From: a virus
Lineage: Duplodnaviria; Heunggongvirae; Uroviricota; Caudoviricetes
Direction: 5' to 3' (one strand)
Virus record (IMG/VR): IMGVR_UViG_3300013094_000021
Length of the DNA: 51,719 nt
In this document: piece by piece, positions 1-51,719 of the stretch
How positions within the stretch are numbered: position 1 is the stretch's first letter
Layout of the letters: every line of letters begins with the position of its first letter
Notes under the pieces: model-generated
What the model saw: the letters and a program-made list of their open reading frames with translations, nothing else
Told to the model about the DNA's origin: nothing
Databases searched by the model: none
Translations under genes and position numbers: made by a program

Positions 1-599
1 AGTTTTTTATTTGTATATGTTGTTACGTTTAATAATTTTGAAATTCTGCCTTTGTATTTATTTTCCATCCATTCTATCAATTTAGCTCTGTGGGAAAAAG
101 ATATGTCCAAATCAACGTCAAATAAAAGAGAGCCGTCGTAAAATCTTTCCCCATTTATTTCTTTGTATTTCGCTCTAGTTTTACTGAGAAATCTCTCGAA
201 ATAAAGACCATATTTTAAACTGTCTAGTTTTGTTACATTTATTAAATACAAAACTAAAGAACCGGCTGCTGAACCTCTTCCGATTCCAGTTGGAATATCG
301 TTTTCGTTGCAAAAATTTATGATATCCCAAGTTATTAAAACATAGGAAGCGAATCCAAGTTCGTTTATCAAGGAAAGCTCGTGCTTCATTCTTGAATAAT
401 ACTCCTTATACCTTGGATTGCTTCTGCCTATTTTAGATTCGAGGCCTTCCAAGCAAAGAGCGAGCAAGAATTCTTTTTGAGGAATGTCGCTTGGTAGAGA
501 AAGTCTATCGGTATGCCTTTTTTCTATTTCAAAAGGAGGTATTTTTACGCCATTTTCTATGGCATCTATTTTGTATTCTTTGAATGATTCCGAAAACAT
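1..599 (-). CDS. dnaE: DNA polymerase III alpha (DnaE-type) catalytic subunit lacking PHP domain; runs off window edge
   Basis: Not in ORF track; my translation from ATG at 599 gives MFSESFKEYK...GIGRGSAAGSLVLYLINVT...FERFLSK...DVDLD, matching DnaE palm motifs. Confidence 0.9.
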   Translation of the reverse strand, partial: MFSESFKEYKIDAIENGVKIPPFEIEKRHTDRLSLPSDIPQKEFLLALCLEGLESKIGRSNPRYKEYYSRMKHELSLINELGFASYVLITWDIINFCNENDIPTGIGRGSAAGSLVLYLINVTKLDSLKYGLYFERFLSKTRAKYKEINGERFYDGSLLFDVDLDISFSHRAKLIEWMENKYKGRISKLLNVTTYTNKK

Positions 600-602
600 A
601 AT

Positions 603-1250
603 TTAAATTAAATCTATCCTTTCTATAAGGTTTTTGAATATTTGATGGCTTCTGGTTACGTCGTAAATCGCAGAATGCGCTTCTTCGTGATTATATTCAA
701 TTCCAAACTCTTTACAGGCAAAACCAACGCTCGATTTTAATCCTTTTTTTACTATGGAATTCATTTTCCATTGAAAAGAAAGCAAATTTTTATTGTCGGG
801 CGGCACATTTAATTTTAAGGCCTTAAACAAAGAATTGCAATCATAAACTCTGTCTAAATAATCATATCCAATATTTACTCCGCATCTTTCGGCTGAGTTT
901 TTTATAACCATAGCATCATAATTTAAATAATTAGAGCCAATTATAAAATAATCCTTGTTGTCCAAGTATTTTTTCAAAAGACTATATACTTCTTTTGCGG
1001 TTTTTCCCTGTGACTTTATAACGCTTTCGTCGTAATGGACTTTTTTGGCTAATTCGGAACTAATTTTGTAATTAGGAATATCAACATAAAGATTTTGAGA
1101 CTCTTCTATTTTGTCGTTTGAATAAATATTAAATCCTACATTGAATGGCTCGGAATAGAAAAGATTTAATCCGTTCGTTTCGGTATCAATGCAAATAAAT
1201 TTTTTATTCTTAAAATTAAATCTAAGGAGATTTTTATTTAGTATTGTCAT
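603..1250 (-). CDS. DEDDh 3'-5' exonuclease (Pol III epsilon-like)
   Basis: IDTETNG, N-YL-NYD and H-SA-IYD motifs. Confidence 0.9.
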   Translation of the reverse strand: MTILNKNLLRFNFKNKKFICIDTETNGLNLFYSEPFNVGFNIYSNDKIEESQNLYVDIPNYKISSELAKKVHYDESVIKSQGKTAKEVYSLLKKYLDNKDYFIIGSNYLNYDAMVIKNSAERCGVNIGYDYLDRVYDCNSLFKALKLNVPPDNKNLLSFQWKMNSIVKKGLKSSVGFACKEFGIEYNHEEAHSAIYDVTRSHQIFKNLIERIDLI

Positions 1251-2016
1251 TTTTGTTTAGGTATGATTCAAATGAAAATTTATTTGAGCATAGAAAGTCA
1301 ATGTCTGGGCAGCCAAAGTCTTTTTTATTGTGAATCGCTCTGAATACGCAATATGATTTAAAATCACTTTCTTTATAATAATACGATAGGTGACATTCTT
1401 GATGCTCGAATTTATTGCTAGACGCGAATTCTATGATTTTTGATGTTAAAACTTTGTTATATGGCAAATCTTGATTTGAATATAGAAATGTTGGCTTAAT
1501 AGAGCCGAAATCAGGTATTGAGTTGCCATTGCATAAAAAATTATTATGAATAAAATTATCGTATGGAGGAATAACTAATTCCAGATTTTCAGTCCAGTTT
1601 TCTTTTATCATTTTCCAATCAGCGCGAGTAGAATAGTAGAAGTTTTTTTCATCAGACCTGACTTTATTGTGCAAATTTAATATATCTTCGTATCCTTTTG
1701 AGTTTTTCATCAAAACAGATATTTTACAGTTTGAATCAAGCGATTCCTCGGATTTGTCGTTAACGTCATTGCAAACCAAAAAATTAATGCCGAAAATTAA
1801 TTTTATTTTGTTAGATTTGCAGTGTTTATAAAGAGAGGGGAAATTTATAAAATTATCGTCAATTACGAATATTTCACTCAATCCGTGTTTTTTGGCGATT
1901 GATACCACCGAAGTTGTTTTTTTGTCGTTTAATTCATCTGGTTTTTCGGCTGTTAAAATCGAACGACCTAGACTTCCATCTGTTTTGAATATGTTTATAA
2001 TATTACGACTTTTCAT
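1234..2016 (-). CDS. Stand-alone PHP-like N-terminal domain of DnaE (metal ligands degenerate)
   Basis: KTDGSLGRSIL, IFVIDDNF, KLIFGINF and LMKNSKGYEDILNL resemble the DnaE PHP layout; adjacent to exonuclease and polymerase core. Confidence 0.7.
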   Translation of the reverse strand: MKSRNIINIFKTDGSLGRSILTAEKPDELNDKKTTSVVSIAKKHGLSEIFVIDDNFINFPSLYKHCKSNKIKLIFGINFLVCNDVNDKSEESLDSNCKISVLMKNSKGYEDILNLHNKVRSDEKNFYYSTRADWKMIKENWTENLELVIPPYDNFIHNNFLCNGNSIPDFGSIKPTFLYSNQDLPYNKVLTSKIIEFASSNKFEHQECHLSYYYKESDFKSYCVFRAIHNKKDFGCPDIDFLCSNKFSFESYLNKNDNTK

Positions 2017-2230
2017 TGTTAAAGGTCATTTTTGATTTTTCCTGTTTAAATTCTAACTCATTTTCATAAAAATTGCAATAAGTAATTGAGTTGTTTGAAA
2101 AATATCTGACGTAATATTGAGTGTTTGACTTTGAATTTATGGAAATTGATTCAATTATTCCGTTAGCATTTAATGGGATAATTTTTACTTCTTGGAGAAC
2201 GTCAAATTTTGTCGTTATTTTCATTTGCAA
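2003..2230 (-). CDS. hypothetical protein
   Basis: ORF track; overlaps co-oriented neighbours. Confidence 0.7.
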   Translation of the reverse strand: MQMKITTKFDVLQEVKIIPLNANGIIESISINSKSNTQYYVRYFSNNSITYCNFYENELEFKQEKSKMTFNNEKS

Positions 2231-2423
2231 TTAATTCACCTAGGATTTTATGAAGTTTTTTTATTCCATCTTTTTTAAGGGAAGTGTAAAAAGTAACCTC
2301 TTCTGTTTTGTTTTTTTCGTTTGGATTCCAAACTGATAATACATATTGAAGTTTTTGCTCTTCTATATATTTAATTAAATCAAATATGTTGTCTTTAGTT
2401 CCTTTAATCATTGAATTTATCAA
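2202..2423 (-). CDS. hypothetical protein
   Basis: ORF track; overlaps co-oriented neighbours. Confidence 0.65.
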   Translation of the reverse strand: MINSMIKGTKDNIFDLIKYIEEQKLQYVLSVWNPNEKNKTEEVTFYTSLKKDGIKKLHKILGELIANENNDKI

Positions 2424-2865
2424 ATCTTTTGGTTATATTTTTTAAATCTTCTCTTGGAATGCAAATTCCAATACTGCTCCATGCTACATTTCTTATTTCT
2501 TTTTGCTTATATTTGTGCGCGTTTTTATCAACAAAATCGCACAATTCATTTACGTCGAACCAATAAAAAGTCTTATCTTTAGTATAATGATAGACAAACC
2601 AATCAACCGAATTACTTTTACTCAAAAATGGCCCGCCTAATTTGCCTGTTTTTGTGTTTCCAATTAGCTCTATGAAAATATTTGGCGTGTCATCTTCAGA
2701 GTATGAATCTGATTTTATTTCCACTTTTTTGTTTTTATCAATGAAAACATCCACCTCTCTTATTGAGCTTTTCACAGGATTTAAACTGTGGTAGCATTTG
2801 CAAAAATAGTCCTCTCCTTTCAGTCCTTTATCGTATTGTTTTTTAAAGCTAAAAATTTTTGGCAT
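2404..2865 (-). CDS. PD-(D/E)XK-like nuclease-fold protein
   Basis: G-E, VD-V and VEIKSD pattern. Confidence 0.55.
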   Translation of the reverse strand: MPKIFSFKKQYDKGLKGEDYFCKCYHSLNPVKSSIREVDVFIDKNKKVEIKSDSYSEDDTPNIFIELIGNTKTGKLGGPFLSKSNSVDWFVYHYTKDKTFYWFDVNELCDFVDKNAHKYKQKEIRNVAWSSIGICIPREDLKNITKRFDKFND

Positions 2866-2899
2866 AAATTATTATATATCAAAAAGATGCAAATGTCAA

Positions 2900-3613
2900 T
2901 CAAAACAAATTAACAGATTTGTAATGCTCCAAGAATTTGAAAGCGTCTTCTTTTATATTAAGGCATTCAATAGTTTCTATTTTTCTAGAATTGTGGTTTA
3001 CCCATAATATTTTAGGAGTTTCTCTGATTGAATATCCGAATTTTTCAAGCATTATAGAATAGCACCAAAGTTGAAGTGAATAAACTTCTAAATGAGAGTC
3101 TCCTAAATGATTTACCGGATAGAGCATTTTACCGCCGTATTTCGGTTTTGTTGAAAATTTTTCGTTTGTTTTAGCATCATAGCAAATAAATGAATTATCT
3201 GGATAAAGCTCAATAATGTCGCTGGTTCCGGCAACACCGTATTCTATATTGAATAATTTAACCTCTGCATTAAGCTTTCCTTTAAAATCAATTAGAGAGA
3301 ATTCATTTATAATATCGGAGTATTCGTTATCGTCTATTTTTCCAGTTTTTATGTAATTTTCTACGCATGAGTGGAATTTAGTCCCCCTGTTGGCGGCGTC
3401 ATTCTTTTTTTTATCCCACTTGGATTTTATTTCCTCGACAGAAACGCCGTCTCTTTTGGCGCATGAACGCGCTATTATTCCAGACGGGTCGAATTCTTCC
3501 TTATAGTTTCCAAGCAAAGATGTTACGGATATTAATTTTTTTCCGTTTACATGATAAGAGTGAGCTTCTTTATCGAACTTTACCAAATTGGATATTTCAT
3601 CTAGTTTTAACAT
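2900..3613 (-). CDS. PD-(D/E)XK exonuclease (RecB/Cas4/lambda-exo-like)
   Basis: SVTSLL, RGTKFH, E..L, GVAGTSD, DAKT and Q-L..Y motifs. Confidence 0.8.
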   Translation of the reverse strand: MLKLDEISNLVKFDKEAHSYHVNGKKLISVTSLLGNYKEEFDPSGIIARSCAKRDGVSVEEIKSKWDKKKNDAANRGTKFHSCVENYIKTGKIDDNEYSDIINEFSLIDFKGKLNAEVKLFNIEYGVAGTSDIIELYPDNSFICYDAKTNEKFSTKPKYGGKMLYPVNHLGDSHLEVYSLQLWCYSIMLEKFGYSIRETPKILWVNHNSRKIETIECLNIKEDAFKFLEHYKSVNLF

Positions 3614-3616
3614 TAT

Positions 3617-4036
3617 TTAATTATAAATTTCTGTATTTTCTGTATTTTGAGGAGGTATTTCAACTTCTTGGTCTGGCTCCACTTTATGTATTATAACTTT
3701 TTTGCCTAATTTATTACATAGGTCAATTGTGTGCTGGGTCCCGCGAGAGCCAGTTGTGAATGCTATAACAATATCTGAATCGTTTACAATTTTTATATTC
3801 CTGCGAAATCCAGCGCCTTTACCTTCTCTTTTCCAGTCTGGATAGTGTATGGTTATTGTTTTACCTCTTTCTTTAGCCCAAATCTGAGCTATATTATCTG
3901 CACCGCTTGAGCAACCGCCGCTTACAATGCAGGATATTTTTTCCTCTTTTGAATCTAAATACTTAAATATTTCATTTACATTGTTATAGTCTCTCGAACC
4001 TACTACACCCACTCTTTTTTTACTATTGTTTTCCAT
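3617..4036 (-). CDS. YspA/DUF2493-like SLOG protein
   Basis: VGVVGSRDY, SGGCSSGAD, RNIKIV and GSRGTQHTI. Confidence 0.8.
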   Translation of the reverse strand: MENNSKKRVGVVGSRDYNNVNEIFKYLDSKEEKISCIVSGGCSSGADNIAQIWAKERGKTITIHYPDWKREGKGAGFRRNIKIVNDSDIVIAFTTGSRGTQHTIDLCNKLGKKVIIHKVEPDQEVEIPPQNTENTEIYN

Positions 4037-4346
4037 AATTATCTAGATATTCTTTTATTACATTTCCGTGACACTCCAGAGGAACACAAAAACAACCGAG
4101 AGTTTTTCCAGCTAATTTAAGAATATTTTTTTTGAAAGCCAGGTCACTTTTTATTCTTTGATAAAAGTCCTTTTTGTATTCTGCTATAGCGCCCCTCCTA
4201 TCGTGATAGGATTTGCAGTGAGAGCAGTAAACCCCTCCCATAGTGTGCGGATTCCCGTAATAACCGTCCGTTCCTTTTCCGGGTCTCCCGATATAAACAT
4301 CGTATTTTTCTCCGTTGCGAATATTTACAATTCTAGTTTCTTTCAT
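4023..4346 (-). CDS. DUF4326-like protein
   Basis: YDVYIGRP, GNPH and LAGKTLGCFCVPLECHGNV. Confidence 0.8.
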   Translation of the reverse strand: MKETRIVNIRNGEKYDVYIGRPGKGTDGYYGNPHTMGGVYCSHCKSYHDRRGAIAEYKKDFYQRIKSDLAFKKNILKLAGKTLGCFCVPLECHGNVIKEYLDNYGKQ

Positions 4347-4347
4347 A

Positions 4348-4605
4348 TTATTTTATTTTATTGTCAACACATCTGTAATTTTCAGACCATAAAACATCCG
4401 ACATAATTTTTTCCGATTTTCTTATCTTATATTCGGGTAGTTCTGGAAATAAAATATGCAGAGTCTCGTGAATTACAATCCTCATTTTCATTTTGCCGCG
4501 AGTTCTCTGCTCAACTTCTATTTTGTTTTTATTAAAAAACGCTCTTCCCCAATCCCCTTCTCTTCCTAATTTTCTATAAACAACTTTTATCTTTTTTTTA
4601 TTCAT
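4348..4605 (-). CDS. small HExxH (minimal zincin-like) protein
   Basis: VIHETLHI. Confidence 0.5.
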   Translation of the reverse strand: MNKKKIKVVYRKLGREGDWGRAFFNKNKIEVEQRTRGKMKMRIVIHETLHILFPELPEYKIRKSEKIMSDVLWSENYRCVDNKIK

Positions 4606-5435
4606 ACCTTAATCATATCAGAGATATTGTGGTCGTCTTTAAAATCTTTTCTGTTTAAAATATAGTATCTATAAAAGTCATTAAGTATTTTAAAGTTATT
4701 TACAATATATCCACATTCGTCAATTTTATTCTTTAAAATCCATATCAGTTTGTCTTTTTGAAGCGGCAAATAATTGTTTGTTTCTAGATATCTTCTAAAT
4801 TGAAGCCTTAAAGATTCTTGTTGTTTATATAAATTTGGACTTTTTTCAAATCCGAGTAAACAGTGATTGCTATCTAGGCTATTAAATGCGTATTTTGCGT
4901 AATGCCATATAAAATGCCATTCATCTCTATTTTTATTCCTTACGCTGTAACAATAATCTTCTTCATTTTCAAACCAACCTGTTTCCTCAATTTTTAAAAA
5001 TCCGCCTCTTGCGCCGTGAAGTCCCCAATGAGGAGTTCCAACGAACAATTGATTAGGGAATCTTTTAAATAGCAATATTTTGCTATAATTTGAAACAGTG
5101 TTCACATTGTTTTTTTCAAGGATATCAACGAATTGCCTTATGTTTTTTGAAAAATTATCGTTTATTCTTTCAGAGCTATCTCTTAAAAGAATCCAGCTAT
5201 CTTGGTCTATCTTGGGATGCAAAAGTATAGTATTTAAATCATGCGAGTGTTGAGAAAAATAAGGAATTTGAATTACGAATCCATTGTTTTTTCTTGATTC
5301 AAGCAATTCAAATGTTCCGTCTGTAGAAAAATGGTCAACTGCGGCTATGCCGTCGAAATTATAATAAGAGCTTGTAAGCTCTTTTATGTTTTCTACTTCG
5401 TTTTGCGTTGATATCGCTAAGAATATTTTGCTCAT
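4602..5435 (-). CDS. GT-A fold (GT2-like) glycosyltransferase
   Basis: N-terminal NEVENI, AVDHFSTDGT and LRDSSE (DxD-like). Confidence 0.65.
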   Translation of the reverse strand: MSKIFLAISTQNEVENIKELTSSYYNFDGIAAVDHFSTDGTFELLESRKNNGFVIQIPYFSQHSHDLNTILLHPKIDQDSWILLRDSSERINDNFSKNIRQFVDILEKNNVNTVSNYSKILLFKRFPNQLFVGTPHWGLHGARGGFLKIEETGWFENEEDYCYSVRNKNRDEWHFIWHYAKYAFNSLDSNHCLLGFEKSPNLYKQQESLRLQFRRYLETNNYLPLQKDKLIWILKNKIDECGYIVNNFKILNDFYRYYILNRKDFKDDHNISDMIKV

Positions 5436-5437
5436 TG

Positions 5438-6220
5438 TTAATCAATAAAACATTTAAATGAATGCGGCGCCCATTCCTCTGGTATGGTTCCATCAATCCA
5501 CTCGCCTTTTAGCATAATATCCCACTCTTTGTCGTTAAGCGGGGGATATACATCTGTTCTGTATGAAGGTTTTTTAATTACGAATAGGTTTTTTGAATCG
5601 CATCTGTGCTTATAAATCCCGTCCCCAATCTCTCTTATAGACCATTTGCCATTATCTTGAAAAACATACAAATGCTCTACTTTTATTTTGTTTTCCTTGA
5701 AAAATTGTTGAACGTATGACTCGACATATCTTACGTTATTGAATGGGCCGGGCCCTCCGTATTTGTTTTTTTCTCCTTTAGGGATTTTTTTGTAAAATTC
5801 AGTTTTGAATATGCCAGCTCTTTCGGTGAAATTTCCGTATCCAGCCTGAGCGCCAGAAAGGTCTATATAGTTGAACCCTTCTAGCTCCATTTTGTCTAAA
5901 ATAACTTTTATATAAAATTCGTTAATTTCTTGAATTAAAAACTGGTCGTTTTGAACATATATGAAATACTCGGTTTCGCAAGACTCTGAAAGCTCGACCG
6001 TTCCATTTCCGCATCCAGTATTATCTTTTCTTAAAATTAGCTTATCTATTAAACCTTCTCTATAGAAATCAAAACAATACTCATAGTTTTTGGTTCCATT
6101 GGATAAAAATATAGTGTAATGAGGAAACTTTGCATTAGTTTTTATGCTTTGAAGGCATTTTCTGCTCTCTTCTGGCTTTTCGTAGTCAAGGACTAAAAAT
6201 GAAACTCTAGGATTTTGCAT
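5438..6220 (-). CDS. GT-A fold (GT2-like) glycosyltransferase
   Basis: RVSFLVLDYEKPEESRKCLQSI, N-G-G-G and VQND. Confidence 0.65.
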   Translation of the reverse strand: MQNPRVSFLVLDYEKPEESRKCLQSIKTNAKFPHYTIFLSNGTKNYEYCFDFYREGLIDKLILRKDNTGCGNGTVELSESCETEYFIYVQNDQFLIQEINEFYIKVILDKMELEGFNYIDLSGAQAGYGNFTERAGIFKTEFYKKIPKGEKNKYGGPGPFNNVRYVESYVQQFFKENKIKVEHLYVFQDNGKWSIREIGDGIYKHRCDSKNLFVIKKPSYRTDVYPPLNDKEWDIMLKGEWIDGTIPEEWAPHSFKCFID

Positions 6221-6257
6221 TGTTTAATTATATATCGTTTTACTTTTAAAGTAAAGA

Positions 6258-6572
6258 TTATTTTATTAAAGAAGATTTTACAAAAACAACCAAGGCTTCA
6301 AATATCTTGTCAATAAAAAATACTGCCACCAAGAAGCCGCCCACAATTAAATATTTCCATTTATAAAGTGTCTCCACGCTTTTGTTTAATTCTTTTACGT
6401 TTTTGTAATCCCCCTGTAGGTCTTTTATGTCTTTTTTATTTTGCCTTATGTCTTCGAGGACACCCACTTTGGCCTCACCATCAACAATTGAGCCGGTTAA
6501 TATTTGCTCAATTCTTTTGGTTGTATCGCCAATATCCTTTATGTCGTTCTTCATTCTCTCGATGTCACTCAT
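6258..6572 (-). CDS. coiled-coil protein with C-terminal transmembrane anchor
   Basis: Heptad-like N-terminus followed by WKYLIVGGFLVAVFFI. Confidence 0.6.
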   Translation of the reverse strand: MSDIERMKNDIKDIGDTTKRIEQILTGSIVDGEAKVGVLEDIRQNKKDIKDLQGDYKNVKELNKSVETLYKWKYLIVGGFLVAVFFIDKIFEALVVFVKSSLIK

Positions 6573-6663
6573 AATATGTTAATATTTACACAAATAATAA
6601 AATAATCCAATATTTAACGATAAATATTACATTATTGGTCAATTAATGTGAAATAATAATTAA

Positions 6664-9597
6664 TTACCTTACCGGACAGGCTCCTCCTGTGCATTCAAGA
6701 GAGTCAATCACAGACGACTCCGTATTGATTCTAGAAACCGATTTAAGAGAGTTTTTGTATGAATTATACTCTTTCTCCGTGATTGGAATCAAAACAGCTT
6801 GGTCGAAGCCGTGACCAGAATGAAGAAGGAATGAAACTGTTTTAATATAAGAGTTATAGTTTGATTTTAGCCAGTCCTTTATTTTTGAAACATCTCCATG
6901 TTTGTAGTAAACGGTGTTTGAAACCGCTTGGTCTGCCCAGCAGGTTTGAAGAGATTTAATCCTGTTTAATTGGTCAACGCAGTCTGAATCTGACTCAAGC
7001 TTAGTGTTATCATCAAAAGAACATGGAAAATAAACTACAGAAATATCGTGGTTTAATTTTTTATCCAATTGAATTTCTGGTTCTATTCTGTATCCAGCGT
7101 CTCTTAAAGACGGAATTAAAGAATCCATAGAAGAAAACCTTACTGTTCTATAGTGAAATTTTGAATATCCGGGATTGGCTCCGGGTGTGGAGCCTGACAA
7201 TAGTGATAGCGTTCCACTGGGCTTTACAACGGTAAGCCTAATTGACTCTGGAAAGTTATTTGCTTTGGAGTATTCTTTATCAAAAGCTCTTAGATTTTTA
7301 TATACAAAGTCGCACCATTCTTCATAATTTTTGTTCTGGCAAACTCCTGTTACGCCAAGTCCAAGTCTCATTTTTTTATGAATAATGTTATTGGATGATT
7401 CAAATAAATATTCGCCAGAAGAAATAGCTTTTTGAGTTTTATAAAGCAATATTGAAATATCTAGCATTTCTTCCTTTGATGTGATGTTATTCATTGCTAG
7501 TTCAGCTAAGTTGCATTGATAAGTCAAAACATTGCCAAAAACAGCCATGTGTCTGTCTTTTTCTTCAAAACAATAAACGTCCTCTAGTTTTTCTAATTTT
7601 GTTATTTTTTTAATATTTTGCCACTTTCCTTTTGTTTTGGCAGTATGGCTATTTTTTGTATTTAATCTACGACAAGGAATTAATTCGCAATCTGTTATAT
7701 ACAAATAATATAAATCTTTATTTCTGATAGATAAATTTGTTTTTGAACCTTTGGTTTGACAAAGATTTACAGAGCTTTTAATTCCGCATTTTGATAATAG
7801 TAATTGAATTCTAGAAGCCCTAGAAAATTCGGATATATATATTCTAATTCCGCCGGAAGACGTATTGGAGCCGTCCGCGTCTGCAAGTCCAGCTATAAAA
7901 TTAAGTATAGATTCTTTATCCCAAGAAAATAACTGATTTATAGCTTCCGAATCATTTTTTAAAGGATTTACTAATTCTAAGTCTATGTATTTAGTGACGT
8001 TTAATTTTTTAAAAGGAATTCTATATTTATCATCCGGTGGAGAGAATTTAATTTCGTGACCTTTAACTTGGCATTTAAAATCTTTTTCTCCAAAAAGTAT
8101 AACTTTTGCTACATTTTTATCAATGTGTCCGTCTCCAACTGTAAATCCCAAAGTATATGCGTCTTTTTCATATTTTTTACCAGACGAATACTCTATTTTA
8201 AATGGCTCTGAATGAACTGAAAACCCATCTGAAATTTTTATATCACATAAAGCAACTTTTTTATAATCCTTCTCAAACCTGTTCTTTATTGAAAATTTAT
8301 GGTTTTTATTGCAATCTAAAAAAGAACCATCAGAAAATGAAACTCTATAAATTTCATTATTTATTCCTGTTTTTCTAGGGATAACTTTTGACCATTTTTC
8401 TCCATTCCAAACCTCTATTTCTTTATTAACGCAATCTTTTATATAAGAAAACCCATCTTTTGTAATAAGTGGCGTATTTCCAGATACGCAAGCCTCTTTG
8501 TCAGCTAGAAGAGCTTCGGCGCACGGATTGCAACCAATAATGTCCTCATCGTTAAGATTTAATCCATTAATTTCGGTTTCGCCAATTCTTCCAAATTTTT
8601 TTGAATTCTTTAAGTTAAATAATCCGTATGGCTCTCCCCCTCCGGTTTCGTATGGTTCCCAAAATTTATTTAAAATATGATTATAATCATTACATATTGA
8701 GCTATTATTTGAATTACTTCTATAAGCTGGAATTGTAATATCCAAATCCCATCTTTTAAGATTTAAATACCCAACATCGTCAACGTCACCAAGTAGAATT
8801 ATGGCTGTTCTTCTTATGCCGCCGGATTTAACTACTTGTCCGCCGCAACAAATGATATCGGCAACGTCTTGGGTTCTTAATTTTTTGCCTTCTCTTGATT
8901 CTAGTATTTTACAAAGCTCTTGGCATCCATCCATGAGTGGTTTTGGGCCGGGAGCTATTCCACCAAATGTTTTTAACGGTTCGCCAGCGGGCCTAATACA
9001 CACATTTGAATAAGAAAATGATTCACCTGTTTCAAGGTATGATTTTAAAATTTTTCTCCAAAGGTATGCCCATCCTTCCTTACTATCTGGAACTATAAAG
9101 TCTGCGTCCTTTGTATTTTTCATTACACATTTGACGCCTTTTTTAACTCTCGGAAGTTCTTGAGTGTATTCTCTGGAAATATTGCAACCAACCCCTCCTC
9201 CAAGCATTGATTCGGTAAATATAAAGTAAAAATCGTCTATATTTGAAACTTTTGTAACCCAACAATTAAGAAGAGAGTCGTTACCGATTAAATCAACAGT
9301 TGGAGTCCCTAGTTGCCAAAGACCTCTTCCAGAAAAGAAGCCTTTAAGGTCGAACATATAACTGTAAAGCCTTTCCGCCTCTTCTTTTGTGTATTTGGCT
9401 CCTATTTTTTGAGCGCCATTGATACATCTAGCTATTGTTTCCCACCATTCCTCTTGGAGTCCTAACTTATTTTTTCTGGAATAAGTTCTTTTATAAACAA
9501 CGTATGACAAATCTCCAAACCCCCAAGGAACTTTTTTATTTGAATATTTTTTTAAAAAATCTTTTGAAAGTATTTCCGATTCGTAATTTTCAATCAT
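6664..9597 (-). CDS. nrdJ: class II (B12-dependent, monomeric-type) ribonucleotide reductase with intein
   Basis: YKRTYSR, SLLNC, GGGVG, GGIRR, NPCAE...CNLAE and KPSGT motifs. Confidence 0.93.
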   Translation of the reverse strand: MIENYESEILSKDFLKKYSNKKVPWGFGDLSYVVYKRTYSRKNKLGLQEEWWETIARCINGAQKIGAKYTKEEAERLYSYMFDLKGFFSGRGLWQLGTPTVDLIGNDSLLNCWVTKVSNIDDFYFIFTESMLGGGVGCNISREYTQELPRVKKGVKCVMKNTKDADFIVPDSKEGWAYLWRKILKSYLETGESFSYSNVCIRPAGEPLKTFGGIAPGPKPLMDGCQELCKILESREGKKLRTQDVADIICCGGQVVKSGGIRRTAIILLGDVDDVGYLNLKRWDLDITIPAYRSNSNNSSICNDYNHILNKFWEPYETGGGEPYGLFNLKNSKKFGRIGETEINGLNLNDEDIIGCNPCAEALLADKEACVSGNTPLITKDGFSYIKDCVNKEIEVWNGEKWSKVIPRKTGINNEIYRVSFSDGSFLDCNKNHKFSIKNRFEKDYKKVALCDIKISDGFSVHSEPFKIEYSSGKKYEKDAYTLGFTVGDGHIDKNVAKVILFGEKDFKCQVKGHEIKFSPPDDKYRIPFKKLNVTKYIDLELVNPLKNDSEAINQLFSWDKESILNFIAGLADADGSNTSSGGIRIYISEFSRASRIQLLLSKCGIKSSVNLCQTKGSKTNLSIRNKDLYYLYITDCELIPCRRLNTKNSHTAKTKGKWQNIKKITKLEKLEDVYCFEEKDRHMAVFGNVLTYQCNLAELAMNNITSKEEMLDISILLYKTQKAISSGEYLFESSNNIIHKKMRLGLGVTGVCQNKNYEEWCDFVYKNLRAFDKEYSKANNFPESIRLTVVKPSGTLSLLSGSTPGANPGYSKFHYRTVRFSSMDSLIPSLRDAGYRIEPEIQLDKKLNHDISVVYFPCSFDDNTKLESDSDCVDQLNRIKSLQTCWADQAVSNTVYYKHGDVSKIKDWLKSNYNSYIKTVSFLLHSGHGFDQAVLIPITEKEYNSYKNSLKSVSRINTESSVIDSLECTGGACPVR
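7516..8490 (-). mobile_element. intein (325 aa) with LAGLIDADG homing endonuclease, inserted before the RNR catalytic Cys
   Basis: Starts CVSGNT, has LGFTVGDG and IAGLADADG, ends DVYCFEE...H...GNVLTYQ followed by CNLAE; removal restores KEA-CNLAE. Confidence 0.9.
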
Positions 9598-9687
9598 AGG
9601 TTAAATATTATACATCCAAACAACAAAAAAGGAAAACAAAAAAAATAAAAATATTAAGAACGATTTTTATTTCTTAAGTGTATAAAA

Positions 9688-10092
9688 TTACTTATTTTTA
9701 TTACCCCACTTAATAACAACGTCTTTTGTTATTTTTTTTAGTTTTTCCTGTCTTTCTTTTATGTGTCTTCTGCCGCCTCTTTCGGCTGCGTATGAATCGT
9801 AGTATTTTTGTTTTAGAGGGTCTGTGGTTCCAAGTTTTTCCTCCCTTTTGGCGCTTTGTTCGGCGGCGAAATTTTGTATATCGCCTATAGTTCCTTTTGA
9901 ATTGGCTATTTTTGCCAAATTTTTTGAGTGGTCGAATGCGTCAGATTGAGAGTCTATCGCTGCATTTGGCTTTGTGAAGATTCTTTCCCACTTAATTCCC
10001 TTTTCGTCAATAAAGCTATGCTCTTCGTGTATAGACTGAACTATTTCACGAACTTCTCCCGTTTCTGGATGGCAAAATATGTAAATCGGCAA
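9688..10092 (-). CDS. hypothetical protein with FmdB-like N-terminus
   Basis: MPIYIFCHP..GEV.E...SI and WERIF. Confidence 0.55.
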   Translation of the reverse strand: MPIYIFCHPETGEVREIVQSIHEEHSFIDEKGIKWERIFTKPNAAIDSQSDAFDHSKNLAKIANSKGTIGDIQNFAAEQSAKREEKLGTTDPLKQKYYDSYAAERGGRRHIKERQEKLKKITKDVVIKWGNKNK

Positions 10093-10101
10093 TTTTATTC
10101 C

Positions 10102-11187
10102 TTAACTAATCAAAAGGTTGTGTATGTTTCTAAATGTTTCGGAGTATTTGAACTTTTCAGATAACTCCAATCCTTTTGTATTTACACGATTTTCTTCTAT
10201 TTTCTTAATTGAAGTATCGAGGCAATTTGAAAGCTCGCTTTCAGAGAATGAAAAAAAGTTGCCTTGGTTAAACGGTTGGCCTTTGTGAAAAAACATACCG
10301 TCATAACATTGAATTCTTGAGTTTGAATTCAACAATATTGAATTTTTTTCATCAGCCCATTGTTTATGACCGGCGCAATTAGATATTACGCCGTGTTTTC
10401 CAAGACAAACGGCTTGAAACTCTGGAAGACCCCAGCTTTCAGTTCCGCCCGCTATAACGCAATCAACAGAATTTAAAATATCATTGTAAACTGAATTTTG
10501 AGCAGAGAATGGCAAAAATTGAATATTTGAGTAATTTTTGCCTTCCAATATATTAGCATATATTTGATTGTGTTGCTCTGGATGGATAAAAGGGTTCTGA
10601 ATGCAACAAATTAAATGATATTTATTGTTATTTCCGAATTTTCTTAGCCAAGTTTTTATGATTTTATCATGCTGCTTTCTTACTGGCTCGTATTTTCCAG
10701 AAACAAGATAGGTTATTCTTCCGTCATTGAAGTATTCTCTATCGGTTTTATAAAAATTAAATGAATCAAATCCTAGATTAAGAGTGCTTACATTGGTTGC
10801 GCCATAATCTTTAAAAGTATTGGTGTTATAATCGCAAGCAAATAAAACCTTATAATTGTTTGAAATTATATTAAGCTCCTCTGTTGTTGGAGAGTCTGTT
10901 TCAAAAAAAGTCAAAAGAACTTGCTTGTCGCTTATTGTTTGAAGAGAGTCTGATATATGCCACAATCTAAAGCACGGATTTTTCCTTTTGTGAGTTTTAA
11001 GTCCTTTTGAAATGCAAGACTGCAACCAAAGAGTAAAGTCTGGGTCTTCTCTTTGAGCGGAAATATCTACATTGCCAATTGGAATTATATTTGGAGAATG
11101 TCCCAGTTTGTATGCCTCTCTAGCCAAGGCGAAAGATATTTGGCCGAAAGACACCGTGTTGAGTGGTATGTTTAGCGTGTAATTCAT
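10102..11187 (-). CDS. GT-B (GT4-like) glycosyltransferase
   Basis: RKQHD and ESWGLPEFQAVCLGKHGVIS (ExxGLP..EA-type motif). Confidence 0.8.
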   Translation of the reverse strand: MNYTLNIPLNTVSFGQISFALAREAYKLGHSPNIIPIGNVDISAQREDPDFTLWLQSCISKGLKTHKRKNPCFRLWHISDSLQTISDKQVLLTFFETDSPTTEELNIISNNYKVLFACDYNTNTFKDYGATNVSTLNLGFDSFNFYKTDREYFNDGRITYLVSGKYEPVRKQHDKIIKTWLRKFGNNNKYHLICCIQNPFIHPEQHNQIYANILEGKNYSNIQFLPFSAQNSVYNDILNSVDCVIAGGTESWGLPEFQAVCLGKHGVISNCAGHKQWADEKNSILLNSNSRIQCYDGMFFHKGQPFNQGNFFSFSESELSNCLDTSIKKIEENRVNTKGLELSEKFKYSETFRNIHNLLIS

Positions 11188-11189
11188 TT

Positions 11190-11420
11190 TTATTTGTTAT
11201 TATTTTTACCAGACAAAGACTCATATAGTATGTAATCCGGCTTATTGTCTCCTTGTTCTTTCGCGCCGTTCAAGAACGCCTTATAATTACCTCCTTTTAC
11301 GTTATCGTTTAACCTTATTGATAGGTATTCGACTCCCTTATCATTCTTTTTTATCCAAGCGGCTCCAAAAACTTCGGAACCCTGTTTGTTTGTGTTGTTA
11401 TTTTTATTTGTATTTTCCAT
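11190..11420 (-). CDS. DUF736-like small protein (putative ssDNA-binding)
   Basis: GAAWIKK..KGVEYLSI and KPDY. Confidence 0.55.
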   Translation of the reverse strand: MENTNKNNNTNKQGSEVFGAAWIKKNDKGVEYLSIRLNDNVKGGNYKAFLNGAKEQGDNKPDYILYESLSGKNNNK

Positions 11421-11424
11421 ATTT

Positions 11425-12003
11425 TTAAATTATATCAGGTTTTCTTAAATCATTCAATTTTTCTAAAAGAATTTTTTTTCCTTTTTCATGTAAATTTATA
11501 GCCATCGTTATGCTTATACCCATTTCTTCCGCCACATTTTTCCAAGGATTTATTTTTTTACTTGAGTCGAAGTTAATATATCTTTTTTCAAAAATTCTTT
11601 TTATTCTATCGTCCTTTATTTGAGAAAGTATATTAAATATATACTCTCCGTTTTCTTTTGAAGATGAGTGGCTTTCGTATGATTGTTCTGGAATATTTAC
11701 ATCTTCCGAATTTATAATTCTGCTTTTGTTTTTATTTGTGTTTAAACAGTGAAATCTTGCATTGTTGTAAATCCAAGTGCATAAACTTGCGTTCTTTTTA
11801 GGATTAAATGTGGATACCGAATTGTTTATTATTATGTTTATGTCATCCATTAAATCAGCGACATTTATATGCGGATTTCTTCTGCTGAATTTTATAATTA
11901 CGTTAGCTACTAAATTTTGATACTTATCAATTATTTCCTTGGCTGCAATTGAATCGCCTTTTTTATAAAGTCTGACAAGCTTTAAATCTTTTGATTTATT
12001 CAT
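11425..12003 (-). CDS. sigma-70 family RNA polymerase sigma factor
   Basis: Region 2 (KKGD..A.KEII.KY.NLV; FNPKKNASLCTWI) and region 4 HTH (VAEEMGIS). Confidence 0.8.
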   Translation of the reverse strand: MNKSKDLKLVRLYKKGDSIAAKEIIDKYQNLVANVIIKFSRRNPHINVADLMDDINIIINNSVSTFNPKKNASLCTWIYNNARFHCLNTNKNKSRIINSEDVNIPEQSYESHSSSKENGEYIFNILSQIKDDRIKRIFEKRYINFDSSKKINPWKNVAEEMGISITMAINLHEKGKKILLEKLNDLRKPDII

Positions 12004-12604
12004 TTTCGGTTATTGAATCTATTAGCCCTTTTAATTGAAGTCTTACGCAATCATCTCTCATTTGCTCGTTTTCAGTCGTCGGCCAAGTAATTTTATAATC
12101 GCTATTTATTTTAACCAATGGGTCGTTGCTTTCCTCTGTTTTGTTTATAGGTTTCACAAAAGAACCATCTGGAAGTATTCTGGTTACATAGATTAACTTT
12201 CCGCCGATAATTGATTTAATCCAATCTGTTTCGTCGAATTCATATTCTTTGAATCTTATATCGGTGATAACAGGTATATGCTCTGGCTCCAATTGCTCTT
12301 GGATTTTTTTGTTTAAAATTTTAGTCCAGTGAGTGCCTTTGCTTATTTTTCTTTTAATGCCGCCATGAGCCACCATCAAATCTCTTATCAAATTTTTTTC
12401 TTCTGTTATGGATGTAAAAGAAGATATTCCATAATTTTTTCTAGTAAAATCATTTAACTCTATTTTTAATTCATCGGCCAAAGCGAATCTTTGTATTTTG
12501 ATAGATTTTTCATTTAAAATCCTTTGCAAAGATTTAAACAGAGAGTCTTTTCCAGAAAGAGCTACTCCACCAATTCCAATTATTTTTATTTTACTTTTTG
12601 ACAT
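11996..12604 (-). CDS. deoxynucleoside monophosphate kinase
   Basis: GIGGVALSGKDS P-loop, ALADELK and ITDIRF..E. Confidence 0.8.
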   Translation of the reverse strand: MSKSKIKIIGIGGVALSGKDSLFKSLQRILNEKSIKIQRFALADELKIELNDFTRKNYGISSFTSITEEKNLIRDLMVAHGGIKRKISKGTHWTKILNKKIQEQLEPEHIPVITDIRFKEYEFDETDWIKSIIGGKLIYVTRILPDGSFVKPINKTEESNDPLVKINSDYKITWPTTENEQMRDDCVRLQLKGLIDSITENE

Positions 12605-13037
12605 CTTTTTTAACTACATTTTTTAAGTGGTTTTCGGCGTATAAATTTATTATTGATATAAGAATATCCAAATCAATATCTTTTATTTCAAGAGGGTCTG
12701 TTAAATAGCCTTCATGCTCCTTTGAATTCTCAAGGAATGAGTTGCATATTTCCGCTATTTTAAATCCAATGGAGCCATCAATCTCAACAGATTGTTTATT
12801 ATTTTCCAAACTTGTTTTTAAAATCCAAGTAATTAGCGTTTCGCCGGATTTGCTTTTCCCCACATATTTAGTGAGGAACCCTCTTTTTTCAAGATTTTCC
12901 AATCCGTGAAAAATTGCGGCCTCGCATTCGCTTTCTGGAGAGTCTCCGTCAAAAATTTTATTGAACTCCTCGTTATTAATAGAGTGATTGGACATGAAAT
13001 AACCAATCAACGAATACTCGGCGTCTTTTATTGTCAT
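12591..13037 (-). CDS. hypothetical protein
   Basis: ORF track; overlaps co-oriented neighbours. Confidence 0.7.
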   Translation of the reverse strand: MTIKDAEYSLIGYFMSNHSINNEEFNKIFDGDSPESECEAAIFHGLENLEKRGFLTKYVGKSKSGETLITWILKTSLENNKQSVEIDGSIGFKIAEICNSFLENSKEHEGYLTDPLEIKDIDLDILISIINLYAENHLKNVVKKDVKK

Positions 13038-13225
13038 TTTTTTAGTATTTTTTTAGATAAAATTGATGCTTGCTCCAAATTTTCCATTAAAATTGATACA
13101 AATTGTCTATTGGAACATAGTTTTAGCCACTCATCTTTTGAAAAAGATGCTCCAAATTCCTTCAGTTCTAAAACTGTTGGCGGCTCTTCTATTTTTTCCA
13201 AACTTAATGCTATTTTTGTAGGCAT
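13034..13225 (-). CDS. hypothetical protein
   Basis: ORF track; ATGA-type overlap with next gene. Confidence 0.65.
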   Translation of the reverse strand: MPTKIALSLEKIEEPPTVLELKEFGASFSKDEWLKLCSNRQFVSILMENLEQASILSKKILKK

Positions 13226-13296
13226 TTGAATTTAATATACTTATATTAACATTAAAACTAATAATAGTCAATAGAAAAAATTATTTGTTTTTATTC

Positions 13297-13324
13297 TTTA
13301 CTTTTGTATGTTAGATAATATAAT
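13297..13324 (+). promoter_or_regulatory. sigma70-like promoter upstream of candidate large ncRNA
   Basis: TTTACT-N16-TATAAT. Confidence 0.45.
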
Positions 13325-13329
13325 TGATT

Positions 13330-13860
13330 ATCCGACTAACATAATCGGGAAAAGGTAGTCGCGGATTATTGAAGCTGACAATCCATTATGTTATTAATTC
13401 GGCTGATTAGCTAGGAAGACCTCCGAGTGATTCAGCCGGATTCCAAATTTTAAAGACTATATCCGAAGTAGTTTTTATTATTAAGCAATTTCGGACGACT
13501 TGACCCAAAACATAAGAAACGCCGAAAGGTGTAAATTTAACTCGCCCAGCGCGGAGAGAGAAGGGGAGTCGTTAAACAAACAAAAGAATGATGAAACTTG
13601 CCAAAGACGATATAAAAAATACTTTGGTAAAAGCGCATCAACAAGAGTATTTATTTAATTATTTACTTGCGTAATTGTCCATTACGACTTAATTAACTAA
13701 TTATTCATGTGAGGTGGTGTATAATAAACCCCACCGACAGATAAGACTAACACAACGGACGCAAAGGAGTCTCTCGTCCTCTGTATGCTTACAGTATTAT
13801 AGTGTTATTCATTCCTGCTCGCATGGAAGAAGTGTATTCAAATCGGTTAAATGCTTGAAT
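13330..13860 (+). ncRNA. candidate large structured ncRNA, family unassigned
   Basis: No ORF of 60 aa or more, GC-enriched, many hairpins, one GAAA-capped stem with a G-U pair (13519-13532) favouring the + strand. Confidence 0.55.
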
Positions 13861-14097
13861 ATTAAAAGTTTATTCTCTTTCAAATAAAAGATTCTCTTCC
13901 ATTTGTTTTCAATAATAAAAAAATAAAAAAAGTTTTCCAACCGTCGAAGGCTTTAAATCCTTCGTAGGCTCGGCGGATAAAATAATTTATTCAATTTATA
14001 TTCAATTATTTGTTTCACATAAAATTGATTAATAATTGTGGATACAAAGATTAATAAAATTCTTTACTTTACAAAATTTCTATATTATAATATCGTA

Positions 14098-15051
14098 ATG
14101 GAATTTTCAGGTTCTTATAATAAAGAGTATATTAAAAATATCCTTATTTCAAATGGCTATCCAGTTAGGGAGGGCTCCGGCTATATATCCACGGCGGCTT
14201 TATGGAGAGGCGGCTCAGACCCTTCTTCTTGTGTAGTTTATTACAACGATAATTTTGCTGCTGACTACGTTGACGGTAAAAGCTATAAGATAAAAGATTT
14301 CATTTCTTTGGTTTGCAATATAAAAGACCAAGCATCCTTGGATAAGCTTCTTAAAGAGTCTAACTTTCAAATAAAATCAACGCCAGAATACGAAAAGATA
14401 AAGGTTCCGAAATTTTTTGATAAAGGAATTATTAATAACATAATACCGAAATATGATTATTTCTTGAAAAGAGGAATATCTGAAAACACTTTATCAGAAT
14501 TCAAATCCGGCCTCTATTCTGGAGATATAAAGTATTTCAACAATAGGTATGTTTTTCCTTGTTTTAATAGTAAGGGTGATATATTAATGGTCGCCGGAAG
14601 AGACGTTACAGAAAAAAATAAGATTTACTGGCTACTAAAGGGTCAAAAAAAAGACGCCGTTTATCCTGCTTTTATAAATTCAGATATAATAAAAGACAAG
14701 AAATCAGTGTTTTTAGTAGAAGGAATAGGGGACGCATTAACTCTTTGGGAGTGCGGAATAAAGAATGTGCTGGTTTTATTCGGCGTTGATGTTAGTCTAT
14801 CTATTATAAATTTTCTTTTAAAGGTAAATGTTAAAAATATATATATATCAACTAATAATGATTCTTTAAGAGGCGACAAGGAATCTAATGTTGGAAATTT
14901 GGCGGCTAAAAAAATAAAAACTAAACTATCTAGGTATTTCGACGACAGATTTATAAAAATTGTCCTTCCTTCAAAAAAGAAAGACTGGAATGAAACCCTG
15001 ATAAATTTTGGAAAAGATGATATAATTAAAGAATTGAATAAATATGAGTAA
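14098..15051 (+). CDS. dnaG: DNA primase (TOPRIM)
   Basis: YFLKRGIS, RYVFP and FLVEGIGDALTL..G..NV..LFG; ATG 14098 follows a TATAAT box. Confidence 0.85.
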   Translation: MEFSGSYNKEYIKNILISNGYPVREGSGYISTAALWRGGSDPSSCVVYYNDNFAADYVDGKSYKIKDFISLVCNIKDQASLDKLLKESNFQIKSTPEYEKIKVPKFFDKGIINNIIPKYDYFLKRGISENTLSEFKSGLYSGDIKYFNNRYVFPCFNSKGDILMVAGRDVTEKNKIYWLLKGQKKDAVYPAFINSDIIKDKKSVFLVEGIGDALTLWECGIKNVLVLFGVDVSLSIINFLLKVNVKNIYISTNNDSLRGDKESNVGNLAAKKIKTKLSRYFDDRFIKIVLPSKKKDWNETLINFGKDDIIKELNKYE

Positions 15052-15484
15052 ATTATATAAGACAAAAGACGAAAGATATTTAGTTTCTGATGGAACCGTT
15101 TTAAAACCAATCACAGATGAAAAAGTTAAACATAAATGCCAATCAGACTTAGATAAAATACAGCCAAGCGATTTAAGAAAAGACTATAACGATATTCTCT
15201 CCGAGATAGGATTTAAAACATACGATACTTTTTGCGAAAAGTATAAAGAATTATGTGATTTAGACGAAACATTTGTTTTAACTTTTGTGGCCGAGAGAAA
15301 AGATGGTGATTATCATCCTTTTTCATTTTTTAGAATGTGCGATATAGAAAAACAAGAAAGATTTCAGAAGTCCATATATCACATTGGAATGAAAATGTTT
15401 AGCTATCTTCATTTCATTGGGTTTCTAAAAATTTTAGAGGAAAAAAATTTTATAAGAGTAAATCCGAATCTTTACAAGAAATAA
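15044..15484 (+). CDS. hypothetical protein
   Basis: ORF track; overlaps primase stop. Confidence 0.7.
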   Translation: MSKLYKTKDERYLVSDGTVLKPITDEKVKHKCQSDLDKIQPSDLRKDYNDILSEIGFKTYDTFCEKYKELCDLDETFVLTFVAERKDGDYHPFSFFRMCDIEKQERFQKSIYHIGMKMFSYLHFIGFLKILEEKNFIRVNPNLYKK

Positions 15485-15487
15485 TTT

Positions 15488-16141
15488 ATGCAAGTAAGAC
15501 TAACATCAATAACTCAACCATTGATTAAAACATCAGATAACTCAAGATATCTAACTCCAGAAGAGTATATAGTATATTGCGCGAGAGTTAGCAATCCTTC
15601 TAATCAACTAAACACCGAAACATCCTCAAAGCTTATTTCATATTGTATAAAAAATGGACACTACTCAATATTTGAGCAGGTTGATTTTACAGTAGAAATC
15701 AAGACATCAAGAGCGATAGCAGCACAAATACTAAGGCATCGCTCTGCTGTATTTCAAGAGTTTTCTCAAAGGTATTCAAATGTAACAGAGTTTGAACCAA
15801 TAGAGTTCAGAATTCAAGGAAAAACCAATCGCCAAGTAGGTGATGAAAAAGTTGACTTTCCAGAGTTGGCCGAGGATATAGATAATCATATTTCAAAATC
15901 CGTGGAAATATACAACGAAATGATTAAATTAGGAATAGCAAAAGAATGCGCTAGATTCATATTGCCTCTTAATACTCAAACAACTCTTTACATGAAAAAC
16001 AACGTAAGAAATTGGATTTTCTATTTTCAACAAAGGTGTTCAAGTCACTGCCAAAAAGAGCATAGAGAAGTGGCGGATGAAATAAAGAAAATATTTATGC
16101 AAAATTTCCCAGAAATCTCAAAATCTATTGGCTATATTTAA
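15488..16141 (+). CDS. thyX: flavin-dependent thymidylate synthase
   Basis: GHYSIFE, QILRHRS, FQEFSQRY and ARFILP. Confidence 0.95.
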   Translation: MQVRLTSITQPLIKTSDNSRYLTPEEYIVYCARVSNPSNQLNTETSSKLISYCIKNGHYSIFEQVDFTVEIKTSRAIAAQILRHRSAVFQEFSQRYSNVTEFEPIEFRIQGKTNRQVGDEKVDFPELAEDIDNHISKSVEIYNEMIKLGIAKECARFILPLNTQTTLYMKNNVRNWIFYFQQRCSSHCQKEHREVADEIKKIFMQNFPEISKSIGYI

Positions 16142-16520
16142 TAAAATATAGGCTTCCAAATTCTGTTCCCGGCCTAATTTCGACTTTCCTATTGGAGCCT
16201 ATTAGGTTTTGAATAGGGTTGTTTTTATAATTAAAAAGCATTTCCTTGTCAAAATTTGAATTCTCAACGAAAAATTCTATATATTCATATCTAGAATCAT
16301 CATTCAAATTATCCCAAAGTATATCAAGACCAGATAAGGATAGCTCTTTATTTGGTTTAAACATACAATACTCGTCCTTTTGACAATTGATTTTGTATGG
16401 AAGCGATATTCTTTGCTTTTCAAATGGCTTTATTAAAAGTTTTTCACAAGTGTATATTTTATATACACCAGACTCTTCGCTCACCTTGCTATTGAAGCCT
16501 TCTCTTGAAATAATTTTCAT
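16125..16520 (-). CDS. degenerate dUTPase-like beta-clip protein
   Basis: Layout recalls trimeric dUTPase (LLIKPFEK..ISLP; VEIRPGTEFGSLYF) but motifs 1-3 are altered and motif 5 is absent. Confidence 0.4.
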   Translation of the reverse strand: MKIISREGFNSKVSEESGVYKIYTCEKLLIKPFEKQRISLPYKINCQKDEYCMFKPNKELSLSGLDILWDNLNDDSRYEYIEFFVENSNFDKEMLFNYKNNPIQNLIGSNRKVEIRPGTEFGSLYFIKYSQ

Positions 16521-16592
16521 TTTTTAGTTTAAAAATTTTTATATGTGTATATATTATAGTAGTAAGATTAAAAATATAAATTATTAACTAAA

Positions 16593-17192
16593 ATGAAAAA
16601 AATCATAGCAATTCTATCAATCATTCTTTCCGCGTCTGTTATTTCAGCCTATGCGGACACATCATCTAACTCTATCGCAACCGCATCTTCCACTCCTCCG
16701 GCGTCTTTTTATGGCGGATTGAAAGAAATGGGTAATGCTATTGCAACGGCGACCAATTGGACTTCTGTTGCTGGCTATGGTCATGGATTGAGCGGAGGCG
16801 GAAACAATCTCGCTTTCGGCGGAATCGCATATAATTTCACAGAAAATGTAGGCGCTTACGTTGGATACGATTACCTTTGGAATTCAAGCTCTAATTCATT
16901 TAATTCAATTCGTGGTGGCATAACACTTCAGGACACTATTAAACCATTAACCTTCATTGGTCAATCTTGGACGACAAACGTAACAGCCACTCCTTATGCG
17001 GCGGTTTTCTTGGCTACTCCAAGAAACGGAAATGCCGTTGGCGAAGTAAATGCAGTTGGCGCGAATATTGATGTCTATGCAGTTAAAAATTTCGAGCTTA
17101 TCGTAGGCGGTGGGTATGAAAATAGAGTCGGCCAAGGCTCATTTGATGGAAATTATGCTTACTTTAACATTGGATTGAGTCGCAGGTTCTAA
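16593..17192 (+). CDS. secreted outer-membrane beta-barrel protein
   Basis: Sec signal MKKIIAILSIILSASVISAYA, alternating aromatic/Gly strands, C-terminal YAYFNIGLSRRF. Confidence 0.7.
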   Translation: MKKIIAILSIILSASVISAYADTSSNSIATASSTPPASFYGGLKEMGNAIATATNWTSVAGYGHGLSGGGNNLAFGGIAYNFTENVGAYVGYDYLWNSSSNSFNSIRGGITLQDTIKPLTFIGQSWTTNVTATPYAAVFLATPRNGNAVGEVNAVGANIDVYAVKNFELIVGGGYENRVGQGSFDGNYAYFNIGLSRRF

Positions 17193-17218
17193 TATTTTAA
17201 CAAATAGCATAATAATTA

Positions 17219-17249
17219 ATCCTCAAGTGTAAATACTTGAGGATTTTTT
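17219..17249 (+). terminator. intrinsic terminator whose loop region contains GTGTAAATA
   Basis: ATCCTCAAGT-gtaaat-ACTTGAGGAT followed by a T-run. Confidence 0.75.
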
Positions 17250-17255
17250 ATTTAT

Positions 17256-18146
17256 ATGAACTCAAAAGACTCAATTAAAATACTTTCGCTTGATGGCGGA
17301 GGCATGAAGGGCTATATAGAATGCAAAATTTTAGCGGAGCTAGAAAAAAGAACCGGAAAAAAATGCAATGAAATTTTCGATGGGTTTACCGGAACAAGCA
17401 TCGGCGGCATATTGGTGGGCCTATTATCAATAGGTGTCTCAGCCGAAAATTGTCTGAAATTCTTTACGGTAGATGGAAAAGAAATCTTTAAAAAGAAATG
17501 GTATAGTTATTTATTTTTTAAACCAAAATACTCCGCAAAATCAATAGAAAAAGTATTATTCAATAAATTTTTATTTACAAAACTAAAATCTGTAAACAAA
17601 AAACTTCTAATTACTTCAGTTGATATAAATACTGAAAAGCCAATATTTTTTAAATCATACAAGCAGGACGGCGAAGACTTCTATTTAAGAGACTGCTGCC
17701 GCGCCACCAGCGCAGCACAAACATTTTTTCCATTACTGAAGCTAAACGACTATGTTCTTATGGACGGAGGAAATGTAGCGAACAATCCAAGTTTATGCGC
17801 GTATATTGATATTCACAAGTTAGGATATTCGGACGAAAATATAAAAATACTCTCCCTTGGATGCGGACAAGAAAAAATAAAAAGAAATGGAATAAAATAC
17901 ATCTCCGCAAATGCTATAAAAATGCTTTTATTAACCTTCGGAATACTCTTTGACTCAAATTCAGAGGACGTAGATTACCACCTAAACGAGTTAATCGGAG
18001 AAAATTATTTAAGAATAAACCCAGTATTAACTCAAAAATTATTGATTGACGACGCCTCCGAATCTGGATTGAAAAAATTAGAATTTGAGGCCAATAAATC
18101 AATATCGGAAAACTATTCTAAAATAGAAAAATTTCTTTTTTCTTGA
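17256..18146 (+). CDS. patatin-like phospholipase
   Basis: DGGGMKG, GTSIG and DGG catalytic motifs. Confidence 0.93.
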   Translation: MNSKDSIKILSLDGGGMKGYIECKILAELEKRTGKKCNEIFDGFTGTSIGGILVGLLSIGVSAENCLKFFTVDGKEIFKKKWYSYLFFKPKYSAKSIEKVLFNKFLFTKLKSVNKKLLITSVDINTEKPIFFKSYKQDGEDFYLRDCCRATSAAQTFFPLLKLNDYVLMDGGNVANNPSLCAYIDIHKLGYSDENIKILSLGCGQEKIKRNGIKYISANAIKMLLLTFGILFDSNSEDVDYHLNELIGENYLRINPVLTQKLLIDDASESGLKKLEFEANKSISENYSKIEKFLFS

Positions 18147-18177
18147 CATTAATGTATTCATAAACTAAAATTATTCT

Positions 18178-18462
18178 ATGGAAATGACATTAGAGCAAAA
18201 AATTCAGGAATTTGACTTAAAACTTTCTAAAATAATAGATATTAAATCCTTAACCGACAATTCGGTTATCGTATTTTCTATTAATGAATTAACGCCCGAA
18301 ATTTACGAAACAATAAATTCACTCAATTACATCTATGGTGATTACATGAAGCAAAAGAATATCACTTATTTGGCAATCAAGCCCGGAACTGAAATTTCGG
18401 TTTTAGATGAAAAAAAGATGAATTCTATGGGTTGGTATAAAAAAGGATTAATCATAACATAA
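18178..18462 (+). CDS. hypothetical protein
   Basis: ORF track; co-oriented. Confidence 0.65.
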   Translation: MEMTLEQKIQEFDLKLSKIIDIKSLTDNSVIVFSINELTPEIYETINSLNYIYGDYMKQKNITYLAIKPGTEISVLDEKKMNSMGWYKKGLIIT

Positions 18463-18467
18463 TTTTT

Positions 18468-18650
18468 ATGTCAGTAAAAGGCGATTGGAGCAGAGTTAAA
18501 AATAAAAAAAATTTTGACACCAATTACGATTCAATAAATTGGAACAACAGGCAATTAAAATTAAAAAAAGAATCGAAAAAAATAAGCTCCGAACTAAATG
18601 CAGAAAATAACTTGGCTGAAACCACTCTAAAAAATACGAATAATAATTAA
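18468..18650 (+). CDS. hypothetical protein
   Basis: ORF track; co-oriented. Confidence 0.6.
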   Translation: MSVKGDWSRVKNKKNFDTNYDSINWNNRQLKLKKESKKISSELNAENNLAETTLKNTNNN

Positions 18651-18884
18651 ATGGAAAAAGAGCTAAAAAAATTTGAAATTTTTCAAAAAAACATATTGAA
18701 AGAAATTGAGTGGCAAAAAAAAGTTAATTCATATTCATTTAAAGAGATGGCGGATGTATTAATACAAAAAACTTATCAAAGAGAAAAGATAGGAACCGAA
18801 AGCTGCGCCGTTTTAAATAGGGTTATAGAAATGTTATTCAAAATGGAGGAATTTCAAAAAAACTCTCAACGCAATGAATATTAA
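18651..18884 (+). CDS. hypothetical protein
   Basis: ORF track; abuts neighbours. Confidence 0.65.
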   Translation: MEKELKKFEIFQKNILKEIEWQKKVNSYSFKEMADVLIQKTYQREKIGTESCAVLNRVIEMLFKMEEFQKNSQRNEY

Positions 18885-19770
18885 ATATTTTGGAGCGCAA
18901 GGCAATATACTGTGCCAGAGCGATAGGATTATAAAAGCTCTTATCGAACTCGGTCACTCAGTAAACGAAAAAAATGATTATTTTGATTTTATTTATTCTA
19001 ATGATTGCGGGTCACATGATGAAGCCATAGTCTTCAAAAAACTTCATCCAAAATCAAAACTAATACTAAACGTATTAGACTGTCCAATACATATAAGTGG
19101 ATTTTCAAGCTGGCTTGACAAAACATCCATCCAACTAATGCAAGCGGATTTTGTTACAGCTATTTCCGAAACTGTTAGAAGAGATATTATTAATATATTT
19201 CCCTTTCTTTCAACAAAACATATTCCAGTAATTTACCAACCGATAAAAGATGTTTTTTATAAAAAAACTGATAAAATTCGCTCCGCTTTATTTGTTGGCA
19301 GGGCCAACGACCCAAATAAAAACTTCAAACTAGCTTCTGAAGCAGCAATGTATTCTGGAATTAAAATTGACGTTGTTGGGCCAGAAAACCCACTTGATTT
19401 ATATCCAAAGTATTCCAATTTCGTTAATTATTTAGGCTTGGTTTCGGACGAACAGTTAAATGAGGAATATAATAAGCATTCACTTACTTTTATAACTTCT
19501 TGGAACGAAGGAATCTGCCTGTCTTTGCCGGAATCAATAGTATGCCGAACCCCAGTTGTTTGCGTAAACACCATGAGAACCGCTTGGGAGTTCTGCCCCA
19601 AAGAATTTTTATGCGAAAACAATATCTTCGATATTACCAATAAAGTAAGCCAAGTTATATGCGGTAATTTCGACAAAACACTTGAAAATTATTCCTCTCA
19701 TTATAAAGAAATGTTTTCAGGAAAATCAGTGGCTAAAAATATTATAAATGTATATGCAGGAACAAAATAA
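18874..19770 (+). CDS. GT-B (GT4-like) glycosyltransferase
   Basis: LFVGRA...KNF and SWNEGICLSLPESI. Confidence 0.8.
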   Translation: MNIKYFGAQGNILCQSDRIIKALIELGHSVNEKNDYFDFIYSNDCGSHDEAIVFKKLHPKSKLILNVLDCPIHISGFSSWLDKTSIQLMQADFVTAISETVRRDIINIFPFLSTKHIPVIYQPIKDVFYKKTDKIRSALFVGRANDPNKNFKLASEAAMYSGIKIDVVGPENPLDLYPKYSNFVNYLGLVSDEQLNEEYNKHSLTFITSWNEGICLSLPESIVCRTPVVCVNTMRTAWEFCPKEFLCENNIFDITNKVSQVICGNFDKTLENYSSHYKEMFSGKSVAKNIINVYAGTK

Positions 19771-19945
19771 AGAATCAATAAAGGATTTCAACTCAGACTC
19801 AACTGTAATTGGAATTTTATTAAAAAAATTCAACCTTACCAAAAACGGGGTTTTGTCATTGGATTTAAAAAAAGAAGACTATCCAAATTCAGTTGCCTAT
19901 AGAATTGATTTAAAAAATAATAAATTAGATTTATACGTTGAATAA
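19748..19945 (+). CDS. hypothetical protein
   Basis: ORF track; co-oriented. Confidence 0.55.
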   Translation: MYMQEQNKESIKDFNSDSTVIGILLKKFNLTKNGVLSLDLKKEDYPNSVAYRIDLKNNKLDLYVE

Positions 19946-19985
19946 ATGTCTTGCCATTAGGCTTTTATTGGTGTAAAATAAAAAC

Positions 19986-20180
19986 GTGGAAAATAAAGAT
20001 TATTCCTCGGACGGTCTTTGGAAGTTCCGCTTGGAACCTGAGTATAAATACTCACCCAAAGAAGATATAACATTAAAAGAATTGGCGGCAATAGTTGCTT
20101 TAATAGCCAACAAAGCTGGCGGATTTGAAATAGAGGCTTTGCCTAAAAATATTAAAAGACATTTTCAATTAATTGAATAA
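19986..20180 (+). CDS. hypothetical protein
   Basis: ORF track (GTG start). Confidence 0.55.
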   Translation: MENKDYSSDGLWKFRLEPEYKYSPKEDITLKELAAIVALIANKAGGFEIEALPKNIKRHFQLIE

Positions 20181-20183
20181 AAT

Positions 20184-20696
20184 ATGATAACAGATAATCC
20201 AAGTCACCCAGATTTAAAAAAAGAAGAGTCTGGCAAGCAAAATAAAATATATCTTGTTCTTCCAGATTCAGAAAGAGCCAAGGGATTTGTCAGGCCATAC
20301 AGAGACTCATATATACACGTTGGGAGAGAGGTTCTTATATACGAGGAGCTAAATTTTGGATGCTCTTTGAAAAAACTAACTAAAGAAAATACAGAGAGAT
20401 ACAAAGAGTTCAACTGGACTTATGAGATACATTATTCAGAAAATTATAAAAAATTCAAAAACTCAAATGCTGTAAGCAGGTTTGTTGAAGCGCAAGAGAT
20501 GGTGGCATTTTTACATAATAAAAAAAGATACGGAGTAAACTGCGGATGCGTAACAAAAATGAACCCTAAAATTGCAGAAACCTACGCTAGAAATCCAAGT
20601 TTTTATGGACTTACATGGTGCATGAGGTGCGCCAAACATCTTCCTGTTGGAGAGTTTATTTGGGACGAAGTTAGCGGTCAAACAGTAGGAAGTTAA
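20184..20696 (+). CDS. phage-type hypothetical protein, possible Zn-binding
   Basis: ERAKGFVRP, H, CGCVT and WCMRC..H. Confidence 0.6.
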   Translation: MITDNPSHPDLKKEESGKQNKIYLVLPDSERAKGFVRPYRDSYIHVGREVLIYEELNFGCSLKKLTKENTERYKEFNWTYEIHYSENYKKFKNSNAVSRFVEAQEMVAFLHNKKRYGVNCGCVTKMNPKIAETYARNPSFYGLTWCMRCAKHLPVGEFIWDEVSGQTVGS

Positions 20697-20700
20697 TTTT

Positions 20701-21534
20701 ATGAAGATTGGAGTTATATTTTGTTGTTACGGAACCCCCGAATATATTAGCCCCTGCCTTGAAAACTGGTTGAAATTAAAAGATAAATATAATATTAAAA
20801 TCGCGGCAGTTCACGGTCAATTTAAAGAATATCATACAAATGGAGTTGAGGATAACGATTATGATACTCAAATCAAACTAAAAGATTTAAATTTTAACAA
20901 ACAAATAGACTATCTTTATATTCAGAATGATTACAATGTTTTTTATCCAGACTCAATAAAATATAATGGATATATTTTCCAAACAGAATCTGAAATTAGA
21001 GACAAGGGACTGCAATACTTATTGAAAGAAAATGTTGACTATATATGGCTTCTAGATTTAGACGAATTTTACACTGAGGAACAAATTAAAAGCATTATTG
21101 AATACATAGATGACGGATGCAACCAATTTTATTGCTGGTGGTCAATACCAATGAAAAACTATATTTTTTCAGGCAAAGAGTATATAAAAGGTTTTTCGCC
21201 TCCAAGAATTTTTAAAACAAAATTTAATGATTTTCTTAATTTGAACAAATTTTATTTCGACAACGACATATCGTATATTCGCAACCCAATGAATGCCAAT
21301 GTGTCATACAAAGAACTACCTAATAAGAAAATTCCAGATAGTAAAATTGCCGGAGGGGTTTCTCATAAAACTTGGCTTCATTCCAATGGAGAGCAAAAAG
21401 TAAATTATCAAATAAAGCATTTTAACGGAATATGCTCATATAAATTTAACAAAGAAAAAGGAGAGTTAGAGTTTGACAAAAACTATTATATAAAATATAA
21501 TATACCTATACCAGAGGTATATGAAGATGAATAA
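20701..21534 (+). CDS. GT-A fold glycosyltransferase-like protein
   Basis: IRDKGL and YIWLLDLDEFY (DxD). Confidence 0.65.
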   Translation: MKIGVIFCCYGTPEYISPCLENWLKLKDKYNIKIAAVHGQFKEYHTNGVEDNDYDTQIKLKDLNFNKQIDYLYIQNDYNVFYPDSIKYNGYIFQTESEIRDKGLQYLLKENVDYIWLLDLDEFYTEEQIKSIIEYIDDGCNQFYCWWSIPMKNYIFSGKEYIKGFSPPRIFKTKFNDFLNLNKFYFDNDISYIRNPMNANVSYKELPNKKIPDSKIAGGVSHKTWLHSNGEQKVNYQIKHFNGICSYKFNKEKGELEFDKNYYIKYNIPIPEVYEDE

Positions 21535-22561
21535 AAAAATAGCATTAGTTATTGGAATTTCTGGAATGGATGGAGAGTCCATTTCTCACCTTTTACTTTC
21601 AAAAAATTACAAAGTAATTGGGACTTATAGAAAAAACACTCAACTCAATCTTGAAGATTTGGTTTCGTCATATCCTCCTAATTCGGATATAAATTTAGAA
21701 TATTGCGATATTTCAGACTTTAATTCAGTTAAAATTTTATTTGAAAACGTATTGAATAAACACTCAAAAATTGATGAGGTTTATCTTTTGGCCGCTCAAT
21801 CTCACGTTGGAAATTCATTTTCATCGGCGGAAACTACCGTAATTACTAATGGTATGTCTGTTTTTAGTTTTTTAGAAAATATTAGAAATTTAACACCAAA
21901 AACAAGACTATATTTTGCTGCAACCAGCGAGCTTCTAGGTGGCGACCCATCTAGGTGCCCTTTCAATGAAAAATCTGAGTATGAGTGCAGAAGTCCATAT
22001 TCAATAGGCAAAGAACTAGGAACAAGATGGATTAAATACTTCAATCAAACATACGGGATTTACGCTTGCTACGGAATACTGTTCAATCACTCAAACTGTT
22101 CTCGCGGAAAATCTTTCTACATTAGAAGAGTGACTAATTCAGCCGCAAGAATCGCATTAGGCAAACAAAAAGAACTGTATTTAGGCAATCTAAACTTCTA
22201 TAGGGACGAACATTGGTCTGACTTCGGGACGGAAGCCATGTGGAAAATGCTTCAATTGGAAAATCCAGAGACGCTCGTTGTTTGCAGAGGTAAATGTTTC
22301 CACGGCGAAGAATTTCTGGACGAAGCTTTTGGATATTTCAATCTTGACTGGAAGAAATACGTTAAAATTGAAAAATCAATATTTAGACCAAATGAAGTTG
22401 TTAAACTGGTCGGTGACCCAACTAAAGCGATACAGAAAATAGGCTGGAGGCCGGATAGAATGTCTTTTAAAAACCACATATCATTAATGTGCGAAAATGA
22501 CGTAAAATTAGAGCAAGGTTTGACTCCTAAAAGACCAGACGTTTTCAATCTTTTCCCATGA
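21521..22561 (+). CDS. gmd: GDP-mannose 4,6-dehydratase
   Basis: GISGMDG, LAAQSHV..SF, ATSE, SPYSIGK, ILFNH and LGNL...RD. Confidence 0.92.
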   Translation: MKMNKKIALVIGISGMDGESISHLLLSKNYKVIGTYRKNTQLNLEDLVSSYPPNSDINLEYCDISDFNSVKILFENVLNKHSKIDEVYLLAAQSHVGNSFSSAETTVITNGMSVFSFLENIRNLTPKTRLYFAATSELLGGDPSRCPFNEKSEYECRSPYSIGKELGTRWIKYFNQTYGIYACYGILFNHSNCSRGKSFYIRRVTNSAARIALGKQKELYLGNLNFYRDEHWSDFGTEAMWKMLQLENPETLVVCRGKCFHGEEFLDEAFGYFNLDWKKYVKIEKSIFRPNEVVKLVGDPTKAIQKIGWRPDRMSFKNHISLMCENDVKLEQGLTPKRPDVFNLFP

Positions 22562-22715
22562 AAGTAATATACAAGCTAGACCCAAACAAAAACAAAGATT
22601 TAATAAAAAAACTAAATGAAAAAGAAAAAATTCTACTGTCAAAAAAGATAGGAAAAGAAGTTTCCGACAAAGACTTAAAAAACCATAATTTTCTAAATAT
22701 TAGAAAGCCAAACAA

Positions 22716-23201
22716 ATGAATAGATTATCTTGGGATGAATATGGATGTTTTTTAGCATTAGTGGGGAAAAGCCGCTCAATTGACCCGCATACAAGAATCG
22801 GCGGCTCCGCCTTTTCTTCTGAAAATAGAGTTTTAGGTGTTTCGTATAATGGATTGAAGTCTGGAATGGAGCTTCCAGATTGGATGACTTTAGAGGAGAA
22901 TAGAGCGAAAAAAGGAGACTTAATGCTTCATTGCGAATCCAATTTATGCTCTCTTTTAACAAGAAACCAATGCACAACAATTTATCTAACGCAAAGTCCG
23001 TGTATCAAATGCTGCCAAAATATAGCCGCTCTTAACATACAAAGAGTCGTATATTTAAAAGAATACAAAAACTGTGGAAAGTTTAAAGAATTTCTTGAAT
23101 TCCATCGAATTCAATTTGAGCAACTGAATTCAGATAGTAAAAAAAACATACTTAATTATATAAAAGATACATCTAATTTCGATGAATTATGCACTCAATA
23201 G
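22716..23201 (+). CDS. dCMP deaminase
   Basis: RS.DP.T.IG, SYNG, LHCESN and SPCIKC. Confidence 0.9.
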   Translation: MNRLSWDEYGCFLALVGKSRSIDPHTRIGGSAFSSENRVLGVSYNGLKSGMELPDWMTLEENRAKKGDLMLHCESNLCSLLTRNQCTTIYLTQSPCIKCCQNIAALNIQRVVYLKEYKNCGKFKEFLEFHRIQFEQLNSDSKKNILNYIKDTSNFDELCTQ

Positions 23202-23554
23202 AAAATGCTAAATCAATAATTGGTTTTTTGGAGTCAAAAGCCAGAGAAAACGGAATGAGCGTATCTCTCGGCGGCTCGGTCATACACAAAGGCCATTCAA
23301 ATAATGACATTGATTTAATAGTTTTTAATCTTAAAACTTCAATAAAACCAAACCACGAAAAATTCATAAAAGATATTCTAAGCGAATATGCTATTAATAT
23401 GCTTGGATGCGTTGACCACTCTGGATTCGGTGACGAAAAACTCGTTTATAAATTTAAAACAACCGAGGGAATAAGAATTGATATTTTATTTGTTAATTTA
23501 TTGTTCAAGGATAGAATTCCTGATGTAAAAATTTTAAAAAGAAAAAATAAATAA
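23189..23554 (+). CDS. minimal nucleotidyltransferase (Pol beta superfamily)-like protein
   Basis: LGGSV...NDIDLIV and IDI. Confidence 0.6.
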   Translation: MHSIENAKSIIGFLESKARENGMSVSLGGSVIHKGHSNNDIDLIVFNLKTSIKPNHEKFIKDILSEYAINMLGCVDHSGFGDEKLVYKFKTTEGIRIDILFVNLLFKDRIPDVKILKRKNK

Positions 23555-23560
23555 TACAAC

Positions 23561-23589
23561 TTGACATAAAGCAAATAAACCGCTATAAT
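23561..23589 (+). promoter_or_regulatory. sigma70-type promoter
   Basis: TTGACA-N17-TATAAT. Confidence 0.8.
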
Positions 23590-23605
23590 CATACATAATA
23601 AATTT

Positions 23606-24712
23606 ATGTCAAAAATAAAAGAAGATTCTTCCTTAATCACTCCTTCGCAGCAAGTTTCAGCCTTTTTAAAAGAGCATAAAGGCGAACACTACAATTTTGA
23701 AGAAGATAATTATTATAAAGTTCCAAGCTCTAGCCTTAATTTAAATCTTGAGCTTGCATCTGGAATACCTCCGGGCGCTCATAGGTTTATAGGAATAACC
23801 GCCGGTGGCAAAACTTCCTGCTCTTTGGATTTCATGCTTAATTTTCTTAAGCTAGATAAAACCAACAGAGCCGTTTATTTCAAAAGCGAAGGAAGGTTAA
23901 GCCCAGAAGTCCAAGCTAGGTCTGGAATAGAATTCACTCTAGACCCAGAAAAATGGAATAACAATTGCCTAGTTTTAGAGTCTAATATCTACGAAACAAT
24001 ATTTGGCTTCATAAGAACTTTGATAGTTGATAATCCAACCAAAACAAAATACTTCTTTATTATTGACTCCGTTGACAACATGGTTAAAAAAGACGACCTA
24101 GATAAGCCACTTGAGGAAGCTCAAACGGTGGCCGGTGGAGCCTTGATAACATCTGTATTCTTAAAGAAAACGGCGTTGGCTTTAGCTAAAAGAGGCCATA
24201 TACTTATTTTTATTTCTCAAGTCAGAGAGGAAATTAAAATAAATCAATATCAAAAAACTACCCCAAGACAAGGAAAATCTTCCGGCGGACACGCGCTTGA
24301 ACACGCAGCCTCGGTTGTCTTGGACTTTCTTCCAAGGTTTAACGACGATATAATTAGAGAAAAAAACGACGATAAAAATAGTAAAATACTTGGGCATAGA
24401 TGCAAGGTTAAAATTGTAAAAAGCGACAATGAAAATTACTCAGAGGTTACATACCCAATTTGTTACGGAAGAAAAGGCGGAACTAGCGTATGGAGAGAAC
24501 TTGAAATTTTTGACCAAATGGTTATGTGGAATTTAATAAAAAGAGAAGGTCAAGGCTCCTTCATAGTTAATGCCTCTATATTGTCCGAATTCAAATCAAT
24601 CGGCATTGAATTTCCAGAAAAATTTAGAACAGCATCAAAATTTCAAGAATTTTTAATTGAAAATCCAAAATGCACGGATTATTTATTCAATAAATTTAAA
24701 CACATATACTAA
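23606..24712 (+). CDS. recA: RecA/UvsX-like recombinase
   Basis: GITAGGKTS, SEGRL, FIIDSV, FISQVR, SGGHALEH and GH..KVKIVKS. Confidence 0.85.
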   Translation: MSKIKEDSSLITPSQQVSAFLKEHKGEHYNFEEDNYYKVPSSSLNLNLELASGIPPGAHRFIGITAGGKTSCSLDFMLNFLKLDKTNRAVYFKSEGRLSPEVQARSGIEFTLDPEKWNNNCLVLESNIYETIFGFIRTLIVDNPTKTKYFFIIDSVDNMVKKDDLDKPLEEAQTVAGGALITSVFLKKTALALAKRGHILIFISQVREEIKINQYQKTTPRQGKSSGGHALEHAASVVLDFLPRFNDDIIREKNDDKNSKILGHRCKVKIVKSDNENYSEVTYPICYGRKGGTSVWRELEIFDQMVMWNLIKREGQGSFIVNASILSEFKSIGIEFPEKFRTASKFQEFLIENPKCTDYLFNKFKHIY

Positions 24713-24714
24713 AT

Positions 24715-25140
24715 GTGAAAGTAACCAATCTAAATGGATTTGAAAAGAAATACCTTCTAAACGCCAGAAAGTATGCTATAGACTGGGAAAAAGATGGCGC
24801 AAGCAAACTAGAGAGGCGATTTAAAGAATTAATAAGACCATACTGGAAAAATCAAATAGTTCTTTTTCAAGCTAGGATACCGGGCAGCCTTCTTAGACTT
24901 GACTTCTTAAATCTAAACAAGAAGATTTTGGTTGAAATTGACGGCCCGCAACACGATGAATTTAACAAATTTTTTCACAATAACTCAAGAAACGAATATA
25001 TGAGGCATATACAAAGAGACTTCAAAAAAGAAGATTGGTGTAAAAAAAATGATATAACTGTAATAAGATTAGACTCATCTGATTTAGAAAACTTTTCGCC
25101 ATCTTATGTTCTTGACAAATACGGAATTTCTATAGTATAA
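24715..25140 (+). CDS. Vsr/DUF559-like endonuclease
   Basis: LRLDFL, VEIDGPQH and RD..K. Confidence 0.7.
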   Translation: MKVTNLNGFEKKYLLNARKYAIDWEKDGASKLERRFKELIRPYWKNQIVLFQARIPGSLLRLDFLNLNKKILVEIDGPQHDEFNKFFHNNSRNEYMRHIQRDFKKEDWCKKNDITVIRLDSSDLENFSPSYVLDKYGISIV

Positions 25141-25147
25141 TGAATCA

Positions 25148-25507
25148 ATGAAATTCAGAATCTTCCATAAAACATTAAAGATTTTTCTTAAAAAAGAAGA
25201 ATGGTTTCTAAATCAAGACGGCGAAGTATTTTTTTTTGATTTAGGCGAAAATAATATTTCAAAGCTTGAAAAAAACCTATATAGGCTTGACTTTTTTTCC
25301 GGTTTTAAAGATAAAAACTGCAAAGATATATATGAAAAAGATAAGGTTTCTTGGTCTGAAAAAATAAACTGGAACAAAAGAATTCCAGACGCGGACTTGA
25401 GCGATTATAAATACAAAGGAGAGGTTATATACAATAATGGTTTCTATATCAAATCCGACGGATTGCTTTATGATTTTTGTTTTTGCAATGATTTAGAACT
25501 GCTGTGA
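25148..25507 (+). CDS. YopX-like protein
   Basis: MKFRIF...G.KDKN.KDIYEKD.V. Confidence 0.65.
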   Translation: MKFRIFHKTLKIFLKKEEWFLNQDGEVFFFDLGENNISKLEKNLYRLDFFSGFKDKNCKDIYEKDKVSWSEKINWNKRIPDADLSDYKYKGEVIYNNGFYIKSDGLLYDFCFCNDLELL

Positions 25508-25508
25508 T

Positions 25509-25850
25509 ATGAGAACCACTAAATCACTAAAATCCTTAATAAAAAAAATTAAATCGGTTGGTTTTTATAATTGGCTAATAAATGAAAACAAATACGAATA
25601 CGATGGTTCCTGCCCTTGTTTTTATTTTGTAATACCAGAGTATGAAATCGAATTGGACTGCTCATGCTGGAGAACCGGCGGATTTAAATTCTCCGGCCTT
25701 GCGGTTTCCGATAAAAAAGATGATTATTCATATTCTGATTTGAAAGATTTAACCATTTTGATTATGTCGGAAATTACCGAAAGATGGAGCAATACCGACT
25801 GGGAATATAGGATAAATGATGGTATTGATTGCGATTATGTTGTGGATTGA
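25509..25850 (+). CDS. hypothetical protein
   Basis: ORF track; abuts upstream gene. Confidence 0.65.
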   Translation: MRTTKSLKSLIKKIKSVGFYNWLINENKYEYDGSCPCFYFVIPEYEIELDCSCWRTGGFKFSGLAVSDKKDDYSYSDLKDLTILIMSEITERWSNTDWEYRINDGIDCDYVVD

Positions 25851-25881
25851 AATTTTATGATTTTTATACTGAGGACGAAAA

Positions 25882-26868
25882 ATGCCAACTATTTTAAATT
25901 CCAAATCAATATATTATAATGACGTTAATCTAATAGCTAGGCCGTCATCTATTAATTCTCGCTCTGAAATACCTAAAGAATTTCACAGGATTATTGTTTC
26001 GCCAATGGAATCGGTAGTTGGAGAAAAATTCGCCATCGAATCAGACAGGCTAGGATTGACGGTTTGTTTGCATAGGTTTTGCGACATAGAAAAACAAATA
26101 GATATTTTCCACAAATTAAAAAATAAGCAAAATGTCTTTGCGTCTGTTGGTCTTAAAGACACCGAAAGACTAAAAAAACTATTTGATTGCGGCGTTGAAA
26201 ATATTTTGATTGACTGCGCCAATGGCTATCTCCCTGCTATAAAAAATTGCTTGAATTTTATTAATTATGTTTATAGCGGAAAATTAAATAAAATAATGCT
26301 CGGTAATGTGATGACCGACACCGGCTTTTATAATTTAACTAACTGCATTGCAAACACATACATAAGAGTCGGAATTGCTGGTGGGTCCGCCTGTTCTACT
26401 TCCGACGCAACCGGATATAATAGAGGTCAAATAACTGAAATAATGGAATGCCATAAGTGTAAAAAATCAATAGGTTACACGATGGGTAAACAAACCTATT
26501 TAATTGCAGATGGAGGCATAAAAAACGGAAACTATGCAGCCAAGGCTTTTGGCTCCGGCGCTGACTTTGTAATGCTAGGCGGTTACTTTTCAAGAGCAAT
26601 TGAAGCTGAAACTCATGTTATAGGTGACGGAAATTATTGGGGAGGCGCAAGCAGCAAGCAGCACGAAAGAATCGGAATAAAAGGAAAGCACAGCGAAGGA
26701 AAAGTTTACAAAGTTACCGAAGAATTAAAACCGCTTGAAGTATTGGTTAATGAGCTATGGGGAGGTTTAAGCAGCGCCGTTTCTTATAGCGGATATTCAA
26801 CTTTAACTGAATTCATTGGTAATGGGGTTTTTGAAATAAAGCAAAATAGTTTGCCGCCTAAAAGATAA
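25882..26868 (+). CDS. guaC: GMP reductase (IMPDH/GMPR family, no CBS domain)
   Basis: ID.ANG, GNV, RVGIAGGSACST, IADGGI, FG.GADFVMLG and SEG. Confidence 0.85.
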   Translation: MPTILNSKSIYYNDVNLIARPSSINSRSEIPKEFHRIIVSPMESVVGEKFAIESDRLGLTVCLHRFCDIEKQIDIFHKLKNKQNVFASVGLKDTERLKKLFDCGVENILIDCANGYLPAIKNCLNFINYVYSGKLNKIMLGNVMTDTGFYNLTNCIANTYIRVGIAGGSACSTSDATGYNRGQITEIMECHKCKKSIGYTMGKQTYLIADGGIKNGNYAAKAFGSGADFVMLGGYFSRAIEAETHVIGDGNYWGGASSKQHERIGIKGKHSEGKVYKVTEELKPLEVLVNELWGGLSSAVSYSGYSTLTEFIGNGVFEIKQNSLPPKR

Positions 26869-26952
26869 TTTTTGCAATTATTATCAATTGCATGGTGGAG
26901 GCGGTGTAATAAATATAGGTTTACGGTTATCCTTTAAAAACCGATTAAATTT

Positions 26953-27374
26953 GGGCGGTTACTGGTTTCGACTATTGTAATCAGTAAATTAATGCAGGTC
27001 GTAGAGCATTGGGCTACGAAAAAAGATGCACAAAATAAATGCTAAAAATGCGTTGAAAAACGCCGTTGCGAAAGTTAAAGAAGTTTACGCTTCTGCTTGT
27101 GAATCGGTTTCCGCCGCTTTGCAGGTTCCTAGCATGGCAATGTCTGTAGCTTAAATTACAGCCGATTAACTGAATGACCCAGATATTTTAGTTAATCGTC
27201 ATATTTCTGGAAAAACGTATATGGATAAATATACGAAAAACAACTATCCAATATTTTTGAAAAAGTTTGTTGATTTAAATGTTCAAAAATTAATCGGTTA
27301 AAAATTAACTAAACCTGTAGAATTAGTTTGTTTATTGTAATAGGACATGGGTTCAACTCCCATACCGTCCACCA
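26953..27374 (+). ncRNA. ssrA: tmRNA
   Basis: GGGCGGT/ACCGTCC-ACCA acceptor with G3-U70, GGTTTCGAC 5' motif, T-arm ATGGG-TTCAACT-CCCAT, helix 2 and pk1 pairings, ATAAAT-GCT resume context. Confidence 0.95.
27041..27154 (+). other. tmRNA tag reading frame (A)AKNALKNAVAKVKEVYASACESVSAALQVPSMAMSVA*
   Basis: Translated from the GCT after pk1/ATAAAT to TAA. Confidence 0.8.
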
Positions 27375-27417
27375 TTTTTATCTTGCAAAAATTTTGTTTC
27401 ATACTATAATATAAATC

Positions 27418-28914
27418 ATGTTTTATCCAGAATCTCTAGTTAGCATTCGCACCGAAAGTCAATTTCTCGGCGGACTTATAAAAAATCCAAAATTCTTAGT
27501 CGAAATGGATTCTTTTGTGAGTGAAAAGCTTTTTTATCACAAAATACATAAAACCTGTTTTTCAATTCTATCTGGTTTGGTTTATAACGGAAAAGAAGTT
27601 AATCGAGTAATACTGGCGGAACAAGCGAAGCAACTTGGCATAAACCAATTCGAGGATATAAACCTTTTCGAGTATTTAGACAGCATATCTTTTACAAATG
27701 TCAATTTAAAAGGTCTGGAAGAGCTTTCCGGCGAGCTTTTAAAATTAAGTATTCGCAGAGAGTTATGGGACAACACAAGCGCAATACAGCATTTTATTAA
27801 GGAAAATGGCGACAGAGAGTTAGACGAACTGATAAACGGAGTTGACGGAATTTACGGTTCAATGGATTTAAATTATAAATTTAGTGACTACCCGAAGGAT
27901 GTTTATGCCGACATAGAATCAATAATACACGAAATAGCTAAAAATCCAATAGAGGAAACCGGACTAAAAACTCCTTTTGAATTATTCAATAAATGGTTCG
28001 GCGGTCTTTGCTCTGGCGATGGAGTCTATGTAACAACAGGCTCAAGTGGCGGCGGAAAGTCATGTTATTTGTTTAATATGGCTAAAGGAACCGCTGAATT
28101 AAACAACTGCAAGGCGTTAGTTCTTGATACCGAAATGTCATTTAAGATGAATATGTTTCGCGCGGCTTCTGCCGGAACTCAGGTCAATCAGTGGTTTCTC
28201 AAAACCGGAAACTGGATTAAAAGAGATGATTTGAGCAAAAAGGTTTCATCTGGCCTTTCAAAATTAAAGGAGTATAAGGGTTCGATATATCATCAATACA
28301 TACCAAATAAAGAAATAAAAGAAGTCCTTTCTATGGCTAAAAGATGGTATTACAAAGAATGCGGAAAAGGAAATCCAGCCATCATAATTTATGACTATTT
28401 AAAGATAACGTCTGATTTAGATAAAAACAGGCAAGAATGGCAACAATTGGGCGACAAAATAAGTTATCTAAATGAACTTGGTCACGAATTGAACATACCG
28501 ATTTATACCGGCGCACAGCAGAATAGGACTGCTTTTGAGGCTAACGGAGCAAGAAGGGACGACTCAACTACTGTTGGCGGCTCCGACAGAATACAGCAAT
28601 ACTCCTGCTTTAATTCAATCTTTAGAGAGAAGACTCTTGAAGAGATATCTGAACACGGAAATTCATTCGGAACTCATGTTTTGATACCTATTAAAAGCAG
28701 CAGAACATCAGGCGTTGATAATTTCGATTTGAATAAAAACGTCGAAATAATAGACTCATCTACCGGAAAGAAAAAATGGAAAAGAAACTTTCTATGCTAT
28801 GAGATTTCAAATTACCTAGTTTCAGAAAAAGGATGCTATGGAGATGTTGTGAAGTCGCTTGGTTTTAATAAACCACTTCAAAAAGAAAAAAAAGAAAATT
28901 CTATACAAATTTAA
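27418..28914 (+). CDS. dnaB: replicative DnaB-like helicase
   Basis: E..FLGGLI, GLKTPF, GSSGGGKS, DTEMS, YDYL, GAQQNR and GSDRI.Q. Confidence 0.9.
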   Translation: MFYPESLVSIRTESQFLGGLIKNPKFLVEMDSFVSEKLFYHKIHKTCFSILSGLVYNGKEVNRVILAEQAKQLGINQFEDINLFEYLDSISFTNVNLKGLEELSGELLKLSIRRELWDNTSAIQHFIKENGDRELDELINGVDGIYGSMDLNYKFSDYPKDVYADIESIIHEIAKNPIEETGLKTPFELFNKWFGGLCSGDGVYVTTGSSGGGKSCYLFNMAKGTAELNNCKALVLDTEMSFKMNMFRAASAGTQVNQWFLKTGNWIKRDDLSKKVSSGLSKLKEYKGSIYHQYIPNKEIKEVLSMAKRWYYKECGKGNPAIIIYDYLKITSDLDKNRQEWQQLGDKISYLNELGHELNIPIYTGAQQNRTAFEANGARRDDSTTVGGSDRIQQYSCFNSIFREKTLEEISEHGNSFGTHVLIPIKSSRTSGVDNFDLNKNVEIIDSSTGKKKWKRNFLCYEISNYLVSEKGCYGDVVKSLGFNKPLQKEKKENSIQI

Positions 28915-28926
28915 TATAATTACATT

Positions 28927-29706
28927 ATGATAAGCATATATTGCTCCGCGTTTAATTTGGAAAAAAATATTTTCGATTGGGAAAAATCTTTGGATTTATT
29001 TTCAAAATTTGGCGATGAAGTTTTGGTCGGAACCACCACCGACAGCAAAGACAGGACAATAGAACTCCTAGAATTATTTTCAAAAAAAAATAATAAAGTA
29101 AAAATTGTCGTCACCGACTTCAAATTAGACTCTCCAACATTTGATGGGGACATAAAAAACGCAGCATTACTAAAATGCTCAAACAAATATAGGTGTTTAT
29201 TCGACTTGGATGAGTTTCCGGTTTTATCTCAGCGCCATTTATGGAATCAATTATGCCAAATATTAGATGATTATAAAGGTGATTTTAATGGATTTCTTAT
29301 TCCAAGTATAAATTTATGCAAAGATTTGAACCACTATAAAGATATCGGATTTAAATTTTATTTACACGACGACAAAATTAGGCGCGGAGTAGTTAATTAT
29401 GCAAAAAATAAAGACGGCTCAATAGATATATCAAAAAGTGATACCACTGACGCAATACTGGAATCCGGCGAACTAGGAAGATTTCTTTCATTCCCAAATG
29501 AAATAAATTTAATACAATCTAGAAAAGACGTTATACCTTACGTCTTTCATAAATGGGCGGTTGACTTTGACAAAAGAATCGAGCAAAACAATTTTTGGAA
29601 ACCAGTTTGGGAAAACAGAGCAAAAAAACAAGTCACTGATATAATTTTAGACAAATCAAATATTGATAAAATAGAGGTTTTTGAACATAGTCTCCCTCTT
29701 GAATAA
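28927..29706 (+). CDS. GT-A fold glycosyltransferase-like protein
   Basis: DSKDRT, IKNAAL and CLFDLDEF. Confidence 0.65.
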   Translation: MISIYCSAFNLEKNIFDWEKSLDLFSKFGDEVLVGTTTDSKDRTIELLELFSKKNNKVKIVVTDFKLDSPTFDGDIKNAALLKCSNKYRCLFDLDEFPVLSQRHLWNQLCQILDDYKGDFNGFLIPSINLCKDLNHYKDIGFKFYLHDDKIRRGVVNYAKNKDGSIDISKSDTTDAILESGELGRFLSFPNEINLIQSRKDVIPYVFHKWAVDFDKRIEQNNFWKPVWENRAKKQVTDIILDKSNIDKIEVFEHSLPLE

Positions 29707-29707
29707 A

Positions 29708-30379
29708 ATGAGCAAATATCTATACACGATAATTTCAGACCTTCATCTTGGTTGCGGAGTTAGCAACTCAGACAAGATTTGCAAATTATTGCAAAGTTTA
29801 GATACTGATTTTTTAATATTGAACGGAGATACTTTAGACCGCGACCACACCAAAAGACTAAAGAAAAAAGACTGGAAAATACTATCTCTTTTAAGAAAGA
29901 AGAGCAAACACATTGAAATATACTGCGTCCAAGGAAATCACAGCCCAGAATTCGACAGCATTATATCTGATTTGTTGGGTTTTAATTTCGCCAAAGAACT
30001 AAACATAGTTGTAAAATCAAGGAGAATACACATTTCACATGGCGATAAAAACGATTTTTGGACTAAAAGAAAATTAATTACTAATTTTTTTACAGGGCTT
30101 TATTATTACATACAAGTTTTAGATAAAAATAATAAAATAACCGGATGGATAAAAAGAGTTAGCAAGAAAATATTAAAAACAAACAAAGGAGTAGAGGACT
30201 CCGCCTTTAAATACGCCAAAGAACATAGCTTCACCGACATAATACAAAGTCACACTCACTATCCAGATAAAGTATCGAAAGATGGAATAAATTATTATAA
30301 TACTGGGAGCTTTTGCTACAAAATATGCACCTTTGTAACCATAGACCACGACGGAAAAATAGAATTGCAAAAAATATGA
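29708..30379 (+). CDS. calcineurin-like metallophosphoesterase (LpxH-like)
   Basis: ISDLHLG, NGDTLD, GNH, HGD, HTH and NTGS; ATG 29708 preferred over track start. Confidence 0.85.
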   Translation: MSKYLYTIISDLHLGCGVSNSDKICKLLQSLDTDFLILNGDTLDRDHTKRLKKKDWKILSLLRKKSKHIEIYCVQGNHSPEFDSIISDLLGFNFAKELNIVVKSRRIHISHGDKNDFWTKRKLITNFFTGLYYYIQVLDKNNKITGWIKRVSKKILKTNKGVEDSAFKYAKEHSFTDIIQSHTHYPDKVSKDGINYYNTGSFCYKICTFVTIDHDGKIELQKI

Positions 30380-30810
30380 TAAACCAAACCAAATACGTTT
30401 TAGGATTTGCGTTTAATGAATGCAAAAACTGCGTTATTTTGATAGAAAAGCAAAAACCGGAATTTTTAAAAGGAAAGTTAAACGGCTTGGGAGGGAAAAT
30501 AGAGGGCTGCGAACTACCAAACTCCGCCATGAGCAGAGAATTCAAAGAAGAATGCGGCATTGAAACCAGTCCTAGCGACTGGAACAGATTCTCCGTTCTA
30601 GACGGCCCAGATTTTTTAGTCTATGTCTTCAAGACAACTCTTAAAGACGAGCTTTTCTTGTCAGCCAAGCAAACCGAAAAAGAAAAAATTTTCCTACTAC
30701 CGATATCTATTCTAAAAAAGAAAAAATGCGTAAGCAATATACACTGGCTAATAGAGATGGCGCTGGACGAATCAAGTGAATTTATTGGCTCCGTAATAGA
30801 TTATAAATAA
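30376..30810 (+). CDS. NUDIX hydrolase
   Basis: GGKIEGCELPNSAMSREFKEECG Nudix box. Confidence 0.9.
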   Translation: MINQTKYVLGFAFNECKNCVILIEKQKPEFLKGKLNGLGGKIEGCELPNSAMSREFKEECGIETSPSDWNRFSVLDGPDFLVYVFKTTLKDELFLSAKQTEKEKIFLLPISILKKKKCVSNIHWLIEMALDESSEFIGSVIDYK

Positions 30811-30819
30811 TTTAATTAT

Positions 30820-31593
30820 ATGTTTAACTATTCATTGAATTTTTTTACCTCAACTAAAGGTCATTTCAACTGTAAAAATATATACAAATATACTCTAAAT
30901 GATTTATTCAAAAAATCTATAATATTCAAAAGCCTTTCATACAAAATAGCGCATATAAAAATTAGCGAAGGCGAGGAGTCTATCGGCTCGGAAATGGAAA
31001 AATTCCTATATTCTGATTTTAAATTCGATAAAGTTTTAACCACGGTTGGAAAATGGTCGCATTCCGACGGAAGCTCTCATTTTGAATATTTAAAAGATAT
31101 AAACAAATTATATTCTTGGTATGAATTATCTAATATACCATTCGGAATACATTGGGAAGATGATTTCTGCTTTAATATTGAAAACGCCGACGACTTTATA
31201 AAAAGGGGTTTTGATTTCATAAAATACAATCACAATAAGCTCACATTTAGATACACTCGCGAAGGCGATGAAGATATCCTGCAAAGAACCAATGCTAAAA
31301 TCTACGTTCCATATAACTATGATAATATTTATCAAAGCGTATATGCTCAAGATAATGAATTTTCATTTAATCCGACATTTTTAAGAAATTCTGATATGAA
31401 ATACATATCTAAATTTGCCGCAAAAACCTATCCAAATATTCACGCTCATTGCGAAAGAGCCTTTGGATTAGTAGCCAATTATTTGAATAGCGAAAAAAAT
31501 ACTTTCGGATTTTACGAAGATAGATTCTGCTTCGTTGATAACAAAATATTGACACACATAGGGACGCCGGATTTCGCAGCTAAATTAAAATGA
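30820..31593 (+). CDS. GT-A-like hypothetical protein
   Basis: HWEDDF, SFNP and HIG; lies among glycosyltransferase genes. Confidence 0.45.
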   Translation: MFNYSLNFFTSTKGHFNCKNIYKYTLNDLFKKSIIFKSLSYKIAHIKISEGEESIGSEMEKFLYSDFKFDKVLTTVGKWSHSDGSSHFEYLKDINKLYSWYELSNIPFGIHWEDDFCFNIENADDFIKRGFDFIKYNHNKLTFRYTREGDEDILQRTNAKIYVPYNYDNIYQSVYAQDNEFSFNPTFLRNSDMKYISKFAAKTYPNIHAHCERAFGLVANYLNSEKNTFGFYEDRFCFVDNKILTHIGTPDFAAKLK

Positions 31594-32144
31594 CATTAGA
31601 CAAAATAAATTCATTTTTTGAGTTGATAGCTTTTTTATTTATACTATTAAATTGCTATAGACTAATAAAAGACGGACAACTAAAAGGAATATCAAAAGTA
31701 TCGTGTTCCTTCTTCTTTGTTTGGTCTTTCTTTAATTTATATTACTATTCAGGAATCAATCAATTTTATAGTTTTATTTCTTCTTTATTGGTCTTTATAA
31801 GTAATTTTGTTTATATTGTTTTAATTTTTACCATTCCATCAATGAAAAAACAAAAAATCGTTTGTCTTTGCGGCTCAACAAAATTTAAAGAATCCTTTAT
31901 CAACGCTCAAAGAAATGAAACTTTAAAAGGAAACATTGTTTTATCAGTTGGTCTTTTCGGTCATATTGAAGGTCTTGACATGAAAGGAGAGACTAAAAAA
32001 ATGTTGGACGAACTACATAAAAGAAAGATTGATTTATCAGATGAAATACTCGTCATTAATATCGGCGGATATATAGGAGAATCAACTCGCTCTGAAATAG
32101 AATATGCAATTAAAAACAAAAAAAGAATAAAATATTTAGAATGA
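31590..32144 (+). CDS. fusion of a 3-TM (PQ-loop/SemiSWEET-like) domain and a nucleoside deoxyribosyltransferase-like domain
   Basis: Hydrophobic N-terminal ~80 aa, then IVCLCGSTKF...KIDLSDEILVIN.GGYIGESTRSEIEYA. Confidence 0.6.
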   Translation: MTLDKINSFFELIAFLFILLNCYRLIKDGQLKGISKVSCSFFFVWSFFNLYYYSGINQFYSFISSLLVFISNFVYIVLIFTIPSMKKQKIVCLCGSTKFKESFINAQRNETLKGNIVLSVGLFGHIEGLDMKGETKKMLDELHKRKIDLSDEILVINIGGYIGESTRSEIEYAIKNKKRIKYLE

Positions 32145-32980
32145 ATAAAGTATTATTCGGTCATCATGGTAGATATGGAGATATAATGATGGGGATACCG
32201 TCAATAAAATATCTAAGCGAAACCAATCAAAACAATTCATACTACTTAAATATAAACAAATCCTATCAGGATTGCGCTCCGTTATTCTATAATCAAAAGG
32301 GGATAGAAGGAGTTTTTATTTCAAACGAATACGAAAAATTTCCAGATTCACTAGACTGTATAAATTTGAGAGATTTTGGATTCTCTTCGTGCTTCAATCC
32401 AATGCAACCAAGAATTGACGAAGAATCTTGGTTTAAAAAGAGACATCAAGTTAGCGACGTTGCATATCAATACGGTATTTTAAATGAAATCGAGTGCCAT
32501 AAAATAAAAAAAATAAACTTGCATAAATGGTTCACTCACCAATACTTTAAAAAAACAATTGCATTTCATTCGTCGCCCGCCAATTATGAAAAAAACAACA
32601 CAAAAGCTTTCTCTAGGGAGAAGTCTCAAGATTTGGTTAATTATTTAAATAAAATTGGCTATTCAGTTTTAGAGGTCGGAGCCAAATCAGACCCAAAACT
32701 TGAAAATACCATAAAATTTGAAACAGATTACTTCCATTCAGTTAAAAATATATTAGGTTGCGAACTATTTATAGGATTTGATAGCGGCCTAACTTGGACT
32801 TTATCTGGATACAATTTCCCAGTTTTAGCTTTTTATAGCGACGCTTATTATATTAGAGATGGTATTAATTATGTTTCATCTATACAGCCCGAAAATCCAA
32901 ATGCCATATACATATCAAACAATAACGTGAATGAAATTTCACACTCTTTAATGATTGAAAAAATCAACGAAATAATATAA
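32141..32980 (+). CDS. GT9 (heptosyltransferase-like) glycosyltransferase
   Basis: GRYGDIMM..P and LFIGFDSGLTW. Confidence 0.7.
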   Translation: MNKVLFGHHGRYGDIMMGIPSIKYLSETNQNNSYYLNINKSYQDCAPLFYNQKGIEGVFISNEYEKFPDSLDCINLRDFGFSSCFNPMQPRIDEESWFKKRHQVSDVAYQYGILNEIECHKIKKINLHKWFTHQYFKKTIAFHSSPANYEKNNTKAFSREKSQDLVNYLNKIGYSVLEVGAKSDPKLENTIKFETDYFHSVKNILGCELFIGFDSGLTWTLSGYNFPVLAFYSDAYYIRDGINYVSSIQPENPNAIYISNNNVNEISHSLMIEKINEII

Positions 32981-32989
32981 AATATTTAT

Positions 32990-33670
32990 ATGTCTAAAAA
33001 TGAAGCTATAACAATTTGTATAGGTGAAGATGCTTTTAAATATTTAAAAATAACTTTAGTTCAAAACATAAAATACTTCGATAATTATATCGTAATAAAT
33101 AATTTTGATAAAAATGTCAATGATTTAGTCCGCTCATTAGGCGGCTGTGTTTTAAATACCAACTCAATGTTTGAAAACGGAAAGGCATTCGACAAAGGCG
33201 CTGGATACAATGAGGCGTTCAAAAAAATACTTTACAAAGATTACGTCACTATATTAGACTGCGACTGCTTTATTCCAGATGACTTAGGTTCGGTCTTGAA
33301 AAAACTAGAATTCGATAAAGAGTTTATGTATGGCTCAAGAAGAGTTGTTATTGAAAAAATAAGCGATTTTTTCAAGATAATCAATGGAGATAAATCCATA
33401 CTAGATTCGCTCAATTGTCCTTATGGTATTGGTTATGTATATATGCAACTTTTTAATGTAAACTCTGACGTAATAAAAAGGCATGGTTTGAATCACCCAA
33501 ACAACCATGACGAATCTGAATCAGATTGGATGTTTAGAAATAGGTTTGGCGAAACTTTTAATTCAGATATGGAGTATCGAGGAAAATTAAAAGAAATAAA
33601 AGAAAGAATATACCATTTGGGCCCACCAAACATGAGAGAAAGAAATCACGATATTTTCTTTAATAATTAA
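32990..33670 (+). CDS. GT-A fold glycosyltransferase-like protein
   Basis: FDKGAGYN, ILDCDC, GY.QLF and HLG. Confidence 0.6.
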   Translation: MSKNEAITICIGEDAFKYLKITLVQNIKYFDNYIVINNFDKNVNDLVRSLGGCVLNTNSMFENGKAFDKGAGYNEAFKKILYKDYVTILDCDCFIPDDLGSVLKKLEFDKEFMYGSRRVVIEKISDFFKIINGDKSILDSLNCPYGIGYVYMQLFNVNSDVIKRHGLNHPNNHDESESDWMFRNRFGETFNSDMEYRGKLKEIKERIYHLGPPNMRERNHDIFFNN

Positions 33671-33698
33671 CCAAAATTGATATAATATTAAAAATAAT

Positions 33699-34319
33699 AT
33701 GGGTAAATTATCTCGATTTAATCTAAACGAATTCATTGAAAAATACGGAGTATCAACGCTAATAGAAACCGGCTCTGGATATGGAACCGGAATAAATTAC
33801 GCTCGCGAATTTAAAAAATTGAAACGAATTTTTTCCTGTGAAATAATAGACGAGCAAGCAAAAAAACTCCAAAAAGAAATACAGGAACACGACAATAGAG
33901 TTCTAATATACTCCGGCAAGAGTTGCGATTATTTGAATTTTATACTTAACCAAGAAGTTGTAAAAAACGAAACTTCTTGTGTATATTTTTTAGACAGTCA
34001 CTTTCCGGGCGCGGATTTAGGTATATCAAAGTTCGATGACGAGAAAAATAAATTAATAAGACTTCCTCTAGAAACCGAACTTGATATAATTTATAGACTT
34101 AGAAATCCAGATATATACAGAGATATCTTCATAATTGACGATTTAAGAATTTACAAAAAACTTCCAATTCACGGGGGAGACTTGGAAAAACTTAATTTGG
34201 GAAATGTAACTGATTACAGCAACGACTTCTTCTCTCGCTGGAAAAAAACTCACGACTTAGAAGAGATATTAGAGCATGAAGGATATTTAAAAATGACACC
34301 AAAAGAAATATATGTTTAA
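33699..34319 (+). CDS. class I SAM-methyltransferase-like protein
   Basis: LIETGSGYG, S-CE, GKS, FLDSH and IIDD. Confidence 0.6.
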   Translation: MGKLSRFNLNEFIEKYGVSTLIETGSGYGTGINYAREFKKLKRIFSCEIIDEQAKKLQKEIQEHDNRVLIYSGKSCDYLNFILNQEVVKNETSCVYFLDSHFPGADLGISKFDDEKNKLIRLPLETELDIIYRLRNPDIYRDIFIIDDLRIYKKLPIHGGDLEKLNLGNVTDYSNDFFSRWKKTHDLEEILEHEGYLKMTPKEIYV

Positions 34320-34998
34320 TAAATTAGGGATACGAATGGAAGGCTCTTGGAATCAAGTTGCGCCTATTATATCTGAATATGTCAAAAATAAAAGTCAATT
34401 CGTCTATCTTGAAATAGGTGTCGCCCACTGCTTTACTCTTAGAAATTCATACGATATTATAAAAAATAATATAAAAACTAACGACTGGATATGCCTTGGT
34501 TTAGACCTAGAAGGTAGTTTAGACGTTAATTTTAAACAGATATCCGAGGCTTTTAATAATCAAGAATTAGTCATCAGCACAAACGAGAACTCCGAAAATG
34601 TTTTACAAAAAATATCATCTGGAAAATACCATGCTGGCTTAATTTTAAGAAAGAATACCGTTGATTTTATAAATAAAATAGATGAAAATTCGATTGATTT
34701 CTATTTTGAGGATTCTTGCCACGGAAAACCATGTTTTATTAAACATTTTTTGGCAATGGAAGGTAAAATTAAATCCGGCGGACTTTTCATGGCTCACGAT
34801 ACCGGCGAAGAAGAAACCGGAACGGATTGGCAGCCGCATTGCAATTCATACATAGATGTTCGCGGCGGTCTTACTGAGCTTGGATTATTAAATAACTCAA
34901 GAAAAGGATGGAAGATGATTGGTGAATTCGCCGGAACAAGAAAAACCGAAAACAATCCGAACGGCGGAAATTCAATCGCTTTGTTCCAAAAGCTTTGA
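34312..34998 (+). CDS. Methyltransf_24-like SAM methyltransferase
   Basis: YLEIGV, FEDSCH and GG.F..HDT. Confidence 0.65.
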   Translation: MFNKLGIRMEGSWNQVAPIISEYVKNKSQFVYLEIGVAHCFTLRNSYDIIKNNIKTNDWICLGLDLEGSLDVNFKQISEAFNNQELVISTNENSENVLQKISSGKYHAGLILRKNTVDFINKIDENSIDFYFEDSCHGKPCFIKHFLAMEGKIKSGGLFMAHDTGEEETGTDWQPHCNSYIDVRGGLTELGLLNNSRKGWKMIGEFAGTRKTENNPNGGNSIALFQKL

Positions 34999-35001
34999 AT
35001 C

Positions 35002-35295
35002 TTAATTGTAGTAAATTAACACTCCGTCTCCGACACCGCCCGCAACATACCAGTTCGCCAAATTTTCTTTTTCTTGGTTTGTGCTTATTGACAACTGAAA
35101 CCAGAAAGACCCGCCCGTAGGAACTGGTATATGACATTGGCCTGAATTCCCAACGAACACAGTTCCAGTATTATTAATCGGAATGCCTCCAGCCTGAAAC
35201 CCCTTGAATCCGAAAAGATAGCAGTTACGAAAAAAAGTCGTCACCCCAGTTATGCTTACCGGAGTAGCGCCATTAGAATTAACAAATACTGTCAT
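35002..35295 (-). CDS. Gly/beta-rich hypothetical protein (virion-like composition)
   Basis: ORF track; preceded by a GTGTATA motif. Confidence 0.6.
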   Translation of the reverse strand: MTVFVNSNGATPVSITGVTTFFRNCYLFGFKGFQAGGIPINNTGTVFVGNSGQCHIPVPTGGSFWFQLSISTNQEKENLANWYVAGGVGDGVLIYYN

Positions 35296-35623
35296 AAAAT
35301 TAAATTAGTTATTAATAATATACACGACAAAGTGTAAAAAAATCGTGTTTATTATTATTAAAATAATATTATCTAAAATTATTGAGATTTTTGCAGAAAA
35401 AATCATAGAAAATCTACGTTTTTCTAAAAAACACAAAAAAAATAAGAAAAATGCAAGATAATTATAAATTAATTATTGATTATTTCAATTCCGATGAATT
35501 TAAGCTATGGAAAGAAATGGCTGGAATAGGCCGAATTATAGAATTAAATATAGAAAAATTCAATTACAATAAAATAGAGCAAGAAAACTATTTAAAAAAT
35601 AAAAATTCCAAATATAATTAAAC

Positions 35624-35983
35624 ATGAAAAAATTAATAATTTTATTTTCAATTTGCCTTTCTACGCATTTTTGTTTTGGGCAGACCACAAATTTGCCACC
35701 CACAACCCAGCTACCGCAAACCACCGAACAGCATTCAGTTGAGTCAGATATTATACAATTATTTAAAGACTTATTCCCTTCATTTCCTAAAGAAGATTAT
35801 GCCTTACTTTGTATATCAATTCATTTTGCCGCTAAATACTACAGAAATTATAAAATAAAGGATATTTCCAATCCTAGCTCCATACAAAGAGCTATAGCTC
35901 ACTTGGCTATAAGCCCGCTTCCTCCTTCTGTGGCATCTCAGCCGACTCCTCCACCAACACCAACCGCCAATCAAAAAACTTAA
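35624..35983 (+). CDS. secreted or membrane protein with Pro/Thr-rich segments
   Basis: Signal-like N-terminus and PPSVASQPTPPPTP tail. Confidence 0.6.
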   Translation: MKKLIILFSICLSTHFCFGQTTNLPPTTQLPQTTEQHSVESDIIQLFKDLFPSFPKEDYALLCISIHFAAKYYRNYKIKDISNPSSIQRAIAHLAISPLPPSVASQPTPPPTPTANQKT

Positions 35984-36025
35984 AATTTGGTTGACTTTAG
36001 TCTAGTATTGGTTTAATATATCAAT

Positions 36026-36244
36026 ATGCAAAAGCATATTGAAAAGAAATTCACATCAAGCAAATGGGCGGCCATTTTAGGCTTGAAATTCATTAACTTA
36101 TCAGGTTTTCCTTCAAAAGAATACTTTGAAAAAGTTTATGTAAAAAAAGAGGATTTCCTTGGTTATGCTTCCAACTGCAAGGTGGAAAAACCATCCTCTC
36201 TTTCAAGAAGAGAAGCTGTTAAAATGTTAAAAAAATTAGTTTAA
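36026..36244 (+). CDS. hypothetical protein
   Basis: ORF track; upstream TTGACT box. Confidence 0.6.
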   Translation: MQKHIEKKFTSSKWAAILGLKFINLSGFPSKEYFEKVYVKKEDFLGYASNCKVEKPSSLSRREAVKMLKKLV

Positions 36245-36260
36245 ACCTTTATATAAATAT

Positions 36261-36458
36261 ATGGAAATTAAAAACATTAAAGGCTTTAAAGACTTCGTGC
36301 CAACAAAACCGGCAAAAGGATACTATTTATTAGCTTTTGGCGAACGCGGAAGGCTTTTATCGTCCCTTAGCGTGTCTAAAAAATTCAAAAATAGACCAGA
36401 TGTGCTTAGTAGAGCATTGGAATTGTTTGGAAACCAAATAAAAGAAAAATTAAAATAA
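36261..36458 (+). CDS. hypothetical protein
   Basis: ORF track; co-oriented. Confidence 0.6.
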   Translation: MEIKNIKGFKDFVPTKPAKGYYLLAFGERGRLLSSLSVSKKFKNRPDVLSRALELFGNQIKEKLK

Positions 36459-36655
36459 AATTTCACTTTACATTTTTTTGTGTAATGCTATAATAGAAAT
36501 ATAGTTTATGATTAAAGTCGGAAAGCCAAGTATGTTTGTTTTAACGTCGAATTGTCTCGAAAAAGGCAATTTTCCGGCGTATCAACATATATTGAATTCA
36601 GAATGGGGCAAAAAATATTAATGGCGGCTTAATAAGAGAATAAATAAAGTTTGTA

Positions 36656-36690
36656 AAAGCCGCCAAGGAAAAAAATCCAAGGCGGCTTTA
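36656..36690 (+). terminator. GC-rich terminator-like hairpin
   Basis: AAAGCCGCC...GGCGGCTTT. Confidence 0.65.
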
Positions 36691-37059
36691 AATTTTAAGT
36701 TGACAAATCGAAATTTTGGTATTAGTATAGTGGAGTTGAAAGTAATTTTAGTAAAATTTAAGGTCTTTTAAATAGTTTTGAGACTGTAAATCAAAAATAA
36801 ACGAACGGCACTTTTAGCAAAAAGCTGTATGCCGCATCAAATTTTAAATAATTTGTTATAGCGCCTTATTGTATGTATTTAACATTATTTTAATGTTTAT
36901 TTACCTAATTTATCCAATAATAATATTGATTATAAACAAATAGAATCAAAATATAGTAATACTATTGTATGTTAAAATTTAGGTGGTAATAAGATAACAC
37001 CTATTAAATGGCGACTCCTGTGAGAAGCTATATCTTATAATTAAAGTAAAATAAATAGT

Positions 37060-37548
37060 ATGAAAAATAATGAAAATAAGTTAGCGTTGGCCCCATTTCA
37101 TAGTAATTGGGGGTTAGGAAGTTATAACAATCGTTTCGGTTGCCTAGTGGACGAATTATTTGATTCGTTCTGGGATTCGCCAGCCTTTCAATTTGAGAGG
37201 AATTGGCGACCAACAGACATATCGGAGGATGAAAATAACTATTATATAAATATTGAATTGCCGGGTTTTAAAAAATCTGATATCAATATTTCGGTAGTCA
37301 ATAATACTATAAAAGTATTAGCAAAGAATAATAAATCTGTATATTCTCGTGCTTTTTCAATAAGCGGCTGGAATACAAATAAAGTAAAGACAAAATTAGA
37401 AAATGGAGTTTTGACTGCTACAATAGAAAAATTACCAGAAGCAAAAGAAAAGGTAATTCATATTGAAGAAGTTGATGATACAAAAAATTTACCACCAGTA
37501 GCGGCTGGAGGTAAAGCGGAAGAAAAAAAAGAAGAGAAGAAAAAGTAA
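37060..37548 (+). CDS. small heat-shock protein (HSP20/alpha-crystallin)
   Basis: PTDISEDE, ELPGFKKSDINI and LENGVLT. Confidence 0.92.
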   Translation: MKNNENKLALAPFHSNWGLGSYNNRFGCLVDELFDSFWDSPAFQFERNWRPTDISEDENNYYINIELPGFKKSDINISVVNNTIKVLAKNNKSVYSRAFSISGWNTNKVKTKLENGVLTATIEKLPEAKEKVIHIEEVDDTKNLPPVAAGGKAEEKKEEKKK

Positions 37549-37684
37549 GTTAGTGGGGAAATGAAATAGGTTTTAGAGCGTTTTAATCCTTCAAAAAACG
37601 CTTAACAATTTTAGGGTGGCGCAGTAAAGTGTTACTTCATCTCTAGGAAAATACATTTTACGATTATTCCCCCGAAACTTTAAT

Positions 37685-37761
37685 ACGGCAATAGCTAAGT
37701 TGAGAGAAGCATTAGTCTCCAAAATTAACATAGATGGGTTCGACTCCCATTTGCCGTGCCA
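37685..37761 (+). tRNA. tRNA-Trp(CCA)
   Basis: ACGGCAA/TTGCCGT acceptor, loop CT-CCA-AA, GCCA end. Confidence 0.85.
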
Positions 37762-37905
37762 CTTTAACCACCGAAAAATAATGTATTTACCTGAATACAA
37801 GTAGTAGGGTAAATGTAGTTTGGACAACATTGAAAATTATATCAACTGTTTGTTCACGCATGGTTACAAGGAAAATGTTAGCTTGTAAAAATCATTTAAT
37901 TTAAT

Positions 37906-37982
37906 GGGGCGTGGGCAACCCGATGGTTGAGTAACTTTTGCAAAGTTATGGATTTTCGATTTGACTTCGACACGCTCCACCA
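37906..37982 (+). tRNA. tRNA-Ala(TGC)
   Basis: G3-U70, loop TT-TGC-AA, T-loop TTTGACT. Confidence 0.8.
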
Positions 37983-38199
37983 GTTTTATGGGCGGTAACG
38001 AAAAGACGTTTCCAGATTCGGTTAAAATCCGTCGCTGTCCACACCAGTTTTCCGCTACTCGCCTTATCCACAAGGTTAATCGTTGGACTCTTTCTAGAGT
38101 AGCATTTCATTTTACAATGGCGCATAAAAGAATTCCATCTTTGGCTACCAGCCAAATTAAAAATATTCTTTTAGATTATTCCTTGTAATATAATTTAAT

Positions 38200-38285
38200 G
38201 GGAGCTTGGGATAGCGGCAATTCCAGCGCGCTGTAAACGCGCCGTCTTTATGGCTTCACTCGTTCGAGTCGAGTAGCTCCCACCA
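38200..38285 (+). tRNA. tRNA-Tyr(GTA)
   Basis: GCGCG-CTGTAAA-CGCGC, variable arm, ACCA end. Confidence 0.9.
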
Positions 38286-38343
38286 TTTTGGAAGTATTTA
38301 ATAACTTCATCTTTTTGTTGGTAGAGTCAACTAACTATTTAAT

Positions 38344-38421
38344 GGTGGTAGTAGCACAACTGATTAGTGCCCGAACTTGTGGAGTTCGCTTATGCGAGTT
38401 TAAATCTCGTTTACCACCCCA
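38344..38421 (+). tRNA. tRNA-His(GTG)
   Basis: G-1:C73 pair, loop TT-GTG-GA. Confidence 0.88.
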
Positions 38422-38427
38422 ATTTAT

Positions 38428-38515
38428 GGAAGCTACCAGAGTTGGCTCTCTGAAAGGTCTTGAAAACCTTGGTGACGTTAATTCGTCAATCGTTCGATGC
38501 GATTAGCTTCCGCCA
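38428..38515 (+). tRNA. tRNA-Ser(TGA)
   Basis: AAGGT-CTTGAAA-ACCTT, variable arm, G73. Confidence 0.9.
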
Positions 38516-38629
38516 TTTTATACTAAAGTTTATCATCATAACGGCATGGTAAAAAGAGCGTTGCAACGCCAACCTTTATCAGAGTCTTTGATAATTGACA
38601 AAGGAAGCCGTCTTTAGTATATTTATTTT

Positions 38630-38806
38630 ATGAATATTCACGCCCCACCAAAACACATACAAGATTTCTTTAAATGTGTTACTTTTCGCGGTAGGCGTTT
38701 TGTTAGAAATGGCAAAACATATATTCGCGCCAAGCATAATGTTTTTCATATAACTATGTATTATTGCTTCGATGATAATTTCATTTATTTTTATGGTGAT
38801 ATCTGA
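38630..38806 (+). CDS. small hypothetical protein (58 aa, not in ORF track)
   Basis: MNIHAPPKHIQDFFKC..., downstream of TTGACA-N17-TATATT. Confidence 0.5.
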   Translation: MNIHAPPKHIQDFFKCVTFRGRRFVRNGKTYIRAKHNVFHITMYYCFDDNFIYFYGDI

Positions 38807-38832
38807 AAAATCATATAAAATACAAAAAAGAA

Positions 38833-38861
38833 TTGACATAAACATTTGATACCTTTATAAT
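38833..38861 (+). promoter_or_regulatory. sigma70-type promoter
   Basis: TTGACA-N17-TATAAT. Confidence 0.8.
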
Positions 38862-38868
38862 ATATCCA

Positions 38869-39114
38869 ATGAATATTGATAGCCTTAAGATTTTTTTGTC
38901 GTTTGCTTGGATTTCTTTAATGATTTTACTTTGTCTATACCTAACTCTTTGGGAGGAAATAAAATACTGGCTAAAAAACAAAGAAGACTTTAAATATATT
39001 TTTATTGATGTGCTTTCTCATATAGTTTTCTATGGTATTGTAATTATACTCGGTCTTTTAACATTTTTAAGTGTTAATAAAATTTTCGATTTTTTTCTTG
39101 GAAGAGGTATTTAG
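38869..39114 (+). CDS. small 2-TM membrane protein
   Basis: Two hydrophobic stretches. Confidence 0.6.
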   Translation: MNIDSLKIFLSFAWISLMILLCLYLTLWEEIKYWLKNKEDFKYIFIDVLSHIVFYGIVIILGLLTFLSVNKIFDFFLGRGI

Positions 39115-39115
39115 A

Positions 39116-39194
39116 GTCTCTTTAATGGCCGCGCCTACGAAGCGATTGGTGCATAATTGAATTTATGTAGGTTTGAGTCCTACAAGAGACACCA
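39116..39194 (+). pseudogene. tRNA-like gene with degenerate D and anticodon arms
   Basis: GTCTCTT/AAGAGAC-ACCA acceptor and intact T-arm; anticodon ambiguous (TGC or CAT). Confidence 0.6.
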
Positions 39195-39203
39195 TTTTTT
39201 GTC

Positions 39204-39296
39204 GGGGGTAAGATGTAAGGTTGCATGGGGAGATTTATAATCTCTATAATCGCTAGATTGGCGTTCTGGGCCGTTCAATTCGGCATACCCCTACCA
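39204..39296 (+). tRNA. tRNA with TAT (Ile) anticodon and ~23-nt variable arm
   Basis: GGGGGTA/TACCCCT-ACCA, GGAGA-TTTATAA-TCTCT, V-arm hairpin CGCTA-GAT-TGGCG. Confidence 0.8.
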
Positions 39297-39305
39297 TTTA
39301 TAATC

Positions 39306-39390
39306 CGGTCTATGGCGGAATCGGCAGACGCACTCCACTCAAAATGGAGCGGGTAAAACCGTGCGATTTCAAGACTCGCTAGACCGACCA
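39306..39390 (+). tRNA. tRNA-Leu(CAA)
   Basis: CTCCA-CTCAAAA-TGGAG, variable arm, A73. Confidence 0.9.
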
Positions 39391-39397
39391 ATTTTAT

Positions 39398-39486
39398 TGC
39401 TCTATGGTGGAATTGCTAGACACCCTCGATTTAAAACCGAGTGCGAATAAAGTAGCGTGTCGGTTGGAACCCGACTAGAGCAACCA
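39398..39486 (+). tRNA. tRNA-Leu(TAA)
   Basis: Loop TT-TAA-AA, variable arm, A73. Confidence 0.88.
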
Positions 39487-39503
39487 GCTTTATAATTTTT
39501 AAT

Positions 39504-39588
39504 GGCGGTGTGGCGAAATTGCTAGACGCGCTCGATTTAGGGTCGAGTGGGGAAACCCGTGGGGATTGAACTTCCTCTACCGCTACCA
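39504..39588 (+). tRNA. tRNA-Leu(TAG)
   Basis: CTCGA-TTTAGGG-TCGAG, variable arm. Confidence 0.9.
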
Positions 39589-39689
39589 TTTAACCTGCAA
39601 CAAGGAGTTGGCCGCAACTCGACTGAGATTTCTCGGTTAAAGTAGGTGCAACTATGGCGGCTCCGCCAAATTATTTTAATTTATTTTAT

Positions 39690-39780
39690 GGTTACGAGGC
39701 CGAAGTTGTCGAGGCGTCACACTGTCACTGTGAATAGGAGCAATCCATTCTAGCGGGTTCATGTCCCGTCGTAACCGCCA
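39690..39780 (+). tRNA. tRNA-Asp(GTC) with 19-nt variable arm
   Basis: TCACA-CTGTCAC-TGTGA, V-arm GGA-GCAA-TCC, G73. Confidence 0.85.
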
Positions 39781-39879
39781 CTTTTTTAAAGGTTATGATG
39801 ATTTTTGTTCGAGGCTGGAGTGGCAAGCCGAAAGAGCAGAAAAAGCTCATAAAAATATTAAATCAACGATAGATTCAAT

Positions 39880-40077
39880 ATGAAAATCAAAAATATAAAA
39901 TTAAAATCCGTCATTTTAGAAATAGAAGGTAAGGAAGTAAGGTATGACAATTTTGGAATATTCGGATGGGAATCCAACCAGAACTCATTACTGCAATGTA
40001 GAGGCGTTGACCTAACGGTTAGAGTTGGCAAAAAGGATATAACAATTCCCCTAGAAAGTTCTTATGGAGAAAATTAA
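39880..40077 (+). CDS. hypothetical protein
   Basis: ORF track; between tRNAs. Confidence 0.6.
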   Translation: MKIKNIKLKSVILEIEGKEVRYDNFGIFGWESNQNSLLQCRGVDLTVRVGKKDITIPLESSYGEN

Positions 40078-40089
40078 AGATTTATAAAT

Positions 40090-40164
40090 AGAGCGTTGGT
40101 CGAGCGATTAGGCATCGGTCTGCAAAACCGAATTAGATTGGTTTGACTCCAATACGTTCTTCCA
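40090..40164 (+). tRNA. tRNA-Cys(GCA)
   Basis: TCGGT-CTGCAAA-ACCGA, U73. Confidence 0.88.
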
Positions 40165-40172
40165 TTTTTTTC

Positions 40173-40201
40173 TTGACCAATCAAGAAAAAAGATTTATAA
40201 T
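40173..40201 (+). promoter_or_regulatory. sigma70-type promoter
   Basis: TTGACC-N17-TATAAT. Confidence 0.7.
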
Positions 40202-40208
40202 ATCCAAT

Positions 40209-40433
40209 ATGAATAAACTATACCTAGTTGGCTATATTCCAGATATCCTCAACAAAGAAAAAGAATGGGAATTTGTTGGTGTCTTTACCGATATAAAAAA
40301 AGCAAGGAGAGCGGCGAAACTACCTTCTTGTTTTATAGGCGTAGTTAAAATAGACAAAGACTTTGGAATGAAATCGGAGGCGTGGCCGGAAGGCGAATAT
40401 GAATGGCCCAATATTAAGAAGATTTTAAAATAG
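40209..40433 (+). CDS. hypothetical protein
   Basis: ATG 40209 after promoter; track start lies inside tRNA-Cys. Confidence 0.6.
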   Translation: MNKLYLVGYIPDILNKEKEWEFVGVFTDIKKARRAAKLPSCFIGVVKIDKDFGMKSEAWPEGEYEWPNIKKILK

Positions 40434-40452
40434 TTTTGTGAAGTCCTATATC

Positions 40453-40528
40453 GCCGCGATGGGTGACTGATGAAACCGTCCGACTGCAAATCGGAATTTG
40501 AAAAGTTTGATTCTTTTGCGCGGCTCCA
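40453..40528 (+). tRNA. tRNA-Cys(GCA), second copy
   Basis: TCCGA-CTGCAAA-TCGGA, U73. Confidence 0.82.
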
Positions 40529-40602
40529 TTTTAAAAATCTCTTTACAAAAAGAAAAAACCATGCTATTATTAAAGTGTAACAATTTACAATAAAAAATAA
40601 CT

Positions 40603-40818
40603 ATGTCAGCTAAATATAAAAATGGCTCCTCCGTCTCAATTAATGATTTAATCCTTTTCCAAACCGTAGATGATACGGTTTCGGTAGGAACGCTCATTTC
40701 TGACAATGGCGATGGAACTGGAACGGCTCAAATTACCGACGCTAACGGAAATGTCCACAGCGAAGGTGTGATTTTTGACCTATCTTATAAGGTGGGCGAC
40801 TTGTTTCCAGATTTGTGA
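40603..40818 (+). CDS. hypothetical protein
   Basis: ORF track; preceded by a GTGTAA motif. Confidence 0.6.
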   Translation: MSAKYKNGSSVSINDLILFQTVDDTVSVGTLISDNGDGTGTAQITDANGNVHSEGVIFDLSYKVGDLFPDL

Positions 40819-40826
40819 ATTTTAAT

Positions 40827-40904
40827 CGGGGTATCGCCTAACTTGGTATGGCAGCACGTTTGGGGCGTGACATAATTTCAGTTCAAATCTGAATATCCCG
40901 ACCA
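40827..40904 (+). tRNA. tRNA-Pro(TGG)
   Basis: CGGGGTA/TATCCCG acceptor, loop TT-TGG-GG. Confidence 0.88.
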
Positions 40905-41015
40905 TTTGCCAGTTTAATTTAAACTGGATGTGGTGTGCCGATGATAGTCAAGTGGTTTGCCACGAAAACTACCTGCACCAGTTTTAGCACTTTCTATAAA
41001 AAGTGCAATTTAATT

Positions 41016-41101
41016 TGCGGAATGCGAGAAGTCCGGTATCTCAGGAGGCCCATAACCTCCCGCCTAGTGCCTCGTGGGTTCAAATCCCACTTCCGCTACC
41101 A
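41016..41101 (+). tRNA. tRNA-Met(CAT), initiator-like, with 13-nt variable region
   Basis: T1:T72 mismatch, GAGA/TCTC D-stem, GGAGG-CCCATAA-CCTCC. Confidence 0.8.
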
Positions 41102-41107
41102 TTTAAT

Positions 41108-41182
41108 GCGCTTGTAATTCAGAGGCAGAATGTCGCTCTTCCAAAGCGAACGTCGGGATTTCAAAATTCCCCAAGCGCTCCA
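41108..41182 (+). tRNA. tRNA-Gly(TCC)
   Basis: TCGCT-CTTCCAA-AGCGA, U73. Confidence 0.9.
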
Positions 41183-41284
41183 TTTTTGCAACTCAGGTCA
41201 TATTGCGAAGAAAATACGGCGGTATTTTACTCCTATTTTTCCGACCTGAAATGTATTGAACACTTGCAACATTTTAATTCTAAT

Positions 41285-41373
41285 TGGGGTGTGGCGGAAT
41301 TGATAGACGCAGAAGTTTGTTAAACTTCCGAGAGAAATCTCACCTACAGGTTTAATCCCTGTTGCCCCAGCCA
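41285..41373 (+). tRNA. tRNA with GTT (Asn) anticodon on a Leu-type class II body
   Basis: GAAGT-TTGTTAA-ACTTC, 17-nt V-arm with GAGA-GAAA-TCTC, G73. Confidence 0.85.
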
Positions 41374-41448
41374 TTTATGAAAAAATATTCAAAGATACCA
41401 AACTCATATCCAAACGAAGTTTCTTGATGAATTTAAGATAGTATTAAT

Positions 41449-41536
41449 GCGTTCGTAGGTAAGTGGCCGAAACCAACGGGCCTTTAACCCGTAGTCTAAA
41501 AGACCATCGTGAGTTCGACTCTCACCGGACGCACCA
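41449..41536 (+). tRNA. tRNA-Lys(TTT) with 16-nt variable arm
   Basis: ACGGG-CCTTTAA-CCCGT, V-arm GTCT-AAA-AGAC, A73. Confidence 0.85.
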
Positions 41537-41551
41537 TATAAAATCACTAAC

Positions 41552-41626
41552 GGCCCTATCGAATATAAATTAATTCGCTACTTTCTCAAAGTAGAAAAGG
41601 CGGAGGATAACCGGCTAGGGCTACCA
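41552..41626 (+). tRNA. tRNA-Glu(CTC), atypical D and T loops
   Basis: CTACT-TTCTCAA-AGTAG; T-loop AGGATAA. Confidence 0.6.
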
Positions 41627-41634
41627 ATTTTAAT

Positions 41635-41708
41635 GGGGCGATAATTTAATGGTAAAATAGAATCTTGATAAGATTCCTTTCTCAGTCCGATTCGGAGTCG
41701 CCCTACCA
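41635..41708 (+). tRNA. tRNA-Ile(GAT)
   Basis: GAATC-TTGATAA-GATTC, A73. Confidence 0.82.
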
Positions 41709-41717
41709 TTTTTTTTG

Positions 41718-41746
41718 TTGACTTTTATCTATAAAGAAGTTATACT
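41718..41746 (+). promoter_or_regulatory. sigma70-type promoter
   Basis: TTGACT-N17-TATACT. Confidence 0.7.
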
Positions 41747-41786
41747 TTAAATATTATTCGATTCATATTAAAAAATAAAATAAATT

Positions 41787-42023
41787 ATGTCCGACAATTT
41801 AAGTTTTAAAAATCTATGGAGAAACTTTTCAGATATTGATTTGAAAACTAAGGGGTTCTATTTTTCTAGACCAAAAAACAATCCAACCGCTAATTATATA
41901 CAAAGTCTTATAATACTAAACGAATCTCATTTGACTGGCCGGATTACCATAAACGGCTGCTCATACCAGTATAATAAAAATTGGTCTGAATTAATCGAAA
42001 TTGTCGGGCCGATAGATTTGTAA
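41787..42023 (+). CDS. hypothetical protein
   Basis: ORF track; downstream of promoter. Confidence 0.6.
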   Translation: MSDNLSFKNLWRNFSDIDLKTKGFYFSRPKNNPTANYIQSLIILNESHLTGRITINGCSYQYNKNWSELIEIVGPIDL

Positions 42024-42158
42024 TTAAAATGAAACACATTGAACCAAACCAGCGCGCATATTTTTTAGCGATGGAAGTTTCATTGCTTTTTGAATCGCTC
42101 GGCTTCGACTCAAGTATATTTCTTTTTTGGATGGTTGGAAATTTAAATAAATAAAACT

Positions 42159-42575
42159 ATGAAACAAGAATCAATCCATAGAAATCTCGTTAAATTTAGA
42201 GTCTGGGATGGAATTATGTTTATGGAGCCAAACATTGCAAATCCTTTTAATTTTATAGAGGATGGCAATAAATACGAGATTTATGTTGCTGGCGACAGAG
42301 TAATACAGCAATACACTGGACTGAAAGACAAGTATGGAAAAGAAATTTACGAGGGCGACCTGATAAATTTCACCATACAAGGCTTCGCGCACGAAGCTTA
42401 TCCAGAAGATATAAAATCTGCCGAAGTTTGGTATAATCCAAAGGACGCCTGTTTTTGTTTTGGCCGATACAAAACTAATGATTTTATTGATTATTATTTT
42501 TCAATGGCAGACAGGATAGATTTAAAAACTATGGAAATTGTTGGTAATATTTTTGAAAAAAATGAAAAAATTTAA
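42159..42575 (+). CDS. YopX-like protein
   Basis: KFRVWD, QYTGLKDKYGKEIYEGD and EIVGNIFE. Confidence 0.85.
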   Translation: MKQESIHRNLVKFRVWDGIMFMEPNIANPFNFIEDGNKYEIYVAGDRVIQQYTGLKDKYGKEIYEGDLINFTIQGFAHEAYPEDIKSAEVWYNPKDACFCFGRYKTNDFIDYYFSMADRIDLKTMEIVGNIFEKNEKI

Positions 42576-42687
42576 AACTAGCAAACCAGTGAGATTGAGC
42601 CATTCCTTTATTAAAAAAGCTCAAAAAATTCACTCTGATGTAATTAAAGAATCAAAAACTTGGAATAAAGAAAAGTGAAAATTTAAT

Positions 42688-42763
42688 GGCCGCGTCGTCT
42701 AACGCCTAGGACTCTTCGTTTTCAGCGAAGTATATGCGGGTTGAAATCCCGTCGCGGCTTCCA
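42688..42763 (+). tRNA. tRNA-Glu(TTC)
   Basis: CTTCG-TTTTCAG-CGAAG. Confidence 0.88.
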
Positions 42764-42771
42764 ATTTTAAT

Positions 42772-44117
42772 GTCAACAACATCTAGTCTAAAGCCATAGA
42801 TGCTTGTAAGCTACCGAAGCCTACGATTGGCGAGTTGACTTTCGCCTGCCACGCATAATAATCGCTTATTGAGCATGGGAGTTTGGAACGTAGAGCAATG
42901 TTACACGCAGCGTTACAATCCGCATGGAGTATTTGCCCGTCTTTTCCGATATACCTACCGCCGATACGCTTTCCATCTAATTTGCCTGTGCGATGGTCAA
43001 TTTGACTCGTATATGCGGGACTAACCGTTATCACCTGTTTATTATTCAGGAGTGCCTTATAGGTAAGAATCCGTCTAAGTTCAAACATTGGAACTTGACT
43101 AATCCTATTTTTATTTTGATACTTATGTTTTTTAACCTTAATAGATTTAAGATTCTCCAATACAATCGTATCAGCCCTTGTATCGGAAATTATTTTATTA
43201 GCTAAATGGTGACTAAAATTCTTGTTTTTATTCGATTCTTTGCGTTTGAGTTTTTTTAGTTGACGTTTTGCTGATTTAGAGTCTTTGGATTTTGACTGTA
43301 ATTTACGCTTATTAAACCTTAATTTTCTCTTTTCACCATTAAACTTCTTATCTATGTATAGATTACCTTCACTGGTAGCGGCATTAACGCGGCAACCCAA
43401 ATCAATTCCTAACGCAAGTTTCTTTTGCGATAAAACCTCTGGAATATCAAAAGTTAAACATATCCAAACTTCTCCATCTTTTTCAAACAAAAGCGGGTCA
43501 CAAAAACGATATTTGCTAATTAACTCTTGTAATTTAGGGTAAATATAAGGGGAACATTTGACTCGTTTTTCTAAACTTATGATACTGAAAATACCATTTT
43601 TATACGAATACGTTCTTTTGTCTAAACGGATTGAAAGTTTCTTCTTTTCGGGCGGTTTATCTAATTTTTGCTTATTGGATTTAATACTCCGATATGCTGA
43701 CAAAACAGATTGTTCTGCACTTATCACTACCTGACTTGGAATTTCAGGTTGACAACTCCTAAACTTAGTATAAAATTGTCCATGCAACAAAACGATAGAA
43801 TTTTTGGGAATATTAAACTTAACTTTGGAACATTCATTCCAAGCGAAACGCTGGCTTTCGAGCATACTGACAATCTTATTCTTGTCAGAATCGCTCTGGA
43901 AAACCAATCTCGTATTATATGTTAATTTACTCACTACAATATATTATACACGGAAAAAGACGAAATATCCAATTTATTTTCATATACTGAAAGATTTTCT
44001 TGACTTTTGAGTAAAAATAGTGTAAATTAATAAAGATAATTATGCTAAACTCACGCAAATATTTTTTCTCATATCCTAGCCTAAAGGCATAGGATTTTCC
44101 GAAAAAAGAGACATTTT
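42772..44117 (-). mobile_element. non-autonomous IS200/IS605-family element (TnpB only)
   Basis: On the minus strand: TTCAT | left end with GAAA guide and ATCCTATGCC-TTTA-GGCTAGGAT hairpin; right end CAAG plus hairpin ending TTGAC; both guide/cleavage tetranucleotide pairs fit the IS608 pairing rule. Confidence 0.75.
42783..43934 (-). CDS. tnpB: TnpB RNA-guided endonuclease
   Basis: RuvC I GIDLG, II VLENL, III HADCNAA.NI; Zn-finger cysteines absent (TSQIDHRTG). Confidence 0.92.
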   Translation of the reverse strand: MSKLTYNTRLVFQSDSDKNKIVSMLESQRFAWNECSKVKFNIPKNSIVLLHGQFYTKFRSCQPEIPSQVVISAEQSVLSAYRSIKSNKQKLDKPPEKKKLSIRLDKRTYSYKNGIFSIISLEKRVKCSPYIYPKLQELISKYRFCDPLLFEKDGEVWICLTFDIPEVLSQKKLALGIDLGCRVNAATSEGNLYIDKKFNGEKRKLRFNKRKLQSKSKDSKSAKRQLKKLKRKESNKNKNFSHHLANKIISDTRADTIVLENLKSIKVKKHKYQNKNRISQVPMFELRRILTYKALLNNKQVITVSPAYTSQIDHRTGKLDGKRIGGRYIGKDGQILHADCNAACNIALRSKLPCSISDYYAWQAKVNSPIVGFGSLQASMALD

Positions 44118-44129
44118 ATGAATTTTAAT

Positions 44130-44204
44130 CCGCTAGTAACTCAGTATGTAGAGTGCCTCCCTGAAAAGGAGGAAGCCGTCATTTCGCCATGACCTAGCGG
44201 GCCA
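44130..44204 (+). tRNA. tRNA-Phe(GAA)
   Basis: CCTCC-CTGAAAA-GGAGG; unusual G73. Confidence 0.82.
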
Positions 44205-44209
44205 CTTTT

Positions 44210-44464
44210 ATGAGAATTGATAAAATTATAAATTGGGATTTTGAAAAAGTTCACGCCGAACTAAAGTCTAATAACAAAAAATTTGGACTTGTTTGTTTTC
44301 GTGGGTTTGAATGGGGCGGCTCTCCGTCAACACTCTTTATTTTCGACTCCATGAATGAAGTAAGAGAAAAAATACTAGAGCAAACAAACGGAAAATATGA
44401 ATACTTTGGAATAGTTGATGATGATTTTCATAGTATGAGCTTTAATATATACAAAAGACACTAA
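44210..44464 (+). CDS. hypothetical protein
   Basis: ORF track; between tRNAs. Confidence 0.6.
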   Translation: MRIDKIINWDFEKVHAELKSNNKKFGLVCFRGFEWGGSPSTLFIFDSMNEVREKILEQTNGKYEYFGIVDDDFHSMSFNIYKRH

Positions 44465-44469
44465 TTAAT

Positions 44470-44544
44470 AGAAGCGCAGCACGAAGGCCGTGCAACTCGT
44501 TTACACCGAGAAGGCTAGGGTTTCAAAATCCCTCGCTTCTACCA
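44470..44544 (+). tRNA. tRNA-Val(TAC)
   Basis: AGAAGCG/CGCTTCT acceptor, loop TT-TAC-AC. Confidence 0.85.
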
Positions 44545-44629
44545 TTTTGTAGGTTAAAAAATCAACGCCCTCACTATTTTACTTGACATAAAGCTCGAAA
44601 CCATTTATCATAAAATAGTATAAATTCTA

Positions 44630-44863
44630 ATGAAAATCTCGTGCGTCCAATGCCCACACTGTTTCGACTTGATTTATTCAAGAGCTAGGCACGATTTCCG
44701 CTATTGCACTTGCGGCAAGTGCGCCGTAGATGGCGGGCGCGATTATACAAAAGTTGTCGGTGACGGAAGTATTTTAGAAATAAATATTTTAGCATCCGAA
44801 AAAGTCCTTTATAACGACTGGAACAAACAAATTAACAAGTTTGGTTTAATTAAAACTAATTAA
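44630..44863 (+). CDS. small Zn-ribbon protein
   Basis: CPHC...S..RHDF..CTCG...VDGG. Confidence 0.7.
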   Translation: MKISCVQCPHCFDLIYSRARHDFRYCTCGKCAVDGGRDYTKVVGDGSILEINILASEKVLYNDWNKQINKFGLIKTN

Positions 44864-44870
44864 TCGTATT

Positions 44871-44944
44871 GGATGTATAGTATAATGATATTACAATCCT
44901 TTCATACGGGAAAGACTATGGTTTGATTCCATATATAGCCACGA
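44871..44944 (+). tRNA. tRNA-Met/Ile2(CAT), degenerate, ends ACGA instead of ACCA
   Basis: Loop TT-CAT-AC, T-arm TATGG-TTTGATT-CCATA. Confidence 0.6.
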
Positions 44945-44953
44945 ATTTTAAAA

Positions 44954-45220
44954 ATGAAAATATTTAGCATAGTAACTCCAAAATCATACGAGGATATAGA
45001 AAATTTAAAAATTCCGACATTTTTAAAAAACAAAAACCATGAAGTATTTTCTTATCCAGATGGAGACTTAAAAAAAGGCGAGCATTATTTAGTTACCGAC
45101 GTTGAATTTAATAAGGCGGCAAACTCTCTCGCCATTAAGATTAAAGGATGCAGGGTAATAATTAAAGCCACCGGAAAGGAAGGTTTTTGGACTGCTGAAT
45201 GTTTTAAATGTATTGAATAA
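44954..45220 (+). CDS. hypothetical protein
   Basis: ORF track. Confidence 0.6.
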   Translation: MKIFSIVTPKSYEDIENLKIPTFLKNKNHEVFSYPDGDLKKGEHYLVTDVEFNKAANSLAIKIKGCRVIIKATGKEGFWTAECFKCIE

Positions 45221-45672
45221 ATGATTAATAAAATTTAACTTACCAAATTGACGATTAAACAATAAAAATCCATGAACAAGAAAAACTTCAATAGAAACAT
45301 CCATATTTTCGATAAAGTTCTTTGCGTTGACGATGAATTTAATTCCATAGCGTCCTTCCAAAATTAGGTAAAGTATATACAGTTCGAGGGATTTATTATC
45401 ATGCTCAAACCGATAAAATTGGGATTCATCTTCAAGAAATCGAAGGCGCTTTTAACTTAAAAATTGGCACGGAGCAGGGTTTTAACATTGACAGATTCCA
45501 AAGAGTGCATTAATATATAAATATTATGTATATACCTATAATTTATTTAATTTCTTTTTTATTATCAATTCCATTTTCATTATATATTCCTTTTATTTTT
45601 TGTAATTATTTTTCAAAAGCGCCAAGCACACGAATGCTTGAACACTGCTATTGCCAAAATAGATAATTTAAT

Positions 45673-45747
45673 GGGTTCGTAGCTTAATGATAAAGCACTA
45701 TTTTTGTAAAATAGTTGATGTCGGTTGAAATCCGACCGTTCCCTCCA
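45673..45747 (+). tRNA. tRNA-Thr(TGT)
   Basis: CTATT-TTTGTAA-AATAG; two T:T mismatches in the acceptor stem. Confidence 0.75.
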
Positions 45748-45756
45748 TTTTTTAAC

Positions 45757-45830
45757 TGACGCCTAGTGTAATGGTAGCACAGGAACCTTTGGAGTTCTTA
45801 GAAATGGTTTAATTCCATTGGCGTCAACCA
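45757..45830 (+). tRNA. tRNA-Gln(TTG)
   Basis: TGACGCC/GGCGTCA acceptor, loop CT-TTG-GA. Confidence 0.88.
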
Positions 45831-46020
45831 ATTTTAAAATGAAAAAACACCAAGTAATAATGAACATAACCGTTGGCGGAATAGTGTCGGTTTACGCCAA
45901 AGATAAAAAAGCCGCCGAAAATAGAGCCAGAGAAAAACTACAGGAAATCGGCGAAGCGGCCTTTTGCGACGTTGGGCATCGAGATATTATGTTTTGCGGT
46001 TTTTTAGAAAATAAGAAAAA

Positions 46021-46251
46021 ATGAAAAACTCCGAACCATCCACCAGAGATAAGCTAAACGCTTTCAACTTGGGATATTATCATTCAAAAATAAAATCAAA
46101 AAACAATCCATACGATATTGATTTTGAAAATTGTCTTTACTTGAATTATGAATCAGGCTACAATGAACACTGTGAAAACAAAAAAGAAAACTGTAAAAAA
46201 ATGTCAAGTCTGCAAAGCTCCGAACGCCAAACTTCGCCGCCAGAGAACTAA
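46021..46251 (+). CDS. hypothetical protein with loose RMF-like pattern
   Basis: AF..GY........NPY............GY. Confidence 0.45.
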   Translation: MKNSEPSTRDKLNAFNLGYYHSKIKSKNNPYDIDFENCLYLNYESGYNEHCENKKENCKKMSSLQSSERQTSPPEN

Positions 46252-46360
46252 TTTTGAAAACGATAAACTCAATTTCGCCATTCTTTGCAAAGAGTGCCAA
46301 AACGAGGCAGACTTATACTGGTCTAGCTTGATATCTGATTTTTATAATGATGTTATTTGA
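46163..46360 (+). CDS. small CxxC...CxxC protein
   Basis: CQVC and CKEC; overlaps previous ORF. Confidence 0.5.
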   Translation: MNTVKTKKKTVKKCQVCKAPNAKLRRQRTNFENDKLNFAILCKECQNEADLYWSSLISDFYNDVI

Positions 46361-46368
46361 GTCCCTAT

Positions 46369-47055
46369 ATGCCTAAGCCCAAAAGAATTATATTAATCAG
46401 ACACGGGGAAAGCGAGGGTAACGTGGATAGAAAAACATATTCCACAAAACCAGATTATGCCGTAAGACTAACTGAAACCGGAAAAATTCAAGCCAAGGAT
46501 GCCGGAAAACTAATTAAATCATTAATAAAAGACCAAAGCTACGGATGTTATTATTCTCCATACTTTCGCGCCCGCGAAACAATGGATTTAGCCATAAAAG
46601 AAATAGATAATAATCTCGATTATAATAAAAACAGATTTTTTAAAAAAGAAGAGCCAAGAATAAGAGAGCAGGAATATAGCGGGAAATTAATCGGAAAACA
46701 GATGGGCGACAAATTTGAAAAAGAAAGGGCTGCTTACGGCAAATTCTTTTACCGCCTTGAAGGTGGAGAAAGCGGCTGCGATGTTTATGATAGAATATCT
46801 GATTTTATAGGAACTCTGCACAGAGATTTTGAAAAACCGTATTTTCCAGATAATTGCCTGATATTTGGTCATGGAATGGCAAATCGCCTTTTTGTTATGA
46901 AATTTTTTCACGTTCCAATAGAAGAATTTGAAACTTGGAAAAATCCCAACAATGGAGAAATATATATTTTACAACTACTACCAAGTAATAGATACGAACT
47001 TATAACCGAAATCCAAAAACATCCTAAACCCTATGGATGGATATATAAAAAATAA
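46369..47055 (+). CDS. histidine phosphatase (phosphoglycerate mutase family)
   Basis: LIRHGES, SPYFRARET, IREQE, GGES and FGHG. Confidence 0.92.
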   Translation: MPKPKRIILIRHGESEGNVDRKTYSTKPDYAVRLTETGKIQAKDAGKLIKSLIKDQSYGCYYSPYFRARETMDLAIKEIDNNLDYNKNRFFKKEEPRIREQEYSGKLIGKQMGDKFEKERAAYGKFFYRLEGGESGCDVYDRISDFIGTLHRDFEKPYFPDNCLIFGHGMANRLFVMKFFHVPIEEFETWKNPNNGEIYILQLLPSNRYELITEIQKHPKPYGWIYKK

Positions 47056-47060
47056 AAATT

Positions 47061-47273
47061 ATGATTTTCAAATACCATTTCAACAAACCCGCAAGCCTTA
47101 AGCTCAAAAGACCTCTTTTATCCTTGCATTATTCCGGCGCTTGTCATATCATAGATAAAATACATTGCAACGTGCCGACTTATTCTCATAATAATAAGAG
47201 ACAACCAAGGGTAGTTATAAAAGGAAAAGCCAATAAAATAACAATTCAAAAAGGCGTTGCCACCATAAATTAA
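47061..47273 (+). CDS. hypothetical protein
   Basis: ORF track; co-oriented. Confidence 0.6.
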   Translation: MIFKYHFNKPASLKLKRPLLSLHYSGACHIIDKIHCNVPTYSHNNKRQPRVVIKGKANKITIQKGVATIN

Positions 47274-47378
47274 AACATGACACCTCAACAATACAACCAT
47301 ATTTGCACTGGAATCTTTTTAATTGGATTAATAAATATAGTGAATTTTTTATTACTTTATTTTAAAAAATAAAAATAT

Positions 47379-47465
47379 GGCTACATGGCAGAGATGAAAT
47401 GCACTCCCGTGCTAAGGGAAGTGTGGGTAAAACCAGCGTTGAGTCGTTCTCAACTGTAGCCGCCA
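47379..47465 (+). tRNA. tRNA-Ser(GCT)
   Basis: GGCTACA/TGTAGCC acceptor, loop GT-GCT-AA, variable arm, G73. Confidence 0.82.
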
Positions 47466-47637
47466 ATTTATGAAATGCGAAATACATCCAAGATATAAAG
47501 TAATAAGAAAACCAAGAAGCAAAAAATCAAACTGTATATGTTCAAATATTTACAAAAATAAGAAATCCAATGTAAAAGATGAAATTTAGGAATACGCTAG
47601 ACACGATTTAAGATAATCAATACTTTTATAAAATAAT

Positions 47638-47826
47638 ATGAGAAACGCCGTAAGAATCAGAAGTAAAAAAATACCTGTATTTGGCAAAATAAATCAATTT
47701 AAGTCAAAATGCAGGTGCGGCAATTGGCAAAAATGGGGCACAACCGGACTAATATTAGACACAGTAGAATGCTCAAATTGTAAAAATACAATTGAAATAG
47801 ATTTTTTTGATAAAAATCCTGATTGA
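47638..47826 (+). CDS. small Cys-pair protein
   Basis: CRCG and CSNC. Confidence 0.5.
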   Translation: MRNAVRIRSKKIPVFGKINQFKSKCRCGNWQKWGTTGLILDTVECSNCKNTIEIDFFDKNPD

Positions 47827-47859
47827 CTTTTAGAACGGAATTCTTTAAAATAATTTTCT

Positions 47860-48060
47860 ATGAAAAACAGATTCACCTATCAAATCGTTGACTCCGAAAC
47901 CAAAGAAGTCATATCTTCGGTTGATTGCAATAAATATGCAGAAATAAAGGCCGACCTTTTATCTTCAAAAATAGCTTGCGAAAAACTCTTCTTCAATTAT
48001 GCAGTTCATATCTATGGCGCTCAAAAAGTAAATGAAATCGTTAATAAATTTATTGATTAA
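47860..48060 (+). CDS. hypothetical protein
   Basis: ORF track; upstream TTGACT box. Confidence 0.55.
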   Translation: MKNRFTYQIVDSETKEVISSVDCNKYAEIKADLLSSKIACEKLFFNYAVHIYGAQKVNEIVNKFID

Positions 48061-48066
48061 AATTTT

Positions 48067-48144
48067 GGTCTTGTGGCGCGAATTGAATCAGGCAGCAATT
48101 TCCTAAATTGTTTTATGCGGGTTTGAATCCCGCCAAGACCACCA
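48067..48144 (+). tRNA. tRNA-Arg(CCT)
   Basis: GCAAT-TTCCTAA-ATTGT. Confidence 0.85.
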
Positions 48145-48170
48145 TTTTCTAAGGCTAGGTTGTTGAACCG

Positions 48171-48202
48171 CCGCACGGAATTAATTTTCTGTGCGGTTTT
48201 TT
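48171..48202 (+). terminator. intrinsic terminator closing the tRNA region
   Basis: CCGCACGGAA...TTCTGTGCGG followed by a T-run. Confidence 0.8.
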
Positions 48203-48250
48203 GTTTTTATATGTAGTTGACTTTTAAAATTTATGGTTTATAATAATTTT

Positions 48251-48709
48251 ATGCCGAAAGCCATAAACATTTGCAAAGACGAGGCTAAAGAATTTAAGTA
48301 TTTACCAAATAATTCCGTTCTTATTTCAATTAATGAAATAGAGAGAGAACTTTATCCATTAGCTATAGATAGGAGCGATGCCAGAATTCTAACCGTAAGA
48401 TTTTCCGACGTTACCCATTGTAGGAAATCTATGGACGGCAAAATTGACTACAAGCCAATTAATGATGAAATAGCTTTAAAAATTTTAGATTTTATAAACA
48501 TCCATTCTGGTAAAGATGTTTTTATTCATTGTGCCGCCGGAGTGTCTAGAAGTGCGGCGGTAGCTCTTTATTTAAATTTGTTTCATGGATATGAGTTGAA
48601 ACCTAGATTTTGGCAAACCAGCAACCCCAATAAATACGTTATTGGACAATTAATATTTTCCAGACATTGCAGTAGATGGGAAAATAGAGACTTAACACAA
48701 AATAAATAA
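48251..48709 (+). CDS. Cys-based (PTP/dual-specificity-like) phosphatase
   Basis: FIHCAAGVSRSAAVA (CX5R). Confidence 0.88.
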   Translation: MPKAINICKDEAKEFKYLPNNSVLISINEIERELYPLAIDRSDARILTVRFSDVTHCRKSMDGKIDYKPINDEIALKILDFINIHSGKDVFIHCAAGVSRSAAVALYLNLFHGYELKPRFWQTSNPNKYVIGQLIFSRHCSRWENRDLTQNK

Positions 48710-48720
48710 ATACTTATCAA

Positions 48721-49251
48721 ATGTCAGATTTAATGTATAACGAAGTTCCGGTAATTGGCAAAAAATATAATTTTGGAGATTGGAAATTATATTCCATACA
48801 TGACGATAAACAAATAAAAGGCTTTTTCGGCGAAATGCGCTGGCTATCAAATTTTTGGGACTCTCCGTGCTATTATCAAGGAACGCTCTACCCGTCATCG
48901 GAAAATGCGTATCAGGCGGCAAAGGTTCATATTGATGATAGATTAGCTTTATTACATTGCTCGGCGGCAGATTCCAAAAAAGTATGGAAAACTCTTAGAA
49001 AAATTCCATATACAAAAGAACAATGGGATGATAAAAAATATGAGGTAATGGCTACCATACTTTTTAGTAAATTCTTAATAAATAAAGATTTAAGACGAAA
49101 ACTATTAGATACCGGCAATAAATACTTAGAAGAAAGCAATCATTGGCATGACAATGGGTGGGGGTTTTGCGTTTGTGAAAAATGTAAAAACAAAGAACAC
49201 AAAAATATGCTAGGTAAACTATTAATGAAAATTAGAGATTTCTGGAGGTAA
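48721..49251 (+). CDS. NADAR (YbiA-like) protein
   Basis: WLSNFW, SSENAYQAAK, W...K..VM, KF, LLDTG..YLEE, WG and NMLGKLLM. Confidence 0.92.
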   Translation: MSDLMYNEVPVIGKKYNFGDWKLYSIHDDKQIKGFFGEMRWLSNFWDSPCYYQGTLYPSSENAYQAAKVHIDDRLALLHCSAADSKKVWKTLRKIPYTKEQWDDKKYEVMATILFSKFLINKDLRRKLLDTGNKYLEESNHWHDNGWGFCVCEKCKNKEHKNMLGKLLMKIRDFWR

Positions 49252-49282
49252 TATAAATTTAGATAAAAAAACTTAAATTTTT

Positions 49283-49606
49283 GAAGAGATTATAACGCTG
49301 ATATAAGTGAAAGCCTTATATTAGAGGAAACTCGCCGCTGCACAGCAGATGATTGGGAGAGTTATGACCTGTATCCTTGAAAAACTCGTATTATTGGTAG
49401 AAATACCATAGATAAGCAGGTTTGGCCGATATAAAGGGGTATTAGAATAAGACCACTCGCGAACACCACAAATTAGCAGCAACCCTAAATCGTTAAAGGC
49501 TAGTGCTGGCCGATGTAAAAACTAGGTTGGGGCAGTCGTTATTAGCACACGACCATTGAAAAATGAGAAAAATGTTATATTAACACAGAACGGCGGTTAA
49601 CTCTTC
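49283..49606 (+). ncRNA. rnpB: RNase P RNA
   Basis: CR-I GAGGAAACTCGCCGC, CR-V ACAGAACGGCGGTTA, P4 TCGCCG/CGGCGG, P1 GAAGAG/CTCTTC, P5 GCTGC/GCAGC. Confidence 0.85.
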
Positions 49607-49650
49607 TTAAAATTTGTTGACTTTATCTTTAAAACCTTTATAATTTTAAT

Positions 49651-49869
49651 ATGTCAATTAAATCTAAAAAATGGTATGAGAATCAAATCTTAGCTCTAGA
49701 GAATGCCGCTAATAATACTGCATATTTAGCACTTCCGGTTACTGAATTTATGAATCCAAAAATTGCAGAAGAATCATTTAAAGCCAATGCTGGAGTAAGA
49801 AAAGTGAGTTCTGATATATACTCTAGACTAAATAAATTAAAAGCCGAATATAATCTTTATTATAGATGA
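49651..49869 (+). CDS. hypothetical protein
   Basis: ORF track; after TTGACT/TATAAT. Confidence 0.6.
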   Translation: MSIKSKKWYENQILALENAANNTAYLALPVTEFMNPKIAEESFKANAGVRKVSSDIYSRLNKLKAEYNLYYR

Positions 49870-50132
49870 AACTTGATAGACCTACAGAAATAAAAACTTA
49901 CAAATCTTTTTCCATAACAAGAATAGAAAAATTTATTCCTTTGTGGGTAAGAATAGATTATGCCAGATACACTTCCGAATTTGAAAAAATTAGATGCTTA
50001 ATGCCATATAAGGCCGACCATTGCTTTAAATGTAATTCAAAATTTAAATGTAATGAAATTATCTCTCTAGTTGGCTTGAAATATATAGGAAATAAAGTAT
50101 TTTGCAAAGGCTGTGCCAATGAAATATCCTAA
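49866..50132 (+). CDS. small CxxC...CxxC protein
   Basis: CFKC and CKGC. Confidence 0.55.
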   Translation: MKLDRPTEIKTYKSFSITRIEKFIPLWVRIDYARYTSEFEKIRCLMPYKADHCFKCNSKFKCNEIISLVGLKYIGNKVFCKGCANEIS

Positions 50133-50343
50133 ACACCTATACCGCCGCGATGATGGCGAGAGATTTTCATATATAGGAAGTGGCCTATATTGGATGGATA
50201 AAAGTATGATGCCAAAAGACTTTAAGGAATATCAATATCCTTATGAACTGTTAATGAGAAGTGGATTTAAAACTAAATTAAAAGATTGCGTTATAGAAAA
50301 ATATATAAGTAAAAATGATGGACATGGCGACGACGATGATTAA
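50113..50343 (+). CDS. hypothetical protein
   Basis: ORF track. Confidence 0.55.
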   Translation: MPMKYPKHLYRRDDGERFSYIGSGLYWMDKSMMPKDFKEYQYPYELLMRSGFKTKLKDCVIEKYISKNDGHGDDDD

Positions 50344-50345
50344 AC

Positions 50346-51185
50346 CTAATAACTCCATATAAATCCACCCGCCGTTTTTCTGTTTCCGTTACAAGCCTCG
50401 CTTATACATGAATAGCTTATATTTAATGAGTCGCCAGCTTCTTTATTGGAATACCATATTTTTATCAATTCATTATTAATAGGATTGATTTGTTTGACTT
50501 GTTTGTTTTTGGGGTTATTTTTTATTTCAATATATTTATTATATTTTCTGTAAAGTCCCATTTTATCATTTTCATAATCTTTATATATATAATTTAAAAA
50601 TGATATTAATTCTTTATATTTACCAAGCCTCAATGTAGAATGTTTGTGATTTAAATAATTAATACTTCTATATATTTTCGGATTAGCTTTAAAATTTTCT
50701 TCCAGAAATTTGATATGTCCGCTCCAATCTTGTTCGTATGTTGACGCAAAAGCTAGTCTATGACACCCCTTTCCCAATATAACTGTTAAACAGCCATCGG
50801 CGTCTAAATAACCTCGCCACCAATAATTTTTCAATTCATCGGGAATTATTGATAATATTTTTTCTATATTTATATTTGATTTTTTATCAAATCCCAACGA
50901 TATTAAATATTTTGCTAAAAACCTATCATTTAAATTATAGGTGACAGAATGTTTATAATTTCTCGTTTCGCTTACTCTATTTCTAATATATTTTTTCCAT
51001 TTTGCATTAGTCTCGAAAGATTGAAAAAAACTTTCTATCTCAACAAAATCTTCTAAAATCATCGAAAAGCTTATATATCTGGAATAAGTTTTACTCCTTA
51101 CTGTAGTAAGGCATCCGTCGCCCCATAATAAACCTAAAACATAAGCCTTTTCTTTACAATCAATTTTAAAGTTATCTTCATTCAT
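50346..51185 (-). CDS. free-standing double-motif LAGLIDADG homing endonuclease with NUMOD1-like C-terminal HTH
   Basis: AYVLGLLWGDG, WWRGYLDADG and ISEACNGNRKTAGGFIW. Confidence 0.88.
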   Translation of the reverse strand: MNEDNFKIDCKEKAYVLGLLWGDGCLTTVRSKTYSRYISFSMILEDFVEIESFFQSFETNAKWKKYIRNRVSETRNYKHSVTYNLNDRFLAKYLISLGFDKKSNINIEKILSIIPDELKNYWWRGYLDADGCLTVILGKGCHRLAFASTYEQDWSGHIKFLEENFKANPKIYRSINYLNHKHSTLRLGKYKELISFLNYIYKDYENDKMGLYRKYNKYIEIKNNPKNKQVKQINPINNELIKIWYSNKEAGDSLNISYSCISEACNGNRKTAGGFIWSY

Positions 51186-51226
51186 AATCTATTATATAGT
51201 TGTTTAGTATATATTACACTTTTATT

Positions 51227-51255
51227 TTGACTTTTTGGTATAAAAATGTTATAAT
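51227..51255 (+). promoter_or_regulatory. sigma70-type promoter
   Basis: TTGACT-N17-TATAAT. Confidence 0.75.
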
Positions 51256-51263
51256 TATCAGTA

Positions 51264-51719
51264 ATGAACATTAAAGATATAATAATTAAAGACTACCCAG
51301 TAATTATATTCTCAGATAGCCACTGTAATATCCAGAATATAAGTAGGCTGCAAGAATTATATCCACAAAAAACTTTAATATCGTTAGGAGACTTTTGTTT
51401 CCTTTTCGCTAAAGAAGGTGAACCTTATAATAACTTATCTATTCAATATTTTATAGATAATAATATTCCAGCCTTAGAGGGGAACCATGAATCCTTTTTA
51501 GTAGCTTCTGAAAATAAAGATAGGTTTGTTACTCAAAGAGTATTAGGTAAACCGCCAGAATTTAATCTATCTAAAGAGCATTTACAGTTTTTAGAGAATC
51601 TTCCTAGAGTATTTAAATTAATATTACCAAATGGTTATAATTATTATTGCTCGCATAATTTACCAAAAGACTTATGGAGTTTTCCAGACAAAATAACTCC
51701 AGAGTATTTTAGAAGTAAT
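51264..51719 (+). CDS. calcineurin-like metallophosphoesterase, partial at window edge
   Basis: My translation from ATG 51264: FSDSHCN, SLGDF, GNHE and CSH. Confidence 0.8.
   Translation, partial: MNIKDIIIKDYPVIIFSDSHCNIQNISRLQELYPQKTLISLGDFCFLFAKEGEPYNNLSIQYFIDNNIPALEGNHESFLVASENKDRFVTQRVLGKPPEFNLSKEHLQFLENLPRVFKLILPNGYNYYCSHNLPKDLWSFPDKITPEYFRSN

Follow-up and report, generated by a model that had tools for sequence, protein, structure and literature searches.

A ColE1-type primer forms a persistent RNA-DNA hybrid in which a cut by RNase H gives the primer, and an antisense transcript, RNA I, covers the 5' end of the primer RNA. The ColE1 primer RNA itself is folded and 550 nt long (PMC5043065). 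Origins of phage T4 are composed of a promoter and an AT-rich element, often at strand switches, and their R-loops require ~100 bp and no specific RNA sequence (PMC3016281). Mini-hairpins of the type GCG(N or NN)AGC mark primase sites in G4, St-1 and RSF1010 (PMC13037366), and the large RNAs ROOL and GOLLD are often encoded near tRNA islands (10.1101/2024.12.08.627333). The 10,006 candidate viral RNAs of an earlier study do not exceed 151 nt (PMC10690425). In the literature we found no description of a fold-dependent primer RNA in a phage. Here we analyze a 51,719-nt stretch of DNA (the window) from an uncultured phage, nearly all of which was found in two lake-water metagenome runs, its possible source. 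A gap between its divergent gene blocks is very likely the site of a gene for a non-coding RNA, a predicted transcript of ~510 nt with an extensive fold, and looks like a candidate replication origin of this phage.

The gap and its predicted transcript

The genes of the window include those for a tmRNA, ~20 tRNAs, ribonucleotide reductase, primase and thyX. Leftward genes end at 13225 and rightward genes begin at 14098, and the intervening gap of 872 nt is the point where transcription switches direction. The first rightward gene encodes a Toprim DNA primase (14098-15051, plus strand; Pfam Toprim_2, PHROG 47) that has no close cultured relative. It has its own promoter (14063-14091, plus strand), whose -10 element is followed after 7 nt by the ATG, a layout also seen in relatives; its mRNA is therefore leaderless. 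On the other side, the leftward block has a divergent promoter (13243-13271, minus strand) that was found in most relatives. The clade-conserved winged-helix protein adjoining the gap (12591-13037, minus strand; model pLDDT 82) is a candidate gap-binding protein; its structure matches were generic (Z 7-8) and none was initiator-specific. A second small clade-conserved gene beside the gap (13034-13225, minus strand) encodes 63 residues that we could not place in any recognized family.

Other parts of the window also have unusual features. The tmRNA (26953-27374), which lies directly 5' of the DnaB helicase gene (27418-28914), has a predicted tag reading frame of unusual length. The ribonucleotide reductase is of the class II type (6664-9597, minus strand) and contains a LAGLIDADG domain, probably an intein. 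A transposase-family gene of the IS605/TnpB type (PHROG 506; 42783-43934, minus strand) lies within the tRNA cluster, in the orientation opposite to that of the tRNAs.

Searches with the primase identified nine relatives, namely L005 (taken together with the near-identical L006, L330 and L331), L007, L009/L010, L011, L092, L173, L250, L251 and L252. In all ten clade phages read, the window and these nine, the primase operon is preceded by 480 nt or more of gap, and the conserved leftward genes are the same in eight of the nine relatives; the L252 contig stops short of them. Sister-clade phages lack the gap, their primase gene lying immediately behind that for DnaB or thyX. A metagenome scan returned only sister-clade loci of this gapless kind, and blastn against cultured phages gave only chance matches.

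As originally predicted, a sigma70-type promoter precedes the structured region (13297-13324, plus strand), agreeing with the consensus at 10 of 12 positions. It belongs to the main promoter class of this genome and has a 12-nt stretch around its -35 element in common with the primase promoter; most relatives have an inward promoter at the equivalent position. Twelve of the 22 plus-strand promoters matched by the same pattern, that of the primase among them, have an ATG 6-9 nt past the -10 element, whereas this one has none behind it. From membership in the main class combined with the missing ATG we therefore infer a non-coding transcript from about 13331 (start site predicted at ~13330-13331). 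The predicted RNA, of ~510 nt, would extend over 13330-13845 on the plus strand; the prediction is based on folding scores and on homology to L173, L250 and L007, its ends are approximate, and the 3' end is uncertain. Two earlier descriptions of the region need qualification. Its GC enrichment is real in comparison with the window but modest (38% vs 33%), with flanks at 14-18%, and it is not literally free of open reading frames, since mechanical ones of 52 aa (TTG start, 13500-13658) and 57 aa (GTG start, 13714-13887) lie within the gap. The 52-aa frame was rejected as a gene: its L250 homologue runs into a stop after 7 codons, and the differences from L173 are mostly non-synonymous.

Fold and conservation of the RNA

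In global folding, the plus strand of 13330-13860 exceeds its shuffles with a z of -2.72, against -1.20 for the minus strand; local folding with a 150-nt span limit gave -4.4 and -2.8, respectively. Plus strands folded better than minus strands in all six gaps tested. All stems of the original prediction could be located. Three are exact and fully paired, at 13337/13385 (9 bp), 13400/13432 (7 bp, extending to 11) and 13494/13566 (8 bp), and the remainder lie at 13462-13495, 13519-13532, 13670-13686, 13713-13735, 13757-13779 and 13941-13976. The proposed competition or pseudoknot at the 5' end also agrees with the sequence: a hairpin at 13330-13366 shares 2 nt with the 13337 stem, and a 7-bp pseudoknot between the loop of this hairpin and 13385-13391 would still be possible. 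Missing from the earlier list was the strongest 3' helix, 13704-13713 with 13818-13827.

The predicted RNA can be divided into several parts that differ in conservation. The 5' domain (13330-13495, plus strand), which comprises the alternative or pseudoknotted first hairpin, an 11-bp hairpin at 13396-13442 and a hairpin at 13462-13495, is unconserved: its alignment with L007 is not significant (z 0.8), and in L173 and L250 an HNH gene sits where it would be. The middle part (13589-13703, plus strand) has AU-rich stems at 13589-13640 and 13670-13686; those of relatives differ in sequence, and their correspondence was judged by eye.

Best conserved is a segment of ~95 nt that we call domain A (13494-13590, plus strand), a multiloop whose closing helix has 8+3 bp and a GA bulge. 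Within it come a hairpin with a GAAA tetraloop, which is optional, another hairpin and a linker rich in A. The identity of domain A to L173 is 88% over 94 nt and to L250 75% over 61 nt, compared with just 65% for the primase genes. A comparison of the two to four sequences that can be aligned found compensatory pairs here. Every cell of the 19 modelled pairs is a standard pair, and five pairs have changed on both sides, four of them in the 11-bp closing helix; a control with slid partners gave 40-49% pairing and zero double changes. The unpaired junction bases are nearly invariant while the helix covaries, and the wobble pairs are G-U on the plus strand. The strongest indication that the RNA is functional is this covariation, which comes from three sequences that also served to derive the structure. 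Because the differences in domain A are compensatory, they point to selection and not just to recent transfer.

The 3' domain (13704-13838, plus strand) consists of a 10-bp long-range helix around a hairpin at 13713-13735, a GACAG motif, a helix at 13748/13807 and two hairpins, and ends in a short conserved tail. No helix of the window is better than its closing helix (13704-13713/13818-13827), and the same is true of the counterpart in L007. L007 is colinear with the window overall (z about 7); the signal is clearest over 13700-13845 (z 5.9) and over 13846-14060 (z 5.2). Sequence homology of the 3' domain to L173 has a z of 2.8. In the window, L173 and L250, hand curation finds a hairpin followed by GACAG and then by a long helix around two hairpins. 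A blind structure-profile comparison of the domain was not significant, and automatic consensus folding recovered little because the alignment is poor; with neither confirming it, the 3' structure is plausible rather than established.

Homologues of the window RNA are thus known from three relatives, L173 and L250 for domain A and L007 for the 3' domain. Models of the two domains had no significant match in L005/L006, L011, L092, L251, L252 or L009/L010; the top match of the 3' model was to L092, in the position anticipated for it (E 0.09). In IMG/VR and GTDB, a degenerate pattern for domain A recovered just the known copy; of ~75 other matches, one was fully paired, and it was rejected since its interior is unlike domain A. 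Nor was domain A found in the four large sister-clade genomes searched. The earlier statement that no known class could be recognized was borne out: a search of Rfam gave no match above gathering thresholds (chance matches at E 0.6-7), the families ROOL, GOLLD, OLE, HEARO, RNase P, SRP, 6S, introns and riboswitches included, nor did the gaps of relatives match. Likenesses seen by eye to the hammerhead, group I intron P7, RNase P and the SAM-I, cobalamin and c-di-GMP riboswitches were rejected as lacking the full motif or an Rfam score.

We consider it quite probable that a functional plus-strand RNA exists. That the stems are neutral, or matter as DNA structures only, would agree with the small number of alignable sequences (two to four), with the failure of the blind 3' test and with the predicted nature of the transcript. 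We give this explanation the least weight, as compensatory changes keep every domain A cell paired, its G-U pairs work on the plus strand alone and the folding bias favors that strand in every gap tested. The original proposal of a large non-coding RNA therefore gains from the promoter without a start codon, from domain A covariation with plus-strand polarity and from 3' homology in a relative. The case for a single uniform class of ~530 nt is weaker, since the 5' third is unconserved, the element is a mosaic and the same slot in two relatives contains an unrelated RNA.

In L173 and L250, domain A follows the stop codon of related HNH genes directly or within 11 nt. These genes (L173:2751-3215, L250:401-859) are leaderless, lie between promoter and domain A, and encode a small ordinary phage protein of 152-154 aa (PHROG 144/119) with a basic C-terminal tail; their promoter occupies the same position as that of the window RNA. 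Domain A might accordingly be a 3' regulatory or guide-like RNA of a mobile HNH endonuclease element, left behind after loss of the gene, with the rest of the gap a patchwork of remnants. The location of both other copies would be explained in this way, as would the far higher similarity between window and L173 in domain A than in its flanks. This origin is nonetheless improbable: the window has no trace of the HNH gene, the 3' domain is common to L007, whose gap has no gene, the different endonuclease of L005 comes without domain A, and the compensatory differences speak for selection. Other endonuclease families are inserted nearby in L005, L007 and L009.

An exchangeable slot with origin-like features

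The slot before the primase operon is not always occupied by the same RNA. L251 (890-1330, plus strand) and L009 (9500-9925, minus strand) contain a second structured RNA, unrelated to that of the window, with ~60% identity between the two, a 13-bp terminal hairpin and no Rfam match in L251; 8 of its 45 pairs show double changes (two sequences). Relative to L251, the L009 cassette is inverted together with its promoter (z 19-20), which speaks against a primase mRNA leader. That the RNA is a long structured 5' leader or attenuator, controlling the primase operon through read-through, would be suggested by the shared strand of window RNA and primase and by the failure to find an intrinsic terminator between them. 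We regard it as very improbable, given that in relatives as in the window a separate, leaderless promoter serves the primase, that the predicted RNA would end ~250 nt ahead of the primase start codon and that the L009 cassette is directed away from that gene. At L005:4410-4760 lies what may be a third RNA type, which is nearly invariant over ~300 nt in L331 and L330; the neighboring 5' half of the primase is 80-88% identical in these genomes, which suggests strong selection or recent recombination at this site.

Several features of the DNA resemble those of origins. The RNA is followed by an AT-rich tract of 18% GC (13846-13935), by analogy with T4 origins a candidate unwinding element (PMC3016281). 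A second AT-rich tract of 14% GC (13977-14062) may be no more than an upstream element serving the primase promoter. The arrangement of promoter and downstream AT-rich element found at T4 origins is present here, but it is weakly diagnostic in an AT-rich genome, where such tracts also precede ordinary promoters. The GC-rich hairpin between the tracts (13941-13976) exists as originally described; it probably lies outside the RNA and belongs to the AT-rich, origin-like portion. Its own folding score is not significant (z -1.3), and it is not an intrinsic terminator. In this portion of the gap relatives have many of their DNA mini-hairpins. GCG(N or NN)AGC mini-hairpins number 17 in 6.3 kb of ten gaps, where shuffles expect 1.6, and 23 in 92.7 kb of flanks, an 11-fold enrichment in a motif that was picked after viewing the gaps and some of whose matches may be RNA tetraloops. 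They occur in nine of the ten gaps, i.e. in all nine relatives; the gap of the window has no canonical copy, just the non-canonical hairpin at 13941-13976. In L011, L173 and L250, a short element containing a mini-hairpin is conserved ~60 nt ahead of the ATG at the end of the gap, where it directly precedes the -35 element of the primase-operon promoter; the hairpin of the window is different, longer and farther upstream.

The GC-skew check suggested for an origin gave a suggestive result. Genes directed outward from the gap, to its left and to its right alike, have a skew of about -0.25 at fourfold-degenerate sites, genes directed inward one close to zero (pooled p 0.0025; one conserved gene family, p 0.02; the 148-kb relative, p 0.07). 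The test pools related genomes and is confounded by their kinship and by the foreign genes among those counted (homing endonucleases, a transposase). Only ~20 kb of the 148-kb relative belong to the leftward block, so that gene orientation does not halve the genome equally. Iteron-type repeats were not found in the gap, which has AT-rich repeats of two or three copies only. The minus-strand sites that could serve as an antisense promoter of the ColE1 RNA I type are weak (9 of 12 positions) and unconserved.

Possible roles of the RNA

The original prediction set a non-coding RNA against a replication origin, but the evidence agrees with the two together. The reading that we favor, to which we give nearly an even chance, is that the gap is an origin where the RNA acts in cis. 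It builds on the promoter-like site, the fold, the domain A covariation and the conserved position, and is favored because the slot is always filled by a folded predicted transcript, promoter-driven even where the RNA is unrelated or inverted, and the surrounding DNA has origin-like signals. Host RNA polymerase would start at 13297-13324 and make the ~510-nt non-coding transcript, which would fold while being made. The fold could then keep the transcript on its template, possibly as an R-loop, or open the AT-rich tract just downstream, and the opened single strands would expose hairpin signals for primase and for helicase loading. Several observations fit this mechanism less well: T4 R-loops form without a sequence requirement, so an origin does not explain the conserved fold, the 13-bp terminal hairpin of the L251/L009 RNA would suit a released RNA, and the gap of the window lacks a canonical mini-hairpin, iteron-type repeats and a conserved antisense promoter. 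A more specific version, in which the clade would initiate replication from a folded RNA of ~500 nt, acting as primer or activator in a ColE1-like manner, and exchange it between phages as a modular, invertible cassette, we regard as rather doubtful.

A stand-alone RNA gene acting in trans (as a scaffold, protein sponge or multimer, ROOL/GOLLD-like), carried in an exchangeable cassette between back-to-back units, is the main rival of the cis reading, though unlikely; the gap might then still be an origin with which the RNA is unconnected. Such a gene would account for an RNA promoter separate from that of the primase, for a cassette that inverts with its promoter and for invariant junctions beside a covarying helix in domain A, as in tertiary or ligand-binding RNAs, and it would not be out of place in a genome rich in RNA genes. 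However, ROOL and GOLLD are frequently neighbors of tRNA islands (10.1101/2024.12.08.627333), and this RNA is separated from the tRNA cluster by ~24 kb and invariably adjoins the primase. Most of its sequence also turns over fast, and domain A was not found in the four large sister-clade genomes searched.

Should the RNA act at the origin, as in the favored cis reading, fold-dependent RNA control of replication would extend from plasmids to large phages, and a role would be suggested for some orphan large phage RNAs. Should it act in trans, it would still represent a large RNA family not described before, whose compact and well-conserved domain of ~95 nt lends itself to structure probing. Either way, the locus has at least two uncatalogued families of predicted structured RNAs, with few homologues.

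Comparison with known systems

Structured RNAs of the HEARO/OMEGA type resemble this one in lying beside an HNH-type gene, here in two relatives; in contrast to them, there is no Rfam match, the HNH partner (PHROG 144/119) is not IscB/IsrB and the gene is absent from the window. The same mini-hairpin motif that provides primase signals in G4, St-1 and RSF1010 is enriched in the gaps of the clade (PMC13037366), where its recognition by primase is putative; this phage, however, is double-stranded, and the window has the non-canonical hairpin alone. ROOL, GOLLD and OLE share with the RNA predicted here the character of large, multi-helix, phage-encoded RNAs without an assigned function (10.1101/2024.12.08.627333), from which it differs in having no Rfam match at E up to 10, in its mosaic, fast-evolving sequence and, as regards ROOL and GOLLD, in that the nearest tRNA is at 37685. 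T4 oriF and oriG likewise combine a promoter with a subsequent AT-rich element near a switch in transcription direction (PMC3016281), but the predicted transcript here is five times longer and its fold covaries.

The likeness to ColE1 RNA II is one of architecture, in which no sequence relationship is expected. Promoter, length and fold agree: a host-polymerase promoter would give a folded non-coding transcript of ~500-550 nt that ends at a candidate origin (PMC5043065), where priming is presumed. The differences are that the window represents a phage of lytic type with its own primase and helicase and has no conserved antisense RNA I promoter. Since that promoter is lacking and no Rfam family matches, the most that can be claimed is that the RNA may work like that of ColE1. 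The RNA constitutes a new family within a broadly known kind, that of large phage non-coding RNAs and origin transcripts.

Follow-up and report, generated by a model that had tools for sequence, protein, structure and literature searches.

In the tRNA array of a 51,719-nt stretch of DNA from an uncultured phage (the window), 10 of 26 tRNAs carry another matching pair in place of the nearly universal elbow contact G19-C56. The pair is A19-U56 in seven (Ala, His, both Cys, Asn, Met2, and Arg) and C19-G56 in three (Leu-UAA, Leu-UAG, and Glu(UUC)), showing that pairing is required at 19-56 whereas G-C itself is not. This swap load is exceptional compared with the phage arrays and the cell sampled, and no paper describing such swaps in phage DNA was found in the literature.

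The array occupies positions 37685-48144 of the plus strand (Table 1). ARAGORN and the Rfam family RF00005 yielded the 26 tRNA genes that were counted. A 27th, Glu(CUC), was missed by both and is probable from our own covariance model (CM); it was left out of all pairing statistics. Twenty of the 26 align to RF00005 as full-length cloverleaf members of the tRNA family with 37.6-56.7 bits (gathering cut-off 29 bits). The six without Rfam support (Ala, Ser-UGA, Ile-UAU, Leu-CAA, Met1, and Ser-GCU) are called by ARAGORN, and four of them (Ala, Leu-CAA, Met1, and Ser-GCU) are also matched over their full length by our CM. CCA is encoded in 25 of the 26 genes, the stems are intact, and the changes at paired positions are compensated, which does not correspond to pseudogenes. 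Judged by their sequences, the array members are predicted to be working phage tRNA genes. A T-loop of 7 nt that has U54 and U55, a purine at 57, and A58 is present in 22 of 26, the exceptions being Ile-GAU (C55), Asp (U58), Phe (6 nt), and Ser-GCU; U55 is found in all counted tRNAs except the one with C55.

Table 1. tRNA genes of the window, with the state of the elbow and the supporting evidence.
Gene	Position	Strand	Elbow and other features	Support
Trp(CCA)	37685..37761	+	G18-A19 with C56 mismatch, or A18-G19-C56; register ambiguous (low D-loop posterior probability in Rfam alignment)	ARAGORN, Rfam alignment
Ala(UGC)	37906..37982	+	A19-U56; G3.U70, short D-loop CCGATG, G8, A53-U61	ARAGORN (lowered threshold), own CM 20.5 bits; not reported by Rfam
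Tyr(GUA)	38200..38285	+	G19-C56	ARAGORN, Rfam alignment
His(GUG)	38345..38421	+	A19-U56; D-loop AACTGATTA, T-loop TTTAAAT	Rfam alignment, ARAGORN
Ser(UGA)	38428..38515	+	G19-C56	ARAGORN
Ile(UAU)	39204..39296	+	G19-C56; long variable arm	ARAGORN (lowered threshold)
Leu(CAA)	39306..39390	+	G19-C56; U53.C61 mismatch	ARAGORN
Leu(UAA)	39398..39486	+	C19-G56; D-loop AATTGCTAG, T-loop TTGGAAC	Rfam alignment
Leu(UAG)	39504..39588	+	C19-G56; T-loop TTGAACT, A53-U61	Rfam alignment
Asp(GUC)	39690..39780	+	U18-G19 with C56 (alternative D-loop reading G18-U19); long variable arm, T-loop TTCATGT	Rfam 41 bits
Cys(GCA) copy 1	40090..40164	+	A19-U56; <64% identity to copy 2	Rfam alignment
Cys(GCA) copy 2	40453..40528	+	A19-U56	Rfam alignment
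Pro(UGG)	40827..40904	+	G19-C56	Rfam alignment
Met(CAU) (Met1)	41016..41101	+	G19-C56; long variable arm	ARAGORN, own CM
Gly(UCC)	41108..41182	+	G19-C56; U53.U61 mismatch	Rfam alignment
Asn(GUU)	41285..41373	+	A19-U56; Leu-like body, D-loop AATTGATAG, T-loop TTTAATC	Rfam alignment
Lys(UUU)	41449..41536	+	G19-C56; long variable arm	Rfam alignment
Glu(CUC), probable	41552..41626	+	Read as A18/G55, A54-U58, U19.G56; G-less D-loop ATAAATTA, T-loop AGGATAA	Own CM 26.9 bits, E 7e-6
Ile(GAU)	41635..41708	+	G19-C56 but C55; T-loop TCCGATT	Rfam alignment
Glu(UUC)	42688..42763	+	C19-G56; D-loop AACGCCTA, T-loop TTGAAAT	Rfam alignment
Phe(GAA)	44130..44204	+	U18-G19 with C56; 6-nt T-loop	Rfam 41 bits
Val(UAC)	44470..44544	+	G19-C56; C8, U53.U61	Rfam alignment
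Met(CAU) copy 2 (Met2)	44871..44942	+	A19-U56; GC 0.33, no encoded CCA	Rfam alignment
Thr(UGU)	45673..45747	+	A19.G56 mismatch, uncompensated	Rfam alignment, full posterior probability
Gln(UUG)	45757..45830	+	G19.U56 wobble	Rfam alignment
Ser(GCU)	47379..47465	+	A19; aberrant T-loop GTCGTTC	ARAGORN (lowered threshold), CM 16 bits
Arg(CCU)	48067..48144	+	A19-U56; T-loop TTTGAAT	Rfam 45.6 bits; D-loop from ARAGORN

Positions 19 and 56 form a Watson-Crick pair in 22 of the 26 tRNAs, compared to a permutation mean of 10.5, and none of 50,000 shuffles reaches 22. Under the least favorable reading the count is 20 of 26, which again is reached in 0 of 50,000 shuffles. When either partner is slid by 1-3 positions, at most 15 of 26 remain. 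The swaps are compensatory, and the 19-56 tertiary pair is therefore under selection to stay paired. The array comprises 12 G-C, seven A-U, three C-G, one G.U, and three mismatched states; as a whole it keeps a Watson-Crick pair of some kind at 19-56 rather than the canonical G19-C56. All ten swapped tRNAs retain G18, U54, U55, R57, and A58, and all except Met2 encode CCA. The A19-U56 tRNAs are lower in GC (0.454 versus 0.517, one-sided p = 0.014).

The register is set by the Rfam structural alignments, which place the conserved G at position 18, and the ARAGORN folds agree. The D-loops of Ala and Arg were taken from the ARAGORN fold and positional homology, because Rfam does not report Ala and gives no printout of the Arg D-loop. 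The seven A19-U56 and three C19-G56 elbows described in the first-pass annotation are recovered by the alignments and folds: position 19 stands as it had been read, and the covariation persists. As also described there, C56 accompanies the GG D-loop in Tyr, Ser-UGA, Leu-CAA, Lys, Pro, Met1, Gly, Val, and Ile-UAU; Ile-GAU joins this list. The exceptions to the pattern had been given as Trp, Thr, Gln, Asp, and Ser-GCU. Thr is a true mismatch, Gln a wobble pair, and Ser-GCU has an aberrant T-loop, while Trp is ambiguous and Asp does not belong here, as its alignment keeps the 19-56 pair and loses G18; the same applies to Phe, which had not been listed. The ten changes described as covarying sit in diverged genes with a pairwise identity of at most 68%, but they need not represent ten independent events.

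Elsewhere, swaps are sporadic in phage tRNA arrays as well as in cells, and they are nearly always compensated. Among 468 unselected phage tRNAs 1.3% are swapped, a T5-like phage has one swap in 25 tRNAs, and Flavobacterium myungsuense has one in 37. The maximum in 61 phage arrays is three swaps per array versus 10 of 26 here; a load of this size is not routine in the phage arrays sampled. Independent samples show the covariation as well: phage tRNAs that were chosen solely for U56 have A19 in 59-61 of 68 cases and G19 in seven, bacterial tRNAs chosen for U56 have A19 in 46 of 52 and G19 in five, and phage tRNAs chosen solely for a C19 D-arm have G56 in 20 of 20. The window resembles other phage arrays at U8, A14, U54, and U55, but 19-56 is non-GC in 54% versus 6% and 53-61 in 27% versus 1.7%. 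The swap fraction is uncorrelated with GC content over 78 arrays (rho 0.13, p = 0.27), and AT pressure alone is therefore no explanation.

Compared to the canonical elongator elbow (G18-psi55, G19-C56, U54-A58, G53-C61; RF00005), the window shares the cloverleaf and the 7-nt T-loop with U54, U55, purine 57, and A58, and its swapped tRNAs keep G18 and a Watson-Crick 19-56 pair; the differences are the A-U and C-G pairs and the replacement of G53-C61 in seven tRNAs. G19-C56 is also less than the "nearly invariant" pair that it had been taken for, since other phage arrays show compensated swaps at 1-3% and A19-U56 is the normal state of a cellular tRNA, the Bacteroidota tRNA-Arg(ACG) (D-loop AACTGAATA, T-loop TTTGAAT). 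The Bacteroidota genomes in which this tRNA has A19-U56 number at least 11, and several phage arrays carry it too; Arg(ACG) is absent from the window's tRNA set. Bacteroidota have one A19-U56 tRNA per genome, versus a third of the set in the window. A phage tRNA-Leu with D-loop AATTGCTAG and a TTG... T-loop shares its swap and D-loop with Leu-UAA and Leu-UAG of the window. Twenty IMG/VR contigs with a GC content of 26-56% contain it, invariably with G56; unlike the window, these arrays have 0-3 further swaps, and identity between their Leu genes and those of the window does not exceed about 82-84% and covers only part of the length. Metazoan mitochondrial tRNAs, which also belong to an AT-rich genome, likewise deviate at the "invariant" elbow positions. 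Many of them lack any D-loop/T-loop interaction (PMC4810234), whereas the window tRNAs retain it by compensation.

In three relatives from the same phage clade (L001, L455, and L458), whose histidine phosphatase is 60-71% and whose Hsp20 is 53% identical to that of the window, syntenic arrays sit upstream of the same histidine-phosphatase gene. As in the window, both partners of an elbow contact have been exchanged, but here the contact is 18-55, nearly uniformly per array, with A18-G55 in 7/7, 7/7, and 8/11 tRNAs. Some swaps at 19-56 are also present (U19-A56 in Gly and Lys of L455, C19-G56 in Ser of L001). The window array is not of this A18-G55 type (AG D-loop with G55, T-loop TGC/AGC), to which only its probable Glu(CUC) belongs. 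Near-identical copies of the window array were found in two other samples.

It is fairly probable that selection acts on elbow geometry and leaves the identity of the bases unusually free in this clade, with a contribution from AT drift. G-C would change to A-U via a G.U wobble step, for which Gln in the window, a possible intermediate state, and the roughly 10% of U56 tRNAs elsewhere with G19.U56 provide the basis. The AT-rich genome would aid such drift, the A-U tRNAs being the AT-richer ones. The constraint that holds cellular tRNAs at G-C, which may be extra stability or T-loop enzymes using C56, would be weaker or of another kind in this phage clade. The coexistence of G.U and three mismatched states is expected of ongoing flux, and the mixture of G-C, A-U, C-G, G.U, and mismatches is better matched by "any pair will do" than by re-tuning toward a single reader. 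Of the first-pass reading, selection for keeping the pair is supported, but the selected change of sequence was overstated. Against free identity, a general phage relaxation predicts similar arrays in other phages, which differ, so that a lineage-specific cause is needed. The three C19-G56 pairs cannot have taken the wobble route; C19-G56 would require two transversions, and it is found in tRNA types, chiefly Leu, that are swapped likewise in many phages. The near-uniform A18-G55 change in the relatives also looks directional rather than like drift. That the unusual tRNAs are instead degenerating pseudogenes, paired by chance or through an alignment artefact, is highly improbable. Such decay would suit the aberrant T-loops of Phe and Ser-GCU, the two U.U pairs in the Thr acceptor stem, the seven tRNAs without G53-C61, and the several uncompensated 19.56 mismatches of another heavily changed array (L261). 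However, compensation is far above chance, the swapped tRNAs score 37.6-48 bits, clear of the Rfam cut-off, with intact stems, encoded CCA (Met2 excepted), and identity marks such as Ala G3.U70, and the array recurs near-identically in the two other samples.

Equally far-fetched is that the elbows co-adapted with, or were tolerated by, a putative phage RNase P RNA just downstream (49283-49606). This 400-nt gene-free gap contains GAGGAAA..CTCGCCG and ACAGAA..CGGCGGTTA, which resemble CR-I and CR-V and can form a P4 helix with a bulged U and compensatory changes, as well as a P1-like GAAGAG/CTCTTC closure. Yet no Rfam RNase P family matches it even at E up to 10, its fold z-score is only -1.28, twelve tRNAs of the array stay G19-C56, and in L066, the one other phage locus of the sample with such motifs, 35 of 35 elbows are canonical. 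The known elbow readers contact the pair by stacking on its flat, exposed face and do not read its bases (PMC4810234). RNase P docks on the elbow in this way, for which any Watson-Crick pair would serve, and a base swap implies neither escape nor a match to RNase P; escape from elbow readers or tuning to a phage RNase P-like RNA, as first proposed, is speculation. A less remote, though still unlikely, alternative is that the clade was selected for elbows chemically unlike the host's, told apart by a factor that reads the T-loop or D-loop, such as a tRNase that cleaves the T-loop or a modification enzyme that relies on G18, U55, or C56, with sub-lineages arriving at different solutions. The outlier load is concentrated on elbow pairs and not spread across all invariant positions, the A18-G55 arrays of the syntenic relatives point the same way, and C56 is a determinant for at least one T-loop enzyme (PMC7912444). 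An RNA ligase gene adjoins the phosphatase gene in one relative and a T4 Rnl1-type ligase gene lies near it in another, which hints at RNA repair and hence at tRNA-nuclease pressure. On the other side, the 19-56 states are heterogeneous with twelve tRNAs still G-C, and therefore the array bears no uniform "non-host" mark; the window yielded no gene for an elbow-reading nuclease or modification enzyme. We know of no defense system that reads 19-56 identity, and nothing in the analysis shows the change to be a defense trick.

For the biology of this AT-rich, probably Bacteroidota-infecting freshwater phage clade, selection for host-unlike elbows, at 19-56 here and as A18-G55 in the relatives, is a doubtful prospect. 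If true, the elbow would be a self/non-self mark toward a nuclease or modification enzyme that targets the T-loop or the elbow.

The tRNA array of the window comprises 26 genes, all on the same strand, and 25 of them encode the CCA end. The phage that carries it is uncultured; its genome measures about 116 kb and has a GC content near 32%. Other genes in the window code for a ribonucleotide reductase with an intein, a DnaB-type helicase, a primase, a RecA-like protein, ThyX, and a GMP-reductase-like enzyme. ARAGORN detected 20 tRNAs at default stringency and four more with a lowered threshold, and Rfam contributed two more, Asp and Phe. Since the first-pass annotation had numbered the tRNAs by eye, residues were numbered from Rfam RF00005 alignments, in which insertions are allowed on either side of G18-G19. 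The structural alignment confirms the proposed states of the elbow pair between D-loop residue 19 and T-loop residue 56, which is canonically G19-C56. His, Cys1, Cys2, Asn, and Met2 carry G18, A19, and a T-loop beginning with TTT, and Leu-UAA, Leu-UAG, and Glu carry G18, C19, and a T-loop beginning with TTG. For Ala and Arg, A19-U56 likewise follows from the ARAGORN fold together with the only G available. The D-arms of Leu and Asn are all 17 nt long and align with each other base for base, and the same two columns read GG in Leu-CAA, GC in Leu-UAA and Leu-UAG, and GA in Asn. All GG tRNAs of the array have C56, as had been stated. The exceptions listed by eye stand in part: Trp (ambiguous 19-56 register), Gln (G19.U56 wobble), Thr (A19.G56 mismatch, aligned at full confidence), and Ser-GCU (aberrant T-loop) are indeed odd, but Asp aligns as U18-G19 with C56. 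Asp and Phe both retain the 19-56 pair and have lost G18, with U18 opposite U55, and Ile(GAU) combines C55 with G18. The G53-C61 pair is absent from seven tRNAs and is replaced by A-U in Ala, Leu-UAG, and Ser-GCU.

The 19-56 pairing in the array exceeds chance. Watson-Crick pairs are found in 22 of 26 tRNAs, whereas reassigning the T-loops at random within the array yields 10.5 on average, and none of 50,000 such shuffles reached 22. The least favorable reading yields 20/26, again with 0/50,000 shuffles. Control pairings of other D-loop offsets with any T-loop position gave at most 15/26. A complementary base is present at residue 19 in 10 of the 12 tRNAs that lack C56, and the ten swapped tRNAs retain G18, U54, U55, a purine at 57, and A58. 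The maximum pairwise identity among these ten is 68%, and recent gene duplication is therefore ruled out as the origin of the repeated swaps.

A covariance model built from a MAFFT seed was rejected for numbering and pair counting, because it pushes all D-loop length variation ahead of residue 18 and mis-registers residues 18 and 19 in longer-loop tRNAs. The model was kept for two extra matches only. One is a probable 27th tRNA, Glu(CUC), which neither ARAGORN nor Rfam detects. Its D-loop is devoid of G (ATAAATTA), its T-loop reads AGGATAA, and it represents the A18/G55, A54-U58 elbow type that is dominant in the relatives of the phage. The other, a tRNA-like element, has a 7-bp acceptor stem, an ACCA end, and a T-arm with TTTGAGT; it harbors a small GGC-CGC-GCC hairpin in place of the D-arm, lacks U33, and may represent a tRNA that has degenerated or been truncated. 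Class II-style long variable arms are seen on the Ile(UAU), Asp, Met, Asn, and Lys tRNAs, and the Asn tRNA bears a Leu-type D-arm.

Coordinates of features in the window and in related phage contigs
Sequence	Feature	Coordinates	Strand	Remark
Window	Ribonucleotide reductase gene	6664-9597	-	LAGLIDADG-type, intein-like insert
Window	tmRNA	26953-27374
Window	tRNA array	37685-48144	+
Window	tRNA-like element	about 39116-39194	+
Window	tRNAs with long variable arms	39204-41536	+
Window	tRNA-Asp	39690-39780	+
Window	Probable tRNA-Glu(CUC)	41552-41626	+
Window	tRNA-Ile(GAU)	41635-41708	+
Window	TnpB/Cas12f-like gene	42783-43934	-	OrfB_IS605 + TNB domain; mid-array, opposite strand to tRNAs
Window	tRNA-Phe	44130-44204	+
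Window	Histidine phosphatase gene	46357-47055	+	Inside tRNA array
Window	Gene-free stretch downstream of array	49283-49606	+	RNase P-like motifs
Window	Free-standing LAGLIDADG gene	50346-51185	-
L001	tRNA array of relative	9331-20001
L455	tRNA array of relative	3973-10799
L458	tRNA array of relative	276-5390
L457	Histidine phosphatase and RNA ligase genes of relative	10001-11709		RNA ligase (PF09414) directly 3' of histidine phosphatase

The frequency of swaps in other phages was assessed in IMG/VR contigs sampled via a canonical T-arm seed, with only the neighboring tRNAs scored. Among 455 assignable phage tRNAs, 96.5% were G19-C56 and 1.3% were swapped Watson-Crick pairs. A U56 T-arm seed retrieved 68 phage tRNAs, with A19 in 59-61 and G19 in seven, and a C19 Leu-type D-arm seed retrieved 20, all with G56. 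As nearly all tRNAs in these two samples are compensated, the 19-56 covariation is general and very clean across phages. The possibility that the pattern is routine in large-phage tRNAs therefore holds for lone compensated swaps, which are widespread, but no array approaches the load of the window. A T5-like Klebsiella phage has one swap in 25 tRNAs, and the maximum was three among 61 other arrays with at least eight tRNAs, half of which were chosen for containing a swap. L261, an IMG/VR contig with 31% GC, comes closest: 4/13 of its tRNAs are swapped, and several uncompensated mismatches occur. At U8, A14, U54, and U55 the window is similar to other phage arrays, and it stands apart at both conserved G-C pairs around the elbow, 19-56 (54% non-GC versus 6%) and 53-61 (27% versus 1.7%).

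In cellular tRNAs, G19-C56 had been described as nearly invariant. This is illustrated by the complete set of Flavobacterium myungsuense, in which 36 of 37 tRNAs are G-C, but the pair is not quite invariant, as the remaining tRNA, Arg(ACG), is A-U. With one genome per prokaryotic species, the U56 seed retrieved 52 tRNAs, 46 of them with A19. Many of these matches are tRNA-Arg(ACG) of Bacteroidota with identical D-loops and T-loops throughout (AACTGAATA and TTTGAAT), for which A19-U56 is the normal state (bacterial genomes L282, L292, L293, L304, L317, L333, L343, L345, L353, L355, and L447). Several phage arrays contain an A19-U56 Arg(ACG) as well.

Close homologs of the swapped tRNAs were not found by BLAST against 1,649 collected tRNAs. 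GenBank phages gave no high-identity match to the window and, in a distant-mode search, only single-tRNA matches. A single metagenome scan for relatives returned a tRNA fragment only, and NADAR homologs led to T4-like phages with no tRNAs nearby. Near-identical tRNA arrays are present in the Logan runs SRR6476468 and SRR6476446, both from lake samples. Relatives were reached via homologs of the histidine phosphatase inside the array and of the Hsp20 just upstream, yielding three related phage contigs (L001, L455, and L458) with tRNA arrays in the matching position; L456 and L457 are without tRNAs. The main re-coding in these arrays is A18 with G55 (T-loops TGC... or AGC...), found in 8/11, 7/7, and 7/7 tRNAs, and U54-A58 is flipped to A54-U58 in several of them. 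Additional 19-56 swaps are U19-A56 in Gly and Lys of L455 and C19-G56 in Ser of L001. The relatives' tRNAs share at most 75% identity with those of the window; the arrays therefore turn over quickly and are too diverged for an ortholog-by-ortholog reading of the direction of change. Bacteroidota and Chlorobiales assemblies are the named sources of cellular phosphatase homologs (about 50% identity), and a Bacteroidota host is a reasonable guess, not a result. In addition to the ligase gene of L457, a second relative carries a T4 Rnl1-type ligase near the histidine phosphatase, which may form an RNA-repair pairing with the ligase. A resolvase and TnpB pair lies near the same phosphatase gene on one relative's contig.

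Most likely, the 19-56 pair is selected for geometry. It is fairly probable that this geometry is kept in the clade of the window phage and that base identity is unusually free. The path would lead from G-C over G.U to A-U under AT pressure; the G.U states in the window and elsewhere fit such a route, and within the array the tRNAs with A-U have the higher AT content. AT pressure alone is ruled out as the cause, because the swap fraction does not track GC across arrays. The same independence speaks against drift alone as the source of the swaps, as do the two transversions required for each C-G swap and the directional look of the near-uniform A18-G55 in the relatives. Setting the evidence for geometry against these points leaves an adaptive re-coding of the elbow as an unlikely, though not negligible, alternative.

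Little weight is given to the idea that the elbows are tied to a phage RNase P-like RNA in the gene-free stretch downstream of the array. This stretch harbors CR-I-like (GAGGAAA CTCGCCG) and CR-V-like (ACAGAA CGGCGGTTA) motifs, which can pair as a P4 helix that includes a bulged U and shows compensatory changes; a GAAGAG/CTCTTC closing helix is present as well. However, no Rfam RNase P match was found in it, even at E values up to 10, and its fold z-score is only -1.28. Moreover, the elbow is recognized by stacking with its bases unread (PMC4810234), and half of the array remains G-C.

Reviews regard G19-C56 as conserved, and it is treated as a fixed point of tRNA architecture and as a platform for the ribosome, RNase P, and T-boxes (PMC7912444, PMC4810234). 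Full-text literature searches found neither A19-U56 nor U19-A56, gave one paper for C19-G56, on tmRNA, and found no phage tRNAs tied to the elbow pair. Here, a single genome supplies tRNAs that are otherwise intact and have G-C, A-U, C-G, G.U, or a mismatch at this pair. With this natural set, what holds cells at G-C becomes directly testable, be it stability, T-loop modification enzymes, or a reader of base identity, and the variants are ready for tRNA engineering and orthogonality studies. If the clade-wide re-coding is adaptive, phage and host would be in conflict over the tRNA elbow as well as over the anticodon loop.

Follow-up and report, generated by a model that had tools for sequence, protein, structure and literature searches.

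Our analysis showed that a Caudoviricetes phage has five tRNA genes, with anticodons for Ile, Asp, Met, Asn and Lys, in which the variable region is long although it is normally a short loop in these isotypes, and that this design is recurrent in phage lineages. Judged from the genes and their relatives, the five probably decode their own amino acids, as members of such recurrent lineages, while the arm would alter recognition of the tRNA by proteins, possibly allowing escape from nucleases. The genes lie in IMG/VR record IMGVR_UViG_3300013094_000021, a stretch of 51,719 nt (here, the window), within a tRNA array interspersed with small open reading frames and one TnpB-like gene:

37685 to 48144, + strand: tRNA array around the five; some 30 tRNA genes covering the full 20 amino acids, CCA being encoded in almost every one
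39204 to 39296, + strand: tRNA-Ile(UAU), 93 nt including the encoded CCA; anticodon 39236-39238; G1·U72, A73, 4-bp D stem
39690 to 39780, + strand: tRNA-Asp(GUC), 91 nt; anticodon 39724-39726; G73, G2:C71, G10, C38; 3-bp D stem, 11-nt D loop
41016 to 41101, + strand: tRNA-Met(CAU), initiator-like, 86 nt; anticodon 41051-41053; U1xU72 mismatch, G2:C71, C3:G70, A11:U24, C33, A73
41285 to 41373, + strand: tRNA-Asn(GUU), 89 nt; anticodon 41319-41321; G73; 3-bp D stem, 11-nt D loop
41449 to 41536, + strand: tRNA-Lys(UUU), 88 nt; anticodon 41483-41485; A73, C33; 3-bp D stem, 11-nt D loop

All five are real phage tRNA genes. Direct reading of the DNA found them where a sequence-only reading had placed them, with the same variable-region lengths (23, 19, 13, 17 and 16 nt in the order listed) and the discriminators it had named (G73 in Asp and Asn; A73 in Lys, Ile and Met). 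Every stem is intact and all five genes encode CCA, the minimum-energy fold of Asp is a five-arm cloverleaf, and an independent Logan contig, which includes Met, Asn and Lys, is 100% identical across window positions 40805-46150. Rfam RF00005, with a gathering score of 29, scored Lys at 55.1, Asp at 41.0 and Asn at 40.7 bits, treating the extra bases as an insertion in the variable region; on Met it matched the T arm alone (14.5 bits), and it did not find Ile(UAU) even at E<=10. ARAGORN, a check proposed with the earlier reading, calls Met, Asn and Lys but makes no Ile(UAU) call. A covariance model built from 10 IMG/VR relatives of Ile(UAU), with the window excluded (model R1), scored the window gene at 65 bits (E = 4.7e-14), 25 bits over the next tRNA in the window. 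The long-arm Asp, Asn and Lys genes are, as had been claimed, the sole ones of their isotypes that ARAGORN, Rfam, model R1 and our own cloverleaf scan found in the window. Gene decay or false prediction in some of the five might be suspected, since Ile(UAU) goes undetected by both standard programs and the Met gene escapes Rfam, its 3-nt spacer being irregular and its position 33 a C. However, the independent family model recognises Ile(UAU), which also has the G1·U72 of its family, the 3-nt spacer recurs in the syntenic Met homologue, and the Met-type U1xU72 mismatch and C33 are also seen in another phage initiator-like tRNA; together with the intact stems, the encoded CCA and the identical Logan contig over Met, Asn and Lys, this makes decay or artefact highly improbable.

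The variable regions differ in sequence and, in one case, in kind:

39246 to 39268, + strand: Ile(UAU) variable arm, 23 nt; CGC/GCG helix around the 7-nt loop TAGATTG
39734 to 39752, + strand: Asp variable arm, 19 nt; GGA/GCAA/TCC with a 6-nt 3' tail
41061 to 41073, + strand: Met variable region, 13 nt; without a stable hairpin
41329 to 41345, + strand: Asn variable arm, 17 nt; GAGA/GAAA/TCTC with a 4-nt 3' tail
41493 to 41508, + strand: Lys variable arm, 16 nt; 3-4 bp helix (GTC/GAC with loop TAAAA according to ARAGORN) and the 4-nt 3' tail CATC

Comparison with shuffled sequences gave z scores of -4.55 for the Asn hairpin, -4.6 for Lys and -2.65 for Asp, with equally stable folds in 0.7%, 1.3% and 3.6% of shuffles, respectively. 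Taken alone, the Ile hairpin was not significant against shuffles (z -0.8), and its helix covaries across the Ile(UAU) family; the Met region showed no structure (RNAfold 0.0 kcal/mol). Hairpins are supported in four of the five, three by the shuffle test and one by family covariation, and the GNRA caps reported for Asp (GCAA) and Asn (GAAA) are present. For 121 long variable regions the median z was -2.0, and 47% were more stable than 95% of their shuffles. Arm geometry differs between Ser and Tyr: of 80 Ser arms, 70 end in a 1-nt 3' tail, and the stems are mostly 4-7 bp, whereas of 20 Tyr arms, 15 end in a 3-nt tail and 19 have a 3-bp stem. The window's Asn, Lys and Asp arms combine a short stem with a long 3' tail as in tRNA-Tyr, unlike tRNA-Ser, and Tyr-like geometry is seen in long-arm Asn, Asp, Lys, Trp and Cys tRNAs.

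The design extends well beyond this window and recurs widely, which counts against uniqueness under a refuting condition set out with the sequence-only reading. It is found even in cultured phages annotated in GenBank: MT188704 has annotated long-arm Lys(CUU), Lys(UUU) and Asn tRNAs of 88 nt each, and ON529858 has long-arm Trp (88 nt) and Asn (86 nt). Among 1005 class I-anticodon tRNAs from 107 IMG/VR loci, 44 measured at least 82 nt, and at least 30 different tRNAs of the long-arm Asp(GUC) type occur in IMG/VR. Elsewhere among phages, such an arm is found on Ile, Met, Cys, Trp, Glu, Val, Thr, Gln, His and Pro tRNAs, with highly diverse arm sequences, so the coincidence of Asp, Asn and Lys with the class IIb synthetase substrates, to which attention had been drawn, is not general. 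The first sample from IMG/VR showed no clustering of long arms within loci beyond chance (10 loci against an expected 8.5); at loci with a long-arm Asp, 24% of other class I tRNAs have long arms versus 4.1% elsewhere (odds ratio 7.4, p = 3e-15), and the long-arm tRNAs there often adjoin a short-arm copy of the same isotype. A full-text literature search found no published description of such long-arm phage tRNAs.

Conservation of the arm, which the earlier reading had proposed to look for as covariation in related phages, differed between the five. The Ile(UAU) family is defined by the UAU anticodon, A73, G1·U72 and a variable region of 19-24 nt with a helix around a 7-nt YAGAUNR loop, all of which the window gene shows, its loop being TAGATTG; G1·U72 occurs in 8 of 13 members, and at least three more members in IMG/VR loci were missed by ARAGORN. 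Both sides have changed at three of the four pairs of the family's arm helix while 90% of cells remain paired, a pattern that, with the conserved loop, clearly points to selection on the arm in this lineage; L044 has an arm almost identical to that in the window. Another locus (L171) has nearly the same Asn arm on acceptor and anticodon stems that differ, which suggests selection in the Asn lineage too. No sign of selection was found for the Met extension, which is unstructured and missing from the homologue in the syntenic locus L248, the closest related phage, where the variable region is short; for this reason, an insertion that is simply tolerated may account for one or more of the five. 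Two resemblances were also seen: the Asn D arm is like the Leu D arms of the same array, and the 3' half of Lys is like an Asn tRNA of another contig, the latter a hint of anticodon switching or recombination of halves.

The amino-acid identity of the five can be approached from their discriminators, their acceptor and T arms, and the codons that they would read. The discriminators in the window do not by themselves separate cognate from mischarged tRNAs, because G73 suits SerRS and A73 suits LeuRS and TyrRS, and the identity argument therefore rests on the wider phage sample. There, 112 of 125 long-arm tRNAs carry the discriminator that is modal among short-arm tRNAs of their isotype (G in Asp, Asn and Trp, U in Cys, C in His, and A in Lys, Ile, Met, Val and Pro), and two Lys tRNAs of cultured phages have U73, not A73. 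Among the 15 nearest neighbours by acceptor and T arm, tRNAs of the same isotype numbered 13 for Lys, 11 for Asp, 9 for Met and 5 for Asn, the last being short-arm Asn tRNAs with no Leu or Ser among the 15; the nearest neighbours of Ile(UAU) are of mixed isotypes. The window's Asp tRNA has G73, G2:C71, G10, GUC and C38, which make up the E. coli AspRS identity set. As for initiator marks, Met has U1xU72, A11:U24 and two of the three G:C pairs that bacterial initiators show at 29-31/39-41 (G30:C40 and G31:C39), but A:U at 29:41, and C33; a second CAU tRNA is located at 44871-44941. The genetic code is standard: at conserved RNR columns, AAA/AAG stood for K in 14 of 15 cases, AAT/AAC for N in 10 of 10, GAT/GAC for D in 15 of 17 and ATA for I in 3 of 3, and none of these codons was aligned with S, L or Y. 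The tRNA-array region has a G+C content of 35%, and in this AT-rich phage AAA ranks first among the codons of the window (86.6 per 1000), AAT second, ATA fourth and GAT sixth; the five tRNAs, which together read about 30% of window codons, would thus serve its most used codons AAA, AAT, ATA and GAT.

These data bear on the two outcomes that the sequence-only reading had offered, a remodelled but cognate set or charging by SerRS or LeuRS. Under mischarging, the long arm would recruit SerRS, LeuRS or TyrRS, and Asp, Asn, Lys, Ile and Met codons would be partly read as Ser, Leu or Tyr, a deliberate mistranslation like that of nematode nev-tRNAs or bacterial allo-tRNAs. The long arm, G73, G2:C71 and C11:G24 of Asp and Asn do overlap known SerRS determinants, and the A73 of Lys, Ile and Met would suit LeuRS and TyrRS. 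Mischarging would also fit the Leu-like D arm of Asn, the U73 and Ser-like D arms of two Mesorhizobium phage Lys tRNAs, and the charging of a nev-tRNA-Ile(UAU) with Leu (PMC3333845). On the other hand, discriminators that track the anticodon as a mixture of A, G, U and C, arms of non-Ser geometry, acceptor and T halves that fit the cognate isotype, the G73 of Asn where LeuRS needs A73, and affected codons that make up so large a share of the total and are used in the standard sense at conserved positions all argue against it, and we hold mischarging to be very improbable. The cognate part of the first outcome, by contrast, is backed by the discriminators, the acceptor and T halves, the arm geometry, and codon meaning and demand.

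The most likely role of the arm would be to alter recognition of the tRNA by its binding proteins around the junction of anticodon stem and core. The leading candidate is escape from the tRNA nucleases of host defence, with the cognate synthetase, EF-Tu and the ribosome still accepting the tRNA; we put this anti-nuclease role forward tentatively. A defence role is plausible because known nuclease targets match the isotypes, a precedent exists in phage SP15, the window's Lys tRNA is substituted, and long arms co-occur. PARIS AriB cleaves Lys(UUU), Thr and Asn(GUU) tRNAs at 40/41, a position adjoining the point where the variable arm emerges, and a bacterial Schlafen cleaves Lys(UUU) and Met(CAU), with cleavage signatures on Ile(CAU). 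The tRNA-Tyr of SP15 depends on its variable loop, which is 5 nt longer than that of the host, for neutralising Retron-Eco7 (PMC12673091). Compared with E. coli as reference, whose Lys tRNA reads U36-A-A-U-C|A41, the window's Lys has C33, C39 and C41 in place of U33, U39 and A41, and its Asn(GUU) has A39; C33 was found in none of 89 other sampled phage Lys(UUU) tRNAs. More broadly, many phages might keep a structurally marked tRNA set of ordinary identities plus an extra arm, often next to a normal copy of the tRNA concerned; the arm would sterically block anticodon-arm nucleases (AriB, PrrC, Schlafen, OLD and PtuAB types) or mark the tRNAs for phage factors while charging stays cognate. We advance this possibility with reserve; if true, it would represent a general, undescribed principle of counter-defence.

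Alternatively, the arms may be tolerated by-products without a function of their own on ordinary cognate decoders, arising from class II scaffolds with a changed anticodon or from insertions at the tRNA's one permissive place. Such an origin would account for the unstructured Met extension and its absence from the syntenic homologue, the Leu-like Asn D arm, the Asn-like 3' half of Lys and the great diversity of arm sequences across phages; it sits poorly with the conserved loop motif and covarying stems of the Ile(UAU) arm, an Asn arm kept better than the Asn stems, hairpins far more stable than shuffles, and the strong co-occurrence of long arms in some arrays, often next to a short copy, and we think it unlikely overall. 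Less probable still is a role as decoys or regulators in place of decoding, in which the tRNAs would absorb or inhibit host tRNA nucleases or other tRNA-binding proteins, or prime a phage process. The AriB study does raise competition of over-expressed viral tRNAs with host tRNAs for the nuclease, and in other phages the long-arm copy often adjoins a normal one of the same isotype; yet here the Asp, Asn and Lys genes are the only ones in a 20-amino-acid set, with intact acceptor stems, encoded CCA and cognate discriminators.

The phage thus reads some 30% of its codons with tRNAs that break the long-arm rule, in a design that recurs in many phages. If they are correctly charged, an extra arm must be acceptable, or even useful, to AspRS, AsnRS, LysRS, IleRS and MetRS, which would bear on tRNA identity rules and on orthogonal tRNA design. 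If the arm protects against defence nucleases, it would offer a structural route of counter-defence beside the known point mutations of the anticodon loop. The cultured phages MT188704 and ON529858 make the questions of charging and nuclease action directly testable. There is also an annotation gap, with standard programs overlooking the Ile(UAU) tRNA and ARAGORN further members of its family.

Reviews and textbooks limit the bacterial long variable arm to Leu, Ser, Tyr and Sec and describe bacterial tRNA genes as lacking structural diversity. Like canonical class II tRNAs, the five exceed a variable region of 10 nt (13-23 nt) and, except for Met, form a stem-loop there; Asp, Asn and Lys also share a hairpin that is often GNRA-capped, a 3-bp D stem and an enlarged D loop, and resemble phage tRNA-Tyr in their 3-4 bp stem and 3' tail of 3-4 nt or more. 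They differ in their anticodons (UAU, GUC, CAU, GUU and UUU, none for Leu, Ser, Tyr or Sec), in discriminators and acceptor/T halves of Ile, Asp, Met, Asn and Lys type, and in the class I D arm that Ile and Met retain. A Ser-type arm (5-7 bp stem, 1-nt 3' spacer) does not fit, given window stems of 3-4 bp and tails of 4-6 nt, nor does Leu or Tyr identity (A73 with a Leu-type core or GUA anticodon), given the G73 of Asn and Asp.

Nematode nev-tRNAs (Hamashima 2012, PMC3333845) and eukaryotic nov-tRNAs (Hamashima 2016) likewise join a class II build to class I anticodons, including Ile(UAU). The nev-tRNAs derive from tRNA-Leu and retain A73 in each of 115 genes; they accept Leu, and their expression is low and serves rare codons (PMC3333845), while the phage discriminators track the anticodon and the window tRNAs read the most used codons. 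Membership, which calls for descent from tRNA-Leu and for A73 and LeuRS determinants under any anticodon, was rejected on the G73 of Asp and Asn and on this tracking in 112 of 125 phage tRNAs. The allo-tRNAs of bacteria and some phages (Mukai 2017, PMC5389517) also have a long variable arm with many anticodons, but their acceptor/T stems are 8/4 or 9/3, their D arms resemble those of tRNA-Sec and their identity is Ser, with G73 or U73 (PMC5389517), and the five window tRNAs, all 7/5, were not assigned to them. The window tRNAs can be likened to the nuclease-escaping Lys, Thr and Asn tRNAs of T5 (against PARIS AriB) in the isotypes Lys(UUU) and Asn(GUU) and in the substituted Lys positions 39 and 41, and to the SP15 tRNA-Tyr in a lengthened variable loop, there required for neutralising the Retron-Eco7 defence; the published escapes change a few bases or lengthen a class II arm, and do not include a class I tRNA that has gained one. 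In bacteria that lack lysidine, such as Mycoplasma mobile, a tRNA-Ile(UAU) of ordinary class I build reads AUA directly. The phage family has the same anticodon and would read AUA in the same way, but adds to it an arm of 19-24 nt, the YAGAUNR loop and G1·U72.

The window belongs to a 115.7-kb contig of an uncultured large phage that encodes a class II ribonucleotide reductase (RNR) with an intein, DnaB, a UvsX/RecA-like recombinase, a primase and glycosyltransferases, and a Logan contig (assembled from sequencing run SRR6476446) is 100% identical to window positions 40805-46150. The RNR gene, the tmRNA gene, the tRNA array with its five long-armed tRNAs, and the neighbouring genes are placed as follows.

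Features of the window
6664-9597, minus strand: class II RNR gene with a LAGLIDADG intein
26953-27374: tmRNA (124.5 bits in Rfam); its 30-residue tag ends in MAMSVA
37.7-48.1 kb: tRNA array
37906-37982: Ala(UGC)-type tRNA-like gene with G3·U70
39116-39194: Phe(GAA)-like element whose D region is oversized
39204-39296: tRNA-Ile(UAU), variable region of 23 nt
39690-39780: tRNA-Asp(GUC), variable region of 19 nt
41016-41101: tRNA-Met(CAU), variable region of 13 nt
41285-41373: tRNA-Asn(GUU), variable region of 17 nt
41449-41536: tRNA-Lys(UUU), variable region of 16 nt
41552-41626: Glu(CUC)-like gene, its T loop unusual
42783-43934, minus strand: TnpB / IS605 OrfB-like gene (Cas12f1-like TNB domain), lying within the tRNA array and oriented against it
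46357-49251: genes for a histidine phosphatase, a dual-specificity-phosphatase-like protein and a NADAR-domain protein, within or just past the array
47379-47465: Ser(GCU) gene with an odd T loop

The RNR intein is absent from close homologues of ~650 aa and present in another RNR homologue (P0053, 72% identity). The four extra tRNA-like genes (Ala, Phe, Glu and Ser, between 37906 and 47465) were missed by both ARAGORN and Rfam and were recognised partly by direct reading of the sequence. The two phosphatase-like proteins and the NADAR protein might possibly be tied to the repair of tRNAs or to counter-defence. The proposal of a compact RNase P RNA at 49283-49606 was rejected, as no Rfam family matched across 49200-50350 at E<=1.

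Reading by hand shows complete acceptor, D, anticodon and T stems and an encoded CCA in all five tRNAs, and the same discriminators as the sequence-only reading had given them (G73 in Asp and Asn; A73 in Lys, Ile and Met). ARAGORN calls Met, Asn and Lys at 86, 89 and 88 nt, with variable regions of the previously reported 13, 17 and 16 nt. Under the Rfam tRNA model Lys reaches 55.1 bits, Asp 41.0 and Asn 40.7. Its alignments show the extra bases of these three inserted after the anticodon arm and before the T arm; for Met the alignment covers the T arm only. The extra bases are too short, and at the wrong site, to be a bacterial tRNA intron. Asp, Asn and Lys have a D arm of class II type (3-bp stem, 11-nt loop), and the D stem is 4 bp long in Ile and Met. 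Four of the five arms had been said to fold into clear hairpins, and for three of them the variable-region hairpin is indeed more stable than in shuffled sequences (Asn, z -4.6; Lys, -4.6; Asp, -2.7), but the Ile hairpin by itself shows no excess stability (z -0.8), and the same test found no structure in the Met variable region. When the full molecules are folded, Ile and Asp come out as five-arm cloverleaves, and Asn and Lys are predicted to form the variable-arm hairpin along with the T and acceptor arms.

The Ile(UAU) gene was reported by neither ARAGORN nor Rfam, and the case for it comes from relatives. An IMG/VR pattern scan, done for another purpose, had yielded 120 tRNA-rich loci, in which ARAGORN finds 23 distinct Ile(UAU) tRNAs, ten of them 90-95 nt long. 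These ten align with a variable-arm helix closing a 7-nt loop of motif YAGAUNR. A covariance model built from the ten only, with the window excluded, gives window 39204-39296 a score of 65 bits (E 4.7e-14), 25 bits over any other tRNA of the window, and also recovers further family members that ARAGORN missed. Across the resulting 13 members, 96.7% of cells are paired, both sides change in three of the four pairs of the variable-arm helix, and the odd G1·U72 of the window gene recurs as a family trait (8/13). Judged by this family, the gene at 39204 is real. The loop motif is kept across very different contigs (window 39246-39268; IMG/VR loci L018-L126), and a G27·U43 wobble pair is conserved in the phage Ile(UAU) family along with G1·U72.

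Closer to the window, IMG/VR scans with the flanking HSP20 and histidine-phosphatase proteins gave no array-carrying close relative (matches at <=29% identity or none), and BLASTN with the array and with single tRNAs gave no match for Asn, Asp or Ile among 50,697 phage records. Following YopX homologues turned up a contig identical to the window. A syntenic relative is Logan contig SRR29078204_44527, whose RNR extein is 83% identical to that of the window; the tRNA array is absent at the expected place there, with only one short Met(CAU) tRNA present, and ARAGORN finds no tmRNA on the contig. This Met(CAU) shares the 3-nt spacer, D loop and T loop of the window Met and has a short variable region, so that the expected conservation of the arm in close kin fails for Met, and on this comparison the window Met extension is either recent or dispensable. 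For Ile, Asp, Asn and Lys, conservation of the arm is visible at the level of the wider family only; the Asn arm of the window is almost identical in IMG/VR locus L171 despite different stems.

BLAST with the window Lys led to two cultured phages of the same design: Mesorhizobium phage Cp1R7A-A1 (MT188704), with annotated 88-nt Lys(CUU), Lys(UUU) and Asn(GUU), and Brevundimonas phage vB_BgoS-Bajun (ON529858), with Trp of 88 nt and Asn of 86 nt, all of these arms being GNRA-capped hairpins. In a first IMG/VR sample, variable regions of >=10 nt were seen in Ile(UAU) (10/23), Asn (5/51), Met (8/91), Lys (7/96), Trp (3/44) and a few Cys, Thr, His, Gln and Pro tRNAs, and in none of 40 Asp tRNAs; a second scan, aimed at Asp, found at least 30 distinct long-arm Asp(GUC) tRNAs. 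In the long-arm-Asp loci 24% of other class I tRNAs have long arms; the first sample gives 4.1% (odds ratio 7.4, p 3e-15). Long arms do not cluster significantly by locus in the first sample but do so strongly in the second. Many long-arm tRNAs in these loci adjoin a short copy of the same isotype, and such adjacent long and short copies occur in L152, L169, L171, L239 and L241 for Asp, Asn, Met, Glu, Cys, Thr and Pro. The suggested link to class IIb synthetases, drawn from Asp, Asn and Lys, is therefore not general, the arm being found on many isotypes. Nor does the window hold a system of its own, as the proposal of an undescribed system in it would have had it; it adds a further member to a recurrent phage variant. 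The converse departure also occurs, in that ~46% of distinct phage tRNA-Leu calls (IMG/VR L007-L126) have a short, class I-like variable region, as does the 72-nt Leu(CAG) of Cp1R7A-A1.

Of four readings of what the arm does, deliberate mischarging, by SerRS or LeuRS as initially suggested or by TyrRS, ranks last. G73 would suit SerRS too and A73 LeuRS or TyrRS, the D arm of the window Asn looks like the Leu D arms of the same array, and two Mesorhizobium phage Lys tRNAs have U73. Against this, the discriminator is the modal one of same-isotype short-arm tRNAs in 112 of 125 long-arm class I tRNAs, among which A, G, U and C all occur; the Leu-charged nematode nev-tRNAs have A73 in 115/115 genes (PMC3333845). 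Acceptor/T halves mostly have nearest neighbours of their own isotype (Lys 13/15 and Asp 11/15, both inflated by the way samples were drawn; Met 9/15; Asn 5/15), Ile being uninformative. Arm geometry in long-arm Asn, Asp, Lys, Trp and Cys (3-4 bp stems, 3-4 nt tails) resembles Tyr and not Ser, in which the 3' tail is 1 nt and most stems are of 4-7 bp. In an RNR alignment of 120 sequences, codons of the five stand at conserved columns opposite K, N, D, I and M, with no case of S, L or Y, which also rules out genome-wide recoding. Finally, in codon use AAA comes first, AAT second, ATA fourth and GAT sixth, and the five tRNAs cover ~30% of codons, so mis-incorporation at such a scale would harm the phage's own proteins.

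We rank escape from tRNA nucleases first, as a tentative reading by analogy. Defence nucleases in published work target the same isotypes and cut within the anticodon arm. The targets of AriB are Lys(UUU), Thr(UGU) and Asn(GUU), with the cut falling between positions 40 and 41, and its recognition extends to positions distal to the loop; a bacterial Schlafen cuts Lys(UUU) and Met(CAU), with cleavage signatures on Ile(CAU), at 30/31. Retron-Eco7 cuts host tRNA-Tyr in the variable loop, and to neutralise it the tRNA-Tyr of phage SP15 depends on a variable loop that exceeds the host's by 5 nt (PMC12673091). The ranking follows from these shared isotypes and the SP15 precedent, together with the emergence of the arm beside positions 40-43 and the C39, C41 and C33 of the window Lys; 39 and 41 are the two positions behind T5 tRNA-Lys resistance. 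C33 occurs in both Lys(UUU) (41483-41489) and the initiator-like Met(CAU) (41049-41055), where U33 is nearly universal; it was seen in 34 of 1742 sampled phage tRNAs (Lys(UUU) 0/89, Met(CAU) 1/122). That the arm is a tolerated by-product ranks second: the Met extension is unstructured and missing in the syntenic relative, but the Ile(UAU) helix covaries and keeps its YAGAUNR loop. A decoy role comes third, below a tolerated by-product and above mischarging.

Full-text searching of the literature outside subscription journals turned up no account of long-arm phage tRNAs with class I identity, which apparently form a recurrent, undescribed variant. The nearest described tRNAs are the nev-/nov-tRNAs, the allo-tRNAs and the nuclease-resistant phage tRNAs.
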